In this document: positions 1 to 64,000 of the stretch, piece after piece | How positions within the stretch are numbered: the first letter of the stretch is position 1 | Layout: each line of letters begins with the position of its first letter | From: an uncultured Gammaproteobacteria bacterium | Lineage (GTDB): Bacteria > Pseudomonadota > Gammaproteobacteria > Francisellales > CACEW01 | Length of the DNA: 64,000 bases | Assembly (NCBI GenBank): GCA_902563055.1 | Contig: CACEWE010000003.1 | Location: 1,450-65,449, forward strand | Reading direction: 5' to 3' | Made by a program: the position numbers and the translations under genes | Notes under the pieces: model-generated | The model's input: only the letters and a program-made list of their open reading frames with translations | Databases searched by the model: none | What the model was told of the DNA's origin: nothing

Positions 1-9274: not shown

Positions 9275-9299
9275 TGGCTAGATACAAAATTGAGCAGCC
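9261..9299. repeat. Right copy of the perfect 39-bp direct repeat (supplies the last codons and stop of the giant ORF in a different frame)
   Basis: Identical to 4116-4154. The AKR gene reads ...ALAISG* across it; the giant ORF reads ...GFGY*. Confidence 0.95.
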
Positions 9300-9407
9300 T
9301 GACATAACACATTATATCTTCTTTGAGATAGATTCATCTTCTTGTGTGTCTTGATCTTAGAGTTTGAATCTTTTACACTCTTAAGCATTTTAGTAAAAGG
9401 ATGTAGT

Positions 9408-10808
9408 ATGATGAAAGTATTGATCGCTTGTTTGCTTTTGGGTATCTCTGGCGCACTGTGGGCTCATGGGCCTTCGGCCAAGAAAGTAAACTGGTCTAAG
9501 CGTTGCCAAGAAGACCTTGCATACGCTAAAGATATATTTTATAAAAATGCTCCAGAGGCTTTAGACCAAGAATCCACCTTTATGCAGCAGCTGGGAAAGG
9601 GTTATCAAAAAGCTCAAAAAAACTGTCAAAGTATAACTTCCAAAGCTGGCTATTATTATGTAATGCAAGCCTATTTTCATGGTTTTAACGATCCCCATAT
9701 TTCGGTTCATCAACGCGAAAGCACATGGTTTCAAGATGTACCCGTTTATGATGCTGGGATTAAAATGGCCTATCAATATGGTCATTATGTTGTGCTTGGG
9801 AATACGAATAAACACCTTGATCTTCCTCTTGGTTCACGCTTAGTTGATTGTGATAAGGTACCGATAAAACAATTTGTTCAAGAAAACCTGATGCCTTATT
9901 ATGGCGTCATTAGTACAAGCTACGCCGCACAAGATCTAGCGCATTTTATTTTTTTTGATAAGAATCCACTGCGTAGCTATCCAAAATCTTGTCGTTTTTC
10001 CTATAAGGGAAACATGCAAACCGTCAAAATAACCTACCAAAAGAGACCTGATGAAGCCATGTTTTTTCCTCTTAATCTCTTGTATCAAGCTAAACAAGAT
10101 TTTGGATTAAGTACTTTTGGAGAAAACGGTCTTTGGATTTTTTTACCCGAAATGAAAGTGAATCCCTTTACCAACTGGCTTGGCCATTTTGGATATACCA
10201 TGAGAGCATTTAAACCCCTTGTTATTGATTTAAGAGGCAATGGTGGAGGTAGCGATAAAGTTTGGGCAAATTTGATGGAAAATATATTGGGTATTAGCAC
10301 TGAGCAAAGGCAGCAGACTCATGCCAAGGTAGATCAGATGCGTTTAACCCCTCTAAATTTATCAGCTCCACTTAGTGTGATAGATTATTACAAAACAGCT
10401 TATAAAAAACATCAAATCTGGGAGCCTGAAACAGTCATAAAACGCAAGCCTGTTTATTTAGAGGCGAATCAAATAGCCTATAAAGGTCCATTGTATCTTT
10501 TAACCGATCGCTATTGTATGAGTGCTTGTTTGAATTTTCTAGACTTTACCCATCACCTACCGCATACCTATCTTATAGGTCAAGATACAAAAGCAGATAC
10601 GCCTTACGGTGAGGTGCATGAAATAAACTTAGGTCCTTTTTTAAGTATGCAATACCCTATGAAAGCAATGCGATTTCGGGAGCGAGGCTCTTTAGTTCCT
10701 TATAAGGTGCAGTATCGCTTTAATGGAGATATGAGCAATACCAAGGCTTTAAAAGCTTGGGTCTTAAGTTTGCCACCAAGTAAAGCAATTACACAGAATA
10801 AAAAATAA
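9408..10808 (+). CDS. Secreted S41-family (tail-specific/C-terminal processing) peptidase-like protein
   Basis: ATG at 9408 after AAGGA. Signal peptide MMKVLIACLLLGISGALWA. VIDLRGNGGGS motif, with CMSAC and GQDTKA as candidate Ser/Lys dyad positions. Confidence 0.65.
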   Translation: MMKVLIACLLLGISGALWAHGPSAKKVNWSKRCQEDLAYAKDIFYKNAPEALDQESTFMQQLGKGYQKAQKNCQSITSKAGYYYVMQAYFHGFNDPHISVHQRESTWFQDVPVYDAGIKMAYQYGHYVVLGNTNKHLDLPLGSRLVDCDKVPIKQFVQENLMPYYGVISTSYAAQDLAHFIFFDKNPLRSYPKSCRFSYKGNMQTVKITYQKRPDEAMFFPLNLLYQAKQDFGLSTFGENGLWIFLPEMKVNPFTNWLGHFGYTMRAFKPLVIDLRGNGGGSDKVWANLMENILGISTEQRQQTHAKVDQMRLTPLNLSAPLSVIDYYKTAYKKHQIWEPETVIKRKPVYLEANQIAYKGPLYLLTDRYCMSACLNFLDFTHHLPHTYLIGQDTKADTPYGEVHEINLGPFLSMQYPMKAMRFRERGSLVPYKVQYRFNGDMSNTKALKAWVLSLPPSKAITQNKK

Positions 10809-10828
10809 AAGTGCTCACTTTTCTTAGT

Positions 10829-11464
10829 TTAAGATGCAGGCGATTTTTTCTTGGCGCCAAGTTTGCTTTCTTGGCCTTGTAGTAAGCGGGCAATATTTTT
10901 ATGGTGCTTGATGATAACTAAAAGGCTTATAAGCGCTAAACAGATAAGAGCTTGAAACGGCAGTATAAAATAGCTCGCTACACACGCAAAAATCATACCA
11001 AGCATTGCAGAGAGCGAAACAAAGCGCCAAATTGCTAGGCTAAGGAAAAACATTGCTAAAAAGGCTAGGCCTAAACGGTAATCTATTAAAAACAATACGC
11101 CAATACTAGTGGCAACGCCCTTGCCACCTTTAAAGCCTAAAAAGATGGAAAACATATGGCCAAAAATGGCAAAAAAGCCCGTTAGCGCCAGCGCAAAGGG
11201 AGAAAAATGCAAAACATGGGCAATAATGAGGGGCACAATGCCTTTGGCTATATCTCCAAGTAGCGTTAAGATTGCAGGAACTTTGCCCGCAATGCGCAAT
11301 ACATTTGTCGCCCCTGGATTAAAAGAGCCTTCAGTTCTTGGTGAGGGATGCCCCATTAAAACACAAATGCAAATGGCGAAGTTTACCGAGCCAAGAAGAT
11401 AAGCGCTTAAAAATAAAATATAGTTTGAGGTACTAAAGCTTTCGCTAAGCCAGTTAAGTAGCAT
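10829..11464 (-). CDS. plsY: Glycerol-3-phosphate acyltransferase PlsY
   Basis: 211-aa polytopic membrane protein with FNPGATNVLR and GGKGVAT motifs. Confidence 0.9.
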   Translation of the reverse strand: MLLNWLSESFSTSNYILFLSAYLLGSVNFAICICVLMGHPSPRTEGSFNPGATNVLRIAGKVPAILTLLGDIAKGIVPLIIAHVLHFSPFALALTGFFAIFGHMFSIFLGFKGGKGVATSIGVLFLIDYRLGLAFLAMFFLSLAIWRFVSLSAMLGMIFACVASYFILPFQALICLALISLLVIIKHHKNIARLLQGQESKLGAKKKSPAS

Positions 11465-11467
11465 GGT

Positions 11468-14400
11468 TTATCCTTCTGTTAGAGGTGGCATCTGTTGGGT
11501 TTGAGCTTTTTCTTGCAAAGCCTTGTGGCGATCTTTGGCTAAGATGGTGTAAACCGTAGGAACAATAAATAGGGTAAAACAGGTTCCAATAAGCATTCCG
11601 GAGGCAATGACTAAGCCAAGGTTAAAACGACTCTCCGCGCCAGCCCCTGAAGCGAAAAGCAAGGGCGCCACGCCAAAAACCATCGCAGCAGTGGTCATTA
11701 AAATAGGTCGAAGACGAATTGAGGCTGCTTCTAAAATGGCTTGGTAGATGCTATAGCCTTTTTGTTCTTGCAGATGATTAGCAAAATCAACCATTAAAAT
11801 ACCGTGTTTGGAGATAAGACCAATTAAGGTAATCATGCCAATTTCAGTATAGATATTAATGTCAGCTCCACCCACACTATAAAATAGAGGGTAAAGTGCG
11901 CCGCAAATACTCATTGGTACACTAATGAGAATAATAAAAGGATCTCTAAAACTTTCAAATTGCGCTGATAATACCAGATAAATTGCCCCAAGAGCTAAAA
12001 GGAACATATAGATCATATTATTACCTTCTTGCATAAACTGGCGGGTACTACCATCGTAGTCTAGGTATACATCTTCAGGTAAGAGCTTACTTGCAAGGTT
12101 CTGTACCAAAGTAATGGCTTTAGACTCAGAAAGGGTTGGCAAAAATGCAGCTTGAATATCTGTTGAATTGAGCTGTTGAAAGTGATTTAAACTTGGTGGG
12201 GTTGCTTCAATAGAGCTGCTTAGGAAAGATTCAAGTGTAATAGGCGTTTGATTGTTGCCATTAATAACAGGTATGTGACCGATATTTTGTGCACTGTAGC
12301 GCTCCTGGTCCTGTAACTGTGCAATAACAGGGTAGCTGTAACCATTAATATCAAAATAATTGGTCAAGCCATTACTCATCGCCACTGCTATATTACTTGC
12401 CACCGTACTCATATTAATACCTAAAAGACCTGCAAGGTTACGATCTATATGAAGGTTAAGCTTGGGGTTGTTATAATCAAGATCGCCTTTTACATAGGGG
12501 AACTTGCCGGTTTTTTTCATGGCTGCAATGAGCGCTTGTGAGGCTTCGTTTAAGTGCGCTTGTGATCCTGTGGTTTTTAATACAACATCAAGGCCAGGGC
12601 TATTGCCGCCAGCACCGGGAAGGGTTGGTGGAGTAAATACAAAGGTCTGTAGGCCATCAATATTACTCAGTGCAGGAGTGATTTGTGTTTGCGCTTCTTG
12701 GGAGCTTTGTTTGCGCTCTCCAAAAGGTTTTTGAATGACACCGCTGAAAATCGTGTTATTACCCATCCCGCCATCAATACTGAACGTGTTCTTCTTAGAA
12801 GTAATAGTATCAAAAATTTTACTAAGCTTAGGATTGTATTTTTCTAGATAGTTTAAGGTTGCCCAGTTTGGCCCCTGGCTGGCTACTCCAACAAAACCTT
12901 GGTCTTCTTGAGGAGCAAGCGACTTAGAAGTGAAGTTGAAAAGTAAAAAACAACATACCAGCACCAATCCTCCAATAAAGCACACTAGTTTCTTATAATT
13001 AAGAACGTGCTTAAGCGCCTGACTGTAATGGGTTTTGAGTTTATGGAAAACATTATCAATAAAGACAGCACTTTTTGTTTGCAAGCTTTCTTTTGTAATG
13101 ATTTTTGCACAAAGCATAGGAGATAGTGTCAGTGCAACCACGCCAGAAATAATAACAGTAGCTGCTAAAGTGTAGGCGAATTCAGTAAATAGCTGACCGG
13201 TAAGACCGCTCATAAAACCAATGGGTGCAAAAACTGCAGCTAAGGTTGTGGTCATGACAATAACAGGAATCGTAATCTCACGGGCGCCAATAATCGCAGC
13301 TTGGTAGGGTGTTTTGCCTTCTTCAATATGACGATGAATGTTTTCCAGCACTACAATGGCATCATCCACCACCAATCCGATCGCTAAGACCATCGCCAGA
13401 AGCGTAAGAAGGTTGAGTGAAAAGCCCATTACGAGCATTAAGAACCCAACACCAACTAGAGAAAGTGGAATAGTAACAACAGGAATAAACACCGCACGCA
13501 GGGATCCTAAAAAGCAAAAAATAACGGCAATGACAATAACGGTGGCTTCTAAAATGGTTTCGATTACTTCATAAATAGAATCGCGAATAAAGTTTGTGGC
13601 ATTATGTACCACTTCCATATGAACCCCGGGAGGCAGTTTTTTCTCTATCGCTGGAAATTTGCTGATAGTATTGCTAATGGTTGATAAAGGGTTGGTATCA
13701 GGAAGGGAAGAGATACCGATAAAAATGGCTTTTTGATGGTTAAAATATACTTGGAAGCTATTATCACTAGCACCCATTTCAACTTTAGCAACATCACCCA
13801 AACGAATAAGGTGGCCATTTTGATTGCTAATGATAAGGTTCTTAAAGCTTTTAACATCATTAAGAGTCGTTTTAGCATCGATGGGGGTGTATACATTATG
13901 ACTTTGTAATTGTCCGGGTGTTGCCTGTACATTGTTGCTTGATAGGGCTTGATTTACTTGAAGCGGTGTAAGGTTTGCTTGCGCTAGACGCTGATTATTG
14001 AGCCAAATACGCATCGCATAATCACGCGCCCCCCAAACTTGCGTACTGGTTCCACCAGCACTATTGATTTCTGGAAGTATAACATTGTTGATATAGGCGG
14101 TTAGTTGTTCAGGGCTGAGCGATTTAGAAGTAAAACTTACAATAAGGTCGGCCATGCCGCGTCCAGTGTTTTTACTCACCGCAGGCGTAAAAGCGCCTTG
14201 GGGCAAGGTAGAGGCCATGGCATTGACTTTGCTGCTAATATCACTCATGGCATTTTCAACATTAAAACCCATTTTTAAGTGGGCAGTAATAGAGCTTTGG
14301 CCAAGGTCGCTGCTTGAGCTGATGTAATCGACACCATCTGCTGTGGCGACAACTTTTTCAAGCGGTGTGGTAATAAAGCTTTCTACAACTTGAGCACTTG

Positions 14401-14566
14401 CGCCAGGGTAGTTGGTAGTTATGGAAATATTACCACTTTGTATGGCAGGATATTGCTCCAGCGGGAGCTTAAACAAAGAACCAAGTCCCACCATGAAAAT
14501 AAAAAGGCTAATAACGGTGGCTAAAACTGGGCGATTAATAAAAAGATCGGTAAAAGAGCGACGCAT
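11468..14566 (-). CDS. RND-family efflux transporter, inner-membrane permease (AcrB/MdtB-like)
   Basis: 1032 aa. N-terminus FINRPVLATVISL is typical of the family, with 12-TM RND architecture. Confidence 0.9.
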   Translation of the reverse strand: MRRSFTDLFINRPVLATVISLFIFMVGLGSLFKLPLEQYPAIQSGNISITTNYPGASAQVVESFITTPLEKVVATADGVDYISSSSDLGQSSITAHLKMGFNVENAMSDISSKVNAMASTLPQGAFTPAVSKNTGRGMADLIVSFTSKSLSPEQLTAYINNVILPEINSAGGTSTQVWGARDYAMRIWLNNQRLAQANLTPLQVNQALSSNNVQATPGQLQSHNVYTPIDAKTTLNDVKSFKNLIISNQNGHLIRLGDVAKVEMGASDNSFQVYFNHQKAIFIGISSLPDTNPLSTISNTISKFPAIEKKLPPGVHMEVVHNATNFIRDSIYEVIETILEATVIVIAVIFCFLGSLRAVFIPVVTIPLSLVGVGFLMLVMGFSLNLLTLLAMVLAIGLVVDDAIVVLENIHRHIEEGKTPYQAAIIGAREITIPVIVMTTTLAAVFAPIGFMSGLTGQLFTEFAYTLAATVIISGVVALTLSPMLCAKIITKESLQTKSAVFIDNVFHKLKTHYSQALKHVLNYKKLVCFIGGLVLVCCFLLFNFTSKSLAPQEDQGFVGVASQGPNWATLNYLEKYNPKLSKIFDTITSKKNTFSIDGGMGNNTIFSGVIQKPFGERKQSSQEAQTQITPALSNIDGLQTFVFTPPTLPGAGGNSPGLDVVLKTTGSQAHLNEASQALIAAMKKTGKFPYVKGDLDYNNPKLNLHIDRNLAGLLGINMSTVASNIAVAMSNGLTNYFDINGYSYPVIAQLQDQERYSAQNIGHIPVINGNNQTPITLESFLSSSIEATPPSLNHFQQLNSTDIQAAFLPTLSESKAITLVQNLASKLLPEDVYLDYDGSTRQFMQEGNNMIYMFLLALGAIYLVLSAQFESFRDPFIILISVPMSICGALYPLFYSVGGADINIYTEIGMITLIGLISKHGILMVDFANHLQEQKGYSIYQAILEAASIRLRPILMTTAAMVFGVAPLLFASGAGAESRFNLGLVIASGMLIGTCFTLFIVPTVYTILAKDRHKALQEKAQTQQMPPLTEG

Positions 14567-15687
14567 TAGGCTTTTCCTTCTTTGTTTGCACTATCAAAGC
14601 GAATGGTGCTGCCATCTTGGAGCTTGAACGAGCCAACACTAACGTATTGTTGGCCAGCTTTTAAGCCTTTGGTAATTTCCACTTGGTCTTTATGTTGTTG
14701 ACCAAGAGTGATGTATTGAAGTTTAGCCTGGTAGCTGGTTTTACCCTTTTCTGTTTTTGCTTCAACTAGGTAGATGCTGTTGCCGTAAAGGTTGTAGTTT
14801 ATCGCTTGCTGGGGAATGCTAATAACATTTTCCTTTACTGGGAGTTTAAGGTCTACATTGGCGTACATGCCTCCGACCAAAGGATGGGCAGGGTCTTCAT
14901 TTTTTACCTCAGCTTGTACCCATAAACTTTTGGTATTGTTATCGATACTTGCATCAAGTGCACTTACCACTCCGGTGAAGGTTTGCTTTGGATATGCATT
15001 AACGCTTAAGCTAATGGCTTGACCTGGATGGACTTTGGCATAGTTTTGTTCTGAGATATAAAAGTTTACATGAATGGGGTCAATGGTTTGTAAGTTAGCA
15101 ATACTGGTATTAATAGGGAGATATTGTCCAAGGTCCACTTGAGCAATACCAATTTGACCATCAAATGGTGCCTTAACAACGGTGTAATCAAGGTTGGTTT
15201 GGGCAACCTCAAGCGCACTTTGTGCTTGCTGTAAGGTGCTTAGGGCATCATCACGATTGGATTGGGCGATAGCTTGTTTTTGAAAAAGTGTTTCAACACG
15301 ATTGAAGCTTAGCTGTGCGTTATTAAGCGCCGCTTTTGCACTGGCAACATTGGCCCGTTGTGTACGGTTGTCTAATTGGATAAGCGCCTGGCCTTTTTTA
15401 ACTTTATCGCCAGCTTTAAATAAAATCTTCTCAACCAGGCCGCCTGCTTGATTGGTTACTTGAACTCCATCTAATGCTTTCAAAGAGCCTACTGTCTCAA
15501 TGCTCTGGTCAAAACTTGAGGCTTTTGCGGTAGCAATAGAAACTTTGGTGGCTGGTGGGGTGAAATCCATGCCTTTAAGCTTATGCATAAAATAGCCCAA
15601 GCGACCAAAAATAAGACCCAGTAAAATCAAGGCTGCAAGTGTGCCAATGATGAGAGCTTTGCGATTGTTTTTTATAAACGTTTTCAT
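14566..15687 (-). CDS. RND efflux periplasmic adaptor (membrane fusion protein)
   Basis: 373 aa with an N-terminal TM anchor. Coiled-coil hairpin and beta-barrel pattern. Stop overlaps the permease start. Confidence 0.85.
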   Translation of the reverse strand: MKTFIKNNRKALIIGTLAALILLGLIFGRLGYFMHKLKGMDFTPPATKVSIATAKASSFDQSIETVGSLKALDGVQVTNQAGGLVEKILFKAGDKVKKGQALIQLDNRTQRANVASAKAALNNAQLSFNRVETLFQKQAIAQSNRDDALSTLQQAQSALEVAQTNLDYTVVKAPFDGQIGIAQVDLGQYLPINTSIANLQTIDPIHVNFYISEQNYAKVHPGQAISLSVNAYPKQTFTGVVSALDASIDNNTKSLWVQAEVKNEDPAHPLVGGMYANVDLKLPVKENVISIPQQAINYNLYGNSIYLVEAKTEKGKTSYQAKLQYITLGQQHKDQVEITKGLKAGQQYVSVGSFKLQDGSTIRFDSANKEGKA

Positions 15688-15811
15688 ATCTGATACCTTT
15701 TTGCTGCAAAAAGAGATTCGATTATATCGACAAAGTCATGGCGCTGCAAACAGGTTGAGCTTTTTTATTTAGAAGATAAAATTGGGGTTTAGTGTAAAAG
15801 GAGGCATTTTA

Positions 15812-16699
15812 ATGCGACTGATAAAAAGTGCAATGGCTATGTTGTGTGGCCTTTGTCTTAGTACTATTGTTTTTGCGGGCTTGATGGGCGAAGGCGAAGT
15901 AAAAGATTATAAAGATTTTAAGCTTAAGCTTGAGGAAATTTTCAAATATCATAAGCCTGAGCATACCTTGCTTGTATTAGACAACGATAATACTTTAACT
16001 ACTATGCCGCAGGCCTTAGGGGGAGATGCGTGGTGGAATTGGCAGATGGATCTTTTAAAGCATGACCCAAACAGTCCCGATTTGGTTGGTGCGGATTTTA
16101 GTGATATTTTTCAGGTTCAAAAAGTGCTGTTTGGTTTATCACAAATGAAATTAACCGATCCTGAGCATGAAACAAGTGTGCTTACTTGGCTGCAAGACCA
16201 AGGTGCTAAGATCATGATTTTAACTGCCCGTGGCTACCCAGCCTCTCAGGTAACCTATGATCAGCTTCGCGCGTTGCATTATGAAGAAATTACCAAGCTG
16301 AACTTGGAAAAAGATGCACTGAGTTTTTCAGGAGCCACTTCTCTACCCTTGACCTTTATGCCATGTGATAAAAGCCTTACGCGGCCTGTAGCATATTTCA
16401 ACGGTATATACTACGCAGCAGGTCAAAACAAAGGTTTGTTATTACAGTGTTTGTTACCCAAGTCTGATCAGGCCAAACAGATCGATACTATTGTGTTTTT
16501 GGATGATACCCTCAAAAATGTACAAGATTTTGCAGCGGCATATGCCCCTTCTAACAGTGTGATTCCAGCAGTATATGTTTATCATTACACCAATACGAAG
16601 CACATTGTGCCTCTTGATAAAAAACAGGCAGCTGCTGATTGGCAAAGGTTAAAGCGTGTCGTTGGCACTGTTATTGCCAAACCTTTTTATTCTGGTTAG
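15812..16699 (+). CDS. Secreted HAD-superfamily-like protein (DxDxT motif)
   Basis: ATG at 15812 after AAAGGAGG. Signal peptide present. LVLDNDNTLTT matches the HAD motif I pattern. Confidence 0.55.
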   Translation: MRLIKSAMAMLCGLCLSTIVFAGLMGEGEVKDYKDFKLKLEEIFKYHKPEHTLLVLDNDNTLTTMPQALGGDAWWNWQMDLLKHDPNSPDLVGADFSDIFQVQKVLFGLSQMKLTDPEHETSVLTWLQDQGAKIMILTARGYPASQVTYDQLRALHYEEITKLNLEKDALSFSGATSLPLTFMPCDKSLTRPVAYFNGIYYAAGQNKGLLLQCLLPKSDQAKQIDTIVFLDDTLKNVQDFAAAYAPSNSVIPAVYVYHYTNTKHIVPLDKKQAAADWQRLKRVVGTVIAKPFYSG

Positions 16700-16732
16700 A
16701 ATCAATATTTTTTAAGGTCCAAGGAGAGTAGT

Positions 16733-17962
16733 ATGCAAATTTGGTTAGGGGATTTTTACAGTGCATTGGTGGGGCCCGTATATGCCTTTTGGTTTAGCTA
16801 TGCGAGTATTTTGTTGCTTGTAGTTTTTGCAAGCTGTCTCGCCCATTTTCTAGCCCAACGTTATTTAGTCGTTGTAGTAAGACGTTTGTTGGGTAGGGCG
16901 AATAAAAATTCAATTAAAGAATGTTTGCATCAGCGATTATTTCATAAAACAGCCCATTTGGTTCCGGCAATCATTATCTATCTTAGTGCAAGCCATTTAT
17001 ATTTTGAGCAGTTGGGATGGACTAAGTGGTTTAGTCATGGTTTAAGTACAGTATCCTTGCTATATATACTCTTTACAGTAATTATTGTTTTAAGTTCTCT
17101 ATTAAATATTGCTGAGGCAATTTATGCTACAAGACCAAGTGCTAAAAAGCATTCCATACGCAGTTATGTTCAAGTCTTAAAGCTTATCGCCTGGTTTATC
17201 ACTATTATTATTGCTATTGCGATTTTAATTGGTAAGTCACCAATGTTCTTGCTTACCGGTCTTGGTGCAGCAGCGGCAATTTTAATGTTGGTTTTTAAAG
17301 ACACAATTATGAGTTTGGTCGCCAGTATTCAAATTTCGATTTACGATATGGTGCGTGTTGGTGATTGGTTAGTCGTAAAACAATATGGTGCTGATGGCGA
17401 TGTGATTGAAATGTCCTTAAACACCATTAAGGTACAAAACTTTGATAAAACCATTACTACCTTTCCAACCGCTGCGGTGATGACCACAGGGGTAACGAAT
17501 TGGCGTGGCATGAGTGAAGCTGGTGGACGGCGTATTAAACGGGCTATTCATCTTGATATTTCTAGTATTTGTTTTTGTAATCAGGCTCTTTTAGATAAAA
17601 TTGCAACACTAGATATTATGTGTCCTGTGCTTGAGCGTAAAATGGCTGAAATTCATAAGTATAACCAGGATAAAAAGATTTCAACCACACAAATGGCCAA
17701 TGGGCGCCAATTAACAAATGTGGGTTTGTTTCGCCATTACATAGAAGCCTATATTCGCCAACGTGAAGATATTCACCAAAAGTTTACCTTCTTAATCCGT
17801 CAACTTGCATCTGATGCCAATGGTTTGCCCTTGGAGATTTATATCTTCACCAATACGACTAATTGGGTAGAATACGAAGGTATTCAATCGGATATTTTTG
17901 ATCATATCTTTGCGGTGTTGGATTATTTTGATCTGAAGATCTTTCAGAATATTACTACATAA
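16733..17962 (+). CDS. Mechanosensitive ion channel family protein (MscS-like)
   Basis: 409 aa with N-terminal TM helices. MscS beta-domain signature GDWLVV...GDVIEMSLNTIKVQNFD. Confidence 0.8.
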   Translation: MQIWLGDFYSALVGPVYAFWFSYASILLLVVFASCLAHFLAQRYLVVVVRRLLGRANKNSIKECLHQRLFHKTAHLVPAIIIYLSASHLYFEQLGWTKWFSHGLSTVSLLYILFTVIIVLSSLLNIAEAIYATRPSAKKHSIRSYVQVLKLIAWFITIIIAIAILIGKSPMFLLTGLGAAAAILMLVFKDTIMSLVASIQISIYDMVRVGDWLVVKQYGADGDVIEMSLNTIKVQNFDKTITTFPTAAVMTTGVTNWRGMSEAGGRRIKRAIHLDISSICFCNQALLDKIATLDIMCPVLERKMAEIHKYNQDKKISTTQMANGRQLTNVGLFRHYIEAYIRQREDIHQKFTFLIRQLASDANGLPLEIYIFTNTTNWVEYEGIQSDIFDHIFAVLDYFDLKIFQNITT

Positions 17963-18037
17963 TAAACACAGGCGTGTAGGTCTCGTCTATGGCAATAAAA
18001 TAGGCTATGATAGGCTATCATTTCTGCGGTATAAAAA

Positions 18038-20200
18038 ATGTTCATTCAAGTTGCAGTACCTGGGCCTTTCCTTGATGGTTTAAGTTATCGATATGACGGC
18101 CAAGATCTTAAGCCGCTGATGCGGGTGGAAGTTCCTATTGGAAGGCGCAAAGTCATTGCAGTGGTTACACAAATTAATGTAGCAACTGAGCTTGATGTTG
18201 CAAAAATCAAATCTATTATTAAGGTTGTGGATCAGGAGCCTATTTTTGATCCATCTCTTGGTGCGCTTATTACTTGGATGGCTGGGTATTATCAAGCAAG
18301 TATTGGCGATATGTTTCAGTTGGCCTTAGGCGGTGGCTTGGCTAAAGGGATCGCTTTTGCCCATAGTACTGTTAAAACCTATAAGGCAAAAGAAAAACCA
18401 GATGCCATAGTTTCACTAAAAAGTGCGCCAAAGCAGCTGGCCTTATACACCTTGTTGCAGCAGCAAGAAGCTTGTTTAACGATGGAGCAAATTAAAGGCC
18501 AGGGGTTTAGCGCTGCGCTACTTAAAGAGCTGATAAAGCGTGATTTAGTGCAGATGGAAGAACAGATGCTTCAGATACAAAAACCCTCTACCCACAAGCC
18601 AAGGCTTGTCCTTAATGCGCAGCAGCAAGAAGTGCTTGATACCTTGTTAGGCTATGGGAGAGGTTTTGGCGTTTTTTTATTAGAAGGCGTTACAGGCAGT
18701 GGTAAAACCGAGGTCTATTTATCGTTGATTGAGAAAGTGCGCGCACAAGGAAAGCAAGTTTTAGTGTTGGTTCCAGAAATTGCCTTAAGCATGCAAACGA
18801 TGGCGCGTTTTAGTGCATATTTTGGTGAAGATGTGGTGATGTTACACTCTGGTTTAAGCGATCAAGCGCGAACCAATGCTTCCTATTTAGCCCACCATGC
18901 AAAGGTTTCTGTTGTTATCGGCACCCGTTCAGCTTTGTTTACGTCCATGCCCAACTTAGGTCTAATTGTGGTAGATGAAGAGCATGATTTATCTTTTAAG
19001 CAGCAAACTCAGGTGTTGTATTGTGCTAGAGATGCCGCAATTTACCGCGCACAATTATCCAAGTGTTTGGTTTTATTAGGATCAGCAACGCCTTCATTGG
19101 AATCAATGCACAATGTTGCCACAAAGCGTTATCAATATGTTTCACTCTTAGAGCGCTATGGTGATGCCAAAATGCCAAGCTTTAAGCTCATTAACACGCA
19201 AAGTGTGCGGACGAAAGCTTTAATGGCGCCAGTTTTAATTGATGCCATAGGCGAACATATTGCTCAAAAACAGCAAGTGTTATTGTTTCTTAATCGCTTA
19301 GGGTATGCCCGGGTTTATCAATGCCGGGATTGCGGTCATCGTTTGCAATGCTCTGATTGTGAGGTGGATATGACCTATTATCGCGCCAAGCATGAACTGG
19401 TATGCCATCGCTGTAGTCGGGTGCGAAAAGTGCCGCAACAGTGTCCAGTGTGTGAATCTTCTAATTGGCAAGATTGGGGCGTAGGCACCGAGCAATTAGA
19501 AGAAGCGGTTGTTGAACTTTTTCCAGAAGCCACGGTGGTACGTATTGATCGATCTTTAGTGCATACCCACAAGCAACTTAAACAACAGCTTGCGCGAATT
19601 TCATCTGCTGAGGCTGATATTATTATTGGAACCCAGATGTTGGCCAAGGGCCATGATTTCCCGGCCATTACCTTAGTTGCAGTTTTAAATGCTGATGGTA
19701 GTTTGTTTAGTAGTGATTATCGTGCTAGTGAGCAACTTGCTCAGCAAATTATCCAGGTGGCAGGGCGCGCTGGGCGCGGACAAATGCCCGGAACGGTGAT
19801 GATTCAAACCCAGCATCAGGATCATCCGATCTGGAAACAAGTATTAGAGCAAGGTTATAGTGCTTTTGCAAAATCTTTATTGGCCCAGCGTAGTGAAGCA
19901 TTTTGGCCACCCTTTAGTAAAATAGCGATTGTTGCTGTTGAGGGAAAAAAAATGGCCCATTTAGAATCTTTGTTAGGAGCATTAAAAAAACAACTGGACC
20001 AGGGTTTTGAGCACTGTGCTATTTTAGGCCCAGCTCCGGCTTTGGTAGCAAAGAAAAAGGGTTATTTTCGTTATACCTTATTAATTCTAGCCCCTAGCCA
20101 TAAGCTGCGCAGTGCCTTGCTTAATAGGGTGCGGGATTTTAAAAAACGCCATGGCACGGTGCGCTGGCTTTTAGATATTGACGCTAGGGTCTTACACTAG
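18038..20200 (+). CDS. priA: Primosomal replication-restart helicase PriA
   Basis: 720 aa. Walker A GVTGSGKTEVY, DEEH box, and a Cys-rich Zn-finger insertion (CRDCGHRLQCSDC...CHRC...CPVC). Confidence 0.93.
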   Translation: MFIQVAVPGPFLDGLSYRYDGQDLKPLMRVEVPIGRRKVIAVVTQINVATELDVAKIKSIIKVVDQEPIFDPSLGALITWMAGYYQASIGDMFQLALGGGLAKGIAFAHSTVKTYKAKEKPDAIVSLKSAPKQLALYTLLQQQEACLTMEQIKGQGFSAALLKELIKRDLVQMEEQMLQIQKPSTHKPRLVLNAQQQEVLDTLLGYGRGFGVFLLEGVTGSGKTEVYLSLIEKVRAQGKQVLVLVPEIALSMQTMARFSAYFGEDVVMLHSGLSDQARTNASYLAHHAKVSVVIGTRSALFTSMPNLGLIVVDEEHDLSFKQQTQVLYCARDAAIYRAQLSKCLVLLGSATPSLESMHNVATKRYQYVSLLERYGDAKMPSFKLINTQSVRTKALMAPVLIDAIGEHIAQKQQVLLFLNRLGYARVYQCRDCGHRLQCSDCEVDMTYYRAKHELVCHRCSRVRKVPQQCPVCESSNWQDWGVGTEQLEEAVVELFPEATVVRIDRSLVHTHKQLKQQLARISSAEADIIIGTQMLAKGHDFPAITLVAVLNADGSLFSSDYRASEQLAQQIIQVAGRAGRGQMPGTVMIQTQHQDHPIWKQVLEQGYSAFAKSLLAQRSEAFWPPFSKIAIVAVEGKKMAHLESLLGALKKQLDQGFEHCAILGPAPALVAKKKGYFRYTLLILAPSHKLRSALLNRVRDFKKRHGTVRWLLDIDARVLH

Positions 20201-20242
20201 CACTTGTTCTGCTTTAAAGATTGGCTTACAATAGCCGCCTGT

Positions 20243-20318
20243 GCCGGCATAGCTCAGTTGTTAGCGCAACTGATTCGTAATCAGTAGGTCCCCTGTTCAA
20301 TTCGGGGTGTCGGCACCA
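20243..20318 (+). tRNA. tRNA-Thr (anticodon CGU), encoded CCA end
   Basis: Folded manually. Acceptor GCCGGCA/TGTCGGC. Anticodon stem ACTGA/TCAGT with loop TTCGTAA. T arm CCCTG-TTCAATT-CGGGG. Discriminator A followed by CCA. The D arm has a T12:C23 mismatch and only one G in the D loop. Confidence 0.85.
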
Positions 20319-20446
20319 TAGATATGAGGCTACTATAGTATTTGTAGTATAAAAAACCAACACTTAAAGTCCCTCTTTGCATGAACCTTTATCGTGTCCA
20401 TGATAGCCTCATAGATGAAAACATTATAGAAAGCCAAGGCTTGTGC

Positions 20447-21070
20447 TTAATCGGCATCAGCAATAGGTACTTGATACCTTGTTTGTGGTTCTGCGTCTTT
20501 TTTTATGCTTTTACTTTTTGCTATTCTATATTGTGCACCGCGCCACACACTCTGGATGCTAGTGCACGCATAATATGTTTTATATTCTTTTATAGCATCT
20601 TTATATTGCCGTACTTTATTTCCCATTTCTCTTATCGTGTCGGTATTCATCTTGGCTGAACACAACAGGGTTATATAAGATTGAAAGCAAAGGTCCTGAA
20701 TTAATTGATTTAATGCCATGAGGGTGTTGGGATATTGTGATGCTATTTGAAGGCTTTTGTTTTTAATTTGTTGTGTGTATGTATCTATTGTACCATCTTT
20801 GCCCCAGAAGGTTTGGTGGTAATTGTTGGCCAATTGTTGATAAATATTTTCTATTGCATCATCTTTGCCCCATAAGGTTTGGTGGTCATTGTTGGTCATG
20901 CATTGATAAATATTTTCTCTAGCTTTAAGAATATCTGGTGCTGAAGTTAAATTAAATTTTATAAAATTATCATATCTTGTTATGCCTTGCCAGAGCTGAA
21001 AATGGATGCACATGGCCCTAAGTAAGCGAATTCTTTTATAAGTATTGTCAGGATCTGAATTTATGAGCAT
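20447..21070 (-). CDS. Orphan protein with an internal 22-aa tandem duplication and a C-terminal IQ (calmodulin-binding-type) motif
   Basis: 207-aa ORF in an AT-rich tRNA-flanking region. ENIYQCMTNNDHQTLWGKDDAI and ENIYQQLANNYHQTFWGKDGTI are tandem. IQSVWRGAQYR fits IQxxxRGxxxR. Confidence 0.6.
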   Translation of the reverse strand: MLINSDPDNTYKRIRLLRAMCIHFQLWQGITRYDNFIKFNLTSAPDILKARENIYQCMTNNDHQTLWGKDDAIENIYQQLANNYHQTFWGKDGTIDTYTQQIKNKSLQIASQYPNTLMALNQLIQDLCFQSYITLLCSAKMNTDTIREMGNKVRQYKDAIKEYKTYYACTSIQSVWRGAQYRIAKSKSIKKDAEPQTRYQVPIADAD

Positions 21071-21240
21071 GGTTTTCCCTATTGAAAAACCAACATCCTA
21101 TAGCTTATTCGCTAGAATGACCTTGATGCATAGCATTTTTTTTTGAATATAATAAATATATTTACGTTTTGTTGATGTATGGCATTAAGATGCACATTAC
21201 TGCCTTATGTCGGCAGTTTGGCAAATTTATTTTTGTTTTT

Positions 21241-22194
21241 TTACAGTTGACTATGTATATAATCTTGTAATTTAAGGTGATCTTGATAAAACAAGCGTAT
21301 GCCTTCTGCTAGTTTTTCGGTTGCCATGGGGTTTTGATTCATATGCCAGTAGAAATTTGGTTCCTCTACCTTTATTTCCTCTATGTTTTGATCTTTAGCC
21401 CAGCTGGTGGAGAGTTTTGGCTCAAGGTTTTCCTGGCTTTGTTTTAGATCATCTAAAAGACCTGGGCTAATGGTAAGGTAGTCACAGCCAGTAAGTGCTC
21501 TGATTTGACCAATATTACGAAAGCTTGCGCCCATGACCACTGTTGGGTAATCAAATTTTTTGTAATAGGCATAAATAGAGCGGACTGATTCTACGCCAGG
21601 GTCATTATCTGCGCTGTAATCGGTTTGATTGGCCTTTTTATACCAGTCATAAATGCGACCCACAAATGGTGAAATAAGGGTAATGCCATTTTGAGCGCAG
21701 GCAATGGCTTGGGCCTTATCAAACATAAGCGTTAAATTACAACAAATGCCTTCTTGTTCTAGAATGCGTGCCGCTTGTATGCCTGGCCAGGTCGCAGCAA
21801 TTTTAATAAGGATACGATTTTTATCAATGCCTATTGCATCATACATGGCGATGAGTTCTCTGGCTTGGTTTAAAGTCGCGTGTTGATCAAAAGAATAAGC
21901 GGCATTAACTTCAGTAGATACGCGCCCAGGAACAATAGCAAGAATTTCCTGCCCAAAAAGAACATTCAGTTTAAGTATGGCTTTTTCGGTTTGTTCTTGA
22001 GCTTGATTGCTTTGACTTTTTGCCCAATCCATAGCCGCTGCAACAAGGTGCTGATATTCAGGCATTTGTGCTGCTTTAAACAACAAGCTGGGATTGGTCG
22101 TAGCATCTTGCGGTTCAAAAGCCTTGATGCTGTTAATATCGCCAGTGTCGGCAACTACCGTAGTGTATTGCTTTAAGGTCTCAAGTTGATTCAT
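21241..22194 (-). CDS. tal: Transaldolase
   Basis: 317 aa. DATTNPSL motif and class-I transaldolase-B-like sequence throughout. Confidence 0.92.
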   Translation of the reverse strand: MNQLETLKQYTTVVADTGDINSIKAFEPQDATTNPSLLFKAAQMPEYQHLVAAAMDWAKSQSNQAQEQTEKAILKLNVLFGQEILAIVPGRVSTEVNAAYSFDQHATLNQARELIAMYDAIGIDKNRILIKIAATWPGIQAARILEQEGICCNLTLMFDKAQAIACAQNGITLISPFVGRIYDWYKKANQTDYSADNDPGVESVRSIYAYYKKFDYPTVVMGASFRNIGQIRALTGCDYLTISPGLLDDLKQSQENLEPKLSTSWAKDQNIEEIKVEEPNFYWHMNQNPMATEKLAEGIRLFYQDHLKLQDYIHSQL

Positions 22195-22281
22195 CAGTAA
22201 AAATCCACAGTAAAAAGTGTGCTTATCATACCATGCTTTTTTATAAGAAGCTACGGAGAAAATGCCGCAGATAAAAAAGGC

Positions 22282-22309
22282 TTGCTAAAAGACGTTTTTT
22301 TTGTATAAT
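22282..22309 (+). promoter_or_regulatory. Sigma-70-like promoter for the EamA transporter gene
   Basis: TTGCTA (22282-22287), a 16-nt spacer, then TATAAT (22304-22309), ~45 nt upstream of the start codon. Confidence 0.4.
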
Positions 22310-22355
22310 GGCCCGTCATTTAGTCATTTATATACAAATTTCAAGGAGGCGCACA

Positions 22356-23237
22356 ATGCATATTTCAACAAAAGCACAATGCTATTTGGTTCTTGTGGCC
22401 TTAATTTGGGGTTTAACCTTTCCTTTGATTCATCAAGCTGTGGGTTTTTTGGATCCAGATGTGTTTGTGTTTGTCCGCTTTTGTATGGCGGCCTTATTCT
22501 TTTTACCTTTTGTCATAAGCTTGCTAAGAAAAACGTCTAAATTATTATTATATGGAAGTTTGCTTTTGGGACTGGGCAATTCTGTGGTTTATATTTTTCA
22601 ATCAATTGGCTTAATGACCATTCCTGCTTCACGTTCTGCTTTTATCACCGGAACTGGGGTTATTTTAGTACCCTTTTTATCCTTTATCCTGAAAATTGAA
22701 AAAATACGCCTTATGCATTTTGTTTGTGCTGTTTTGTGCTGTGTTGGCCTTTATATTCTTACTGGAGCGGACTTTTCCGGCTTTAATGTTGGGGATTTAT
22801 ACACCTTTGGCTGTGCAATTGCTTATGCACTAACCGTGATTATTATTCAGATCTTATCTGAGAGTTTTGATGATCCGCGCTTAATTGTGTTTTATCAAAT
22901 GATTTTCACCATTCCAATTGCAGGCTTACTGTCAATTGGCAGTGATTTTACCCCGCTTTTAATGCCAAAGGTGTATATTCCTTTAATTTTCTGTGCGGTG
23001 CTAGCAACCTGTTTAGTCTATTATTGGCAGCTGCGTTATCAGCAATATACCACTGCTCCAAAAGCTGCGTTGATTTATGCACTTGAGCCGGTATTTGCAA
23101 GCATTTTTTCTATTTCTATGCACCAAGAAGCCTTGACATGGACTATTGTTATTGGGGGTGGCTTTATTTTTGGATCTATCATCCTGCCTGATGTGCTTGC
23201 GCTTTTAGGGCTTGCCGATAAGAGAAAAAAGAAGTAA
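22356..23237 (+). CDS. EamA/DMT-family transporter
   Basis: ATG at 22356 after AAGGAGG. Ten-TM hydrophobic profile with two EamA-like halves. Confidence 0.75.
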   Translation: MHISTKAQCYLVLVALIWGLTFPLIHQAVGFLDPDVFVFVRFCMAALFFLPFVISLLRKTSKLLLYGSLLLGLGNSVVYIFQSIGLMTIPASRSAFITGTGVILVPFLSFILKIEKIRLMHFVCAVLCCVGLYILTGADFSGFNVGDLYTFGCAIAYALTVIIIQILSESFDDPRLIVFYQMIFTIPIAGLLSIGSDFTPLLMPKVYIPLIFCAVLATCLVYYWQLRYQQYTTAPKAALIYALEPVFASIFSISMHQEALTWTIVIGGGFIFGSIILPDVLALLGLADKRKKK

Positions 23238-23328
23238 GTGCAAGCCTTATTTCAGTCTTGATAAACAAGTAGGCATTTGATTCGCCATTTGTTATACTTT
23301 GCTGCATTAAAGCAAAGTAAGGAAAAAG

Positions 23329-25656
23329 ATGTCCGATACCACAGCATTTGATTTTTTAGCTCTTAAAGACCAAGAAGCTTTAAGCTTACTTAAAGAATAT
23401 GGCATAGCCTTAAGTCTTGAAGAAGCCAGAGAGATTCAACAACAACTGGGCAGGCCTTTAAGCTTATCAGAGTCAATTTTATGGGGCATTCAAGGTTCTG
23501 AGCATTGTTCTTATAAAAGTTCTAGAAATCATTTGGCAACTTTAAACACCAAGGGGCCGCACGTGGTGATCGGCGCCAAGGAAGACGCGGGGGTTATTCG
23601 CGTTGCACAAGATGATCAAGGTGCACATTATTGCATTGCTATCAGTCATGAAAGCCATAATCATCCCTCGCAAATTGTACCTTTTGAGGGTGCGGCAACC
23701 GGAATTGGTGGTAATGTGCGCGATGTTTCTTGTATGGGGGCTACGGTTATTGCTAATGCAGATAGCCTGCGCTTTGGTTTAATTGATTCGGCGCAAACCA
23801 AATGGATTCACGATGGGGTGGTTAGTGGTATTGCTTCTTATGGCAATGCTATTGGCGTGCCCAATGTTGCTGGAGATGTGGCGTATCATCCTTCTTATCA
23901 AGATAACGCCTTAGTAACCGCGGTTACTATTGGTGCGGTAAAGGAATCTGATATTATTCATTCTTATGCGCCTAAAAATGCACATGGTTATGTGTTGATC
24001 TTAGTGGGCAAGGCTACTGATAATTCTGGTTTTGGTGGGGCGAGTTTTGCTTCCTTTGATTTAGACCAAGACGATGCACAGGCCAATCGCGGTGCGGTGC
24101 AAGAACCCAATGCTTTTTTAGGTCAGGTGCTTTTAAAAGCCAATGCCGATTTATGTGCACAAATTTGTAAGGATCAGTTGCAAGACCAGGTTGGCTTTAA
24201 GGATTTAGGCGCCGGTGGCATTGCCTGTGCCTCGGTGGAATTGGCTGAAGGCGGCGGATATGGTGCTACGCTTCATCTAGATCACGTTCATGTGGCGATG
24301 GAGCAGCTCAATCCCTCAGTTGTTTTGTGTTCAGAAACCCAAGAACGTTATATGTGGGTAGTGCCAAAAACGCTCAAGCAGCGGGTTTTGGATCATTATA
24401 ACCGTACTTATGATTTGCCTGCCATTTCCAAAGGCGCTTGCGCGGTGGAAGTGGGACATATTACAGATGATGGGCAATACCAAGTTCATTATCAAGGTGC
24501 TTGTTTAATTGATGCTCCGGCAAAGCTTATTACCAAGGGTTTGGTGTATGATCGTCCCTTTACTTCTGTGCCCAAGCCTAAGAAGCAACAAGCACCAAAA
24601 CTCTATACTGATTTAGCCCAGCTTCTATATACGCTATTGGCTGATCCAAGTGTAGCAAGTGATAAATGCATTGCAGAGCAATATGATAAACAGGTCGGGG
24701 GACGGGTTATTATTGAGCGTATGAGAGCAGATGCAGGATTACTTGCACCCTTTAATGATGCACGTTTTCCCGATAATATCGCCAAAACTGGCGTGGCGCT
24801 CGCTTGTGCCCACAAGCCCCATTACAACGCGATTGATCCCTACTGGGGCACAGCTTTGGCGGTGGTGGAGTCGATGTTGAAAGTGGTAAGTGTTGGAGCA
24901 AAACCTTTGGCACTATCAGATTGCTTATGTTTTGGAAATCCGGAGGATCCTCAGCAGATGGCGGCATTTGTAGCAGCGGTTAAAGGTTTAAAAGATGCGA
25001 GCAATCAGTTACATTTGATTGATTATCCCAAGGCGAGCATCCCTATTGTTGCTGGTAATGTTTCCTTATACAACCAAAGTAAAACTTCTGCAGTGGTTCC
25101 AAGTGCGATGATGGCGTGTGTTGGCAATATGCAAGATGTGGATAATAAATTATTACCCGCCGTGGATGAGACAGAGTTAATGCTTTATATGGTAGGCGCA
25201 AGAAGTGGCCGTTTGGCCGGCAGTTTATTCCATCAATATGCCGGGCGTGATGATGGCGGTATTTTAAATATCGACTATCAAGATATCAATCAACAGATGA
25301 GGTTTATGGATCAAATGACCACAGAGCGGATGCTTAAAGCATGTAAGATTATTGAATCTGGTGGGCTTGCGCTTGCCTTAATAAAAATGGCGCTTTTGGG
25401 GTCCTGTGGTATGGTTTTGGAAGATCCATTTGACGATTTTGAGCCTTGGTTAGATGAGACACCAGGTTTTGTATTAGCGCTAGATAAAAAAAATCAAGAT
25501 GAAGTTGTGGCACGTGCTAAAGCAATGCAAATAGATATACGTTATTGTGGTAAAACTGCAAAGGATCCGAGTATTATTTTTCCATTTGCCCATATTGACC
25601 TTTCCCATGCGCGCCAAGTTTGGCGTCAGGGCTTGCGTCAAAAAATAGCCCATTAA
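23329..25656 (+). CDS. purL: Phosphoribosylformylglycinamidine synthase, short PurL-type synthetase subunit
   Basis: 775 aa. The conserved N-terminal SEHCSYKSS motif, and AIR-synthase-like duplicated domains. Confidence 0.88.
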   Translation: MSDTTAFDFLALKDQEALSLLKEYGIALSLEEAREIQQQLGRPLSLSESILWGIQGSEHCSYKSSRNHLATLNTKGPHVVIGAKEDAGVIRVAQDDQGAHYCIAISHESHNHPSQIVPFEGAATGIGGNVRDVSCMGATVIANADSLRFGLIDSAQTKWIHDGVVSGIASYGNAIGVPNVAGDVAYHPSYQDNALVTAVTIGAVKESDIIHSYAPKNAHGYVLILVGKATDNSGFGGASFASFDLDQDDAQANRGAVQEPNAFLGQVLLKANADLCAQICKDQLQDQVGFKDLGAGGIACASVELAEGGGYGATLHLDHVHVAMEQLNPSVVLCSETQERYMWVVPKTLKQRVLDHYNRTYDLPAISKGACAVEVGHITDDGQYQVHYQGACLIDAPAKLITKGLVYDRPFTSVPKPKKQQAPKLYTDLAQLLYTLLADPSVASDKCIAEQYDKQVGGRVIIERMRADAGLLAPFNDARFPDNIAKTGVALACAHKPHYNAIDPYWGTALAVVESMLKVVSVGAKPLALSDCLCFGNPEDPQQMAAFVAAVKGLKDASNQLHLIDYPKASIPIVAGNVSLYNQSKTSAVVPSAMMACVGNMQDVDNKLLPAVDETELMLYMVGARSGRLAGSLFHQYAGRDDGGILNIDYQDINQQMRFMDQMTTERMLKACKIIESGGLALALIKMALLGSCGMVLEDPFDDFEPWLDETPGFVLALDKKNQDEVVARAKAMQIDIRYCGKTAKDPSIIFPFAHIDLSHARQVWRQGLRQKIAH

Positions 25657-25674
25657 CAAAGAAGGATTAAAGTT

Positions 25675-26313
25675 GTGGAAGGTTTTCAAAAACAGTTTTT
25701 AGATTTAGCACTGACATCAAAGGCATTATTGCTGGGAGATTTTACTTTAAAGTCGGGAATAAAAAGTCCGTATTTTTTTAATATTGCCCCTTGTTTGTCT
25801 AATGGTGCAAGGTTGCATCAGTTGGCAGATTGTTATGCGCAGGCTATGGTGCATTTTGACCTTGATCAGGCAATGATTTTTGGCCCTGCTTATAAGGGCA
25901 TTCCTTTGGTTACTGCATTAGCAATGGCATTTTATCAACGTTATGAGAGGGCCTTGGATTTTGCGTTTAATCGTAAAGAAAAAAAAGATCATGGCGAAGG
26001 TGGTAGTATTGTGGGTGCTGCATTATCTGGTTCCGTGGTTGTGGTAGATGATGTTTTAACCAAGGGTAGTGCCTTTAGCCAAACCCTTGCCTTATTAAAG
26101 CATTATCCTGATGCCAAGGTGCAGGCTTTGCTGGTTGCGCTAGATCGTCAAGAAAAAGCAGCTTCAGGCGCAACCGTTTCAGAGACTTTAATGGCAGAGC
26201 ATCACATAGATATTTTCAGTATGGTAGGTGTTGATGCGCTCATTACGTACCTTAAACAGCATCATGGCGATAAGGCCATTATTGAAACATTAGATGCTTA
26301 TAGGCAGTGTTAA
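25675..26313 (+). CDS. pyrE: Orotate phosphoribosyltransferase
   Basis: 212 aa. FTLKSG...SPYFFN N-terminus and PRPP loop VVVVDDVLTKGSA. GTG start. Confidence 0.9.
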   Translation: MEGFQKQFLDLALTSKALLLGDFTLKSGIKSPYFFNIAPCLSNGARLHQLADCYAQAMVHFDLDQAMIFGPAYKGIPLVTALAMAFYQRYERALDFAFNRKEKKDHGEGGSIVGAALSGSVVVVDDVLTKGSAFSQTLALLKHYPDAKVQALLVALDRQEKAASGATVSETLMAEHHIDIFSMVGVDALITYLKQHHGDKAIIETLDAYRQC

Positions 26314-26314
26314 T

Positions 26315-26908
26315 ATGGCCCATGAAGGTAGGGAAAATCCTATGGCACGGCATTTACAAGCGGTGCATTCTAGTAGTTTGTCCACAGCTGCTAAGTCTAT
26401 GTTGCAGCCCAAAAGAGATACTTTGGTGGGGCGCTTGGGTGAAGAGGCAAAAGAGAAACTTGCATTAAAGCACTTTAAACCTATTTCTTTGGAGGGTGAT
26501 GGGACTGATCAAGCTTTTTCTGGGCGAATTCCTATGGGCAAGACGATGTTGCCAAGATTAAACTTTTCAGGTCTTTCCGGTGAGGGTTCAAAAATACTTG
26601 GTGATGGGGCTTTATTAAAGAGAAGGGAGTCTCAAGCCCCATCATTGCTTAATAGACCTTTGGTATTAGAAGGGAAGGAAGCCTCATCTGCTTCGTTAAA
26701 AAATACTAAAAGTATGAGCAGTATAGGCGATTGTTCTGCCAAAAATCCTGTAGGGAAATTGCGCCCACTTGGTATAGTTCCACCAAACGCGTTGGGCTCT
26801 CGTGCTCTAGGGAAAGGGCGTCCATTTAATACAGTTGCGCAAAACTTGATTGGCGGTCATGGTCAAAACGCAGCTGTTTGTGATGCTGGTGCTGGTTGTG
26901 GCTTATGA
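26315..26908 (+). CDS. Low-complexity Gly/Ser/Pro/Leu-rich protein, member 1 of the island family
   Basis: ATG lies 1 nt after the pyrE stop. No globular-domain signature. Shares DQAFSGRIPMGK...LP and GKLRPL motifs with the next gene. Contains KRRES. Confidence 0.55.
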   Translation: MAHEGRENPMARHLQAVHSSSLSTAAKSMLQPKRDTLVGRLGEEAKEKLALKHFKPISLEGDGTDQAFSGRIPMGKTMLPRLNFSGLSGEGSKILGDGALLKRRESQAPSLLNRPLVLEGKEASSASLKNTKSMSSIGDCSAKNPVGKLRPLGIVPPNALGSRALGKGRPFNTVAQNLIGGHGQNAAVCDAGAGCGL

Positions 26909-27133
26909 TAAAAAGGTTTGTTGTTCATGTTTATGAACTTCAGTAATGTGCTGTATTGAAAGCTTGGCTTTATATTTTTTCTATTATATGCCAAACCAAC
27001 TTGCAGTATTATTATAGATTCGATAGAATACTTCAAAAAATCGGAGGGTACTGTTTGGGCTTATGCCCATGAGGGACACTTACCCTTGCGCAATATAGTC
27101 AATTTATACTAAAAATAATTAAGGAGAGCCTTC

Positions 27134-27646
27134 GTGGTGTTTTCTGATAGTTTTTCAAAAGCAGCTCAAGGCGATGCTTTAAAAGCTCAAGGCGATGCTT
27201 TAAAACAGCATCGTCCAAGTACGAGAAAGCCATTGCGTATAGATGCTCCTGGCCAAGCTTTTACAGGGGCGCCCAGAGGAAAGTTAAGCCCATTAGCTGC
27301 GCACAATCTTCCAAAACTTCCCTGTGAAAGATACCCGACAGCTTCGGGTAGTGCGAATTTAGCTGAAAGAGTTAACAATGAGAGGGCTCGTTTAGAATTT
27401 AGGGCCTTATTAGAGCAAAATTTTAAAAAGAATAGTGGGGCTTTGCCAAAACAATTTGAGAGGCAATCTGATGATACTTGTCAATCCCTTTTTAGGAATA
27501 ACACTTTGCCGCCCCTTGATAGAAGAGAAAACACTCCTGCTCGTAAGGAGCCTTTAGGTCATAGTGTTTTTGCTGTATTAGGACCACCGCTTGAGGAAAA
27601 TGATAGGCTTGATAGGGACTGTAGCCAAGGGGCTAATGCATTGTAA
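27134..27646 (+). CDS. Low-complexity protein, member 2 of the island family
   Basis: GTG start after AAGGAGAG. GQAFTGAPRGKLSPL parallels member 1. A perfect 21-bp duplication encodes AQGDALK twice. Confidence 0.6.
   Translation: MVFSDSFSKAAQGDALKAQGDALKQHRPSTRKPLRIDAPGQAFTGAPRGKLSPLAAHNLPKLPCERYPTASGSANLAERVNNERARLEFRALLEQNFKKNSGALPKQFERQSDDTCQSLFRNNTLPPLDRRENTPARKEPLGHSVFAVLGPPLEENDRLDRDCSQGANAL
27164..27205 (+). repeat. Perfect 21-bp tandem duplication (x2), in frame
   Basis: gctcaaggcgatgctttaaaa occurs twice in direct succession. Confidence 0.95.
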
Positions 27647-27707
27647 AGTGATACGCTGTTTATCTATTTTTTTGCTTGGAAATTTATGGATTCTATTACC
27701 CCTGTCT

Positions 27708-28118
27708 TTAGGTTTTTAAAGCGCAGCTATTATATTTTTGATAGTAACTTGGGGTGCAGAAGGTAATAGACCCATATGGGGCTGGATTCTGGCTATAGCT
27801 ATAGGCGAGCTGGTGGTCAATATAACCATGGATTTGGATTTTTTTTCCGGCTAAGCTAATTCCAAAAAATGCATTGTGCTCTTGGCTTGGAATTTCTATC
27901 ACCCGGTAATAGTTATCCTGGTATACCAAAATATTTGTTTGTTTAAAAGCAGCAATATCATAGGATTTTTCACTTGTATAGTCGAGATATCTGATAGGAT
28001 GTGCTAGATGGTTGATAATCGTGAGGGGGGTAAGCTTTTGGCTAAAGGCAAGGATTGGGACATTACAAAAAAGTATAATTACAAGACTAGTTACCATATA
28101 GTAGGATCTTTTGTTCAT
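27708..28118 (-). CDS. Small secreted or membrane-anchored protein of unknown function
   Basis: ATG at 28118 after GGGAG. N-terminal hydrophobic signal or anchor YMVTSLVIILFCNVPILAFS. It is the only minus-strand gene in the island. Confidence 0.5.
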   Translation of the reverse strand: MNKRSYYMVTSLVIILFCNVPILAFSQKLTPLTIINHLAHPIRYLDYTSEKSYDIAAFKQTNILVYQDNYYRVIEIPSQEHNAFFGISLAGKKIQIHGYIDHQLAYSYSQNPAPYGSITFCTPSYYQKYNSCALKT

Positions 28119-28218
28119 ATGTAGCTCCCTAGCCATAGAGGCTTGTTTATTATAATAGGCTTTTACCCTAGAGTGTTTTTGTTCATAGTGCAAGTGTGGC
28201 TAATTATTGTATGAAATT

Positions 28219-28242
28219 TTATTGCATATAATATTGCAATAA
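28219..28242. promoter_or_regulatory. 24-bp palindrome (8-bp arms TTATTGCA/TGCAATAA) enclosing TATAAT; candidate operator over a -10 box
   Basis: Reads TTATTGCA TATAATAT TGCAATAA. Lies in the divergent intergenic region between 27708-28118 (-) and 28274 (+). Confidence 0.35.
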
Positions 28243-28273
28243 AAAGCCATAAACTAATCATATTGTTTTTTAA

Positions 28274-29251
28274 ATGTACTTATTTGAGATGCTCAGTAAA
28301 CATTTTCTTGAGCTTAGTAAGCAATTGCTTATGATTGTGAAAAAAAATAATCAACAAGGAATGCAAATGTATAGTGGTATAGGCGAAGAAGGCATGTCTG
28401 GGAGTGTGGAGAGTTTGTCTGAAAGTACGTCGATTGAGCTTCCAAATTATCCAAAAGTTAAGGTTCCTGGTTTATCTGTTGCAGTGCGGTGTCCGGAGGA
28501 TGCAATAACAGACTCTCCAAGTTCTGCTAGAGGGGATTTAAGTGCGCGTTCTTCTCGTCTTGGCTCTGATGGGGCTTCTGGTGAGGGTCCAATTACGCAT
28601 TCTCCTCTTAATTTATCTGTTAGTATGCCACCTCAGTTAAATACAACTCCTGTTAAATGTGAAAATGCCATTCCTTTTCAATCTCCACAAAATAAATCTG
28701 CTGTGCAAGGCCAAATTGCGCCCGGCTTGAATGCCACCTCACCAAAAAGTGCTTTGCCCATTTCTGCTGCTGATGGTGCTTTTGATCCAGGATCTGCTGG
28801 TATAGCTAGAGAGCAATTAGGGCATGGCGAAGAGGAAGCAGCCCCTGAATTAAGTTTATTGTTTAATTCTGTTGAAAGGCATCAGGCAAATGAAAAACTA
28901 CAAGCTTCTAAACAAGGAGAGAAACATCCACTTGAAGGGGGACGAAGTCCCAGTCCAGAGCGAAAGAGACGGAGGTCTATAGACTCCTCAGGAAGGTCTT
29001 CTGCTTTTTCTCCTCCGCTTTCTTCTCCAGGTTCAACTCAGTTTCAAATGGATTCATCAGAAGACTCCCTTTCACCAAAAGCTCTTGTTAGAGAAGATTC
29101 TCTAGATTCTATGTTATCTGGATACTCAGGATCTTCAACAGGGTCTTCATCTAGCGAAAGACCTCTAACAGAAAATGAAATATGGATGCGAGACTTTTAC
29201 AATAATCCAAGAAGTAATACTGATTATAATACAAGTATGGGGCACAATTAG
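28274..29251 (+). CDS. Ser/Pro-rich low-complexity protein, member 3 of the island family
   Basis: 325-aa maximal ORF. An alternative ATG at 28361 has the better RBS (CAAGGA). Motifs DGAFDPG, RKRRRSIDSS, STQFQMDSSEDS and a Ser-rich tail. Confidence 0.6.
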   Translation: MYLFEMLSKHFLELSKQLLMIVKKNNQQGMQMYSGIGEEGMSGSVESLSESTSIELPNYPKVKVPGLSVAVRCPEDAITDSPSSARGDLSARSSRLGSDGASGEGPITHSPLNLSVSMPPQLNTTPVKCENAIPFQSPQNKSAVQGQIAPGLNATSPKSALPISAADGAFDPGSAGIAREQLGHGEEEAAPELSLLFNSVERHQANEKLQASKQGEKHPLEGGRSPSPERKRRRSIDSSGRSSAFSPPLSSPGSTQFQMDSSEDSLSPKALVREDSLDSMLSGYSGSSTGSSSSERPLTENEIWMRDFYNNPRSNTDYNTSMGHN

Positions 29252-29254
29252 TGA

Positions 29255-29431
29255 CGGGTGTCTGTAGACCCGGGAAGTTCCTTTGCTTTTTCTCCTTCTG
29301 ATGAGATTCAATTCTCAACATCTCTGGATAATCCTCAAGGGCAAGGAAAGAAGCCTATATTTCAAGATAATTCAATTGTATCATCTATGTCTTGTTCCTC
29401 GTCTTCTTCAAGCGAACATGATTTTATGTAG
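29255..29431 (+). pseudogene. In-frame continuation after a TAG-TGA double stop; a diverged second copy of the preceding C-terminal module
   Basis: Same frame as 28274-29251. 58 open codons (SFAFSPSDEIQFSTSLD...SCSSSSSSEHDFM*) parallel SSAFSPPLSSPGSTQFQMDSS...SSTGSSSSERP. Confidence 0.45.
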
Positions 29432-29713
29432 CTATGAAACTTTTACTTTGCTGTGATCTTATCACATGTATGGATATAACCTTATAATTACTGTTTTTTA
29501 GTGTTTTTTTTTTGCTGAATTTTTCAAAATAGTGAATTGAAATATAAGAACCGGTTTTTACAGAGTGCTTGTTTCAACACAGTTAGTATAAATATGATGC
29601 AAAATAAATGTGATACTGCTTTAATTTGCGCAAATTTACTTTAAAATGTGTGATAGATATAGGGCATTGGTGTATAGTGCTTTTTTAGATGGATTACCTA
29701 TAAAGGAAAGAGG

Positions 29714-30748
29714 ATGTCAAACCGAATTAAAAATAAAGGCTACTTAAAACTTGTGCAAAATAAAAGAGCCTTGGTTCGTCAAAAAGTTAAAGGAATAAGA
29801 TTTTTATGGTCTCAATACAAAAGTAATATAAAGTCTAAAGAATACGTGGATAATGGTATTTTAAAACTTCTTCATAGTGCAAATGTGATGTCGCAAGTTT
29901 TAAGATTATTGCCCAATGATCATGTTCAACTTTTATCTCTTGCTGAAGAAAAAGTAGATATAGCCTTATGGCTCATGCTTTTTAAAATCAAAAGCGATAG
30001 TGTATCGATTCCTTTAACATGGATAGATGATGATTTTAAGCAACTGGTTCTTAACGCAGAAAGCCAGCTTTATCAGGCAAAAATTATAAAATTATTTCGT
30101 GGTGTATTGGCTGCGATAACAGATGAAAAATTTAAAGAAATTTTTCATCTGCCTCAGTTAGAACGTTTTCTTGAAACGATAAAAAAAACGAATGTTTCAG
30201 ATGAGAGTGAACAAGAAAAACATGAACTAATTGAGAAGCTAGCTAAAATTATTAGGGAAAAAGAACTCTTTGAGAAAACTGAAGTAGTTCCAGGTAATGT
30301 GCCAGAGGGTGAGAGTGACTTATCTAAGCTTTTAATACATCCACAGATTAATAGAATAAGCGAGAGTAGCTTCCAGCCTGAATCTTCTCCACAAATGCTA
30401 AGGCATGAAGAGGAGCAGGAGGATGAGGAGTGGACATTAGTAGAAGACGAAAATGACGATGATTACAAAGAGAAACAAGATGCTTTTGTGGGAATTATAG
30501 CAGAGCGATTGAGGATAGATAGAACGCTTCCTAATGGTGCTCAGCGCTCTTTTGCCCGGCCTATACCAGGAAGTCAGGGGGCCTTTAACGGAGATGAGGT
30601 GGGTGATTCGTTCGATACGGAGAGTTTTAATTCTACAAAAGGAACATGTAGCAGTAGTGGTACATTTGCATCTACTCTAAGTTCTCATGGATCATTAAGC
30701 TCTGAAGGTTCAGGTGAGGATGTGCAGTTTGGAATGTCTATTAGATAA
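29714..30748 (+). CDS. Helical N-terminal domain plus acidic/Ser-rich tail protein, member 4 of the island family
   Basis: 344 aa with RBS GGAAAGAGG. EEQEDEEWTLVEDENDDD (LIR-like), SQGAFNG, and the C-terminal GEDVQFGMSIR. Confidence 0.65.
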   Translation: MSNRIKNKGYLKLVQNKRALVRQKVKGIRFLWSQYKSNIKSKEYVDNGILKLLHSANVMSQVLRLLPNDHVQLLSLAEEKVDIALWLMLFKIKSDSVSIPLTWIDDDFKQLVLNAESQLYQAKIIKLFRGVLAAITDEKFKEIFHLPQLERFLETIKKTNVSDESEQEKHELIEKLAKIIREKELFEKTEVVPGNVPEGESDLSKLLIHPQINRISESSFQPESSPQMLRHEEEQEDEEWTLVEDENDDDYKEKQDAFVGIIAERLRIDRTLPNGAQRSFARPIPGSQGAFNGDEVGDSFDTESFNSTKGTCSSSGTFASTLSSHGSLSSEGSGEDVQFGMSIR

Positions 30749-31077
30749 TTATTTCAAAAAATCCTTTTAGTTGTATATCTTCTTTTATTTTTTCCTGGCT
30801 TGAGAGTCTTGTCTTTAATCTTTAAAGTAGTGTCAGTCTTCAGGCTATATTTAATGGTGTGCTTTGTTTTTGATTTACGCTCATGAAGTTTTCATTGTGC
30901 AAAATATTGATTCCTATTGTTGTTTTATTTTTAATAGCTTAATGCAAGCCAAAATGCTTGTATTATATGCTATCATATTGTTTTTATTTAAACCAAAAAT
31001 ATACTTTTTCTTGCTTTGAGTCTGTTAATTACGGTATGGTATATGGTAACAATCTAAACTTATAGTAAGGAAATGAT

Positions 31078-31458
31078 ATGGCACATGGAAGATCTGATGA
31101 GGCATCAAAAGAAGCTGTTGGGGGTGGCGTTGCTGGAGATAAAAGCGCAGTTGATAATGGGGCTCGAGCCCTTTTAATTACGCCGGTAAGGAACTTTCCT
31201 GCCTACTCTAGATTATCGCCTGCTCCTTTTACTGCAAGTCTACTAGATGGTGAGGGTGCAAGTCGACCAGATGGTGAGGGTGCAAGTCGACCAGATGGTG
31301 AGGGTGCAAGTCAGCCAGATGGTGATGTTGCAAGTGAAGATTTTGATAGTCAGCCTACTAACCCTAGTCAAGAACACCCGGATCATCAGAGGCTATGGGA
31401 CATGTCTATTGATGGTTCACAGAAATCTGATATAGTTTTAGAGTCACAATCACAATAA
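31078..31458 (+). CDS. Small acidic repeat protein, member 5 of the island family
   Basis: 126 aa with RBS AAGGA. DGEGASRP x3 repeat. LWDMSIDGS motif near the C-terminus. Confidence 0.6.
   Translation: MAHGRSDEASKEAVGGGVAGDKSAVDNGARALLITPVRNFPAYSRLSPAPFTASLLDGEGASRPDGEGASRPDGEGASQPDGDVASEDFDSQPTNPSQEHPDHQRLWDMSIDGSQKSDIVLESQSQ
31246..31341 (+). repeat. 24-bp tandem repeat: two perfect units, a third with two substitutions, then one degenerate unit, in frame
   Basis: gatggtgagggtgcaagtcgacca at 31246, 31270 and 31294 (the third with two substitutions), then a degenerate unit. Confidence 0.95.
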
Positions 31459-31600
31459 AAAATGTAATAAAATGAAACTATTTTTCTTGTCTTATATATT
31501 GTCAGCTTGGCTTGATTTTAAACGTGAACACTAGTTTTTCTTGTGTTACATTTTGTTTTTACGTATTATCTGGCAAATTTAACTTAGTATGGAGTAAGAA

Positions 31601-32125
31601 ATGCCTCTAAAGAAAACGATAACAACGAAAAGTAAGCCAATGAACATAGCTACTGCAAAAGATAGTGATCAAAGGTATCAAACCCCCGAGGCAAGATCTC
31701 AAGTAGCACCTAGTGCTCCAGAAAATTTGGAGTTGCCGCCACTTCATCCTGATGGTAAATCTTATAGAGAAGAACTTAAGCGTGAGCTAGCATATAGAAG
31801 GATACATCGAGTTGCAGCACAAGGCGGTAGTTTTGATCGCAAACTTCAGTTTAAGTTAGATGGTTTTTCAGATTCTAGTTCTTTTGGTTCTGAGTCTAGT
31901 TCATTAGGGAAAAGAAGTAGAGGTGGCAGTATAGGCAGTAGAGATAGTCTTGGTAGTAGAGATAGTCTTGGTGCTGCAAGCGATGAGCTGACTTCATCTT
32001 ATCCAGATACTTCTGATGATGAGTCCTGTGCAAAAAAAAAAAGATGTCCCGCAAACTTGCAATCTATTTTTAGTGGAGTATCTTTAGATGTAAATGATAG
32101 TGAGGGGTTTGGCCCAACACAATAA
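31601..32125 (+). CDS. Ser-rich low-complexity protein, member 6 of the island family
   Basis: 174 aa with RBS GGAG. QGGSFDRKLQFKLDGFSDSSS, GKRSRGGSIGS, SRDSLG x2, and an acidic tail TSDDES. Confidence 0.6.
   Translation: MPLKKTITTKSKPMNIATAKDSDQRYQTPEARSQVAPSAPENLELPPLHPDGKSYREELKRELAYRRIHRVAAQGGSFDRKLQFKLDGFSDSSSFGSESSSLGKRSRGGSIGSRDSLGSRDSLGAASDELTSSYPDTSDDESCAKKKRCPANLQSIFSGVSLDVNDSEGFGPTQ
31937..31972 (+). repeat. Perfect 18-bp tandem duplication (x2), in frame
   Basis: agtagagatagtcttggt occurs twice, encoding SRDSLG SRDSLG. Confidence 0.95.
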
Positions 32126-32378
32126 GATCGCAGCACTTTCTATACCTCTATCAAAAGTAGCAGTATATACGCGCTAAATGTATCAGAGAGCGCCTGAAAA
32201 CATTTGCATTTCTATTTTTAATACATTCTATTGCCTTAAAATTGTAACTTTTCATAAAGTTATGACCTTTCTGTGCATGAAAAATATGAGTGCTATAACG
32301 TGAAGTATAAAAAATACTTGCAATTCAGTAAATTGATATATATCATATTATATAGTTATTTTGACGTAGGTTGTTATT

Positions 32379-32870
32379 TTGAGTGGTTGTATAAGTCTAT
32401 TGAATGTACTTGAAAGCGTTAATGTGGCTGTTACTAGTAAAGGTCAGAAAGTTATTGATGTATTTAAAGAAAATGCGCAAGAGAGGGGCTTAGGTACGCT
32501 TGCTGCCGGGACGGCAGCTAAAAGTGCACTAAATTCATTAACACCATTTTTTTTTCATGAAATACAGAGGCTAGTTTCAACAAAAGAATTTATTAAACTT
32601 AAAGAAAAATACAATGCGCAGGTGGATTTAAGTGGCGATGCACTACAAGAAAGTAGGAAGGAATTGGCTCTTAAACATAATAGTGTTTTAAAACAATTAG
32701 AATCGCTTTTTATTTTTTCAAAAGAGTTTGTTAGTATTGTTGATGAAACATGGGAGAAATTTCCATATAACGATGCAGTAAGAAATATGTTTAAAGATTA
32801 CTTTGATTGTTTAAAAAATGAAACTCAAAAATTACAATTAGAGCAGCACAGTATGGATGCGTTTTTTTAG
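32379..32870 (+). CDS. Helical protein of unknown function (last clear gene of the island)
   Basis: 163-aa ORF with a TTG start and weak RBS. No recognisable motif. Confidence 0.45.
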   Translation: MSGCISLLNVLESVNVAVTSKGQKVIDVFKENAQERGLGTLAAGTAAKSALNSLTPFFFHEIQRLVSTKEFIKLKEKYNAQVDLSGDALQESRKELALKHNSVLKQLESLFIFSKEFVSIVDETWEKFPYNDAVRNMFKDYFDCLKNETQKLQLEQHSMDAFF

Positions 32871-33232
32871 CAATTGACTATCCAGGGGTGGAAAGTCATT
32901 TCATTAATATTCAATTTTTTTTGGCGATGCCTTATATTTGGTTATTATACTTTATATTTGCTTTAATATGAACCAATAGGGCTTGATCTTATTGTTTTGT
33001 AGACGGCTTTTATGTTATCTTGCTTACTTTTATTTTATCAGGAAAAATGATGCATGGATCAAAAAAAGTTACGGTTTCTCCTTCTGCAAATACGCAAGGT
33101 GAAAAGCAAAACCAAAATAAAAGTCAAAACGCACATACATTAAGCCAAGGGGCTGCATTAGCTATTGTCCCTGCTGTTGTCCTTCGTGGCTCAATTATTG
33201 AGCCGAGGAAAAAAAAAGCTGTTCCAAAGACT

Positions 33233-34423
33233 TCAGGGCTGGCTCCTACGACATAGTAATGAAAGCGCAAGCACAAGTATACTCATACCAAAGGCAAATA
33301 CTATAAGCGCTAAATGTATCGGATGAGAACCGGCAAATGGGCCAAGGTTAGCTGCTAGGCTGGCGCCAATAAAAGAAATGAACCCAAATAAAGCGCTTGC
33401 CGATCCAGCATTTTTTGAATTGGTACAGTCCAGTGCCAAAGCGCTGGCGGTTGCTCTAAGCAATCCTATTGCAATATAAATAAGATAAAGTGGCAGTATT
33501 ACACTTACAAGGCTTGGCTGGCTAAAATGGTTCCAGGTATAAAGCAAGACTGATCCAAGCATCATGAATAGACCTGCAATGGCTAAAAGGGTTTTTTGAG
33601 GAATAACTTTTATAATAGTTGCAATATTAAAACCGATGATTAAAAAAGCAGTTGCAACAATAATCATGATATATCCATATTCAAGCGCAGTGCATTTTAA
33701 AAAACCAATCAATAAATAGGGAGAGCAGGCTAAAAAAGTAAAGAGTGCGCTATAAGATAAGCAGCTTATAAGACAGTAGCGAAGGTATTGACTGTTGCTA
33801 AGCAAGTTCTTATAAGTAACAAAGAGCGGTTTTAGATTAAGTGCTTGGGTATTGGTTTGTAGCATAGATTCTTGGAAATTTGTTGTAATAATTAATAGAA
33901 AAAATAGCGATAAGCTAGCAATAATCATAAAGTCTAGTTGCCAAACCCCATAGTTTGCAACTATAGAGCCAATCATTGGAGCAGCTGCTGGCATAAAGCT
34001 TAAAAGGCCCAAATAGATCCCTAATACTTTTACTCTTGCCTCTTGTTGAAAACTATCACGAATGATTGCAAAGCCATTAATCAAAAGGCCACAGCAACCA
34101 ATCGATTGTAGGAGGCGTCCAAGTAGTAAAATTGAAAAATAGGGGCTGAAAACTATCAAGATAGACCCTGTAAAGACCAGCATTAAAGAAACGACTTGGG
34201 TTTTTTTACGACCAAAAAAGTCCGAGATTGGCCCAAAAATTAGTTGCATTACCGCAAGACCAAATAAAAAGATACTAATCATCCAAGTAACATGGTGAGT
34301 GTGATATGTGTGCGCGATGCTTTGTAGTGATGGGAGATAAATATCATTACATAAGGGTGTAATTCCATTGCAATATACCGCTAAAATAGCAATAAGAAAG
34401 GTGTTTCTTTTGTGAATAAACAT
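33233..34423 (-). CDS. MFS transporter (Bcr/CflA drug-efflux-like)
   Basis: 396 aa with a 12-TM profile. MFS loop motif GPISDFFGRKK. Confidence 0.8.
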   Translation of the reverse strand: MFIHKRNTFLIAILAVYCNGITPLCNDIYLPSLQSIAHTYHTHHVTWMISIFLFGLAVMQLIFGPISDFFGRKKTQVVSLMLVFTGSILIVFSPYFSILLLGRLLQSIGCCGLLINGFAIIRDSFQQEARVKVLGIYLGLLSFMPAAAPMIGSIVANYGVWQLDFMIIASLSLFFLLIITTNFQESMLQTNTQALNLKPLFVTYKNLLSNSQYLRYCLISCLSYSALFTFLACSPYLLIGFLKCTALEYGYIMIIVATAFLIIGFNIATIIKVIPQKTLLAIAGLFMMLGSVLLYTWNHFSQPSLVSVILPLYLIYIAIGLLRATASALALDCTNSKNAGSASALFGFISFIGASLAANLGPFAGSHPIHLALIVFAFGMSILVLALSLLCRRSQP

Positions 34424-34547
34424 ACATGTCTCCTGTTATGTTTCTTATATAGGTTTAAAATACCTGTGTAGTATACAGATTTTGTACAGGCTTGTCAAGT
34501 TTTAATTTTTCTTTATAATTACGGTTTGTTAATTTAAAGATAAACTT

Positions 34548-35099
34548 ATGGCCCGTTGTAATAAATCTAGCTATGCCTTATTGGCTTTTATCAGTCGTCG
34601 GCCTTTGTCTGGTTATGATATTAAGCAAATATTGGCTAAAACTTCATCCTGGTATTGGGCTGAGTCTAATGCGCAGATCTATCCCATTTTAAAAGCGATG
34701 GAAGAGGCCGGGTGTTTAACATCTAAGCTTTGTGCTGATAGTGGTAAGCGGGAACGTAGGGTCTATACCATCACTCCTCAAGGAATGGAAAAACTATTAC
34801 ATTGGTTGGCGCAGCCTGTGGAGTTTGCCACCTATCGCGAAGAAATTTTATTGAAAGTGTCTTTGGGCGAACACATGGGATTGGATACAATCTTGGGTCA
34901 TTTGCAAGCCTACCAGCTTGAAATGCAGCGTCAGGGGCAACTTTTAAAAGAAGTAAAAGAGCGTATTGCCCGCCATTACCAAGAGGTAAAAACCTACGAT
35001 TATATGATGCTTACCCATGAATATGGTGCTAAGATCAATGAGGCTAAGCAAAAATGGGCAGCCCATGCTATTAAGATTGTCAAAGAGAAAAAATCCTAG
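34548..35099 (+). CDS. PadR-family transcriptional regulator
   Basis: 183 aa. Winged-helix region LSGYDIKQIL...WYWAESNAQIYPILKAMEEAG. Divergent from the MFS gene. Confidence 0.8.
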   Translation: MARCNKSSYALLAFISRRPLSGYDIKQILAKTSSWYWAESNAQIYPILKAMEEAGCLTSKLCADSGKRERRVYTITPQGMEKLLHWLAQPVEFATYREEILLKVSLGEHMGLDTILGHLQAYQLEMQRQGQLLKEVKERIARHYQEVKTYDYMMLTHEYGAKINEAKQKWAAHAIKIVKEKKS

Positions 35100-35100
35100 T

Positions 35101-36147
35101 TTACTGTGTTTTGGTGACTTTTTTAAGATTTTGTGGTTGGTCGGGATTACAATTTCTCGCAAGTGAGAGTTTATTGGCCATAGTATAAAATGCAGTAATA
35201 TTTGCTAATGGCTCAAGCATCGGATGTGCGGCTTCGCTAATAGGCAGAATGTGCTTGGTATAGGGCGCAAAGTGTTTTTGTGTTTGGCTGTGGGCGCTAA
35301 TGAGTAAATGGGCGCCAAGTTCTTTAAGATGTGCTGCAAGTTTTATGTTTTGCTCAAAGGTAGCATCTTGTTGTGGCATGAGCAATATAGGATATTCAGG
35401 TTTAACTAAGGCTACGGGGCCGTGTAGTATTTCTGCGCTACTAAAAGCCTCAGCATGTAAGGTGGCGGTTTCTTTGAGTTTAAGTGCTGCTTCTTGAGCA
35501 ATGGGGTAGCCCAGGCCGCGCCCAACAATCATGGCGCTTTGTGCTGGAGATAAAATATCTATCGCACTTTGCCAATTATGATTTAGGTTGGATTCTAGGT
35601 TTTCAGGGAGCGTTTTAAGTGCATCAAGCAGTTGGTTATCTTTGGTATAATGGCCGCAAAAATGGAGCATGGCCACTAAGCTTGCAATATAACTTTTAGT
35701 TGCGGCAACGGCTTTTTCTGCACCAGCGCATAGATCTATGGCATATTCGGCAATGTGTGCCAAAGGTGCATCCATATCATTGACCAAGGCAAGGGTGATG
35801 GCGCCATGGTTTTTGGCGTATTCTAATGCCTGGCAGATATCAGGACTTTTGCCAGATTGAGAAATGGCAATAACTAGGGCATTATCAAGCTTAGGTTTGG
35901 CATCGTATAGCGTCCACACAGATGGTGCAGCAGAGGCGCAAATCATTTTGCAGCTTGTTTCTATGAGGTACCTGCCAAAATTGGCCGCATGATCCGAGCT
36001 TCCCCTGGCAATGGTCAGGGCAAAGGCCGGCTGCTTTTCTTTTATAGTTTGAGTAATCTTTTGCCATAGCGCATCATTATGTTGAAGTTGTTTAGCGATC
36101 ACACTTGGGCTTTGACGTGTTTCTTGTTCCATTAAGGTTACGGACAT
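35101..36147 (-). CDS. SIS-domain sugar-phosphate isomerase/deaminase (GlmS C-terminal-like, NagB-II/AgaS-type)
   Basis: 348 aa with two SIS repeats (ARGSSDHAA..., ISQSGKSPD). Confidence 0.7.
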   Translation of the reverse strand: MSVTLMEQETRQSPSVIAKQLQHNDALWQKITQTIKEKQPAFALTIARGSSDHAANFGRYLIETSCKMICASAAPSVWTLYDAKPKLDNALVIAISQSGKSPDICQALEYAKNHGAITLALVNDMDAPLAHIAEYAIDLCAGAEKAVAATKSYIASLVAMLHFCGHYTKDNQLLDALKTLPENLESNLNHNWQSAIDILSPAQSAMIVGRGLGYPIAQEAALKLKETATLHAEAFSSAEILHGPVALVKPEYPILLMPQQDATFEQNIKLAAHLKELGAHLLISAHSQTQKHFAPYTKHILPISEAAHPMLEPLANITAFYTMANKLSLARNCNPDQPQNLKKVTKTQ

Positions 36148-36158
36148 GAGGATTCCTT

Positions 36159-37046
36159 TTATAATTGGTTTTGCAGATACATTAATGCTCCTTTTGCAGC
36201 GCCAAATTGACGTGCCACAATTCTTTCCTGAGTTGCATCACTAGTACGCGTTTGAATAATGGGTGCTAAACCGCCCAATAAAACCAGCGGGAGCGCTTGG
36301 GAATTAGGTGCTTGTTGTTTTAGCAAAGCTTGGCTGATTAAGTCGATATAATGTGCGGATTTATTCAAAAGATCATTGGCTAGCACATCGTTCTCTTTGG
36401 CGCATTGGACTACTAGAGGTGCTAATTCACCAAAATCTGCCGGTGCCGCGCGATTAGCCCAGTGTACCATATGGTTAAAATCTTGATTAAAATGCTTAAA
36501 AATATGTGCGCTGAGGATGCTTGGTGCAATGCGGCCATCTATGGCACGAAGGCTTGCTCGCATTGCTTCCATTCCAAGCCAGGCACCACCGCCTTCATCG
36601 CTGTGCGGAAAGCCCCAGCCGGCGACTTGATGTTGTTTTTGGCCCTGGCATAAAAAACCATTGGTGCCTGTGCCAACAATAATAATGGCGCCATCTTGGC
36701 CATTATGGGTGCCAATGCAGGCTGCATACGCATCGGAAATAAGGGTGATTTTAGCAAAGCGCTGTGCGCTTTTATGATTAAGAAAATGGTTTCTTGCGCT
36801 TTCAAGTTCGACGCCCGCAAGGCCAAGGCCCAAATAAAGTGGTATGCTTGCAGTTATGTTGGCAGATTCAAGCATGGTGGCAACGCCGGTATTAATAGAT
36901 TCCCAGGCTTGTTCGATATTGGTGCTGATATTGCTTGGTCCACAGATGGTTTCGGCTAAACATTGGCCCTTTGCATCTTCAAGACGCATTTTGGTTTTGG
37001 TGCCTCCGCCATCTGCGCCAATAAATAAACTGCTTGATTTGATCAT
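36159..37046 (-). CDS. BadF/BadG/BcrA/BcrD-type ATPase, probable N-acetylglucosamine/glucosamine kinase
   Basis: 295 aa. N-terminal GADGGGTKT and IIVGTGTNG phosphate-binding motifs. Confidence 0.7.
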   Translation of the reverse strand: MIKSSSLFIGADGGGTKTKMRLEDAKGQCLAETICGPSNISTNIEQAWESINTGVATMLESANITASIPLYLGLGLAGVELESARNHFLNHKSAQRFAKITLISDAYAACIGTHNGQDGAIIIVGTGTNGFLCQGQKQHQVAGWGFPHSDEGGGAWLGMEAMRASLRAIDGRIAPSILSAHIFKHFNQDFNHMVHWANRAAPADFGELAPLVVQCAKENDVLANDLLNKSAHYIDLISQALLKQQAPNSQALPLVLLGGLAPIIQTRTSDATQERIVARQFGAAKGALMYLQNQL

Positions 37047-37344
37047 TTATTATCCCTATTCATTTAGGAGTGATTTTATAAATAAGTTTGAGAGTAGTGT
37101 AGCTTTTTTATACTCTTTGTTTCAAGCTGTGTATCTTATGCTTTGCTGATTGCATCATTAGATTATAAATCATAAAAATAAAGGAAGAATCAAGCGGTAA
37201 GAATATCTTTTTTTTACAAAGGAAGCTTTTTATCCTTGTATGGCAGGAATAAGCAGAAAAAGGTTTTTTTGACGGTGATTTTGCTAGACAGTAAAGGTTT
37301 TTTTTTGTACGCTTTGTGTACTTGATTAAAAAGAGGAAAACACA

Positions 37345-37965
37345 ATGCCAGCAAAGACCATTACATTATTGCAACAAAAGGGTGGCTCAGGCAAAACCAC
37401 CACTTCTGTAAACTTAGCCGGTGGCTTAAGTGAGCTTGGTTACAAGGTGGTCATTGCCGATATGGACAAAGACAAGCCTGATGCGTGGTCTTGGGCAATG
37501 AAATCTGACAAGCTCAAAGATATGGCTATTCAAGTTAACGAAAAACAAGCGCGTGAGGTTATCACTGGTCTCAAGGACCAATACGATTACATTATTGTTG
37601 ATACACCGCCAAATTTTCAGACCGCAGCTTTAAAAGCAGCATTGTTAGCAGATTTAGTGGTAATACCAACTGCGCCAAGTGGTATGGATTTATCGGGTTT
37701 AATGGAAGCTAAAGAATTGGCATTAACTGCGGGTCGGCCCTATCGCTTATTGGCCAATCGTATTGCAAAAAATACCGTTATGAGCCGCTCTTTGCTTGAT
37801 GTCTTAAGAGATGGTGGGGATGCTTTTGAAATTGCCATTCCACAAAGCGTAAAATTTGTTGAGGCTGAGAGTGAGGGGCTTTACATTGGTGAGTATGCAC
37901 CCCAGTGTCCAGCGCATCATCATACTCAAGCGCTCGCAAAAGAAATCGTAGCATTTTTTCAATAA
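37345..37965 (+). CDS. parA: Small ParA-family partition ATPase (type Ib-like, 206 aa)
   Basis: Deviant Walker A QQKGGSGKTTT and IIVDTPP. Short length, with no N-terminal extension. Confidence 0.8.
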   Translation: MPAKTITLLQQKGGSGKTTTSVNLAGGLSELGYKVVIADMDKDKPDAWSWAMKSDKLKDMAIQVNEKQAREVITGLKDQYDYIIVDTPPNFQTAALKAALLADLVVIPTAPSGMDLSGLMEAKELALTAGRPYRLLANRIAKNTVMSRSLLDVLRDGGDAFEIAIPQSVKFVEAESEGLYIGEYAPQCPAHHHTQALAKEIVAFFQ

Positions 37966-37976
37966 GGAAAACAAGC

Positions 37977-38876
37977 ATGACTAAGAAATTTTTATTTGGC
38001 CGCAAGCGTACGGGTGAATTAGGTGATGGTGGCGGTGCTGTCGTTATGGAAGACAAGAAAGAGAGTTTATTATCCTTAAAGCTTCAAGCCTTATCTGATG
38101 ATGCACAAAACCGTGGCGTTTTGAATATGTTAGCGCTAGATGCTTTAGCGCCGGACGCTAATCAACCACGTAAAGTTTTTAAAAGCATCGATCAACTAGC
38201 AAAGAGCATTGAAGAAAATGGCATTATTCAGCCTTTGGTGGTGCAAGAGCAAAGTGCTGGTAAGTATACCATTATTGTTGGCGAACGGCGTTATTGGGCT
38301 GCAAAGCAACTTAAGCTTGAGGCCGTTCCTTGTATAGTACGCAGTGATCTTGGTCAAGATCAGGCTAAGCTTTTAGTATTACAATTGCTTGAGAACGATC
38401 AGCGTGAAGCAGTTTCTCCTTTGGAAGAGGCAGAGGCACTAGCTGTGCTTGCTAAAGATTATACTCAAGGACAGATGGCCAAAGAATTAGGCCGTGATGC
38501 AGGCTGGATATCCATTCGTCTTGGTTTATTACAAGCGAGTGAGCGGATACAAAACTTGGTAAAAAATGGTCTTATTGAAGATGTGCGTACACTCCATGAG
38601 CTGCGTAAGTTTGAAACCGACCACCCCAAGAAGGCCCAGGATCTTCTTGCTGCAATAGAAAAAAATGAAGTTTCGGGTTCTTACCGTACAGTGATTGCTA
38701 ATTTGCGTAAAAAATCTGCCAAGGGTAAAAGCGAACCTATTAGTCCTGCTATTACCAAAATAGAAAAACAGGGTGATAAGCTACTTTTACACGTGGCTAA
38801 AAAGAAACGACCTGTGAGCTATACCATAGACCAAAAAGTATTGGTGCAATTTTTGGCGCAAGTAAGTTACGAATAA
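37977..38876 (+). CDS. parB: ParB/Srx-domain partition protein
   Basis: ATG at 37977 after AAGGAAA. PDANQPRK, IIQPLVV and IIVGERRYWAA motifs. HTH region QGQMAKELGRDAGWIS. Confidence 0.8.
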   Translation: MTKKFLFGRKRTGELGDGGGAVVMEDKKESLLSLKLQALSDDAQNRGVLNMLALDALAPDANQPRKVFKSIDQLAKSIEENGIIQPLVVQEQSAGKYTIIVGERRYWAAKQLKLEAVPCIVRSDLGQDQAKLLVLQLLENDQREAVSPLEEAEALAVLAKDYTQGQMAKELGRDAGWISIRLGLLQASERIQNLVKNGLIEDVRTLHELRKFETDHPKKAQDLLAAIEKNEVSGSYRTVIANLRKKSAKGKSEPISPAITKIEKQGDKLLLHVAKKKRPVSYTIDQKVLVQFLAQVSYE

Positions 38877-38895
38877 TTAGTACAGGGAGGGGGTG

Positions 38896-40470
38896 ATGAG
38901 ACGCCAACTTTATCTTGCAGCTGGAACCTTACTGCTTTCTGGTAGCGCCTTAGTTGTTTTGTATCACTCGCATATTTGGTTCTTGTATATCGCAATTCCG
39001 ATTCTTTGTTTGTGGTTGCATGATATTTTACAAAGCAAGCGAGCGATACTGCGTAACTTTCCAGTGCTGGGTCATTTTCGTTATTTGCTTGAGTCTATTC
39101 GTCCTGAAATTCGCCAATATTTTATAGCGGGTCCGCTTGAGGAGAGGCCTTTTAATCGTCAAATGCGTGAAGTTATTTATCGCAGGAGTAAAGGTGAGCG
39201 AGAGACAGTTCCCTTTGGAACGGAGCAAAATATTACTGCAGTAGGATATGAATGGATTTTACATTCTATGATTCCTAAAAGTCCTAAAGAGATAGAGCCT
39301 AGAATGATGGTTGGTGGCCCTAAATGTAAACAGACCTACCATGCATCGCGCTTAAATATTTCTGCAATGAGTTTTGGTTCCTTGTCCCATAATGCCATTG
39401 AAGCTTTAAATTTGGGCGCTAAGATTGGTGGCTTTTATCATAATACGGGAGAAGGGGGGATTAGTTATTCTCATCTTTTAGGTGGGGATGTGGTATGGCA
39501 AATTGGTACCGGTTATTTTGGTTGTCGTAATGAAAATGGCCAGTTTGATGCCAAAAAATTTGTACAAAATGCTAAGAAATCCAGTGTAAAAATGATTGAA
39601 ATTAAGCTTTCACAAGGCGCTAAGCCTGCCCACGGCGGTATATTACCTGCTGCGAAAATCACCCCTGAAATTGCTAGCATTCGTGGCGTTCCTATGGGCG
39701 AGGATGTGCTTTCTCCCATTACCCACAGTGCTTTTGCAAATCCCTTAGAGCTTATGGATTTTATTCAAGAACTTAGAGACTTATCTGAAGGCAAGCCTGT
39801 TGGTTTGAAATTGTGTTTAGGCAGAAGAACCGAGTGGATGGCCATTGTAAAAGCCATGCTTGAAACGAATATTATGCCAGATTTTATTACGGTTGATGGT
39901 GCCGAAGGTGGCACTGGGGCTGCACCAATGGAATATAGTAATCATATTGGGGTTCCATTAGTAGATGCTTTGATTTTTATACATAATTCTCTTGTTGGAG
40001 CGGGTATTCGCGAACATATTTGTATTATTGCCAGTGGTAAAGTGGTAACAGGATTTGATATGATTACTAAGCTCGCCTTAGGTGCTGATATGTGTAATAG
40101 TGCTAGAGCTATGATGATGGCCTTAGGCTGTATCCAGTCGCAGCAATGCAATGCCAATACGTGTCCTACGGGGGTTGCAACTTCCGATCGTCGTTTGGCT
40201 AAAGGCTTGGTTGTCAGTGAGAAAAAGCATCGTGTTGAGAGTTTCCATGAGCGTACTATGGATGTGTTTTTGGAACTTATTGGTGCCATGGGATTGGATA
40301 ATCCATCCCAGCTTCGGCCCTCGCTTATTATGCGCAGAGTCGCGCCTGATCAAGTACTTAGCTACGACCAAATCTATCATTATCTAGAGCCTGGAAGCAT
40401 TTTAGATAAAACTGCGGATGTCTCCTATATGACATACTGGAATAAAGCCCGAAGTGATAGTTTCATCTAA
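38896..40470 (+). CDS. FMN-binding glutamate-synthase-family protein (GltB domain-2-like) with N-terminal TM helices
   Basis: ~524 aa. KLSQGAKPAHGGILPAAK motif. RBS AGGGAGG. GTG at 38893 is an alternative start. Confidence 0.75.
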   Translation: MRRQLYLAAGTLLLSGSALVVLYHSHIWFLYIAIPILCLWLHDILQSKRAILRNFPVLGHFRYLLESIRPEIRQYFIAGPLEERPFNRQMREVIYRRSKGERETVPFGTEQNITAVGYEWILHSMIPKSPKEIEPRMMVGGPKCKQTYHASRLNISAMSFGSLSHNAIEALNLGAKIGGFYHNTGEGGISYSHLLGGDVVWQIGTGYFGCRNENGQFDAKKFVQNAKKSSVKMIEIKLSQGAKPAHGGILPAAKITPEIASIRGVPMGEDVLSPITHSAFANPLELMDFIQELRDLSEGKPVGLKLCLGRRTEWMAIVKAMLETNIMPDFITVDGAEGGTGAAPMEYSNHIGVPLVDALIFIHNSLVGAGIREHICIIASGKVVTGFDMITKLALGADMCNSARAMMMALGCIQSQQCNANTCPTGVATSDRRLAKGLVVSEKKHRVESFHERTMDVFLELIGAMGLDNPSQLRPSLIMRRVAPDQVLSYDQIYHYLEPGSILDKTADVSYMTYWNKARSDSFI

Positions 40471-40479
40471 TTATATTTT

Positions 40480-41211
40480 TTAATGTACGGGGTCTAAAGT
40501 ATGCGACTTTGGTTTAAAGTAACGGTCGGTAATATGGCTGCAATAATCATATATGGCTTCAGAATTTTGAGCATATTGATGTAATGGACAATCAAGCGGT
40601 GTGTGTAGCATCATGCATAAAAATGCATATGCGGTGGCATCTACCGAGCTTGGGCTATCATCAGATATTACATATTGATGCGCTTGTAAATGGCTTTCAA
40701 TGGCATAGATATCTTGCATTGATACTTTGTAAATTTCCTCAGGATCATGAATGTTTAGGCCCTGAGCATGGAGGGCTTTTTTCATATTGCGATAGATAAT
40801 ATTAGGCAGCATACGTTGAAGAGATCTAGGAAGAAAACCTAAAAAGTGGGGTTTCACAAATTTAAAGTTTTCAGGGTCAAGCCAGCGACTGTAGACAATA
40901 GCCCAATAAAGATGATTTTCAAGCATTCTCTCCAGTGCATGTCCTGTGCCCAACTGTTTTGCATTTAAGTCTTCATCCAGTGGGTCGCCATACTTTTCTT
41001 TAAGATATTTGATAATGACTTTAGAGTCATTGAGTATAATATTTCCATCTTGGATATAGGAGAGTTTTTGAAGTGGAATTTTTGTTTGGTGTGCCATTCT
41101 ATGACATTCAAAGGGAATTTGCGCCATGCGCATATAGGTTTCTAGTTTCATACAAAAGGGGCTGATTCCAGTAGCATCCCAGCAGCAAGGGTATTGGTGT
41201 AATTGGATCAT
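40480..41211 (-). CDS. Glutathione S-transferase-fold protein (metaxin/FAXC-like subtype)
   Basis: 243 aa. N-terminal thioredoxin-like half ISPFCMKLETYMRMAQIPFE and a C-terminal helical GST-like half. Confidence 0.6.
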   Translation of the reverse strand: MIQLHQYPCCWDATGISPFCMKLETYMRMAQIPFECHRMAHQTKIPLQKLSYIQDGNIILNDSKVIIKYLKEKYGDPLDEDLNAKQLGTGHALERMLENHLYWAIVYSRWLDPENFKFVKPHFLGFLPRSLQRMLPNIIYRNMKKALHAQGLNIHDPEEIYKVSMQDIYAIESHLQAHQYVISDDSPSSVDATAYAFLCMMLHTPLDCPLHQYAQNSEAIYDYCSHITDRYFKPKSHTLDPVH

Positions 41212-41351
41212 GTTTTTATTTCTCCTGGCTTGTTTAAACGATTACTTTAAGTGTAGAAAAGAATCTTAAAATCGCAAAAAATAAATGTAAAATTGACCTT
41301 TGTATCAAAAGATTCTATGATCGATGGGACTTATGAATAAGGATAAAAACT

Positions 41352-42701
41352 ATGGCGTCAGTTAATTCACATTTAAAAGCGGCAAAAAAACAAAGTGCAA
41401 TGATTGAAAAAACCATTGCAAGATTAAAAAAATGTCGATTTGATACCATCGCTACTTCTGGTATATACAGTGGTGATTTTGCAGCAGCTTATGCACAAGG
41501 CTCGATTATAGAGCCAAGTTTTTTATCTTCTGCACAGCATTTTGCAGATAGTAAGCAAATGGAAGCGGCATTAAGTTATCAAATGCCGGCCTGGGCATAT
41601 AGTCGTATTGCCAATCCGACTATTTTTTATTTGGAGCAGACTTTATCTTTATTAGAATCCTACGGTATGGAAGAAAATGCCAGTTGTTGTGTGTGTGCTT
41701 CTGGAATGGCTGCGATTTGTTCAGCGATTGAGCCTTTATTAGTGCCCAATAAGGCAGGAGATCCGATTAATTTTGTTTCATCTTCTCAGGTTTATGGTGG
41801 AACCTTTATGCAATTTACCACGCGGCAACAAGAACAGGGCAAAAAGGTGCGTTTTGTTGCGCCTTCTGAGAATATAGAAACGTGGGCGCAACAGATTGAT
41901 CAACACACCCGGTTTGTTTTTATTGAGGTGCCGTCCAATCCCAATTTAAGTGTGTGTGATATCAAGGCTTTGGCAGCGCTTGCCCATAAGCACCATATTC
42001 CTTTGCTTGTTGATGCCACTGTGGCTACGCCGGCACTGCTTAGGCCCTTGTCACTGGGTGCAGATATTGTGATACATTCTTTATCTAAATCCATTGGCGC
42101 CTCGGGTATGGCGATTGGTGGGGCGCTTATTAGTCGCAAAAACATAATTGCACATTATTTGGAAAATTCGCAGCGGGAGGATTTTGCAAGCTATGTGAAG
42201 TTATGGCCTAACCGTGATAATGGTCCCTGTTTGGCACCTTTGCAGGCAAGTTTGATTCTCAATGATTTGCGTACTTTGAGAATGCGTATGGCTAGTTTGA
42301 GCCACCATACTTTGACAGTGGCGCAATTTTTAGCGCAACATAAAAAGGTTGAGTCGGTGTATTATCCTGGTTTAGCCTCGCACCAAGGACACGAACTTGC
42401 AAGGGAGATGTTTGGTTTGGTTGACAGTTCAGTAAAGGCCTACGGTCATTTATTATCCTTTACAGTTAAGGGGGGTAAAAGGGCGGCTATGGCAGTTTTA
42501 GATCGTTTAGAGCTTATTTGGCGCGCAACGGATCTAGGGCGGATTAAATCGGTTGCGACCATTCCGAGTATTTCTACCCATCAACAGCAAGGTGATGAGG
42601 GCAGAGCGCTTTCTTCTATTGAGGATGGTTTAATTCGCTTGAGTGTTGGCAATGAGCATCCGGCGGATATTATAGCTGATTTATCGCAGGCTTTGAGTTA
42701 A
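41352..42701 (+). CDS. Cys/Met-metabolism PLP-dependent enzyme (O-acetylhomoserine sulfhydrylase-like)
   Basis: 449 aa. PLP-lysine region HSLSKSIGASG and a family-typical C-terminus LIRLSVGNEH. Confidence 0.8.
   Translation: MASVNSHLKAAKKQSAMIEKTIARLKKCRFDTIATSGIYSGDFAAAYAQGSIIEPSFLSSAQHFADSKQMEAALSYQMPAWAYSRIANPTIFYLEQTLSLLESYGMEENASCCVCASGMAAICSAIEPLLVPNKAGDPINFVSSSQVYGGTFMQFTTRQQEQGKKVRFVAPSENIETWAQQIDQHTRFVFIEVPSNPNLSVCDIKALAALAHKHHIPLLVDATVATPALLRPLSLGADIVIHSLSKSIGASGMAIGGALISRKNIIAHYLENSQREDFASYVKLWPNRDNGPCLAPLQASLILNDLRTLRMRMASLSHHTLTVAQFLAQHKKVESVYYPGLASHQGHELAREMFGLVDSSVKAYGHLLSFTVKGGKRAAMAVLDRLELIWRATDLGRIKSVATIPSISTHQQQGDEGRALSSIEDGLIRLSVGNEHPADIIADLSQALS
42627..42701 (+). repeat. 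Left copy of the 75-bp direct repeat (last 24 codons plus stop of the PLP-enzyme gene)
   Basis: Aligns without gaps to 43841-43915. 11 of 75 nt differ, and 22 of 24 aa are identical. Confidence 0.9.
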
Positions 42702-42994
42702 ATAAGCCCGTTACATGAACGATAGAAATACCCTGTCCATTACTTATGGTCGTTCATGTTACTATTTAATCCATTTCTATTTTAGCTGTAAGAAAATCTG
42801 GTCCTGATTTCAATGTCTTTTGCCATTTTAGCTAAAACCTATCATTCTCTTATTGTTTTTTTATAAGTTCTGATACGCGATTTTCTTGAATTGAGTTGTA
42901 TCATAATATTTAAGCTAAAGAATATTCGTAAAGGCTTTCCTTTTCTTGTGGGTATTGTTCTTTATACTAATGGGGGGAATGCGGTCTTGGTAGT

Positions 42995-43774
42995 TTAGAA
43001 TTCCGGCGCGGTGTTCATTGGGTCGTTATTGTCCCAAATGTCGCTTGTACGATAATTGTTCAAAGATAAGTAGCTAAAAAATAAGTAGCTAAAATCAAGG
43101 AAAATTGTAAAAAAACAGGCAATTTTTATAAAATTTCTAATGGGAATATCTTTATTAATGTAAAGTCGACGATTATTTAAATCAGGGTTATCCTGGAGCA
43201 TTCTTTGGATTTGATTTAATTGGCTTTTATTACTTCGCTCAATAAACAGTCCAGCTATAGTACCCATGGCTGAGTATAAAAACAGCTTTGATATATCTGT
43301 TAGGCGTATTTCCATTTTATTTGATTCAGGGGTGAGTAGCCATAAACGTAGAACTAAAATTTCTAACCCGTACTGTAGAGCGTTTTTATATCCTATATAA
43401 GGACTACCTAGGCTATAATCTATAAAGTCTTGTTGGCCCATAAGTATATGTGCCTGTTGTGCTTCTGGTCGCGGCTCTTGTGGTGTAAATTTACCTTCTT
43501 CAAAATCAATTGTTTGTGCTAAATTTTTGAGTTCGCTATCACTTTAAGATTTCTTAATCTTTTCGAGTAAGGTAGGCGCTAAATCCCTTAGTTTTTTATA
43601 TTCATAGGCTATTGCAGATTGTGTTTTTGGGCATTTATGTAATTTATGTAACAAATCCATACTGGAGATAAAATAAACGAATATCTTATCATTATCCGAT
43701 TGGGTGCGAACTATAAGACCTTCTTTCTTTGTGACTGGGGTCATTATAATCTGACAGTCTGGAAGATCTGGCAT
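42995..43774 (-). pseudogene. 259-codon reading frame interrupted by one in-frame TAA (76-aa and 148-aa ORFs plus 34 open linker codons); membrane protein of unknown function
   Basis: Manual translation shows ORFs 43544-43774 and 42995-43441 share a frame. The only stop between them is TAA at 43544-43546. Confidence 0.6.
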
Positions 43775-43840
43775 GTTTTTTCTATAAATGATTTGTTTAT
43801 TATTATATATTTATTTTTGCTTAATTCAAATTTTTATGTC

Positions 43841-43915
43841 GATTTAATTCGCTTGAGTGTCGGTAATGAACATCCGGCGGATATCATAGCTGATTTATCT
43901 CAGGCGCTTGGCTAA
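43841..43915 (+). pseudogene. Displaced second copy of the PLP-enzyme gene 3' end (DLIRLSVGNEHPADIIADLSQALG*)
   Basis: Homologous to 42627-42701, and the homology ends exactly at the stop codon. No upstream coding sequence. Confidence 0.85.
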
Positions 43916-43970
43916 GCTTATTGATATCATAAAAACTTTAAAAGTATATGTTGCTCAGATATGCAAGCAT

Positions 43971-44696
43971 CTAAATTTTAAACTTTTCACCAAGATACAC
44001 ATCTTGTACTTGTTTATTGGCTAAGATTTCCTGGCTGGTGCCTTCAGCGATAATATTGCCATCATTGGCAATATAGGCTCGGTCACAAATATCTAAGGTT
44101 TCACGCACATTATGATCAGTTATTAATACCCCTAGGTTGCGATCTTTGAGTTGTTTGATGATGCGCTTAATATCAATGATAGAAATTGGATCCACACCAG
44201 CAAAGGGCTCATCTAGAAGCATAAATTGTGGCTCAATTGCAAGAGCTCTGGCAATTTCTACCCGTCTGCGTTCGCCACCAGATAAACTATTGCCGCGATT
44301 TTTTGCAATATGTTCAATATGAAACTCTGCTAATAAAGATTCACATTTTGCCACACGCTGTTCTTTGCTAAAATCTGGCACCGTTTCTAAGATGGCCATA
44401 ATGTTATCATAGACGCTTAGTTTGCGAAAAATAGAGGATTCTTGTGGTAAGTAGCCAATACCCATTTTGGCGCGCTGATGAATGGGAAGCTTTGTGATGT
44501 TTTCGCCATTTAAGGTAATAGTGCCACGATTAGCTTTAATAAGCCCAACGGTCATATAAAAAGAGGTTGTTTTGCCTGCGCCATTTGGACCAAGTAGGCC
44601 AACAATTTCACCACTATGCACGCTTAAGGAAACCTCTTTGACCACCCAACGTTGCAAATAGCGTTTGCCTAATTGATGTACTTCTAGTTTATTCAT
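43971..44696 (-). CDS. lptB: LPS export ABC transporter ATP-binding protein LptB
   Basis: 241 aa from the ATG at 44696 (MNKLEVHQL...). Walker [18 protein letters not shown] and LLDEPFAG. Confidence 0.92.
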
Positions 44697-44700
44697 GTTG

Positions 44701-45213
44701 CTAGTCCTCTTTGGTTTGCAGTTTTTGGTAGGGTTCAATAACCATCGTGCCCCGTTTGGTTTGATCGCTCGGATAGGATATAACTTTACTAAGGGTATTG
44801 TAGGTAATTAAATGTCCTTGGAAAACGTTGTCGTCATTGGTAATAATGGCGTGATTTTGAAAAGACAGAAGATTTTTTTTCGGTTCAAAAATAATAGTGT
44901 CACTTTGCGTATGGGTAGGGTCATCATGAGGGTCAATCGTAAAAACACTCGTGGCCGGGGAGCCCCAGGCCTGCATTTTTTTGATTCCTTTAGGGGCTTT
45001 ACTAAGGGTAAGGGTCTTGGCTTGTAGATGGTTGCTTTCTTGATGTGCCTCTACATTCCCTTGATAATGTGCAGTGTTATTATTGTAGTCTATAAGTAAG
45101 CTGTCGCTTTTAATGTGAATAAGCTTAGGCGCATCTGAAGCGAGCGCAACATTGCTCATTAAAAAGCTACAGCCTAGTCCTAGTAGACTAAAAAGCAAAG
45201 ATATCAGATTCAT
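44701..45213 (-). CDS. lptA: LPS transport periplasmic protein LptA
   Basis: 170 aa with a signal peptide and OstA-like beta-jellyroll pattern. Located between lptC and lptB. Confidence 0.85.
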
Positions 45214-45775
45214 AGGTACTTTTTACATCCTTTTTTAATAAAATAGTTTTTTGCTTATTATCTACCTCAAGGCCATGGCCGGTTGTTTTATTGAGCGTAT
45301 TTTCTTGGCTAATGGTGATAAGATCATCACTGGTGGCTTTGTCATTCTTAGGGAAAATATCTAAGCTGTCCATGCTTATGTTGGTTTGCGCTTGATTGGC
45401 GCTTGCTGGTTGGTACATTAAAATACCGCCCTGAAGGTGCAGCAGGTCTCCGCTAGGGTTAAGGCGTCCTTTGGGAGCTTGTATAAACCAATTTGGCTTG
45501 GCATTTTCACTTATCAAAGAACCCTTGATGGTTTGGAGATCAGAGGCATTATCAAAGTATTTAAAGATATGCGCAATTCTTGATTCATATTGTAGATCAC
45601 CTTGGTCGTTAAACTGTTTTATATGTGCGTTTTCAATATAGGCTCTTACATCATTGGGCTTGGGGGCAATTTTCTCAAAACTGCCTGTATCAATAGCAAA
45701 CCACGCAGAAACCCACACTAATAGCCCTAGTGCTAGGATTCCAAACAAAGAACGTTTGCTATAAAATGCAATCAT
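45188..45775 (-). CDS. lptC: LPS export system protein LptC
   Basis: 195 aa with a single N-terminal TM helix. Located between kdsC and lptA. Confidence 0.8.
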   Translation of the reverse strand: MIAFYSKRSLFGILALGLLVWVSAWFAIDTGSFEKIAPKPNDVRAYIENAHIKQFNDQGDLQYESRIAHIFKYFDNASDLQTIKGSLISENAKPNWFIQAPKGRLNPSGDLLHLQGGILMYQPASANQAQTNISMDSLDIFPKNDKATSDDLITISQENTLNKTTGHGLEVDNKQKTILLKKDVKSTYESDIFAF

Positions 45776-45784
45776 TTACATATC

Positions 45785-46315
45785 CTATTGAAATTGTTGC
45801 CATGCTTGTTCTAACAAGCCTTTGCTATCGAGCAATATATCACAAACCTCACGCACTGCGCCCAAGCCTCCGGGTTTTTGGGTGACCCAGTGGGCGTGAT
45901 CTTTGGTTTGGCTTGTTGCATTAGCAGTGGCAATGGCCAATCCTACCTTTTTCATGACAGGAATGTCAATAAGGTCATCTCCCACATAGGTCATGGCATC
46001 GGTTGCAATATTGGTTTTTTTCTGGATATCCTCTAAAGCTTGGCATTTTTTCATGACACCAAGGTATACATGTTTAAGGCCTAGTTGTTGCAGGCGATGT
46101 TCGACTATACTTGATTTTCTGCCTGAAATAACTGCGACTTCTATATTTGCTTGATGGCGAATCATTTGTAAACCTAAGCCATCTTGAGCGTTAAAAGATT
46201 TCACTTCATTGAAATGGTGATCAAAAAATAAGCTTCCATCTGTGAGCACGCCATCGACATCTAGAAGGAGCATTTGTGTGTTCTTTGCTTTTTGGTAGAG
46301 TTGTTGTTGATCCAT
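45785..46315 (-). CDS. kdsC: 3-deoxy-D-manno-octulosonate 8-phosphate phosphatase
   Basis: 176 aa. HAD motif LLLDVDGVLTDG and GDDLIDIPVM. Confidence 0.9.
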   Translation of the reverse strand: MDQQQLYQKAKNTQMLLLDVDGVLTDGSLFFDHHFNEVKSFNAQDGLGLQMIRHQANIEVAVISGRKSSIVEHRLQQLGLKHVYLGVMKKCQALEDIQKKTNIATDAMTYVGDDLIDIPVMKKVGLAIATANATSQTKDHAHWVTQKPGGLGAVREVCDILLDSKGLLEQAWQQFQ

Positions 46316-46325
46316 GAAGTGGTCC

Positions 46326-47297
46326 TTATTCGATGATGCCTGATTGGAGTAGGTGGTGAATATGTAAAATGCCTTCTATATGTTTATTTTGATCTAATAT
46401 GGCTAATGAGGTAATTTTATTTTCTTGCATAATTGAAAGCGCATCTTTAGCAAGGGTATTGGCGCTGATGGTTTTTACAGAAGTGCTCATGATTTGATTC
46501 ATAATAACACTGTTTGGATTTGAGTGGGCTGTTAGGGCACGACGCAGATCGCCGTCTGTGAAGACACCAAGCATTTGTTGTTGATCGTTGGTAACACAGG
46601 TCATGCCAAGTTTTTTTTCGTTCATCATTAGTATCGCATCACGCAAGGAAGTAGACTCGGCAACTTTGGGTATAGCATCATCTGTAACCATAAGGTCTTT
46701 TACGCGAAGGTTAAGTTGACGGCCAAGCTGTCCTGCTGGATGTGATTTAGCAAAATCTTCAGCACTAAAGTTTTTAGCTTCTAATAAAGCAATAGCTAAG
46801 GCATCACCAAGTACTAAGGTTGCGGTGGTGCTAGAAGTTGGTGCAAGGTTGTGGGGACAAGCTTCTTTTGCAATAGGAATATGCAAAAGAATGTCTGACT
46901 TGCGGGCTAAAGGAGATTTTTGATTGCCGGTAATAGCAATCATCTTAACGCCGATATGTTTGAGGCGTGGAACAAGGTTAAGGAGCTCATCGGTGCGGCC
47001 AGAATAGGAAATAGCCATGACTATATCGTTTTTATCTATCATGCCAAGGTCGCCATGATTGGCCTCTGCTGCATTAATGAAAAAAGCACTGGTTCCGGTG
47101 GAGGCTAAAGTGGCCGCAATCTTATTGCCAATGTGGCCAGATTTGCCAAGACCGATAATAATAACCTTGCCAGAGATATCCAGGATACTTTGGCATGCAT
47201 CTTCAAAGTTTCCATCAAGTTGATTTTTTAAGTTGGCAATGGTTTTTTGCTCTATCTCTATAAGGTTTTGAGCGCTGCTGATAAAATTTTTGTTCAT
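46326..47297 (-). CDS. kdsD: Arabinose-5-phosphate isomerase
   Basis: 323 aa. A SIS domain (GLGKSGHIG) followed by a tandem CBS pair. Confidence 0.9.
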   Translation of the reverse strand: MNKNFISSAQNLIEIEQKTIANLKNQLDGNFEDACQSILDISGKVIIIGLGKSGHIGNKIAATLASTGTSAFFINAAEANHGDLGMIDKNDIVMAISYSGRTDELLNLVPRLKHIGVKMIAITGNQKSPLARKSDILLHIPIAKEACPHNLAPTSSTTATLVLGDALAIALLEAKNFSAEDFAKSHPAGQLGRQLNLRVKDLMVTDDAIPKVAESTSLRDAILMMNEKKLGMTCVTNDQQQMLGVFTDGDLRRALTAHSNPNSVIMNQIMSTSVKTISANTLAKDALSIMQENKITSLAILDQNKHIEGILHIHHLLQSGIIE

Positions 47298-47330
47298 ATG
47301 CTGATAAAATTCTTTCTATTTGTTTTAAAG

Positions 47331-48221
47331 ATGATATCATATTCTGGTGGTATAAGGTTAGTGGAAATTTTAGTGGCTGATTCTGTAATTGATATTAAAG
47401 ATTTAACTTTCAAGCGTGAAGGTCGTAAAATTTTTGATGATATCTCCTTTTCTATCCCAAAAGGAAAAATTTCCGTTATTATGGGCCCAAGTGGTACCGG
47501 TAAAACAACCATGCTCCATCTAATGGGCGGCCTTATTCGCCCAGAAGAAGGAACCATTAACATTCTAGGCTCAGATGTTACCAAAATTTCACGTAGGGAT
47601 AAATTCCACTTGCGCAAAGACATGGGCTTTTTATTCCAAAGTGGCGCCTTGTTTAGCGATATGAACGTATTTGACAACATTGCCTTTCCTTTAAGAGAGC
47701 ACAGTGGTTTACCTGAGTCTATCATTAAAGACATTGTGGTGATGAAACTTGAAGCTGTGGGGCTTCGCGGTGCCATGCATTTGCATCCTAGTGAGCTTTC
47801 TGGTGGTATGTCGCGACGCGTTGCTTTAGCGCGAGCGATTGCCTTAGATCCTAAAGTCTTATTTTACGATGAGCCTTTCACCGGCCAAGATCCTATATCA
47901 TGTGGAATGCTTATCAAGCTTATGCGCTCTTTAAACGACTTATTGCATTTAACTTCAGTAGTGGTCTCCCATAATGTATCGCATGTTATGCATATTGCAG
48001 ACCATATTTTTATCCTATCAGAGGGTAAGTTAGTTGAATCAGGATCGCCTGAGGAAATTACAGCAACAAGAGAAGATCGTGCGCAGCAATTTATTCATGG
48101 CTTGCCAGATGGTCCGGTGCCGTTTCATTATCCTGCCGGTCCCTTAAGCGAAGACTTACTATCGAGTAACAAAGATATAGCCCGAAAAAGGCGTAAGAGA
48201 GTTTCTGATGAAAAGAGCTAG
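47331..48221 (+). CDS. mlaF: Phospholipid ABC transporter ATP-binding protein MlaF
   Basis: Walker A GPSGTGKTT, LSGGMSRR and LFYDEPFTG. The start is uncertain; ATG 47331, GTG 47361 and GTG 47373 are all in frame. Confidence 0.88.
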   Translation: MISYSGGIRLVEILVADSVIDIKDLTFKREGRKIFDDISFSIPKGKISVIMGPSGTGKTTMLHLMGGLIRPEEGTINILGSDVTKISRRDKFHLRKDMGFLFQSGALFSDMNVFDNIAFPLREHSGLPESIIKDIVVMKLEAVGLRGAMHLHPSELSGGMSRRVALARAIALDPKVLFYDEPFTGQDPISCGMLIKLMRSLNDLLHLTSVVVSHNVSHVMHIADHIFILSEGKLVESGSPEEITATREDRAQQFIHGLPDGPVPFHYPAGPLSEDLLSSNKDIARKRRKRVSDEKS

Positions 48222-48987
48222 TGGATGTAATTTCTTTAGCGCAATAGGTGCTAAAGTACTGCACTTTTTCTGGCGCACTGGGCGTTTTGGTTTGTTTCTT
48301 CTTGATACGATTTTTTCGCGGATGTCGACGATAGCTATGATTGGTCAAATGTATATTGTTGGCTGTTTATCCTTAAGTATCATTGTCGTTTCAGGTGTTT
48401 TTATTGGTTTGGTTTTGGGCTTGCAGGGCTATTATACCTTGTCGCGCTTTGGGGCTTCAGAAGCCTTGGGCCAATTATTGGCTTTAAGTATTATTCGCGA
48501 ATTAGGTCCTGTGGTTACGGCCTTACTTTTTGCCGGTCGTGCTGGCAGTGCCTTAACCTCTGAAATAGGTCTTATGAAAGCCACAGAACAGCTTGACAGT
48601 ATGCGCATGATGGGTGTGGATCCTATCAACGAAGTGATTGCGCCCAGGTTTTGGGCTGGATTTTTCTCCATGCCTTTATTGACTGCAATTTTTTGTGCCG
48701 TATCTATAATTGGAGGTTATTGGGTTGGTGTATTATGGCTAGGGGTGAGTTCTGGTCCTTTTTGGGGTGAGATGCAAGCAGCGGTAAGTTTTGGTGGTGA
48801 TCTTATTAATGGTTTTATTAAAAGCCTTGCATTTGGCTTTGTCGTTACGTGGATTGCGGTATACCAAGGTTATGAGTGTGTGCCAACTTCAGAGGGTATT
48901 GCTAGGGCAACAACTAAATGTGTGGTGTATGCTTCTTTGGCTATTTTAGGTTTGGATTTTGTATTAACTGCGATGATGTTTAAATAA
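48208..48987 (+). CDS. mlaE: Phospholipid ABC transporter permease MlaE
   Basis: 259-aa multi-TM protein. Overlaps the mlaF stop. Conserved IRELGPVVTALLFAGRAGSA. Confidence 0.9.
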   Translation: MKRASGCNFFSAIGAKVLHFFWRTGRFGLFLLDTIFSRMSTIAMIGQMYIVGCLSLSIIVVSGVFIGLVLGLQGYYTLSRFGASEALGQLLALSIIRELGPVVTALLFAGRAGSALTSEIGLMKATEQLDSMRMMGVDPINEVIAPRFWAGFFSMPLLTAIFCAVSIIGGYWVGVLWLGVSSGPFWGEMQAAVSFGGDLINGFIKSLAFGFVVTWIAVYQGYECVPTSEGIARATTKCVVYASLAILGLDFVLTAMMFK

Positions 48988-48997
48988 GGGGATTAAA

Positions 48998-49471
48998 ATG
49001 TATATTACAAAGACCATAGAAACTTGGGTGGGGATATTTGTATTCTTAGCGTTTTTGGCGTTATTATTTCTAGCGATTCAAGTTAGTGGCTTATCTTTTC
49101 AGGATGGATTTTTAAAAAGCCATTTTTATCCGATTCGTGCTCAGTTTGATAATGTTGGAAACTTAAAAGTACGTTCTGCGGTGCGTGTTGGTGGTGTGCA
49201 AGTAGGAAGAGTGGCTTCCATTGTCCTTAACAACCAAACTTATCGTGCGGATGTGGTCTTGGATATCAATAACAATGTCAATACTTTGCCGAAAGACACC
49301 AGTGCTAGTATTACCATGGCAGGCTTGCTGGGTGATAACTATGTGGATTTAAATCCCGGCTTTGACAGTGAAACATTAAAGCCAAATGATAAACTCATTA
49401 CCACATACTCTGCTACAAATCTTTTAAACTTACTTTCTACCTTTTCAGGTAGTAAAAAGAAAGGAGAATAA
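48998..49471 (+). CDS. mlaD: MCE-domain phospholipid-binding protein MlaD
   Basis: 157 aa. N-terminal TM helix followed by an MCE domain (VRVGGVQVGRV). Confidence 0.88.
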   Translation: MYITKTIETWVGIFVFLAFLALLFLAIQVSGLSFQDGFLKSHFYPIRAQFDNVGNLKVRSAVRVGGVQVGRVASIVLNNQTYRADVVLDINNNVNTLPKDTSASITMAGLLGDNYVDLNPGFDSETLKPNDKLITTYSATNLLNLLSTFSGSKKKGE

Positions 49472-49473
49472 TC

Positions 49474-50142
49474 ATGTTATTGCGAAATAAACCAGTGAAG
49501 TTATTAATATTTTTGTTTACGTTGGGGTTTGGGGCTTTAAATATAAACATATATGCTGCTGCGGCAGATACAACAAAAGCAGTGGCAAAGTCTGCACAGC
49601 AGGATTCTTCTGATCCAAATAAAATGCTTAAAGGAACATTGTATTTGCTTCAAGAAGATATTGGCCAAGATCATGCCAGCTTAAAAGCCTCGCCGGAAAA
49701 GCTATACCAATTAGTAAAAGATGTACTGTTACCCGTTTTAGACGTAGAGGAAATGGCGGGCGCAACCTTGGGTCAAAAGTGGAAAGAAGCCTCAGATACA
49801 CAAAAAGAACAGTTTATAGATTTTTTTGGTTTAATGCTGACTAAGCGCTATGCCGATGCTTTGTTAACGGTTTCAGACTATGAGTTGAAATTTCGTGCCT
49901 TACCCAAGAGTGTTTGGGAAAATAGTGATCACATAAGTATCGCAGGCCAAGTATCGTCTAAAAACGGTGGTGCACCCTCGCGTGTAACCTATTACTTGGT
50001 TAAAAAAGGCAAAAATTGGCAGGTTTACGATATGGCTATTGAAGGGGTCTCTTTGGTTGAGAATTATCGTTCGCAATTTCAGTCCTTTTCTAATATTGCT
50101 GCCTTAATTGATCGTTTGAAAAAAATGAACAAGGATACGTAA
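49474..50142 (+). CDS. mlaC: Periplasmic phospholipid-binding protein MlaC (Ttg2D family)
   Basis: 222 aa with a signal peptide. Operon position supports the call. Confidence 0.85.
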   Translation: MLLRNKPVKLLIFLFTLGFGALNINIYAAAADTTKAVAKSAQQDSSDPNKMLKGTLYLLQEDIGQDHASLKASPEKLYQLVKDVLLPVLDVEEMAGATLGQKWKEASDTQKEQFIDFFGLMLTKRYADALLTVSDYELKFRALPKSVWENSDHISIAGQVSSKNGGAPSRVTYYLVKKGKNWQVYDMAIEGVSLVENYRSQFQSFSNIAALIDRLKKMNKDT

Positions 50143-50451
50143 ATGAAAGGCTTGCTCGTTCAAAAACAAGCTTCTTCTTGGCAGTTTGAAGGTCGTTTGG
50201 TGATGCATAATATTGCAAAAATGCAAAAACAGCTCCATGACAATGTGCCACAAGAGGGGGGCTGGCAGCTTGATTGTCATAAAGTAAATGCTATGGATAC
50301 TTCGGGTTTAGCTTATTTGGTGGAGTGTATCGCTCATAGCAAAAGCCAATCGTTAGCTATTTCAATCGAGGGCCTTAAGGATGAAGACATAGAACTAATG
50401 GATATCCATGGCATCAAAGAATTTGTATTAGAATATGTGAGGAAAACATGA
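50143..50451 (+). CDS. mlaB: STAS-domain protein MlaB
   Basis: 102 aa. Operon position and DTSGLAYL STAS-like motif. Confidence 0.75.
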   Translation: MKGLLVQKQASSWQFEGRLVMHNIAKMQKQLHDNVPQEGGWQLDCHKVNAMDTSGLAYLVECIAHSKSQSLAISIEGLKDEDIELMDIHGIKEFVLEYVRKT

Positions 50452-50696
50452 ATAAGAACCTTTTAGTCCAGGAAGTACAAAACTATATACCATCATGCCA
50501 GGTGATAGTTGAAAGTGATGACGATATCCATTTTGATATGATTGTTGTAAGTGCCGATTTTGAAGGTTTGATGCCCATTAAGAGGCAACGTTTGGTTTAT
50601 GATGCCGTTGATAAATGGATTCTTGATGGTACACTACATGCGCTTGGTTTGAAAACATATACGCCTGAAGAATGGCAAAAGAAAAACCAAAGCTAA
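50448..50696 (+). CDS. ibaG: BolA-family protein IbaG/YrbA
   Basis: 82 aa. KRQRLVY...HALGLKTYTPEEW is BolA-like. Located between the mla genes and murA. Confidence 0.8.
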   Translation: MNKNLLVQEVQNYIPSCQVIVESDDDIHFDMIVVSADFEGLMPIKRQRLVYDAVDKWILDGTLHALGLKTYTPEEWQKKNQS

Positions 50697-50731
50697 CGGT
50701 GCTTTTTATCAAAAATATATAAGGTTTTAAC

Positions 50732-52006
50732 TTGGATAAGTTCGTCATACAGGGGAAAAAGCGTCTTAGTGGCGCGGTGGAAATTTCTGGAGCAAAAAAC
50801 TCTGCTTTAAAATTGTTAGCGGCAAGCTTATTAAATTCAGAGCCAGTTGTTCTTGATAATGTTCCGCATTTAACCGATATCCACCTAATGATTCGATTGC
50901 TTGGTGATTTGGGAGTAAGGGTTTGTTTTTACAGCAAGGGCTCTATAGAACTTCATGCTAAGGATATTAGTGATGTGACAGTGCCGTATCAGTTGGTGCG
51001 TGCTATGCGCGCCTCTATTGTATTATTGGGTCCACTTCTAGCCAGAACGGGTGAAGCGAAAGTTGCATTGCCCGGTGGCTGTGCGATAGGAACGCGCCCG
51101 GTGGATTTACATCTTAGTGCACTGCGTCGTATGGGAGCCGAAATTAGCTTAAACGAAGGTTTTATTATAGCCAAAGCTCCAGGTGGTCTTAAAGGTGCCA
51201 GTATTTCTATGTCTAAGGTTACCGTTACCGGCACAGAGAATATCATGATGGCTGCAAGCTTGGCTGCTGGGGTTACCACCATAGAAAATGCTGCCAGAGA
51301 GCCAGAAGTGGTGGATTTGGCAAATTTACTTAATGCCATGGGCGCAAAAGTTAAAGGAGCAGGAACTGATACCATTACTATTGAGGGGGTAAAGGCGCTC
51401 CATTCTTGTGAATATAGCGTGTTGCCTGATCGAATTGAGGCCGGTACGTTTTTAACCGCTGCGGCAATAACTGGTGGCAAAATTACAGTAGAGAAGGTCA
51501 TTCCAAGTGACTTGAAAATCGTATTGCAGTCTTTTAAAGAGGCTGGTGCTAAAATTTCACAAACCAAAGATAGCGTAACCTTGGATATGCATAAGCGTAA
51601 ACTGCAGGCTGTTACGGTGGAAACCGGTGAGTATCCTGGTTATCCAACCGATATGCAAGCACAAATGTTGGTGCTTAACAGTGTTTCTGATGGGGTGGGA
51701 ATGATTACGGAAACCATCTTTGAAAACCGCTTTATGCATGTTCCTGAGCTACAAAGGCTTGGCGCTGAAATTCGCGTTAAGGGCGATACGGCAACCACCG
51801 TTGGGGTAGATAATCTTGTAGGGGCTCCAGTTACGGCAACAGATCTTCGTGCCTGTGCTGGCTTAGTCTTAGCGGGCCTTGCTGCAGAGGGGACTACAGA
51901 AATAGATGGCCTGAATTATTTAGATCGTGGTTATGCGCATGTGGAGGAAAAGCTTTTAGCATTAGGTGCAGATATACAACGCCATAAAGAAACCGATAGG
52001 GTGTAG
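50732..52006 (+). CDS. murA: UDP-N-acetylglucosamine 1-carboxyvinyltransferase
   Basis: 424 aa with a TTG start. [11 protein letters not shown] and the active-site region [15 protein letters not shown]. Confidence 0.93.
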
Positions 52007-52032
52007 TTTCTCGCTTGCCTTATAACTTGCAA

Positions 52033-53334
52033 ATGGCCCTAATAAAACGTATGATAACCCCTAATTTATTGCAAAATACCGATACAATGACTTTTGGTGT
52101 ATCTCGGATAAAGCCGGTTTTTTATTACTTCCTCGGTGCCTTGTTTTTATGGTATGAAATGGCAGTGCAGTCCTCGCCCAGCGTGATGGCTACCAATATG
52201 ATGCATGATATTGCACTCTCCTCACAGTGGTTTGGCTTGGCAATGGGGGCGTATTTTTTTAGCTATGCATTAATGCAAATTCCGGTTGGCTTGTTGTTTG
52301 ATCGTTATCGGGCTAAAAATCTTTTAATGATTGCAGTTTTGTTTTGTGTTTCTGGTACTTTTCTATTTTCATTTGGGACCAATCTTTGGCTTTTGGCCTT
52401 AGCGCGTTTTTTTACGGGTTTTGGATCGGCTTTTGCTTTTATTGGCGTATTGGTTATTGCCAATGATTGGTTTGATCGTAGGCATTTTGCTTTTTTGGTG
52501 GGCTTGGCGCAATTAATTGCCGCATTTGGCGCAATGGTTGGTCAAATGCCACTGGCATATTTGGTGGAACATTTTAAATGGCAGGGTGCTGCACAGTGTA
52601 TAGCTATCTCAGGTTTGGTCTTACTACTTTTGTTTATGTTTGGCTTAAAGCACCCGCAAAAAAAAGCCTGTTGTGATGTGCTTGCACCATGGGCATCCTT
52701 AAAACAAGTGTTATGTCACAAGCAAACCTGGTTTATAGCCCTGTATGCTTTTTCAGCTTGGTCGCCTATTGCACTTTTTGCAGAGCTGTGGGGCGTGCCC
52801 TATTTAATGGTGCGTTCACATCTTCATAATCTTCAAGCAGCATCTTATAGCGCGACCATTTGGATTGCATTGGCCATAGCAAGTCCAATTTTAGGTTTGC
52901 TCTCAGATCGTTTACAAAAGCGTCGAAGTTTAATGTTACTATGCTGTGGCATTGGCTTTTTAGGCTCATCTCTTATGCTTTATAGTCACTATCAAGCACC
53001 GTATTTTATAAATTTTTGTATGATTGCAATTGGGGTGGCGGCTTCTGGGCAAATCCTGTGCTTTGCCTTGATTAAAGCCCATTTTCCTAAACAAAACCTT
53101 GCAGTGGCTGTAGGCTTTATTAATATGGCGGTAGTGATTGGCGGGGCATTATTTCAGCCTTTAGTGGGCTACTTCATTCATCGTCATCATGTGCTGATGC
53201 ATCTTGCCCAAAGTATGGGCTATTTAGAGTCAGATTATCGTTTTGCTTTAGCGATTATTCCGCTGTGCTACTTGTTGGGCTTTGTTTTAAGCGGCTTTTG
53301 TATTAAAGATCGTTTTTTATCTGCCCTTGATTAA
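52033..53334 (+). CDS. MFS transporter
   Basis: 12-TM profile with loop motif GLLFDRYRAKN. The start is uncertain (TTG 52015 or ATG 52033). Confidence 0.7.
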   Translation: MALIKRMITPNLLQNTDTMTFGVSRIKPVFYYFLGALFLWYEMAVQSSPSVMATNMMHDIALSSQWFGLAMGAYFFSYALMQIPVGLLFDRYRAKNLLMIAVLFCVSGTFLFSFGTNLWLLALARFFTGFGSAFAFIGVLVIANDWFDRRHFAFLVGLAQLIAAFGAMVGQMPLAYLVEHFKWQGAAQCIAISGLVLLLLFMFGLKHPQKKACCDVLAPWASLKQVLCHKQTWFIALYAFSAWSPIALFAELWGVPYLMVRSHLHNLQAASYSATIWIALAIASPILGLLSDRLQKRRSLMLLCCGIGFLGSSLMLYSHYQAPYFINFCMIAIGVAASGQILCFALIKAHFPKQNLAVAVGFINMAVVIGGALFQPLVGYFIHRHHVLMHLAQSMGYLESDYRFALAIIPLCYLLGFVLSGFCIKDRFLSALD

Positions 53335-54126
53335 CTAAGCGTGGCTGGTAGCCATTTGCATTAGCGTTTCCCAGCTTAAGTGCTTAAATTGTTTAAGACC
53401 AAGAGCATCAAGTTGAGCCTGACGAATATGGGCAATGCCTTGTTGGGCTAAATCAAGCATTTGATCAAGCTCTTGTTTGCTAAAAGCGTTTTGTTCAGCA
53501 GTTCCTTGGATTTCAATCCATTGATCAAGGTGGTTCATGACAATATTCATATCCGTTTGCGCATTAGAGTCTTCTTCGTAGTTAAGGTCTAAGCATGCTT
53601 GGCCGTTGACAATGCCAACAGAAACCGAGCTAATCATACTTTTAACGGGTAAGGGTAGGGACATCTTTTTACTAACCAGCTGGTTTTTCTTAAAATAGGC
53701 TAAAGCATCAACCAGGGCAATCCATGCACCGCTAATAGAGGCCGTACGCGTTCCACCATCAGCTTGAATGACATCGCAATCTATGGTAATTGTGTATTCA
53801 GGCAATAGGTTTAACACCATGGCAGAGCGCAAGGATCTTCCAATTAAGCGTTGAATTTCTAGCGAGCGACCACTTGGGTGTATGGCCTTGGCTTCACGTT
53901 GTACCCGTTGATGGGTGGCGCGGGGTAGCATGCCGTATTCAGCGGTAAGCCATGCCTGGCCCTTGCCTTTAAGAAATTTAGGTACGCCAGGTGCGACAGT
54001 GGCATTACATAAAACTTTGGTGTCGCCATAAGAGACTAATACGGAGCCTTCTGCATGTTTGGTGTAGTGGCGTTCAAAACGAATGGGACGCATTTCGTTG
54101 AGGCCGTGTTTGCGCGTTTTAGACAT
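53335..54126 (-). CDS. rph: Ribonuclease PH
   Basis: ATG at 54126 after [37 protein letters not shown] is typical. The upstream extension in the ORF track is not supported. Confidence 0.92.
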
Positions 54127-54242
54127 AGAGCTCTCCTTAAGGTGAAGTGTGCTGATTATAGCCAAGCTTGCTGCTTTAGTGCAAGGATAATTCTCACTAG
54201 TCAAGAAGGTTTTTTTTTGGTAAATTATGGCATTGTAAGAAA

Positions 54243-55115
54243 ATGGACTATTTAATGCCAGCGATAAAAAAAGCAGTTTTTCCAGTAGCGGGTTTAGGAA
54301 CACGGTTTTTACCGGCAACCAAGGCTATTCCCAAAGAGATGCTTCCAATTCTTGATCGTCCCTTAATTGAATATGCGGTAAAAGAGGCGGTGGCTGCTGG
54401 TATTAGTGAATTGATTTTTGTCACTAGTGGTTATAAGCGTGCAATTGAAGACCACTTTGATAGTAACTTTGAGTTAGAGGAGAATTGTCGCTTACGCCAA
54501 AAGTTTGACGCTTTAGAAATTTTAGAATCTATTGTTCCTAAAGGGGTGCATTGTATTTATATACGTCAAGAAGAAGCTTTGGGCTTAGGTCATGCGATTT
54601 TATGTGCCAAGCCGGTGGTGGGCAATGATCCTTTTGCGGTGTTGTTGGCTGATGATTTTTTAATTGGAGACAATGCGCATATGCCGCTTTTATCGATGGT
54701 GGAGCAATTTGAGCATAGCCAAGCGAAGGCTGTTTTGGCAACTGACAAAGTGGAAGCAGATCAAATTGATCAATATGGCATGATAGAAATAATTGAAAAC
54801 AAGGTGGTGAGTATTGTAGAAAAACCGCCAGTGGGTTCATCCGCTTCACGCGATGCAGTGATTGGTCGTTATGTGCTTGATGCGCAAATTTTTGATTTCC
54901 TAGAGCATATCGGAACCGGTGCTGGCGGGGAGATTCAACTCACGGATGCTTTGGATCTTCTAATGAAAGAAAATACGGTTTTGCACCAGCGGATCAAGGC
55001 AAGGCGTTTTGATTGTGGAAGTAAGCTTGGCTATGTCTTAGCCAATTTAGAAGTTGCGCTTCTAGATGCGCGTGTGGGTTCAAGGCTGCGCAGTTACATA
55101 AAGCAAAATTTGTAA
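54243..55115 (+). CDS. galU: UTP-glucose-1-phosphate uridylyltransferase
   Basis: 290 aa. [27 protein letters not shown]. Confidence 0.92.
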
Positions 55116-55206
55116 TGTGGTTCTAAATAGAGAAAAAAAATAGTCCTTGTAGGTTGGTGAAAGAAGCGTTATGATTTTGTGATACGCTTTTAAGGTTTTT
55201 AGTGTA

Positions 55207-56433
55207 ATGATAACGCTTCCGGCACAGATAAATGGCTATTTGGTTTTATTAGCTATTTTGGTTTTCCTCATTGTATATATTTTCTTTGAGTCACTTTTTC
55301 ATAATAAGCGTTTAAAGCGTATTCCTTATCGCATTCACGTTAATGGAACCAGGGGTAAATCCTCGGTTGCGCGTTTAATTGGCGCGGGCTTGCGTGCTGG
55401 TGGTATTGCAACTTCGACTAAAACAACGGGAACCTTGCCGCGTTTTATTGATCCAGGTGGGAAAGAAACACCCATTTATCGACCCGGTCATACCAACATT
55501 ATTGAACAGCTCAAAGTTGTGAAATGGGCGCTGATGCATAAGTCCAAAGCATTGGTAATAGAATGTATGGCCGTTCAGCCTTTATTGCAATCGTTGTGTG
55601 AGCTTAAAATTGTTCAATCTACCCATGGGGTCTTAACCAATGCCAGGGCAGATCACCTTGATGTAATGGGTCCAACAGAGGCAGATGTGGCTTTAGCACT
55701 GGCGGCTACTGTTCCAGTTAAGGGTATGTATTTTACGCCAGAGGAAAAATATCTTGAGACATTTAAAATGGCTATTGCAGATCGAGACAGTAAGCTTGAG
55801 CATATTTCTAAGGCTGATATAGAGGCGATAACAAAACAAGATCTAGAGGGTTTTTCTTATCAGGAATATGCATCCAATGTGGCTTTGGCTTTAAAAGTGT
55901 GTCAATCGCTAGGGGTTGAAAAGTCTGTTGCGCTAAAAGGCATGCATCAAGCTATTCCAGATCCTGGTGCCTTGTCCGTGTACACGTATATGGACCCCAA
56001 AAGTGGTAAAACTATTTATTTTGCTAATGGTTTTGCTGCTAATGACCCTATCTCCACCAGAGCCTTATGGGAGCGGGTGCGAGAGCAATACAAAGATGCC
56101 ACAACGTGTGTGTTATTGGTAAATACGCGGGTGGATCGTAAAGAACGTACCATGCAGTTGGTCGATGACTTTAGTAATTGGTCGCTGCCAGATAATATTC
56201 TTCTTATGGGGACTGGGCGCGAAGTTTTTGCGAAGAAGTTGCCGGTGGTATATCCGGATCCTCAAGCATTGCCACCTATAGTAGAAGGAGACTTTTATGA
56301 GATGGAAGCCTTGCTTGAGGCGATGGTGAAAGAGACTAAGGGTGATAAAGTTTTAGTGGTTGGGGCATTAAATATTGCCCAGATGGGATTACAATGCGTA
56401 GAATTTTTTAGGGAGCATAAAAATGATTGTTAG
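55207..56433 (+). CDS. pgsB: Poly-gamma-glutamate synthase PgsB/CapB (Mur-ligase family)
   Basis: 408 aa. N-terminal TM helix, P-loop VNGTRGKSSVARL, and Mur-ligase central-domain pattern. Confidence 0.85.
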   Translation: MITLPAQINGYLVLLAILVFLIVYIFFESLFHNKRLKRIPYRIHVNGTRGKSSVARLIGAGLRAGGIATSTKTTGTLPRFIDPGGKETPIYRPGHTNIIEQLKVVKWALMHKSKALVIECMAVQPLLQSLCELKIVQSTHGVLTNARADHLDVMGPTEADVALALAATVPVKGMYFTPEEKYLETFKMAIADRDSKLEHISKADIEAITKQDLEGFSYQEYASNVALALKVCQSLGVEKSVALKGMHQAIPDPGALSVYTYMDPKSGKTIYFANGFAANDPISTRALWERVREQYKDATTCVLLVNTRVDRKERTMQLVDDFSNWSLPDNILLMGTGREVFAKKLPVVYPDPQALPPIVEGDFYEMEALLEAMVKETKGDKVLVVGALNIAQMGLQCVEFFREHKNDC

Positions 56434-56893
56434 TGGTATTGATCCGCTTACCTTATCTATTGGAATAGGTTTGGTAGTATGTTTGTTGTTTGTCGATTAT
56501 TTGGGTTTAACTACAGGGGGTATGGTGGTTCCTGGCTATATTGCACTAGATATGACCCATGCTGGAACGGTGGTTTTAACCTTAGTCGATGCCTTAATTA
56601 TTTATGCCTTTATGCAATTTTTATCGCGCTATTTAATTATTTATGGCCGGCGCCGGATTGCTTTAATCATGCTGATTGCCTTTTTATTTGGGGCTTTATT
56701 ACGCACGAGTTTGGCTTCGGTAATGGTGGTGTCGCACTTAGGGCAGGTCTATACCATTATCGGTTATATTATCCCTGGCTTAATTGCCTTATCTATGGAT
56801 AGACAAGGCATAATAGAAACCATTACATCCGTTTTAAGTGCCGCGGTGGTGGTGCGTTTAATTTTAATTATCTTGTTGGGGACTTTAGTATGA
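56423..56893 (+). CDS. pgsC: Poly-gamma-glutamate biosynthesis membrane protein PgsC/CapC
   Basis: 156-aa hydrophobic protein. GGMVVPGYIAL motif. Overlaps the pgsB stop. Confidence 0.85.
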   Translation: MIVSGIDPLTLSIGIGLVVCLLFVDYLGLTTGGMVVPGYIALDMTHAGTVVLTLVDALIIYAFMQFLSRYLIIYGRRRIALIMLIAFLFGALLRTSLASVMVVSHLGQVYTIIGYIIPGLIALSMDRQGIIETITSVLSAAVVVRLILIILLGTLV

Positions 56894-58029
56894 AAGCAGT
56901 ATATTGGCACGCCCATCATTTACCTAGAATTTTTATTATACTTTTGTGTGTTTTTAATTTGCTTGGTTTAAGTTATGTGCAAACGCACCCGGTCATGGTT
57001 AAGGCAGATTATTATCAAGAAAAAGTAGCGGCAAGTAAGTTAGCCCAGCAGGCATTTTTTGCAGTGAAAGCCGCACGCATAAAAAAGAAAATCGCCATTA
57101 ACCGTTTTGTTGATCCGCAACAAAGTGGTTTAATAGGAGAAAAACTTACCGATATTACCAGCGATCAAGGTGATATCTATACCAAGCAAACTACGATTAA
57201 CCCAAACATTGCAGCTTTATTTGTTAGTTGGCTAAAAGAGGCAGGTTTAAAGCAGGGGGATACGGTAGCTTTAAACACAACGGGTTCTTTTCCAGCCTTG
57301 AATATAGCGATGCTCTCTGCAATTAAAACCTTGGGGCTAAAGCCAAGGATTGTTTATTCGGTATCTGCCTCTAGTTATGGCGCTAATTTACCAAATTTTA
57401 CATGGCTGGATATGTATCAAGCCTTGGTCAAAGATAAAGTTTTTACATACCCGGTACTTGGGGTTTCGTTGGGTGGTTCGCGAGATAGAGCCCATGGTAT
57501 GAATCCAAAAGCGCGTAAAAAATTAGTAGCCCATATTGCTGCCTCAAACTATCCTTTTATTGATTCACTCCATACCCGTGATGGCATTGCCAAGCGCATT
57601 GCCTTGTTAGAAACAGCATCTAAAAATCCGGTTCGTGCTTATATTAATGTTGGTGGCTCTGGAGCCAGTGTGGGTCTCAAGAAGAAGCTCAGCGGCCAGG
57701 TTGCCATTTCAGGGGTGGCTGTCAAGTCGCTTGCCTCAGGCTTAATTCGCAGCGTTCCAATTAGTCTTATTAATACCAACTCCGTTGCGATGCATTTTTT
57801 AAATCAGGGTGTGCCTGTGGTGAATGCGCATAATATGATGCATGAGCTTATAGGGGTGTATCATTTTCCACGTGCGCCGCATTATCAGCCGGTTATAGGG
57901 TGGGGTAACCAATTTTACCACCAGCGCTATAATCAAGAGTTGGCAATTATTGTTCTAGTGTTATCTGTAGGCTTATTTATTCTTTTAGCGGTACTCTCAC
58001 GCAAGTATATGCTTAAATATACCCGGTAA
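56890..58029 (+). CDS. Third protein of the poly-gamma-glutamate locus (membrane-anchored at both ends; not CapA/PgsA-like by eye)
   Basis: 379 aa, translationally coupled to pgsC, with N- and C-terminal TM helices. Assignment is by context only. Confidence 0.5.
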   Translation: MKAVYWHAHHLPRIFIILLCVFNLLGLSYVQTHPVMVKADYYQEKVAASKLAQQAFFAVKAARIKKKIAINRFVDPQQSGLIGEKLTDITSDQGDIYTKQTTINPNIAALFVSWLKEAGLKQGDTVALNTTGSFPALNIAMLSAIKTLGLKPRIVYSVSASSYGANLPNFTWLDMYQALVKDKVFTYPVLGVSLGGSRDRAHGMNPKARKKLVAHIAASNYPFIDSLHTRDGIAKRIALLETASKNPVRAYINVGGSGASVGLKKKLSGQVAISGVAVKSLASGLIRSVPISLINTNSVAMHFLNQGVPVVNAHNMMHELIGVYHFPRAPHYQPVIGWGNQFYHQRYNQELAIIVLVLSVGLFILLAVLSRKYMLKYTR

Positions 58030-58163
58030 TTTGAAAATAATACTTTTTCAAATCTACAAAAATAGCATTTACGAATTCGTCACTTTAAGCTGGTACTGCT
58101 TGTATTGGATATTTTTCGAAACTGTACTAACGTAATGTTAGGTTCTTTTAAAAGGAGTATGTT

Positions 58164-64000: not shown

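Follow-up and report, generated by a model that had tools for sequence, protein, structure and literature searches.

A strain-variable island of lineage-restricted, mostly disordered, motif-bearing and possibly host-directed proteins in an uncultured marine gammaproteobacterium

The window analysed here, a stretch of 64,000 nucleotides, comes from a deep-branching, uncultured marine gammaproteobacterium. A 7-kb interval flanked by pyrE and an MFS transporter gene holds eight to ten ORFs that are coding and real (Table 1). All ORFs that the initial annotation had placed there were found. By exact look-up, the NCBI record calls ORF1 to ORF6 and ORF8 as genes; ORF7 is absent among the called products with either of two tried starts. 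Codon statistics are of the coding type for all island ORFs, each in its own frame only (ORF1 has a codon LLR of +0.24, and -0.63 and -0.89 in the remaining frames). The ORFs are long for a genome of 40% GC, their GC is 0.32-0.47 versus 0.26-0.33 in the spacers, their GC3 is below that of housekeeping genes, and every tandem repeat inside island coding sequence is a multiple of 3. The AT-rich upstream regions described earlier measure 142-329 bp at 26-33% GC. Ribosome-binding sites had been described as well, and Shine-Dalgarno-like sequences do precede 27134, 29714, 31078 and 31601; 28274 and 32379 have none. Both flanks are conserved. Nothing named shares more than 50% identity with PyrE, and Pfam Pribosyltran is listed, marked weak, for the Tara copy; pyrE (dN/dS 0.12) matches Tara contig L008 at 96% nucleotide identity as far as window position 26319. 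The MFS gene is 94-95% identical to its Tara copies at the nucleotide level (dN/dS 0.11).

Table 1. Features of the island and its flanks (window coordinates).
Feature	Position	Strand	Remarks
pyrE, left conserved flank	25675..26313	+	translation PyrE-like
ORF1, 197 aa, G/L/S/A-rich	26315..26908	+	called gene (NCBI record); singleton cluster
ORF2, 170 aa, GTG start	27134..27646	+	called gene (NCBI record)
ORF3, 142 aa, small Tyr-rich protein	27708..28136	-	called gene; two Tara variants
ORF4, 320 aa, 18% Ser	28289..29251	+	called gene; frame open from 28274
57-codon module behind double stop, in the ORF4 frame	29258..29431	+	not a called gene
ORF5, 344 aa	29714..30748	+	called gene (NCBI record)
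ORF6 upstream block (promoter / 5'UTR / RBS)	30957..31071	+	paralogous to 31486-31593
ORF6, 126 aa	31078..31458	+	called gene (NCBI record)
ORF7 upstream block	31486..31593	+	paralogous to 30957-31071
ORF7, 174 aa	31601..32125	+	codon LLR +0.16 in frame
Decayed copy of MFS gene 3' end (33258-33337)	32121..32200	+	local alignment, blastn
ORF8, 163 aa, helical, not low-complexity	32379..32870	+	called gene (NCBI record)
Window-specific 391-bp segment	32841..33231	+	stands where L001/L002 have about 60 bp
MFS transporter gene, right conserved flank	33233..34423	-	MFS_1 and Sugar_tr (Pfam) on Tara copies

ORF1, which contains DQAFSG and GKLRPL, starts 1 nt past the pyrE stop; in strain L008 the same ATG opens a different, unrelated ORF of at least 144 aa. 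With AAGGAG 7 nt 5' of its start, ORF2 encodes a protein that is 76% unfolded by prediction and contains GQAFTG, GKLSPL, an acidic LEENDRLD block close to the C-terminus and AQGDALK, encoded by an exact 21-nt repeat (x2); its C-terminal 46 codons have a dN/dS of 0.38 against L007. The odd one out is ORF3, which lies outside the motif set, as it is not disordered and carries neither of the two motifs treated below. Its N-terminus is a signal or transmembrane segment and its dN/dS is 0.29; judged by these ratios, purifying selection acts on ORF3 and the ORF2 tail. ORF4 contains DGAFDPG, a basic RKRRR cluster, SSAFSPP and TQFQMDSS, and has a Ser-rich tail. Its C-terminal 208 codons show a dN/dS of 1.33, and in Tara contig L006 it is split by a 1-nt deletion within a G4 run. 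The module that follows it (SFAFSP, IQFST and a Ser run), kept in L006, is a diverged duplicate of the ORF4 C-terminal module, with an 88% DNA repeat between 28991-29014 and 29273-29296. In ORF5 the N-terminal ~190 aa are all-helical (structure model pLDDT 48, helices only), and the tail is disordered and acidic/Ser, contains QGAFNG and ends in VQFGMSIR.

The upstream blocks of ORF6 and ORF7 align with a Smith-Waterman score of 27 (shuffle mean 12.8, z=8), and that of ORF6 also matches the block 5' of a 68-aa gene in L002 (blastn E=2.5e-7). ORF6 holds 4.3 copies of a 24-nt repeat (GEGASRPD, 31233-31335) and an SQ-rich tail ending in IDGSQKSDIVLESQSQ; its allele in Tara strains has other repeat units (L001 equals L002 plus one copy) and the tail LDGSQDSLQFQLSLSQ. 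ORF7, 84% unfolded by prediction, contains GGSFDRKLQFKLDGF, an exact 18-nt repeat (x2) and KKKR, and ends in SEGFGPTQ. The copy of the MFS 3' end (local alignment score 23, shuffle maximum 17; blastn E=8e-4), beside which 32034-32058 matches 33209-33233 collinearly, marks an older island/MFS junction. Of the island genes, only ORF8 can be aligned with an orthologue that other strains carry at the corresponding site (181 aa, 72% amino acid identity). It is truncated by the 391-bp segment, which also holds most of a 78-codon ORF, 33020-33256, that is not a called gene and whose tail (KKK..SGLAPTT) is similar to those of ORF7 and the 181-aa ORF8 allele.

About five of the island proteins are Ser/Gly/Pro-rich and predicted to be disordered. 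The fraction of these three residues is 0.29-0.34 in ORF1, ORF4, ORF6 and ORF7, versus 0.17 in housekeeping proteins, and FoldIndex gives ORF2, ORF6, ORF7 and the C-terminal halves of ORF4 and ORF5 as unfolded. The initial annotation had described low-complexity Ser/Gly/Pro-rich proteins built on a disordered scaffold; the first part fits those four proteins and the second most of the island proteins, but neither fits ORF3, a signal-peptide protein, or the helical ORF8. Inspection by eye shows no obvious signal peptide or transmembrane helix in any motif-bearing protein. No island protein has a match in Pfam, NCBIfam, PADLOC, PHROGs or PDB, in agreement with the earlier remark that no enzymatic or structural motif could be recognised. 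When ORF5, the largest ORF, was searched exhaustively with HMMER against 1.84 billion representative proteins, it matched only itself, ORF8 matched itself and one Tara allele only, and the island protein clusters are singletons. The proteins are lineage-restricted, with no relatives detected in the effective searches, which in the large protein collections covered those other than the five most Ser-rich. Nor do they demonstrably form one paralogous family, as had been considered: all pairwise BLASTP E-values are at least 0.69 and Smith-Waterman z-scores at most 3.5. Paralogy is demonstrable only piece by piece: it links the upstream blocks of ORF6, ORF7 and the 68-aa gene of L002, the 29258 module and the tail of ORF4, and the tail of ORF7 and that of ORF 33020, along with the duplicated MFS 3' end.

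What remains recognisable amid diverging surroundings is a pair of short motifs, small-F-[STDN]-[GP] and hydrophobic-Q-F-x-hydrophobic in a Ser/Asp/Glu context. The motif strings quoted earlier are all present in the translations. GKL[RS]PL does recur in ORF1 and ORF2, but these are its only two occurrences, and LWDMSID in ORF6, once listed as an aromatic-motif site, is probably not equivalent, as LQFQL of other strains aligns with DIVLE (aligned manually from the tails, the upstream block being shared). Measured against composition-matched shuffles, repeated with local shuffles, [LIVT]QF occurs in 4/10 window ORFs (0.78 expected, P=0.006; P about 1e-4 for the extended form [LIVT]QFx[hydrophobic]) and AF[STDN][GP] in five (0.15 expected, P<1e-4). 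Both hold under local shuffles (6/13 proteins, 0.2-0.9 expected, P<=2e-4) and are 16-42x denser in the island than in the 17,400 residues of the other ORFs of the window. The AF motif lies N-terminal to the QF motif in 5/6 QF-bearing proteins, and the corresponding locus of Tara Oceans strains has the QF motif in different genes. Among variant-strain proteins new to the initial annotation, [LIVT]QF is found in 2/3 (P=0.002) and AFSP in one (P=0.04), although these may be orthologues and are therefore not fully independent. The signal lies at the protein level, given that the DNA surrounding the motifs shows no conservation. Patterns set beforehand thus exceed both kinds of shuffle, but hypothesis-free discovery (dipeptide, reduced-alphabet and BLOSUM-seed) found nothing above shuffles and picked out neither motif, so that the statistics depend on patterns picked by eye.

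Between strains the island is mosaic, with breakpoints at about 26319, 28261 and 32110, and its flanks are 94-97% identical. With a flank dS of only 0.12-0.27, the unalignable segments must be replacements and not drift. Turnover of the genes takes place through tandem duplications, expansions of in-frame repeats, indels and whole-allele replacement between strains, and at least one step of island growth was an insertion beside the MFS gene that duplicated its 3' end. Island genes have dN/dS ratios of 0.3-1.8, versus about 0.1 (0.07-0.13) in the flanks. Two exceed 1, the C-terminal part of ORF4 and ORF8 (1.77; 49/163 residues differ), the latter with an intact reading frame despite 12% nucleotide divergence, a dS of 0.10, similar to or slightly under that of the flanks, and a nine-fold higher dN. 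Relaxed constraint also fits ratios near 1, and the L006 frameshift, the double stop, the uncalled ORF7 and the truncated ORF8 are signs of decay. With content that is mosaic between near-identical strains, the locus behaves like host-interaction loci.

A bona fide eukaryote-type RING-H2 protein matching RNF165/Arkadia (E=1.7e-10) is encoded 27 kb from the island and kept in four Tara variants; the presence of such a RING E3 in the same genome suggests a eukaryotic host. Further host-associated context in the window comes from an orphan of 1636 aa and a DUF2608 protein. No dot/icm gene or secretion-system gene of any kind was seen within it, and the link to type IVB substrates had been drawn from composition alone. 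In likeness to the Dot/Icm (type IVB) repertoires and plasticity zones of Legionella and Coxiella, lineage-restricted, often orphan proteins are clustered in a variable region, gain and loss between strains are fast, a eukaryote-like domain (here the RING protein) occurs elsewhere in the genome, and the C-terminal tails are polar, Ser-rich and acid-leaning, with few basic residues. DotM, however, binds Glu-rich E-block C-termini, a type to which the island tails do not clearly belong (PMC5802825). Further differences from Dot/Icm genomes and effectors are the lack of dot/icm genes in the window, an organism not assigned to Legionellales or Coxiellales, and the lack of homology to any annotated effector.

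Some bacterial effectors, for example those of the CagA/Tir type, Salmonella SteE (PMC12287357) and Brucella NpeA (PMC11253601), work by mimicking eukaryotic short linear motifs in disordered regions. The island proteins are likewise small or disordered and non-enzymatic, conserving only short motifs while the rest diverges, but their motifs fit none of nine eukaryotic linear-motif patterns tested (LIR, RVxF, clathrin box, FFAT, SIM, B56, PIP, DEF and AP2). Compared by traits, the organism resembles Candidatus Comchoanobacterales (UBA7916) and other marine host-associated gammaproteobacteria in its marine origin, occurrence in Tara metagenomes, GC of about 39-42% and eukaryote-like proteins (PMC9418006). 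A Coxiella-like T4BSS is reported for Candidatus Comchoanobacterales, and Tara data include marine gammaproteobacteria of 39-42% GC with such a system (PMC9418006). Whereas the Comchoano lineage is metabolically reduced, purine/pyrimidine, LPS-transport and Mla genes are all retained here. The decayed MFS copy recalls islands inserted at gene 3' ends with target-end duplication; unlike in those, no integrase, tRNA or mobility gene lies in or adjoining the island, and the duplicated stretch, at about 70% identity, is short and old. Two further small insertions in the window show the same target-duplication style more clearly and carry unrelated cargo.

Could the interval instead be a recombination-prone spacer that gathers decayed or newborn ORF fragments under little or no selection, its shared motifs being duplication leftovers? 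We consider this unlikely, though the dN/dS of about 1.3-1.8, the split ORF4 in L006, the double stop ahead of the in-frame module, the uncalled ORF7 and ORF 33020, the truncating 391-bp replacement, the low GC3 and the null result of unbiased motif discovery would all suit it. ORFs of 126-344 codons far exceed chance length at a stop frequency of about 6% (estimated from base composition), only the own frame of each ORF scores positively in codon statistics, and four starts have an RBS. Moreover, ORF8 stays open across its divergence with flank-like or slightly lower dS and nine-fold higher dN, ORF3 and the ORF2 tail are under purifying selection, and the motifs survive in unalignable surroundings, their DNA not being conserved. 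That the motif sharing reflects composition and patterns picked by eye, the ORFs being linked by position only, is less probable still, indeed very unlikely: patterns fixed in advance exceed global as well as local shuffles, are concentrated in the island, recur in sequences new to the initial annotation and keep the order AF before QF, even if the unbiased scans stay within shuffles and no pairwise alignment exceeds z=3.5.

Genuine proteins might also act in the bacterium or at its surface, as disordered regulators or as stress/hydrophilin-like, phage-related or envelope proteins, and the locus would vary under influences other than a eukaryotic host, such as phage pressure. Long Ser/Pro/acidic disordered proteins with basic clusters such as RKRRR and KKKR are unusual in the bacterial cytosol, PADLOC and PHROGs give zero matches, the motif-bearing proteins lack obvious signal peptides or transmembrane segments by eye, and the RING E3 suggests a eukaryotic host. 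We regard this as improbable too, while noting that no secretion system is seen in the window, defence and surface genes also occupy hypervariable islands, ORF3 has a signal peptide, and the two other target-duplicating insertions carry unrelated cargo.

Our tentative preference, held with somewhat less than even confidence, is for a strain-variable island of lineage-restricted, mostly disordered, motif-bearing proteins that are putatively exported and host-directed, most plausibly towards a eukaryotic host. A specialised secretion system, with type IVB as the leading putative candidate, would export them into the host cell. The motifs would be functional short linear elements, which could dock a host protein, for example via an added beta-strand; those close to the C-terminus could instead form part of an export signal. 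Diversifying selection imposed by the host would then drive the turnover of the island.

The likeliest reading of the island between pyrE and the MFS transporter gene, if a tentative one, is that of a hypervariable locus whose disordered, motif-bearing proteins are secreted and directed at a host. All of the open reading frames (ORFs) listed for it in the initial annotation are present, and most of them coincide with gene calls in the record of the 91.7-kb NCBI contig out of which the 64-kb window was taken (see table). Every island ORF scores positively in codon statistics when read in its own frame, and strongly negatively when read in either of the others. At third codon positions the GC content ranges from 0.21 to 0.38 (housekeeping genes, 0.36), with all but ORF3 lying below the housekeeping value. 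Three of the genes contain in-frame tandem repeats, with units of 21, 24 and 18 nt. The AT-rich upstream regions described earlier are seen as spacers of 142-329 bp with 26-33% GC, and the ribosome binding sites (RBS) ascribed to most of the genes hold for four starts, which are preceded by good Shine-Dalgarno sequences. The island ORFs are genuine genes, or were so until very recently. A single broken giant gene was considered and rejected: seven ORFs lie in one frame, yet the spacers are rich in stops in that frame. A promoter motif common to all island genes was likewise rejected, with AGCTTGGCTTKA showing no enrichment and only the ORF6 and ORF7 upstream regions being significantly alike.

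Coordinates of the island genes and of other features of the window
Feature	Positions	Strand	Length	Remarks
1636-aa ORF	4364-9274	plus	1636 aa	in a 31-39% GC stretch
tRNA	20243			sole tRNA of the window
PurL gene	23329-25656	plus	775 aa	short, split type
pyrE	25675-26313			island flank
ORF1	26315-26908		197 aa	gene call in NCBI record (exact look-up)
ORF2	27134-27646		170 aa	gene call in NCBI record (exact look-up)
ORF3	27708-28136	minus	142 aa	gene call in NCBI record (exact look-up)
ORF4	28289-29251		320 aa	gene call in NCBI record (exact look-up)
29258 ORF	29258-29431		57 codons	no match among called products (exact look-up)
ORF5	29714-30748		344 aa	gene call in NCBI record (exact look-up)
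ORF6	31078-31458		126 aa	gene call in NCBI record (exact look-up)
ORF7	31601-32125			no match among called products (exact look-up)
ORF8	32379-32870		163 aa	gene call in NCBI record (exact look-up)
33020 ORF	33020-33256			no match among called products (exact look-up)
MFS transporter gene	33233-34423	minus		island flank
ParA-like ATPase and ParB genes	37345-38876	plus		ParB with KorB domain
Cys/Met PLP-enzyme gene	41352-42701
63-nt direct duplication	42629-42691 and 43843-43905		63 nt	92% identity
Orphan ORFs of 1.2-kb insert	42995-43441 and 43544-43774	minus
Poly-gamma-glutamate system gene	56890-58029
300-nt direct duplication	57682-57981 and 58674-58973		300 nt	95% identity
TRASH-domain gene	58164-58538
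Orphan ORF beside RING gene	59169-59606	plus
RING-H2 protein gene	60061-60531	plus	138 aa	called product from 60115
Orphan ORF beside RING gene	60701-61078	plus

The island proteins are orphans, and no enzymatic or structural motif had been recognised in them earlier; in agreement, they find no match in Pfam, NCBIfam, PADLOC, PHROGs, PDB or plasmid records. An exhaustive HMMER search of 1.84 billion representatives with ORF5 returned only ORF5 itself, the sole relative of ORF8 is one Tara Oceans allele, and neither Pfam and NCBIfam nor these large-collection searches revealed homology to a known effector family. The called Ser-rich ORFs form singleton clusters or cluster with Tara variants only. 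Ser, Gly and Pro together make up 0.29-0.34 of four island proteins, against 0.17 in housekeeping proteins. The low-complexity disordered scaffold proposed earlier applies to ORF2, ORF6 and ORF7, which are mostly unfolded by FoldIndex, and to the C-terminal halves of ORF4 and ORF5. The N-terminal ~190 residues of ORF5 are all-helical and ORF8 is helical; AlphaFold models of the two have low confidence (pLDDT 48-49, from a single sequence for ORF5 and two sequences for ORF8). ORF3, a small signal-peptide protein on the opposite strand under purifying selection (dN/dS 0.29), is outside the group formed by the other island ORFs.

The rest of the window has gammaproteobacterial gene content (lptABC-kdsCD, mlaFEDC, murA, hsp15, pur and pyr genes). 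PyrE is at most 50% identical to anything beyond its own species, its best named matches being spread across several orders, and a PyrE search of genome contigs from species representatives gave distant matches only. A scan of metagenome contigs with the MFS protein yielded no close relative. Short split-type PurL, as encoded here, is unusual for Gammaproteobacteria and is consistent with a deep-branching lineage. The ParA-like ATPase and ParB are encoded amid chromosomal housekeeping genes, and GC skew is positive over the entire window.

What recurs among the island proteins is a pair of short motifs: an AF motif (a small residue, then F-[STDN]-[GP]) and a QF motif (a hydrophobic residue, Q-F, any residue and a hydrophobic residue). 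The motif strings quoted in the initial annotation are all found in the sequences, and in a MAFFT alignment of the island proteins the AF motif is the only aligned part. Against composition-matched shuffles, AF[STDN][GP] occurs in 5 of 10 window ORFs where 0.15 are expected (P<1e-4), [LIVT]QF in 4 of 10 where 0.78 are expected (P=0.006), and the longer form [LIVMT]QF.[LIVMFT] reaches P ~1e-4. Local shuffles within 10-25-residue windows, which preserve local composition, agree with this result (6 of 13 proteins, where 0.2-0.9 would be expected; P<=2e-4). The two patterns are found 2.4 and 3.7 times per 1000 residues in the island, as compared with 0.06 and 0.23 in the other long ORFs of the window (17,400 residues). 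Of the six proteins with a QF motif, five have the AF motif N-terminal to it, and the motifs lie in or beside segments predicted to be unfolded (FoldIndex, per-residue lines judged by eye). The fairest test is provided by different genes at the same locus in Tara Oceans strains, being data unseen in the initial annotation: LQF is present amid Ser/Asp residues in two of three (as SLQFQLSLS and SLQFSFKEE; P=0.002), and AFSP in one of three. The motifs are kept in these unalignable variant alleles, and between the window and a related contig (L006) they are preserved except at the wildcard position. A DNA repeat was rejected as the origin of the QF motif, since conservation does not extend to the DNA surrounding the QF sites. 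One earlier assignment, LWDMSID of ORF6 as an instance of the C-terminal motif, is probably mistaken: the tail of the ORF6 allele in other strains, LDGSQDSLQFQLSLSQ, was hand-aligned to IDGSQKSDIVLESQSQ, which places the QF site of the allele opposite DIVLE. ORF6 and this allele have the upstream block in common. The ORF6 tail is dense in SQ dipeptides, with about five among its last 37 residues, and a 30-residue stretch of the allele has four. Two Tara contigs carrying ORF6 alleles (L002 2996-3202 and L001 5088-5312) have unequal numbers of Gly/Pro-rich repeat units, although they are near-identical in other respects.

Comparison with the Tara contigs shows how the locus varies. Its flanks are 94-97% identical in nucleotide sequence (dS 0.12-0.27, dN/dS 0.07-0.13), and homology breaks off sharply inside the island at ~26319, 28261 and 32110. 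In one strain an unrelated ORF of at least 144 aa starts from the exact ATG of ORF1, and two strains have other Ser-rich genes in place of ORF5-ORF7. Given so little neutral divergence, the segments that cannot be aligned must be recombination replacements rather than products of drift, and the island is a mosaic. Where orthologues do align, selection ratios are raised, with dN=0.18 and dS=0.10 for ORF8 (ratio 1.77) and dN/dS of 1.33 in the C-terminal half of ORF4. In a further contig (L007, 1-260, minus strand), the sequence equivalent to window position 28262 onward, to the right of the divergent spacer between ORF3 and ORF4, is not ORF4 but an ORF fragment, ...NSAYIIKPEGARRMIKLVEDYGLWPNDP..., which in our reading of the translation resembles a family-25 glycosyltransferase in its C-terminal portion. 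L002_141, a gene at the position of the ORF5 tail, was rejected as its orthologue. The similarity is suggestive and not significant (P=0.05 with global and 0.33 with local shuffles), with an AF-to-QF spacing of 45 versus 46 residues and one Lys and one Cys coinciding in a hand alignment.

Signs of DNA-level duplication come from three pairwise links only. ORF6 and ORF7 have homologous 110-bp upstream stretches, RBS included (z=8), and the same block precedes a 68-aa gene in L002 (E=2.5e-7). The 29258 ORF lies in the ORF4 frame after a double stop and repeats the C-terminal module of ORF4 (S-x-AFSP, x-QF-x, then a Ser run), the DNA of the two matching at 88% over 24 nt in the same frame. In the third link, the last codons of ORF7 and the next 80 bp represent a decayed duplicate of two neighbouring pieces, the end of the 33020 ORF and the 3' end of the MFS gene; the match of 32121-32200 to 33258-33337 is weak (~70% identity), collinear with a second match, and amounts to a target-end duplication at the junction. 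The decayed copy implies that ORF7 formerly adjoined the MFS gene; later material would have been inserted between them, duplicating the 3' end of the target. The common stretch of ORF1 and ORF2 is just 27 nt at 74%. Pfam and NCBIfam reveal no integrase or mobility gene in the island, the sole tRNA of the window lies well apart from it and Rfam yields only tRNA, and a window-specific 391-bp segment was rejected as a repeated element. Two clearer insertions of the same target-duplication style are found elsewhere in the window. At the poly-gamma-glutamate system gene, a direct duplication of the 3' end flanks a 0.99-kb insert with the TRASH-domain gene; the insertion restored the target 3' end. 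At the Cys/Met PLP-enzyme gene, a 3'-end duplication flanks a 1.2-kb low-GC insert with two orphan ORFs and no integrase nearby.

It is quite improbable that motif sharing is an artefact. Such an account would agree with hypothesis-free discovery, which under three schemes (gapped dipeptides, reduced-alphabet patterns, and BLOSUM-seeded motifs with a local-shuffle control) yielded nothing beyond chance, leaving only the predefined patterns significant in the shuffle check proposed earlier; the out-of-sample recurrence in the Tara alleles speaks for the motifs, which are real enough for follow-up. Significant overall similarity between the proteins is lacking, the lowest BLASTP E-value within the island being 0.69 and Smith-Waterman z-scores not exceeding 3.5 against composition shuffles, and these comparisons do not support one paralogous family. 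That the island is a gene graveyard or cradle is unlikely. A 1-nt deletion splitting ORF4 in one strain can be set on its side, alongside the double stop before the 29258 ORF; on the other stand the codon statistics.

A bacterial-internal or surface role is also improbable. Under the preferred reading, the genes are established as real orphans, as are disorder, motif recurrence, mosaicism and raised dN/dS, and we infer export, host targeting and motif function. No dot/icm genes occur among the window ORFs scanned, and the AF and QF instances fit no consistent class among nine eukaryotic motif patterns (LIR, RVxF, clathrin box, FFAT, SIM, B56, PIP, DEF, AP2); RVxF is fitted by RKLQF in ORF7 only, and S-x-x-F fits three of the six QF sites. 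The last 25 residues of the island proteins contain 15-20 polar or small residues (12 in ORF8) against 11.9+/-2.7 in housekeeping proteins, 0-3 basic residues against 3.5, and 1-5 Asp/Glu. These polar, acid-leaning, basic-poor tails appear compatible with the type IVB signals suggested earlier. They have no clear Glu-rich block of the kind recognised by DotM (PMC5802825), and acidic clusters are short only (LEENDRLD, KEEEKK, SEAED). Another gene of the window codes for a RING-H2 protein that is membrane-anchored and has a C-terminal finger (CVICQE...CAHLFHRACLKEWF...CPLC); it matches eukaryotic RNF165/Arkadia RING domains (E=1.7e-10) and has four near-identical variants in Tara contigs. The presence of this eukaryote-type E3 ligase is a strong pointer to a eukaryotic host; a DUF2608 protein is encoded as well. 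Tara data are known to include host-associated marine gammaproteobacteria that have a similar GC content and Coxiella-like type IVB systems (PMC9418006). The RING-H2 gene lies within a 34% GC stretch alongside other orphan ORFs, of which the one before it has an internal 50-nt repeat (80% identity) encoding VVPNPS-x-DE and the one after it is Gln/Glu-rich and coiled-coil-like with ENLEQLQ repeats. The 1636-aa ORF, which starts with an (SA)n run, has no match in Pfam, NCBIfam, PADLOC, PHROG or PDB and no exact called product.

The preferred reading of a secreted, host-directed repertoire can be taken further, to a proposal that as a whole we regard as doubtful: the island ORFs would be the first members of a class, so far undescribed, of disordered proteins that are secreted and target a host, in an uncultured marine gammaproteobacterial lineage. 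The defining feature of the class would be a motif in two parts, small-F-[STDN]-[GP] and, 4-47 residues further on, hydrophobic-Q-F-x-hydrophobic; its docking partner may be a conserved protist protein or the export machinery. Diversity would be maintained by whole-allele exchange at a dedicated chromosomal hotspot, which might grow via insertions that duplicate the 3' end of a neighbouring gene. The initial annotation, which saw mimics of short linear motifs here, is partly confirmed in its observation and partly supported in its interpretation. The orphan proteins are new and the kind of locus is already familiar. If the proteins are not secreted, the island, set between two housekeeping genes, is a clear case of extreme allelic replacement, where genes may also arise and decay. 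If they are secreted, they form a compact natural allele set in which almost all has changed but two short motifs, and this in a marine lineage. Such contrast pinpoints functional linear motifs, and the natural allele series isolates two candidates. Marine planktonic bacteria would then keep hypervariable effector hotspots resembling those of Legionella.

What the first reader, a model, noticed from the sequence alone, without database searches (positions are those of the whole stretch)
42627..43915. 1.1-kb islet inserted at the 3' end of the PLP-enzyme gene; duplicated gene ends differ mainly by synonymous changes
The last 24 codons plus stop of the gene occur twice, at 42627-42701 and 43841-43915. 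11 of 75 nt differ. Six codons differ only synonymously (gtt/gtc, ggc/ggt, gag/gaa, att/atc, tcg/tct, gct/gcg, plus ttg/ctt). Only the first and last residues change (G/D and S/G). Homology stops exactly at the stop codon on the right and abruptly on the left.

This is the signature of integration that regenerates the target gene's end with a foreign but functional version. The cargo is a single, now interrupted, gene. No recombinase is present.
Basis: partly seen in the sequence, partly recalled or inferred. Interest (0 to 1): 0.6.

Follow-up and report, generated by a model that had tools for sequence, protein, structure and literature searches.

The report
Gene-end duplication flanking a one-gene islet
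A 1.1-kb piece of low-GC DNA carrying one broken gene of unknown function sits inside the last 25 codons of a PLP-enzyme gene. The gene ends with a substitute copy of its tail, and a second copy of the tail lies stranded downstream. This layout is the known footprint of prophage e14 in the E. coli icd gene, but here no recombinase is present.

Summary
Window 42627-42701 is the last 24 codons plus stop of an intact 449-aa Cys/Met-family PLP enzyme gene. It recurs at 43841-43915 with 64/75 identity (BLAST E 1e-21; best chance match 39/75).

Most of the differences are synonymous (Sd 8, Nd 3, dN/dS about 0.07). Homology starts abruptly and ends at the stop codon.

The 1139 bp between the copies are 33% GC, against 40-43% around them. 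They hold one minus-strand gene with a single in-frame TAA. It has no homologue in 5.8 billion proteins, Pfam, PHROGs, PADLOC or PDB. There is no recombinase in the islet, nor among the 53 ORFs of 150 aa or more in the 64-kb window.

I measured the textbook case, e14 in E. coli icd/icdC. It has the same anatomy: 165 nt, 12 differences, Sd 10, Nd 2.

The best reading (about 0.5) is a decayed or non-autonomous integrative islet whose attL supplies a surrogate gene end. The right copy would be the native relic next to lptB.

Mobility is not shown. The lineage is an uncultured marine gammaproteobacterium, and no sequenced relative covers the junction, so no empty site could be found.

Verdict: a new member of a known kind, of modest interest.

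The parts
41352..42701 (+). Intact 449-aa Cys/Met-metabolism PLP enzyme gene (trans-sulfuration / O-acetylhomoserine sulfhydrylase-like; no NCBIfam equivalog reached). It is the target gene.
   Evidence: Pfam PF01053 E 4.6e-91, covering residues 46-448 and profile 13-380/381, so the last 24 codons are part of the domain. All NCBIfam hits are below cut-off.
42627..42701 (+). Left copy (attL-like). It forms the last 24 codons plus TAA of the PLP gene. It is inferred to be the surrogate end brought in by the islet.
   Evidence: The inference 'foreign' comes from topology and from the e14 analogy.
42629..42646 (+). The longest identical block between the copies, 18 nt (TTTAATTCGCTTGAGTGT), at the gene-proximal edge of the repeat. 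Its twin lies at 43843-43860. It is a candidate crossover core.
   Evidence: A run of this length is not by itself significant, since other identical runs of 14 nt exist. The position matches the 11-nt identical block at the left edge of e14's icd/icdC repeat.
42702..43840 (.). The islet proper: 1139 bp between the copies, at 32.7% GC. Compare PLP gene 43.3%, lptB 40.1%, whole window 40.0%.
   Evidence: No other copy in the window. No blastn match in phage or plasmid collections.
42710..42762 (+). Hairpin directly after the PLP stop codon (13-nt arms 42710-42722 / 42750-42762, 27-nt loop). It may be a terminator supplied by the islet, but there is no T-run.
   Evidence: I13. Fold -19.1 kcal/mol, z = -2.1. 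Not called as an intrinsic terminator.
42779..43095 (.). Cluster of six ATTTTAGCTA-like 10-mers in both orientations (42779, 42825, 42829, 42908, 43071, 43086). They may be protein-binding (arm-type or operator) sites, or partly coincidence.
   Evidence: Six of the 16 matches in the 64-kb window fall in 320 bp, where about 0.08 are expected. The motif was chosen after looking. Two lie in a 15-nt tandem duplication inside the cargo ORF.
42995..43774 (-). Cargo: one ORFan gene of 259 codons, interrupted by an in-frame TAA at 43544-43546. The source record calls it as separate 76-aa and 148-aa proteins.
   Evidence: Only self-hits in 5.8e9 clusters and in 1.84e9 representatives. The single weak hit, P0245, is a short motif inflated by subject repeats. 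No Pfam, PHROG, PADLOC, NCBIfam or PDB match. AlphaFold2 pLDDT 49.
43802..43829 (-). Sigma-70-like promoter match (TTGAAT-16-TATAAT) upstream of the cargo start, just inside the islet's right end.
   Evidence: This is a consensus match only; 9 were found against 6.7 expected in the region.
43841..43915 (+). Right copy (attR-like): an orphan fragment of 24 codons plus TAA with no gene body, 55 nt from the lptB stop. It is inferred to be the displaced native end of the PLP gene.
   Evidence: No indel, the stop codon is retained, and at most 3 nonsynonymous steps separate it from the left copy. This suggests a relic that is young relative to the divergence of the two versions.
43971..44738 (-). 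lptB, the first gene of a convergent core cluster (lptB-lptA-lptC-kdsC-kdsD). It anchors the right flank as native chromosome.
   Evidence: TARA and NCBI metagenome contigs are 97% identical and collinear over 44151-47913.

Best explanation
The islet is what remains of an integrative element, or it is a non-autonomous one. The element entered an attachment site lying inside the last 25 codons of the PLP-enzyme gene.

**Proposed mechanism.** As in e14 or phage 21 at E. coli icd, the incoming DNA carried next to its attachment site a diverged but functional copy of the gene's tail, taken from an earlier host.

- Recombination at the left edge of the homology replaced the native tail with the imported one. 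The candidate core is the 18-nt identical block TTTAATTCGCTTGAGTGT at 42629-42646 / 43843-43860. The imported tail is 42647-42701, so the ORF stays full length.
- The native tail was pushed 1.2 kb downstream, where it survives as an untranslated relic (43841-43915) next to lptB.
- The cargo is a single low-GC ORFan gene with its own promoter-like site. It is now inactivated by one nonsense codon.
- The recombinase is either lost (a CIME-like decayed element) or encoded elsewhere in the genome.

**Shown:** the duplication, its selective signature, intactness of the PLP ORF, the compositional contrast, the ORFan pseudogene cargo, and the absence of a recombinase locally.

**Inferred:** that the event was site-specific, where the crossover lay, which copy is native, and that the element was once larger or is mobilised in trans.
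For: 1. The repeat is real and far beyond chance.
2. Differences are Sd 8 / Nd 3, dN/dS about 0.07, pS 0.48. Both versions therefore evolved as working gene ends before being juxtaposed. P = 0.0002 under neutrality and about 0.015 under in-situ duplication with one constrained copy.
3. The C-terminal motif is part of the Pfam domain. It is near-invariant across the subfamily even at 59% overall identity, which explains why a surrogate end would be selected.
4. Direct comparison with e14 in E. coli K-12 shows the same layout. There, a 165-nt duplicated icd end has 12 differences, Sd 10 / Nd 2, an abrupt left start with an 11-nt identical block, and homology ending at the stop codon. [quoted passage not shown]
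5. The insert is 32.7% GC against 40-43% for its flanks, and it carries an ORFan.
6. The relic sits 55 nt from the convergent lptB stop, where a native gene end would be.
7. Window and relative L055 differ by only 1 nt in 42500-42597, just left of the repeat. The divergent segment therefore appears to start at or near the repeat, not deep in the gene.
8. Elements that keep attL and attR but have lost their integrase are a described class, the CIMEs (PMC5704250).
Against: - There is no integrase, excisionase or remnant of one in the islet (six-frame Pfam), nor among the window's 53 ORFs of 150 aa or more (47 scanned, the rest frame overlaps of scanned genes).
- No empty site, no second occurrence of the islet or cargo, and no similar element in phage, plasmid, viral or metagenome collections.
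- None of 53 loci with PLP homologues shows a duplicated gene end, so this gene family is not a known attachment target.
- The 18-nt identical block is not statistically distinguishable from the other 14-nt runs.
- An element decaying to exactly one gene plus both att sites is a special outcome.
Confidence: 0.5

Rival explanations
1. Recombinase-independent capture. A circularised or linear fragment came from a related donor, with PLP about 15% divergent in nucleotides, in which the cargo lies downstream of the PLP gene. It integrated by a single host-mediated crossover in the short homologous gene end (Campbell-type), or by homology-facilitated illegitimate recombination. This would duplicate the 75-nt segment without any dedicated element.
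For: - No recombinase is present.
- The population carries mosaic alleles. Window versus L055 shows mostly synonymous tracts with about 15% mismatches (42402-42496, 41723-41916) among nearly identical stretches. This is the same divergence as between the two copies.
- Homology ending at the stop codon is expected if only coding sequence is conserved between donor and recipient.
Against: - The longest identical run is 18 nt, within 85% identity over 75 nt. From general knowledge of RecA-dependent recombination, which needs roughly 25 or more identical bases, this is a very poor substrate (not tested here).
- Homology-facilitated illegitimate recombination normally replaces or deletes recipient DNA rather than duplicating the anchor.
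- It would be a coincidence that the fragment's homology starts 24 codons before the stop and restores a full-length ORF.
Confidence: 0.2
2. Local origin. Either an in-situ duplication of the gene end accompanied the insertion, or the right copy is the last remnant of a tandem paralogue of the PLP gene that has been almost entirely deleted. The synonymous bias would then come from selection on the functional copy, or on both paralogues.
For: - The genome does hold relic fragments of local duplications. A priA internal fragment (18596-18648) has a decayed copy at 20431-20483, matching 46/53.
- The RING-finger gene is triplicated.
- The mixed-selection model is disfavoured rather than excluded, at P about 0.015.
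Against: - The priA relic shows the pattern expected of local decay: 2 synonymous changes against 5 nonsynonymous, including a stop. The PLP relic shows the opposite, Sd 8 / Nd 3 with the stop codon kept and no indel. With so few sites the direct contrast is not significant (Fisher P = 0.14).
- pS of 0.48 implies long independent evolution as a functional end.
- The paralogue scenario needs several extra events: a duplication, a 1.27-kb deletion ending exactly at the cargo promoter, and an insertion.
- No known insertion mechanism makes a 75-bp target duplication.
Confidence: 0.12
3. Assembly artefact. The source is a draft or metagenome-derived contig in which two strain variants of the PLP end were chained together.
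For: - The source is an uncultured-type lineage known only from one 91.7-kb NCBI contig and short marine metagenome contigs.
- Related metagenome contigs L054-L056 all break inside this gene and look partly chimeric. L055 jumps to 51% GC sequence.
Against: - The two copies share no k-mer longer than 18 nt, so a graph mis-join through the repeat is unlikely.
- Both junctions (42701/42702 and 43840/43841) join unique sequence.
- The islet carries a coherent 259-codon reading frame and a promoter-like site. The chance of 182 stop-free codons at this composition is about 1e-6 (my calculation from the base composition).
Confidence: 0.05

Closest known systems
Cryptic prophage e14 (and phage 21) integrated in the 3' end of E. 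coli icd, with the icdC pseudogene
   Same: The direct repeat is made of the gene's last codons. The gene-attached copy keeps the ORF full length and the other copy is an orphan fragment. Differences are mainly synonymous (e14: 12/165, Sd 10 / Nd 2; here: 11/75, Sd 8 / Nd 3). The left boundary is abrupt, with a short identical block, and homology ends at the stop codon (PMC13626634; PMC3603311).
   Different: e14 is 15.2 kb and encodes intE and xisE. Here the insert is 1.1 kb with one ORFan pseudogene and no recombinase. The repeat is shorter and twice as divergent. The target is a PLP enzyme gene rather than icd. Excision has not been shown.
CIMEs (cis-mobilizable elements): decayed ICEs or IMEs that retain attL and attR at the 3' end of a target gene but have lost integration and transfer genes (Streptococcus; PMC5704250)
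   Same: [quoted passage not shown]
   Different: No homology to any ICE or IME, no partner element in the window, and a different phylum. CIME status requires a cognate integrase, which was not found here.
Genomic islands at tRNA or tmRNA 3' ends
   Same: Integration regenerates the 3' end of the target gene and leaves a direct repeat at the far end.
   Different: The target here is a protein-coding gene, so the constraint appears as synonymous substitutions. The only tRNA in the window (tRNA-Thr, 20243-20318) is 22 kb away.

Membership tests
Integrative element with surrogate gene end (e14 / phage 21-icd type) | Insert flanked by direct repeats of the target gene's 3' end. One copy completes an intact ORF and the other is an orphan fragment. 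| tested here: met
Integrative element with surrogate gene end (e14 / phage 21-icd type) | The copies differ mostly synonymously and ORF length is preserved. | tested here: met
   Sd 8 / Nd 3, dN/dS 0.07, both end in TAA at the same codon. The e14 reference measured the same way gives Sd 10 / Nd 2.
Integrative element with surrogate gene end (e14 / phage 21-icd type) | An identical core at the gene-proximal edge of the repeat, where strand exchange occurs. | tested here: inconclusive
   An 18-nt identical block lies at the left edge, but 14-nt identical runs occur elsewhere in the repeat. No clear core-type inverted repeat was seen on inspection of the sequence.
Integrative element with surrogate gene end (e14 / phage 21-icd type) | The element encodes a tyrosine or serine recombinase. 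| tested here: not met
   Six-frame Pfam scan of the islet at E up to 1 finds none. None among the window's 53 ORFs of 150 aa or more (47 scanned, the rest frame overlaps of scanned genes). The rest of the genome was not available.
Integrative element with surrogate gene end (e14 / phage 21-icd type) | An empty attB in relatives, or excision restoring a chimeric gene. | not testable with these tools
   No relative covers 42598-44150. L055 stops matching at 42597 and L060 reaches only 44151. Pattern scans of metagenome and viral contigs found nothing relevant.
CIME (decayed integrative element keeping attL and attR) | attL and attR are retained, and integration and transfer genes are absent. 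| tested here: met
CIME (decayed integrative element keeping attL and attR) | Recognisable descent from an ICE, IME or prophage, or a cognate integrase in the genome. | tested here: not met
   No homology of the islet or cargo to phages, plasmids, viral contigs, PHROGs or any protein. The genome beyond the window was not available.
Diversity-generating retroelement (template repeat / variable repeat at a gene's 3' end) | Repeat differences confined to adenines of the template repeat, with a reverse transcriptase nearby. | tested here: not met
   Only 2 of 11 differences have A in the right copy and 1 of 11 in the left. The changes are synonymous. No reverse transcriptase is present.
Transposon or IS insertion | A transposase, terminal inverted repeats, and a short identical target-site duplication. 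| tested here: not met
   No transposase. No terminal inverted repeats at 42702/43840. The repeat is 75 nt long and 15% divergent.

The most novel reading that the evidence does not exclude
The islet may belong to a recurrent class of recombinase-less, single-gene, low-GC cassettes. Such cassettes would insert at the 3' ends of housekeeping genes in this uncultured marine, probably intracellular, gammaproteobacterium. They would be bounded by 45-75-nt direct repeats that rebuild the gene end, and mobilised in trans. This would be a route for acquiring ORFan or effector-like genes.

A second case lies in the same window. A 5.1-kb, 35% GC insert holds only a 1636-aa ORFan (4364-9274). It is bounded by 4116-4160 and 9261-9305, which match 43/45. 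That repeat comprises the last 7 codons of an aldo-keto reductase gene plus 24 nt downstream.
Probability: 0.12. Interest if true: 0.6.

Novelty: new member of a known kind. Interest (0 to 1): 0.33.

Why it matters
If the reading is right, this is a clean, minimal example outside the enterobacteria of an insertion that protects its target gene by bringing a replacement tail. The synonymous-only divergence gives a built-in record that the tail came from another lineage.

It shows that a poorly sampled marine lineage with eukaryote-like (RING-finger) genes gains ORFan genes at gene 3' ends. It also gives a concrete test: excision between the repeats should yield a chimeric but intact PLP gene, as happens at icd.

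On its own it does not open a new question. The second islet of similar design in the same window is what could make it more than an anecdote.

Tried and rejected
**Searches for an empty site or relatives.**
- Genome contigs with the PLP protein gave only homologues of 60% identity or less (61% over one partial fragment), and the source genome is absent.
- Searches of 5.8e9 proteins with PLP and LptB gave best non-self hits of 59% and 72%.
- Members of the 90% clusters led to short marine metagenome contigs (L054-L056, L059, L060) that are 94-98% identical. None reaches the junction.
- Two codon-degenerate DNA patterns scanned against metagenome contigs gave nothing, or one distant 66% GC homologue. 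The viral contig scan gave nothing.

**Searches on the cargo and islet.**
- Cargo function: Pfam, PHROGs, PADLOC, NCBIfam, PDB, 1.84e9 representatives and AlphaFold2 (pLDDT 49) were all negative.
- The weak hit P0245 was rejected as a repeat-inflated short motif.
- Phage and plasmid blastn of the islet gave none. A tblastn of the PLP tail against phages found only full-length host-like genes.
- An Rfam scan of the islet gave only a sub-threshold PreQ1 match.

**Tests that gave no signal.**
- Which copy is native, judged by codon usage: no signal, 3 against 3.
- A shared att core between the PLP repeat and the second islet's repeat: no similarity beyond chance, P = 0.32.
- A third partial copy of the core at 43213-43226: chance level, E = 1.7.
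- A 22-nt repeat at 32166/33302: no extended homology.

**Explanations rejected.**
- A diversity-generating retroelement (DGR), a transposon with target-site duplication, and an integron cassette were rejected on anatomy.
- The larger region to the left (ParA and ParB/KorB at 37.3-38.9 kb) was considered as the real element. It was rejected because the orientation of the gene fixes the insert between the two copies.
Full report
**Observation.** The gene at 41352-42701 (+) encodes an intact 449-aa Cys/Met-metabolism PLP enzyme. Pfam PF01053 matches at E 4.6e-91 through residue 448, profile position 380 of 381.

Its last 24 codons plus TAA (42627-42701) recur at 43841-43915. Eleven of 75 nt differ. 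The repeat finder reports the 63-nt core at 92%. BLAST gives E 1e-21. The next best ungapped match anywhere in the window is 35/75, and 50 shuffles never exceed 39/75.

The two translations differ only at the first and last residues. Homology stops at the stop codon on the right and begins abruptly on the left.

**What lies between and around.** The 1139 bp between the copies are 32.7% GC. The PLP gene is 43.3%, lptB 40.1% and the window 40.0%.

The minus strand carries a 259-codon frame (43774..42995) with one in-frame TAA at 43544-43546. A promoter-like site lies at 43829-43802. The source record calls the two halves as separate proteins.

The cargo is an ORFan:
- It has only self-hits among 5.8 billion clusters and among 1.84 billion representatives. 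The weak hit P0245 is a repeat-inflated short motif.
- It has no match in Pfam, PHROGs, PADLOC, NCBIfam or PDB.
- The AlphaFold2 model is unusable, at pLDDT 49.
- The islet has no other copy in the window and no similarity to phage or plasmid records or viral contigs.
- A six-frame Pfam scan shows no recombinase remnant.
- None of the window's 53 ORFs of 150 aa or more matched an integrase or transposase family. Forty-seven were scanned and the other six are frame overlaps of scanned genes.

To the right lies a core convergent cluster, lptB-lptA-lptC-kdsC-kdsD. The relic's stop is 55 nt from the lptB stop.

**Selective signature.** Nei-Gojobori counting gives Sd 8, Nd 3, pS 0.48, pN 0.054 and dN/dS about 0.07.

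- If all 11 changes had fallen neutrally, Sd of 8 or more occurs in 0.02% of simulations.
- Suppose instead the duplication arose in place, the gene-attached copy stayed constrained and the relic drifted. Then it occurs in about 1.5%.

The window supplies a qualitative contrast. A relic of an internal priA fragment (20431-20483 against 18596-18648, matching 46/53) shows 2 synonymous against 5 nonsynonymous changes, including a stop codon. That is what local decay looks like. With so few sites the direct comparison is not significant (Fisher P = 0.14).

The PLP relic has no indel and keeps its stop. Both versions therefore evolved for a long time as working gene ends and were brought together fairly recently.

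The motif they encode (LIRLSVG.EHP.DIIADL.QAL) is almost invariant in this enzyme subfamily, even at 59% overall identity. This explains the strong constraint and the advantage of restoring it.

**Comparison with the classical case.** I fetched E. coli K-12 icd-e14-icdC and measured it in the same way.

- It has a 165-nt duplicated gene end with 12 differences, Sd 10 / Nd 2.
- The left boundary is abrupt, with an 11-nt identical block.
- Homology ends at the stop codon.

The anatomy is the same as here. The literature describes e14 as flanked by icd, which extends into the prophage, and by the icdC C-terminal pseudogene. Excision creates a functional chimera (PMC13626634). [quoted passage not shown]

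Elements that keep attL and attR but have lost their integrase are described as CIMEs (PMC5704250).

The differences from e14 are these: the insert is 1.1 kb rather than 15.2 kb, it has no int or xis, its cargo is an ORFan, and its repeat is shorter and more divergent.

**Relatives.** The lineage is poorly sampled.

- The source genome is not among the GTDB representatives.
- The best PLP homologues outside the gene's own 90% cluster are 57-59% identical (Acidobacteriota; Piscirickettsia, Cysteiniphilum). LptB's best is 72%.
- The 90% clusters led to short marine metagenome contigs that are 94-98% identical in DNA. L055 stops matching at 42597 and continues in 51% GC sequence, so it is probably chimeric. 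L060 reaches only 44151.
- Two codon-degenerate pattern scans of metagenome contigs, and one of viral contigs, found no relative covering either copy.

The empty-site test and the phylogeny of the two versions therefore could not be done.

Two indirect points emerged:
- Window and L055 differ by 1 nt in 42500-42597, so the divergent DNA seems to begin at the repeat rather than deep in the gene.
- Mismatches between them are clustered in mostly synonymous tracts of about 15% divergence. Alleles as divergent as the two copies therefore circulate and recombine in this population.

None of 53 loci with PLP homologues carries a duplicated gene end.

**Interpretation.** The most economical account is integration of a circular element at a site inside the gene's last 25 codons.

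- Exchange would occur at the left edge of the homology. The 18-nt identical block 42629-42646 / 43843-43860 is the candidate.
- The imported tail (left copy) then completes the gene, and the native tail (right copy) is stranded next to lptB.
- The recombinase has been lost or acts in trans.

I give this about 0.5. The main rival (0.2) is capture without a dedicated recombinase, by host recombination with a fragment from a related donor. Against it, 18 nt of identity within 85% similarity is a poor substrate, on general knowledge of RecA-dependent recombination that I did not test here. Local duplication or a deleted tandem paralogue (0.12) is disfavoured by the substitution pattern. An assembly artefact (0.05) cannot be excluded without reads, but it does not fit the unique junctions and the coherent cargo frame.

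A diversity-generating retroelement, a transposon target duplication and an integron cassette are rejected on anatomy.

**Which copy is native.** This rests on topology only. Codon usage gives no signal, and both C-terminal variants are compatible with the family.

**Other observations.** A second single-gene islet of similar design lies in the same window. The last 7 codons of an aldo-keto reductase gene plus 24 nt (4116-4160) recur at 9261-9305, matching 43/45. They bound a 5.1-kb, 35% GC insert that holds only a 1636-aa ORFan. The two repeats share no common core.

This raises, at low probability, the idea of a recurrent class of recombinase-less cassettes at gene 3' ends.

The window also holds a triplicated RING-finger gene, a DUF2608 protein and several family-less ORFs. 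Together with TARA-derived relatives, these suggest a marine bacterium associated with eukaryotic cells.

**Verdict.** The feature is a new member of a known kind, an e14/icd-type gene-end regeneration in a minimal, recombinase-less form. Interest is about 0.33.

Noticed in passing
window 4116-4160 and 9261-9305 (insert 4161-9260; ORF 4364-9274): A second islet of similar design. A 45-nt direct repeat (43/45; first 39 nt identical) comprises the last 7 codons plus stop of an aldo-keto reductase gene (3327-4136) and 24 nt downstream. It bounds a 5.1-kb, 35% GC insert containing only a 1636-aa ORF with no Pfam, PADLOC or PDB match. The big ORF ends inside the right repeat, in another frame.
   Followed up: partly
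window 18596-18648 and 20431-20483: A decayed copy (46/53) of an internal priA fragment lies about 110 nt downstream of tRNA-Thr(CGT). It carries a stop codon and nonsynonymous changes, so it is a neutral relic. I used it as a qualitative contrast with the PLP relic.
   Followed up: partly
window 42779-43095: Six ATTTTAGCTA-like 10-mers in both orientations lie within 320 bp of the islet. The whole window has 16 matches, so about 0.08 are expected here. They may be protein-binding sites. The motif was picked after looking, and two copies lie in a 15-nt tandem duplication inside the cargo ORF.
   Followed up: partly
window 59672-61384 (and 57682-57981 / 58674-58973): A tandem array of three diverged paralogous units (60-86% identical). 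The one ORF scanned, at 60061-60531, is a RING-finger (zf-RING_2, E 2.6e-13) protein, a eukaryote-like E3-ligase domain. There is also a separate 300-nt repeat at 95%. These suggest a bacterium that lives with or in eukaryotic cells.
   Followed up: no
window 37345-38876: A short ParA (206 aa) and a ParB with a KorB domain, resembling a plasmid- or ICE-type partition pair, lie 2.5 kb left of the PLP gene. No integrase or conjugation gene is nearby.
   Followed up: partly
L056 1039-1246; L054 2388-2473; L055 1338-1632: All three metagenome contigs from 94-98% relatives stop matching inside the PLP gene, at different points (window 41559, 41638, 42597). L056 also has a nonsense codon (CAG to TAG at codon 62). 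Either the gene is decaying in some relatives or these low-coverage contigs are chimeric; the flanks are 21-51% GC.
   Followed up: partly
window 41262-42597 versus L055: The 73 mismatches are clustered: 15 per 100 nt at 41300-41399 (the upstream intergenic and promoter region) and at 42400-42499, and 18 per 200 nt at 41700-41899, against 1-4 elsewhere. The coding-region clusters are mostly synonymous. This indicates mosaic alleles and recombination in the population.
   Followed up: partly
window 26294-32870; 31233-31352; 20784-20915: A run of ORFs with no Pfam family in low-GC DNA (29-33 kb, 32-36% GC). It includes a 24-nt tandem repeat (4 copies). Separately, a 66-nt tandem repeat lies inside the 207-aa ORF next to tRNA-Thr.
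   Followed up: no
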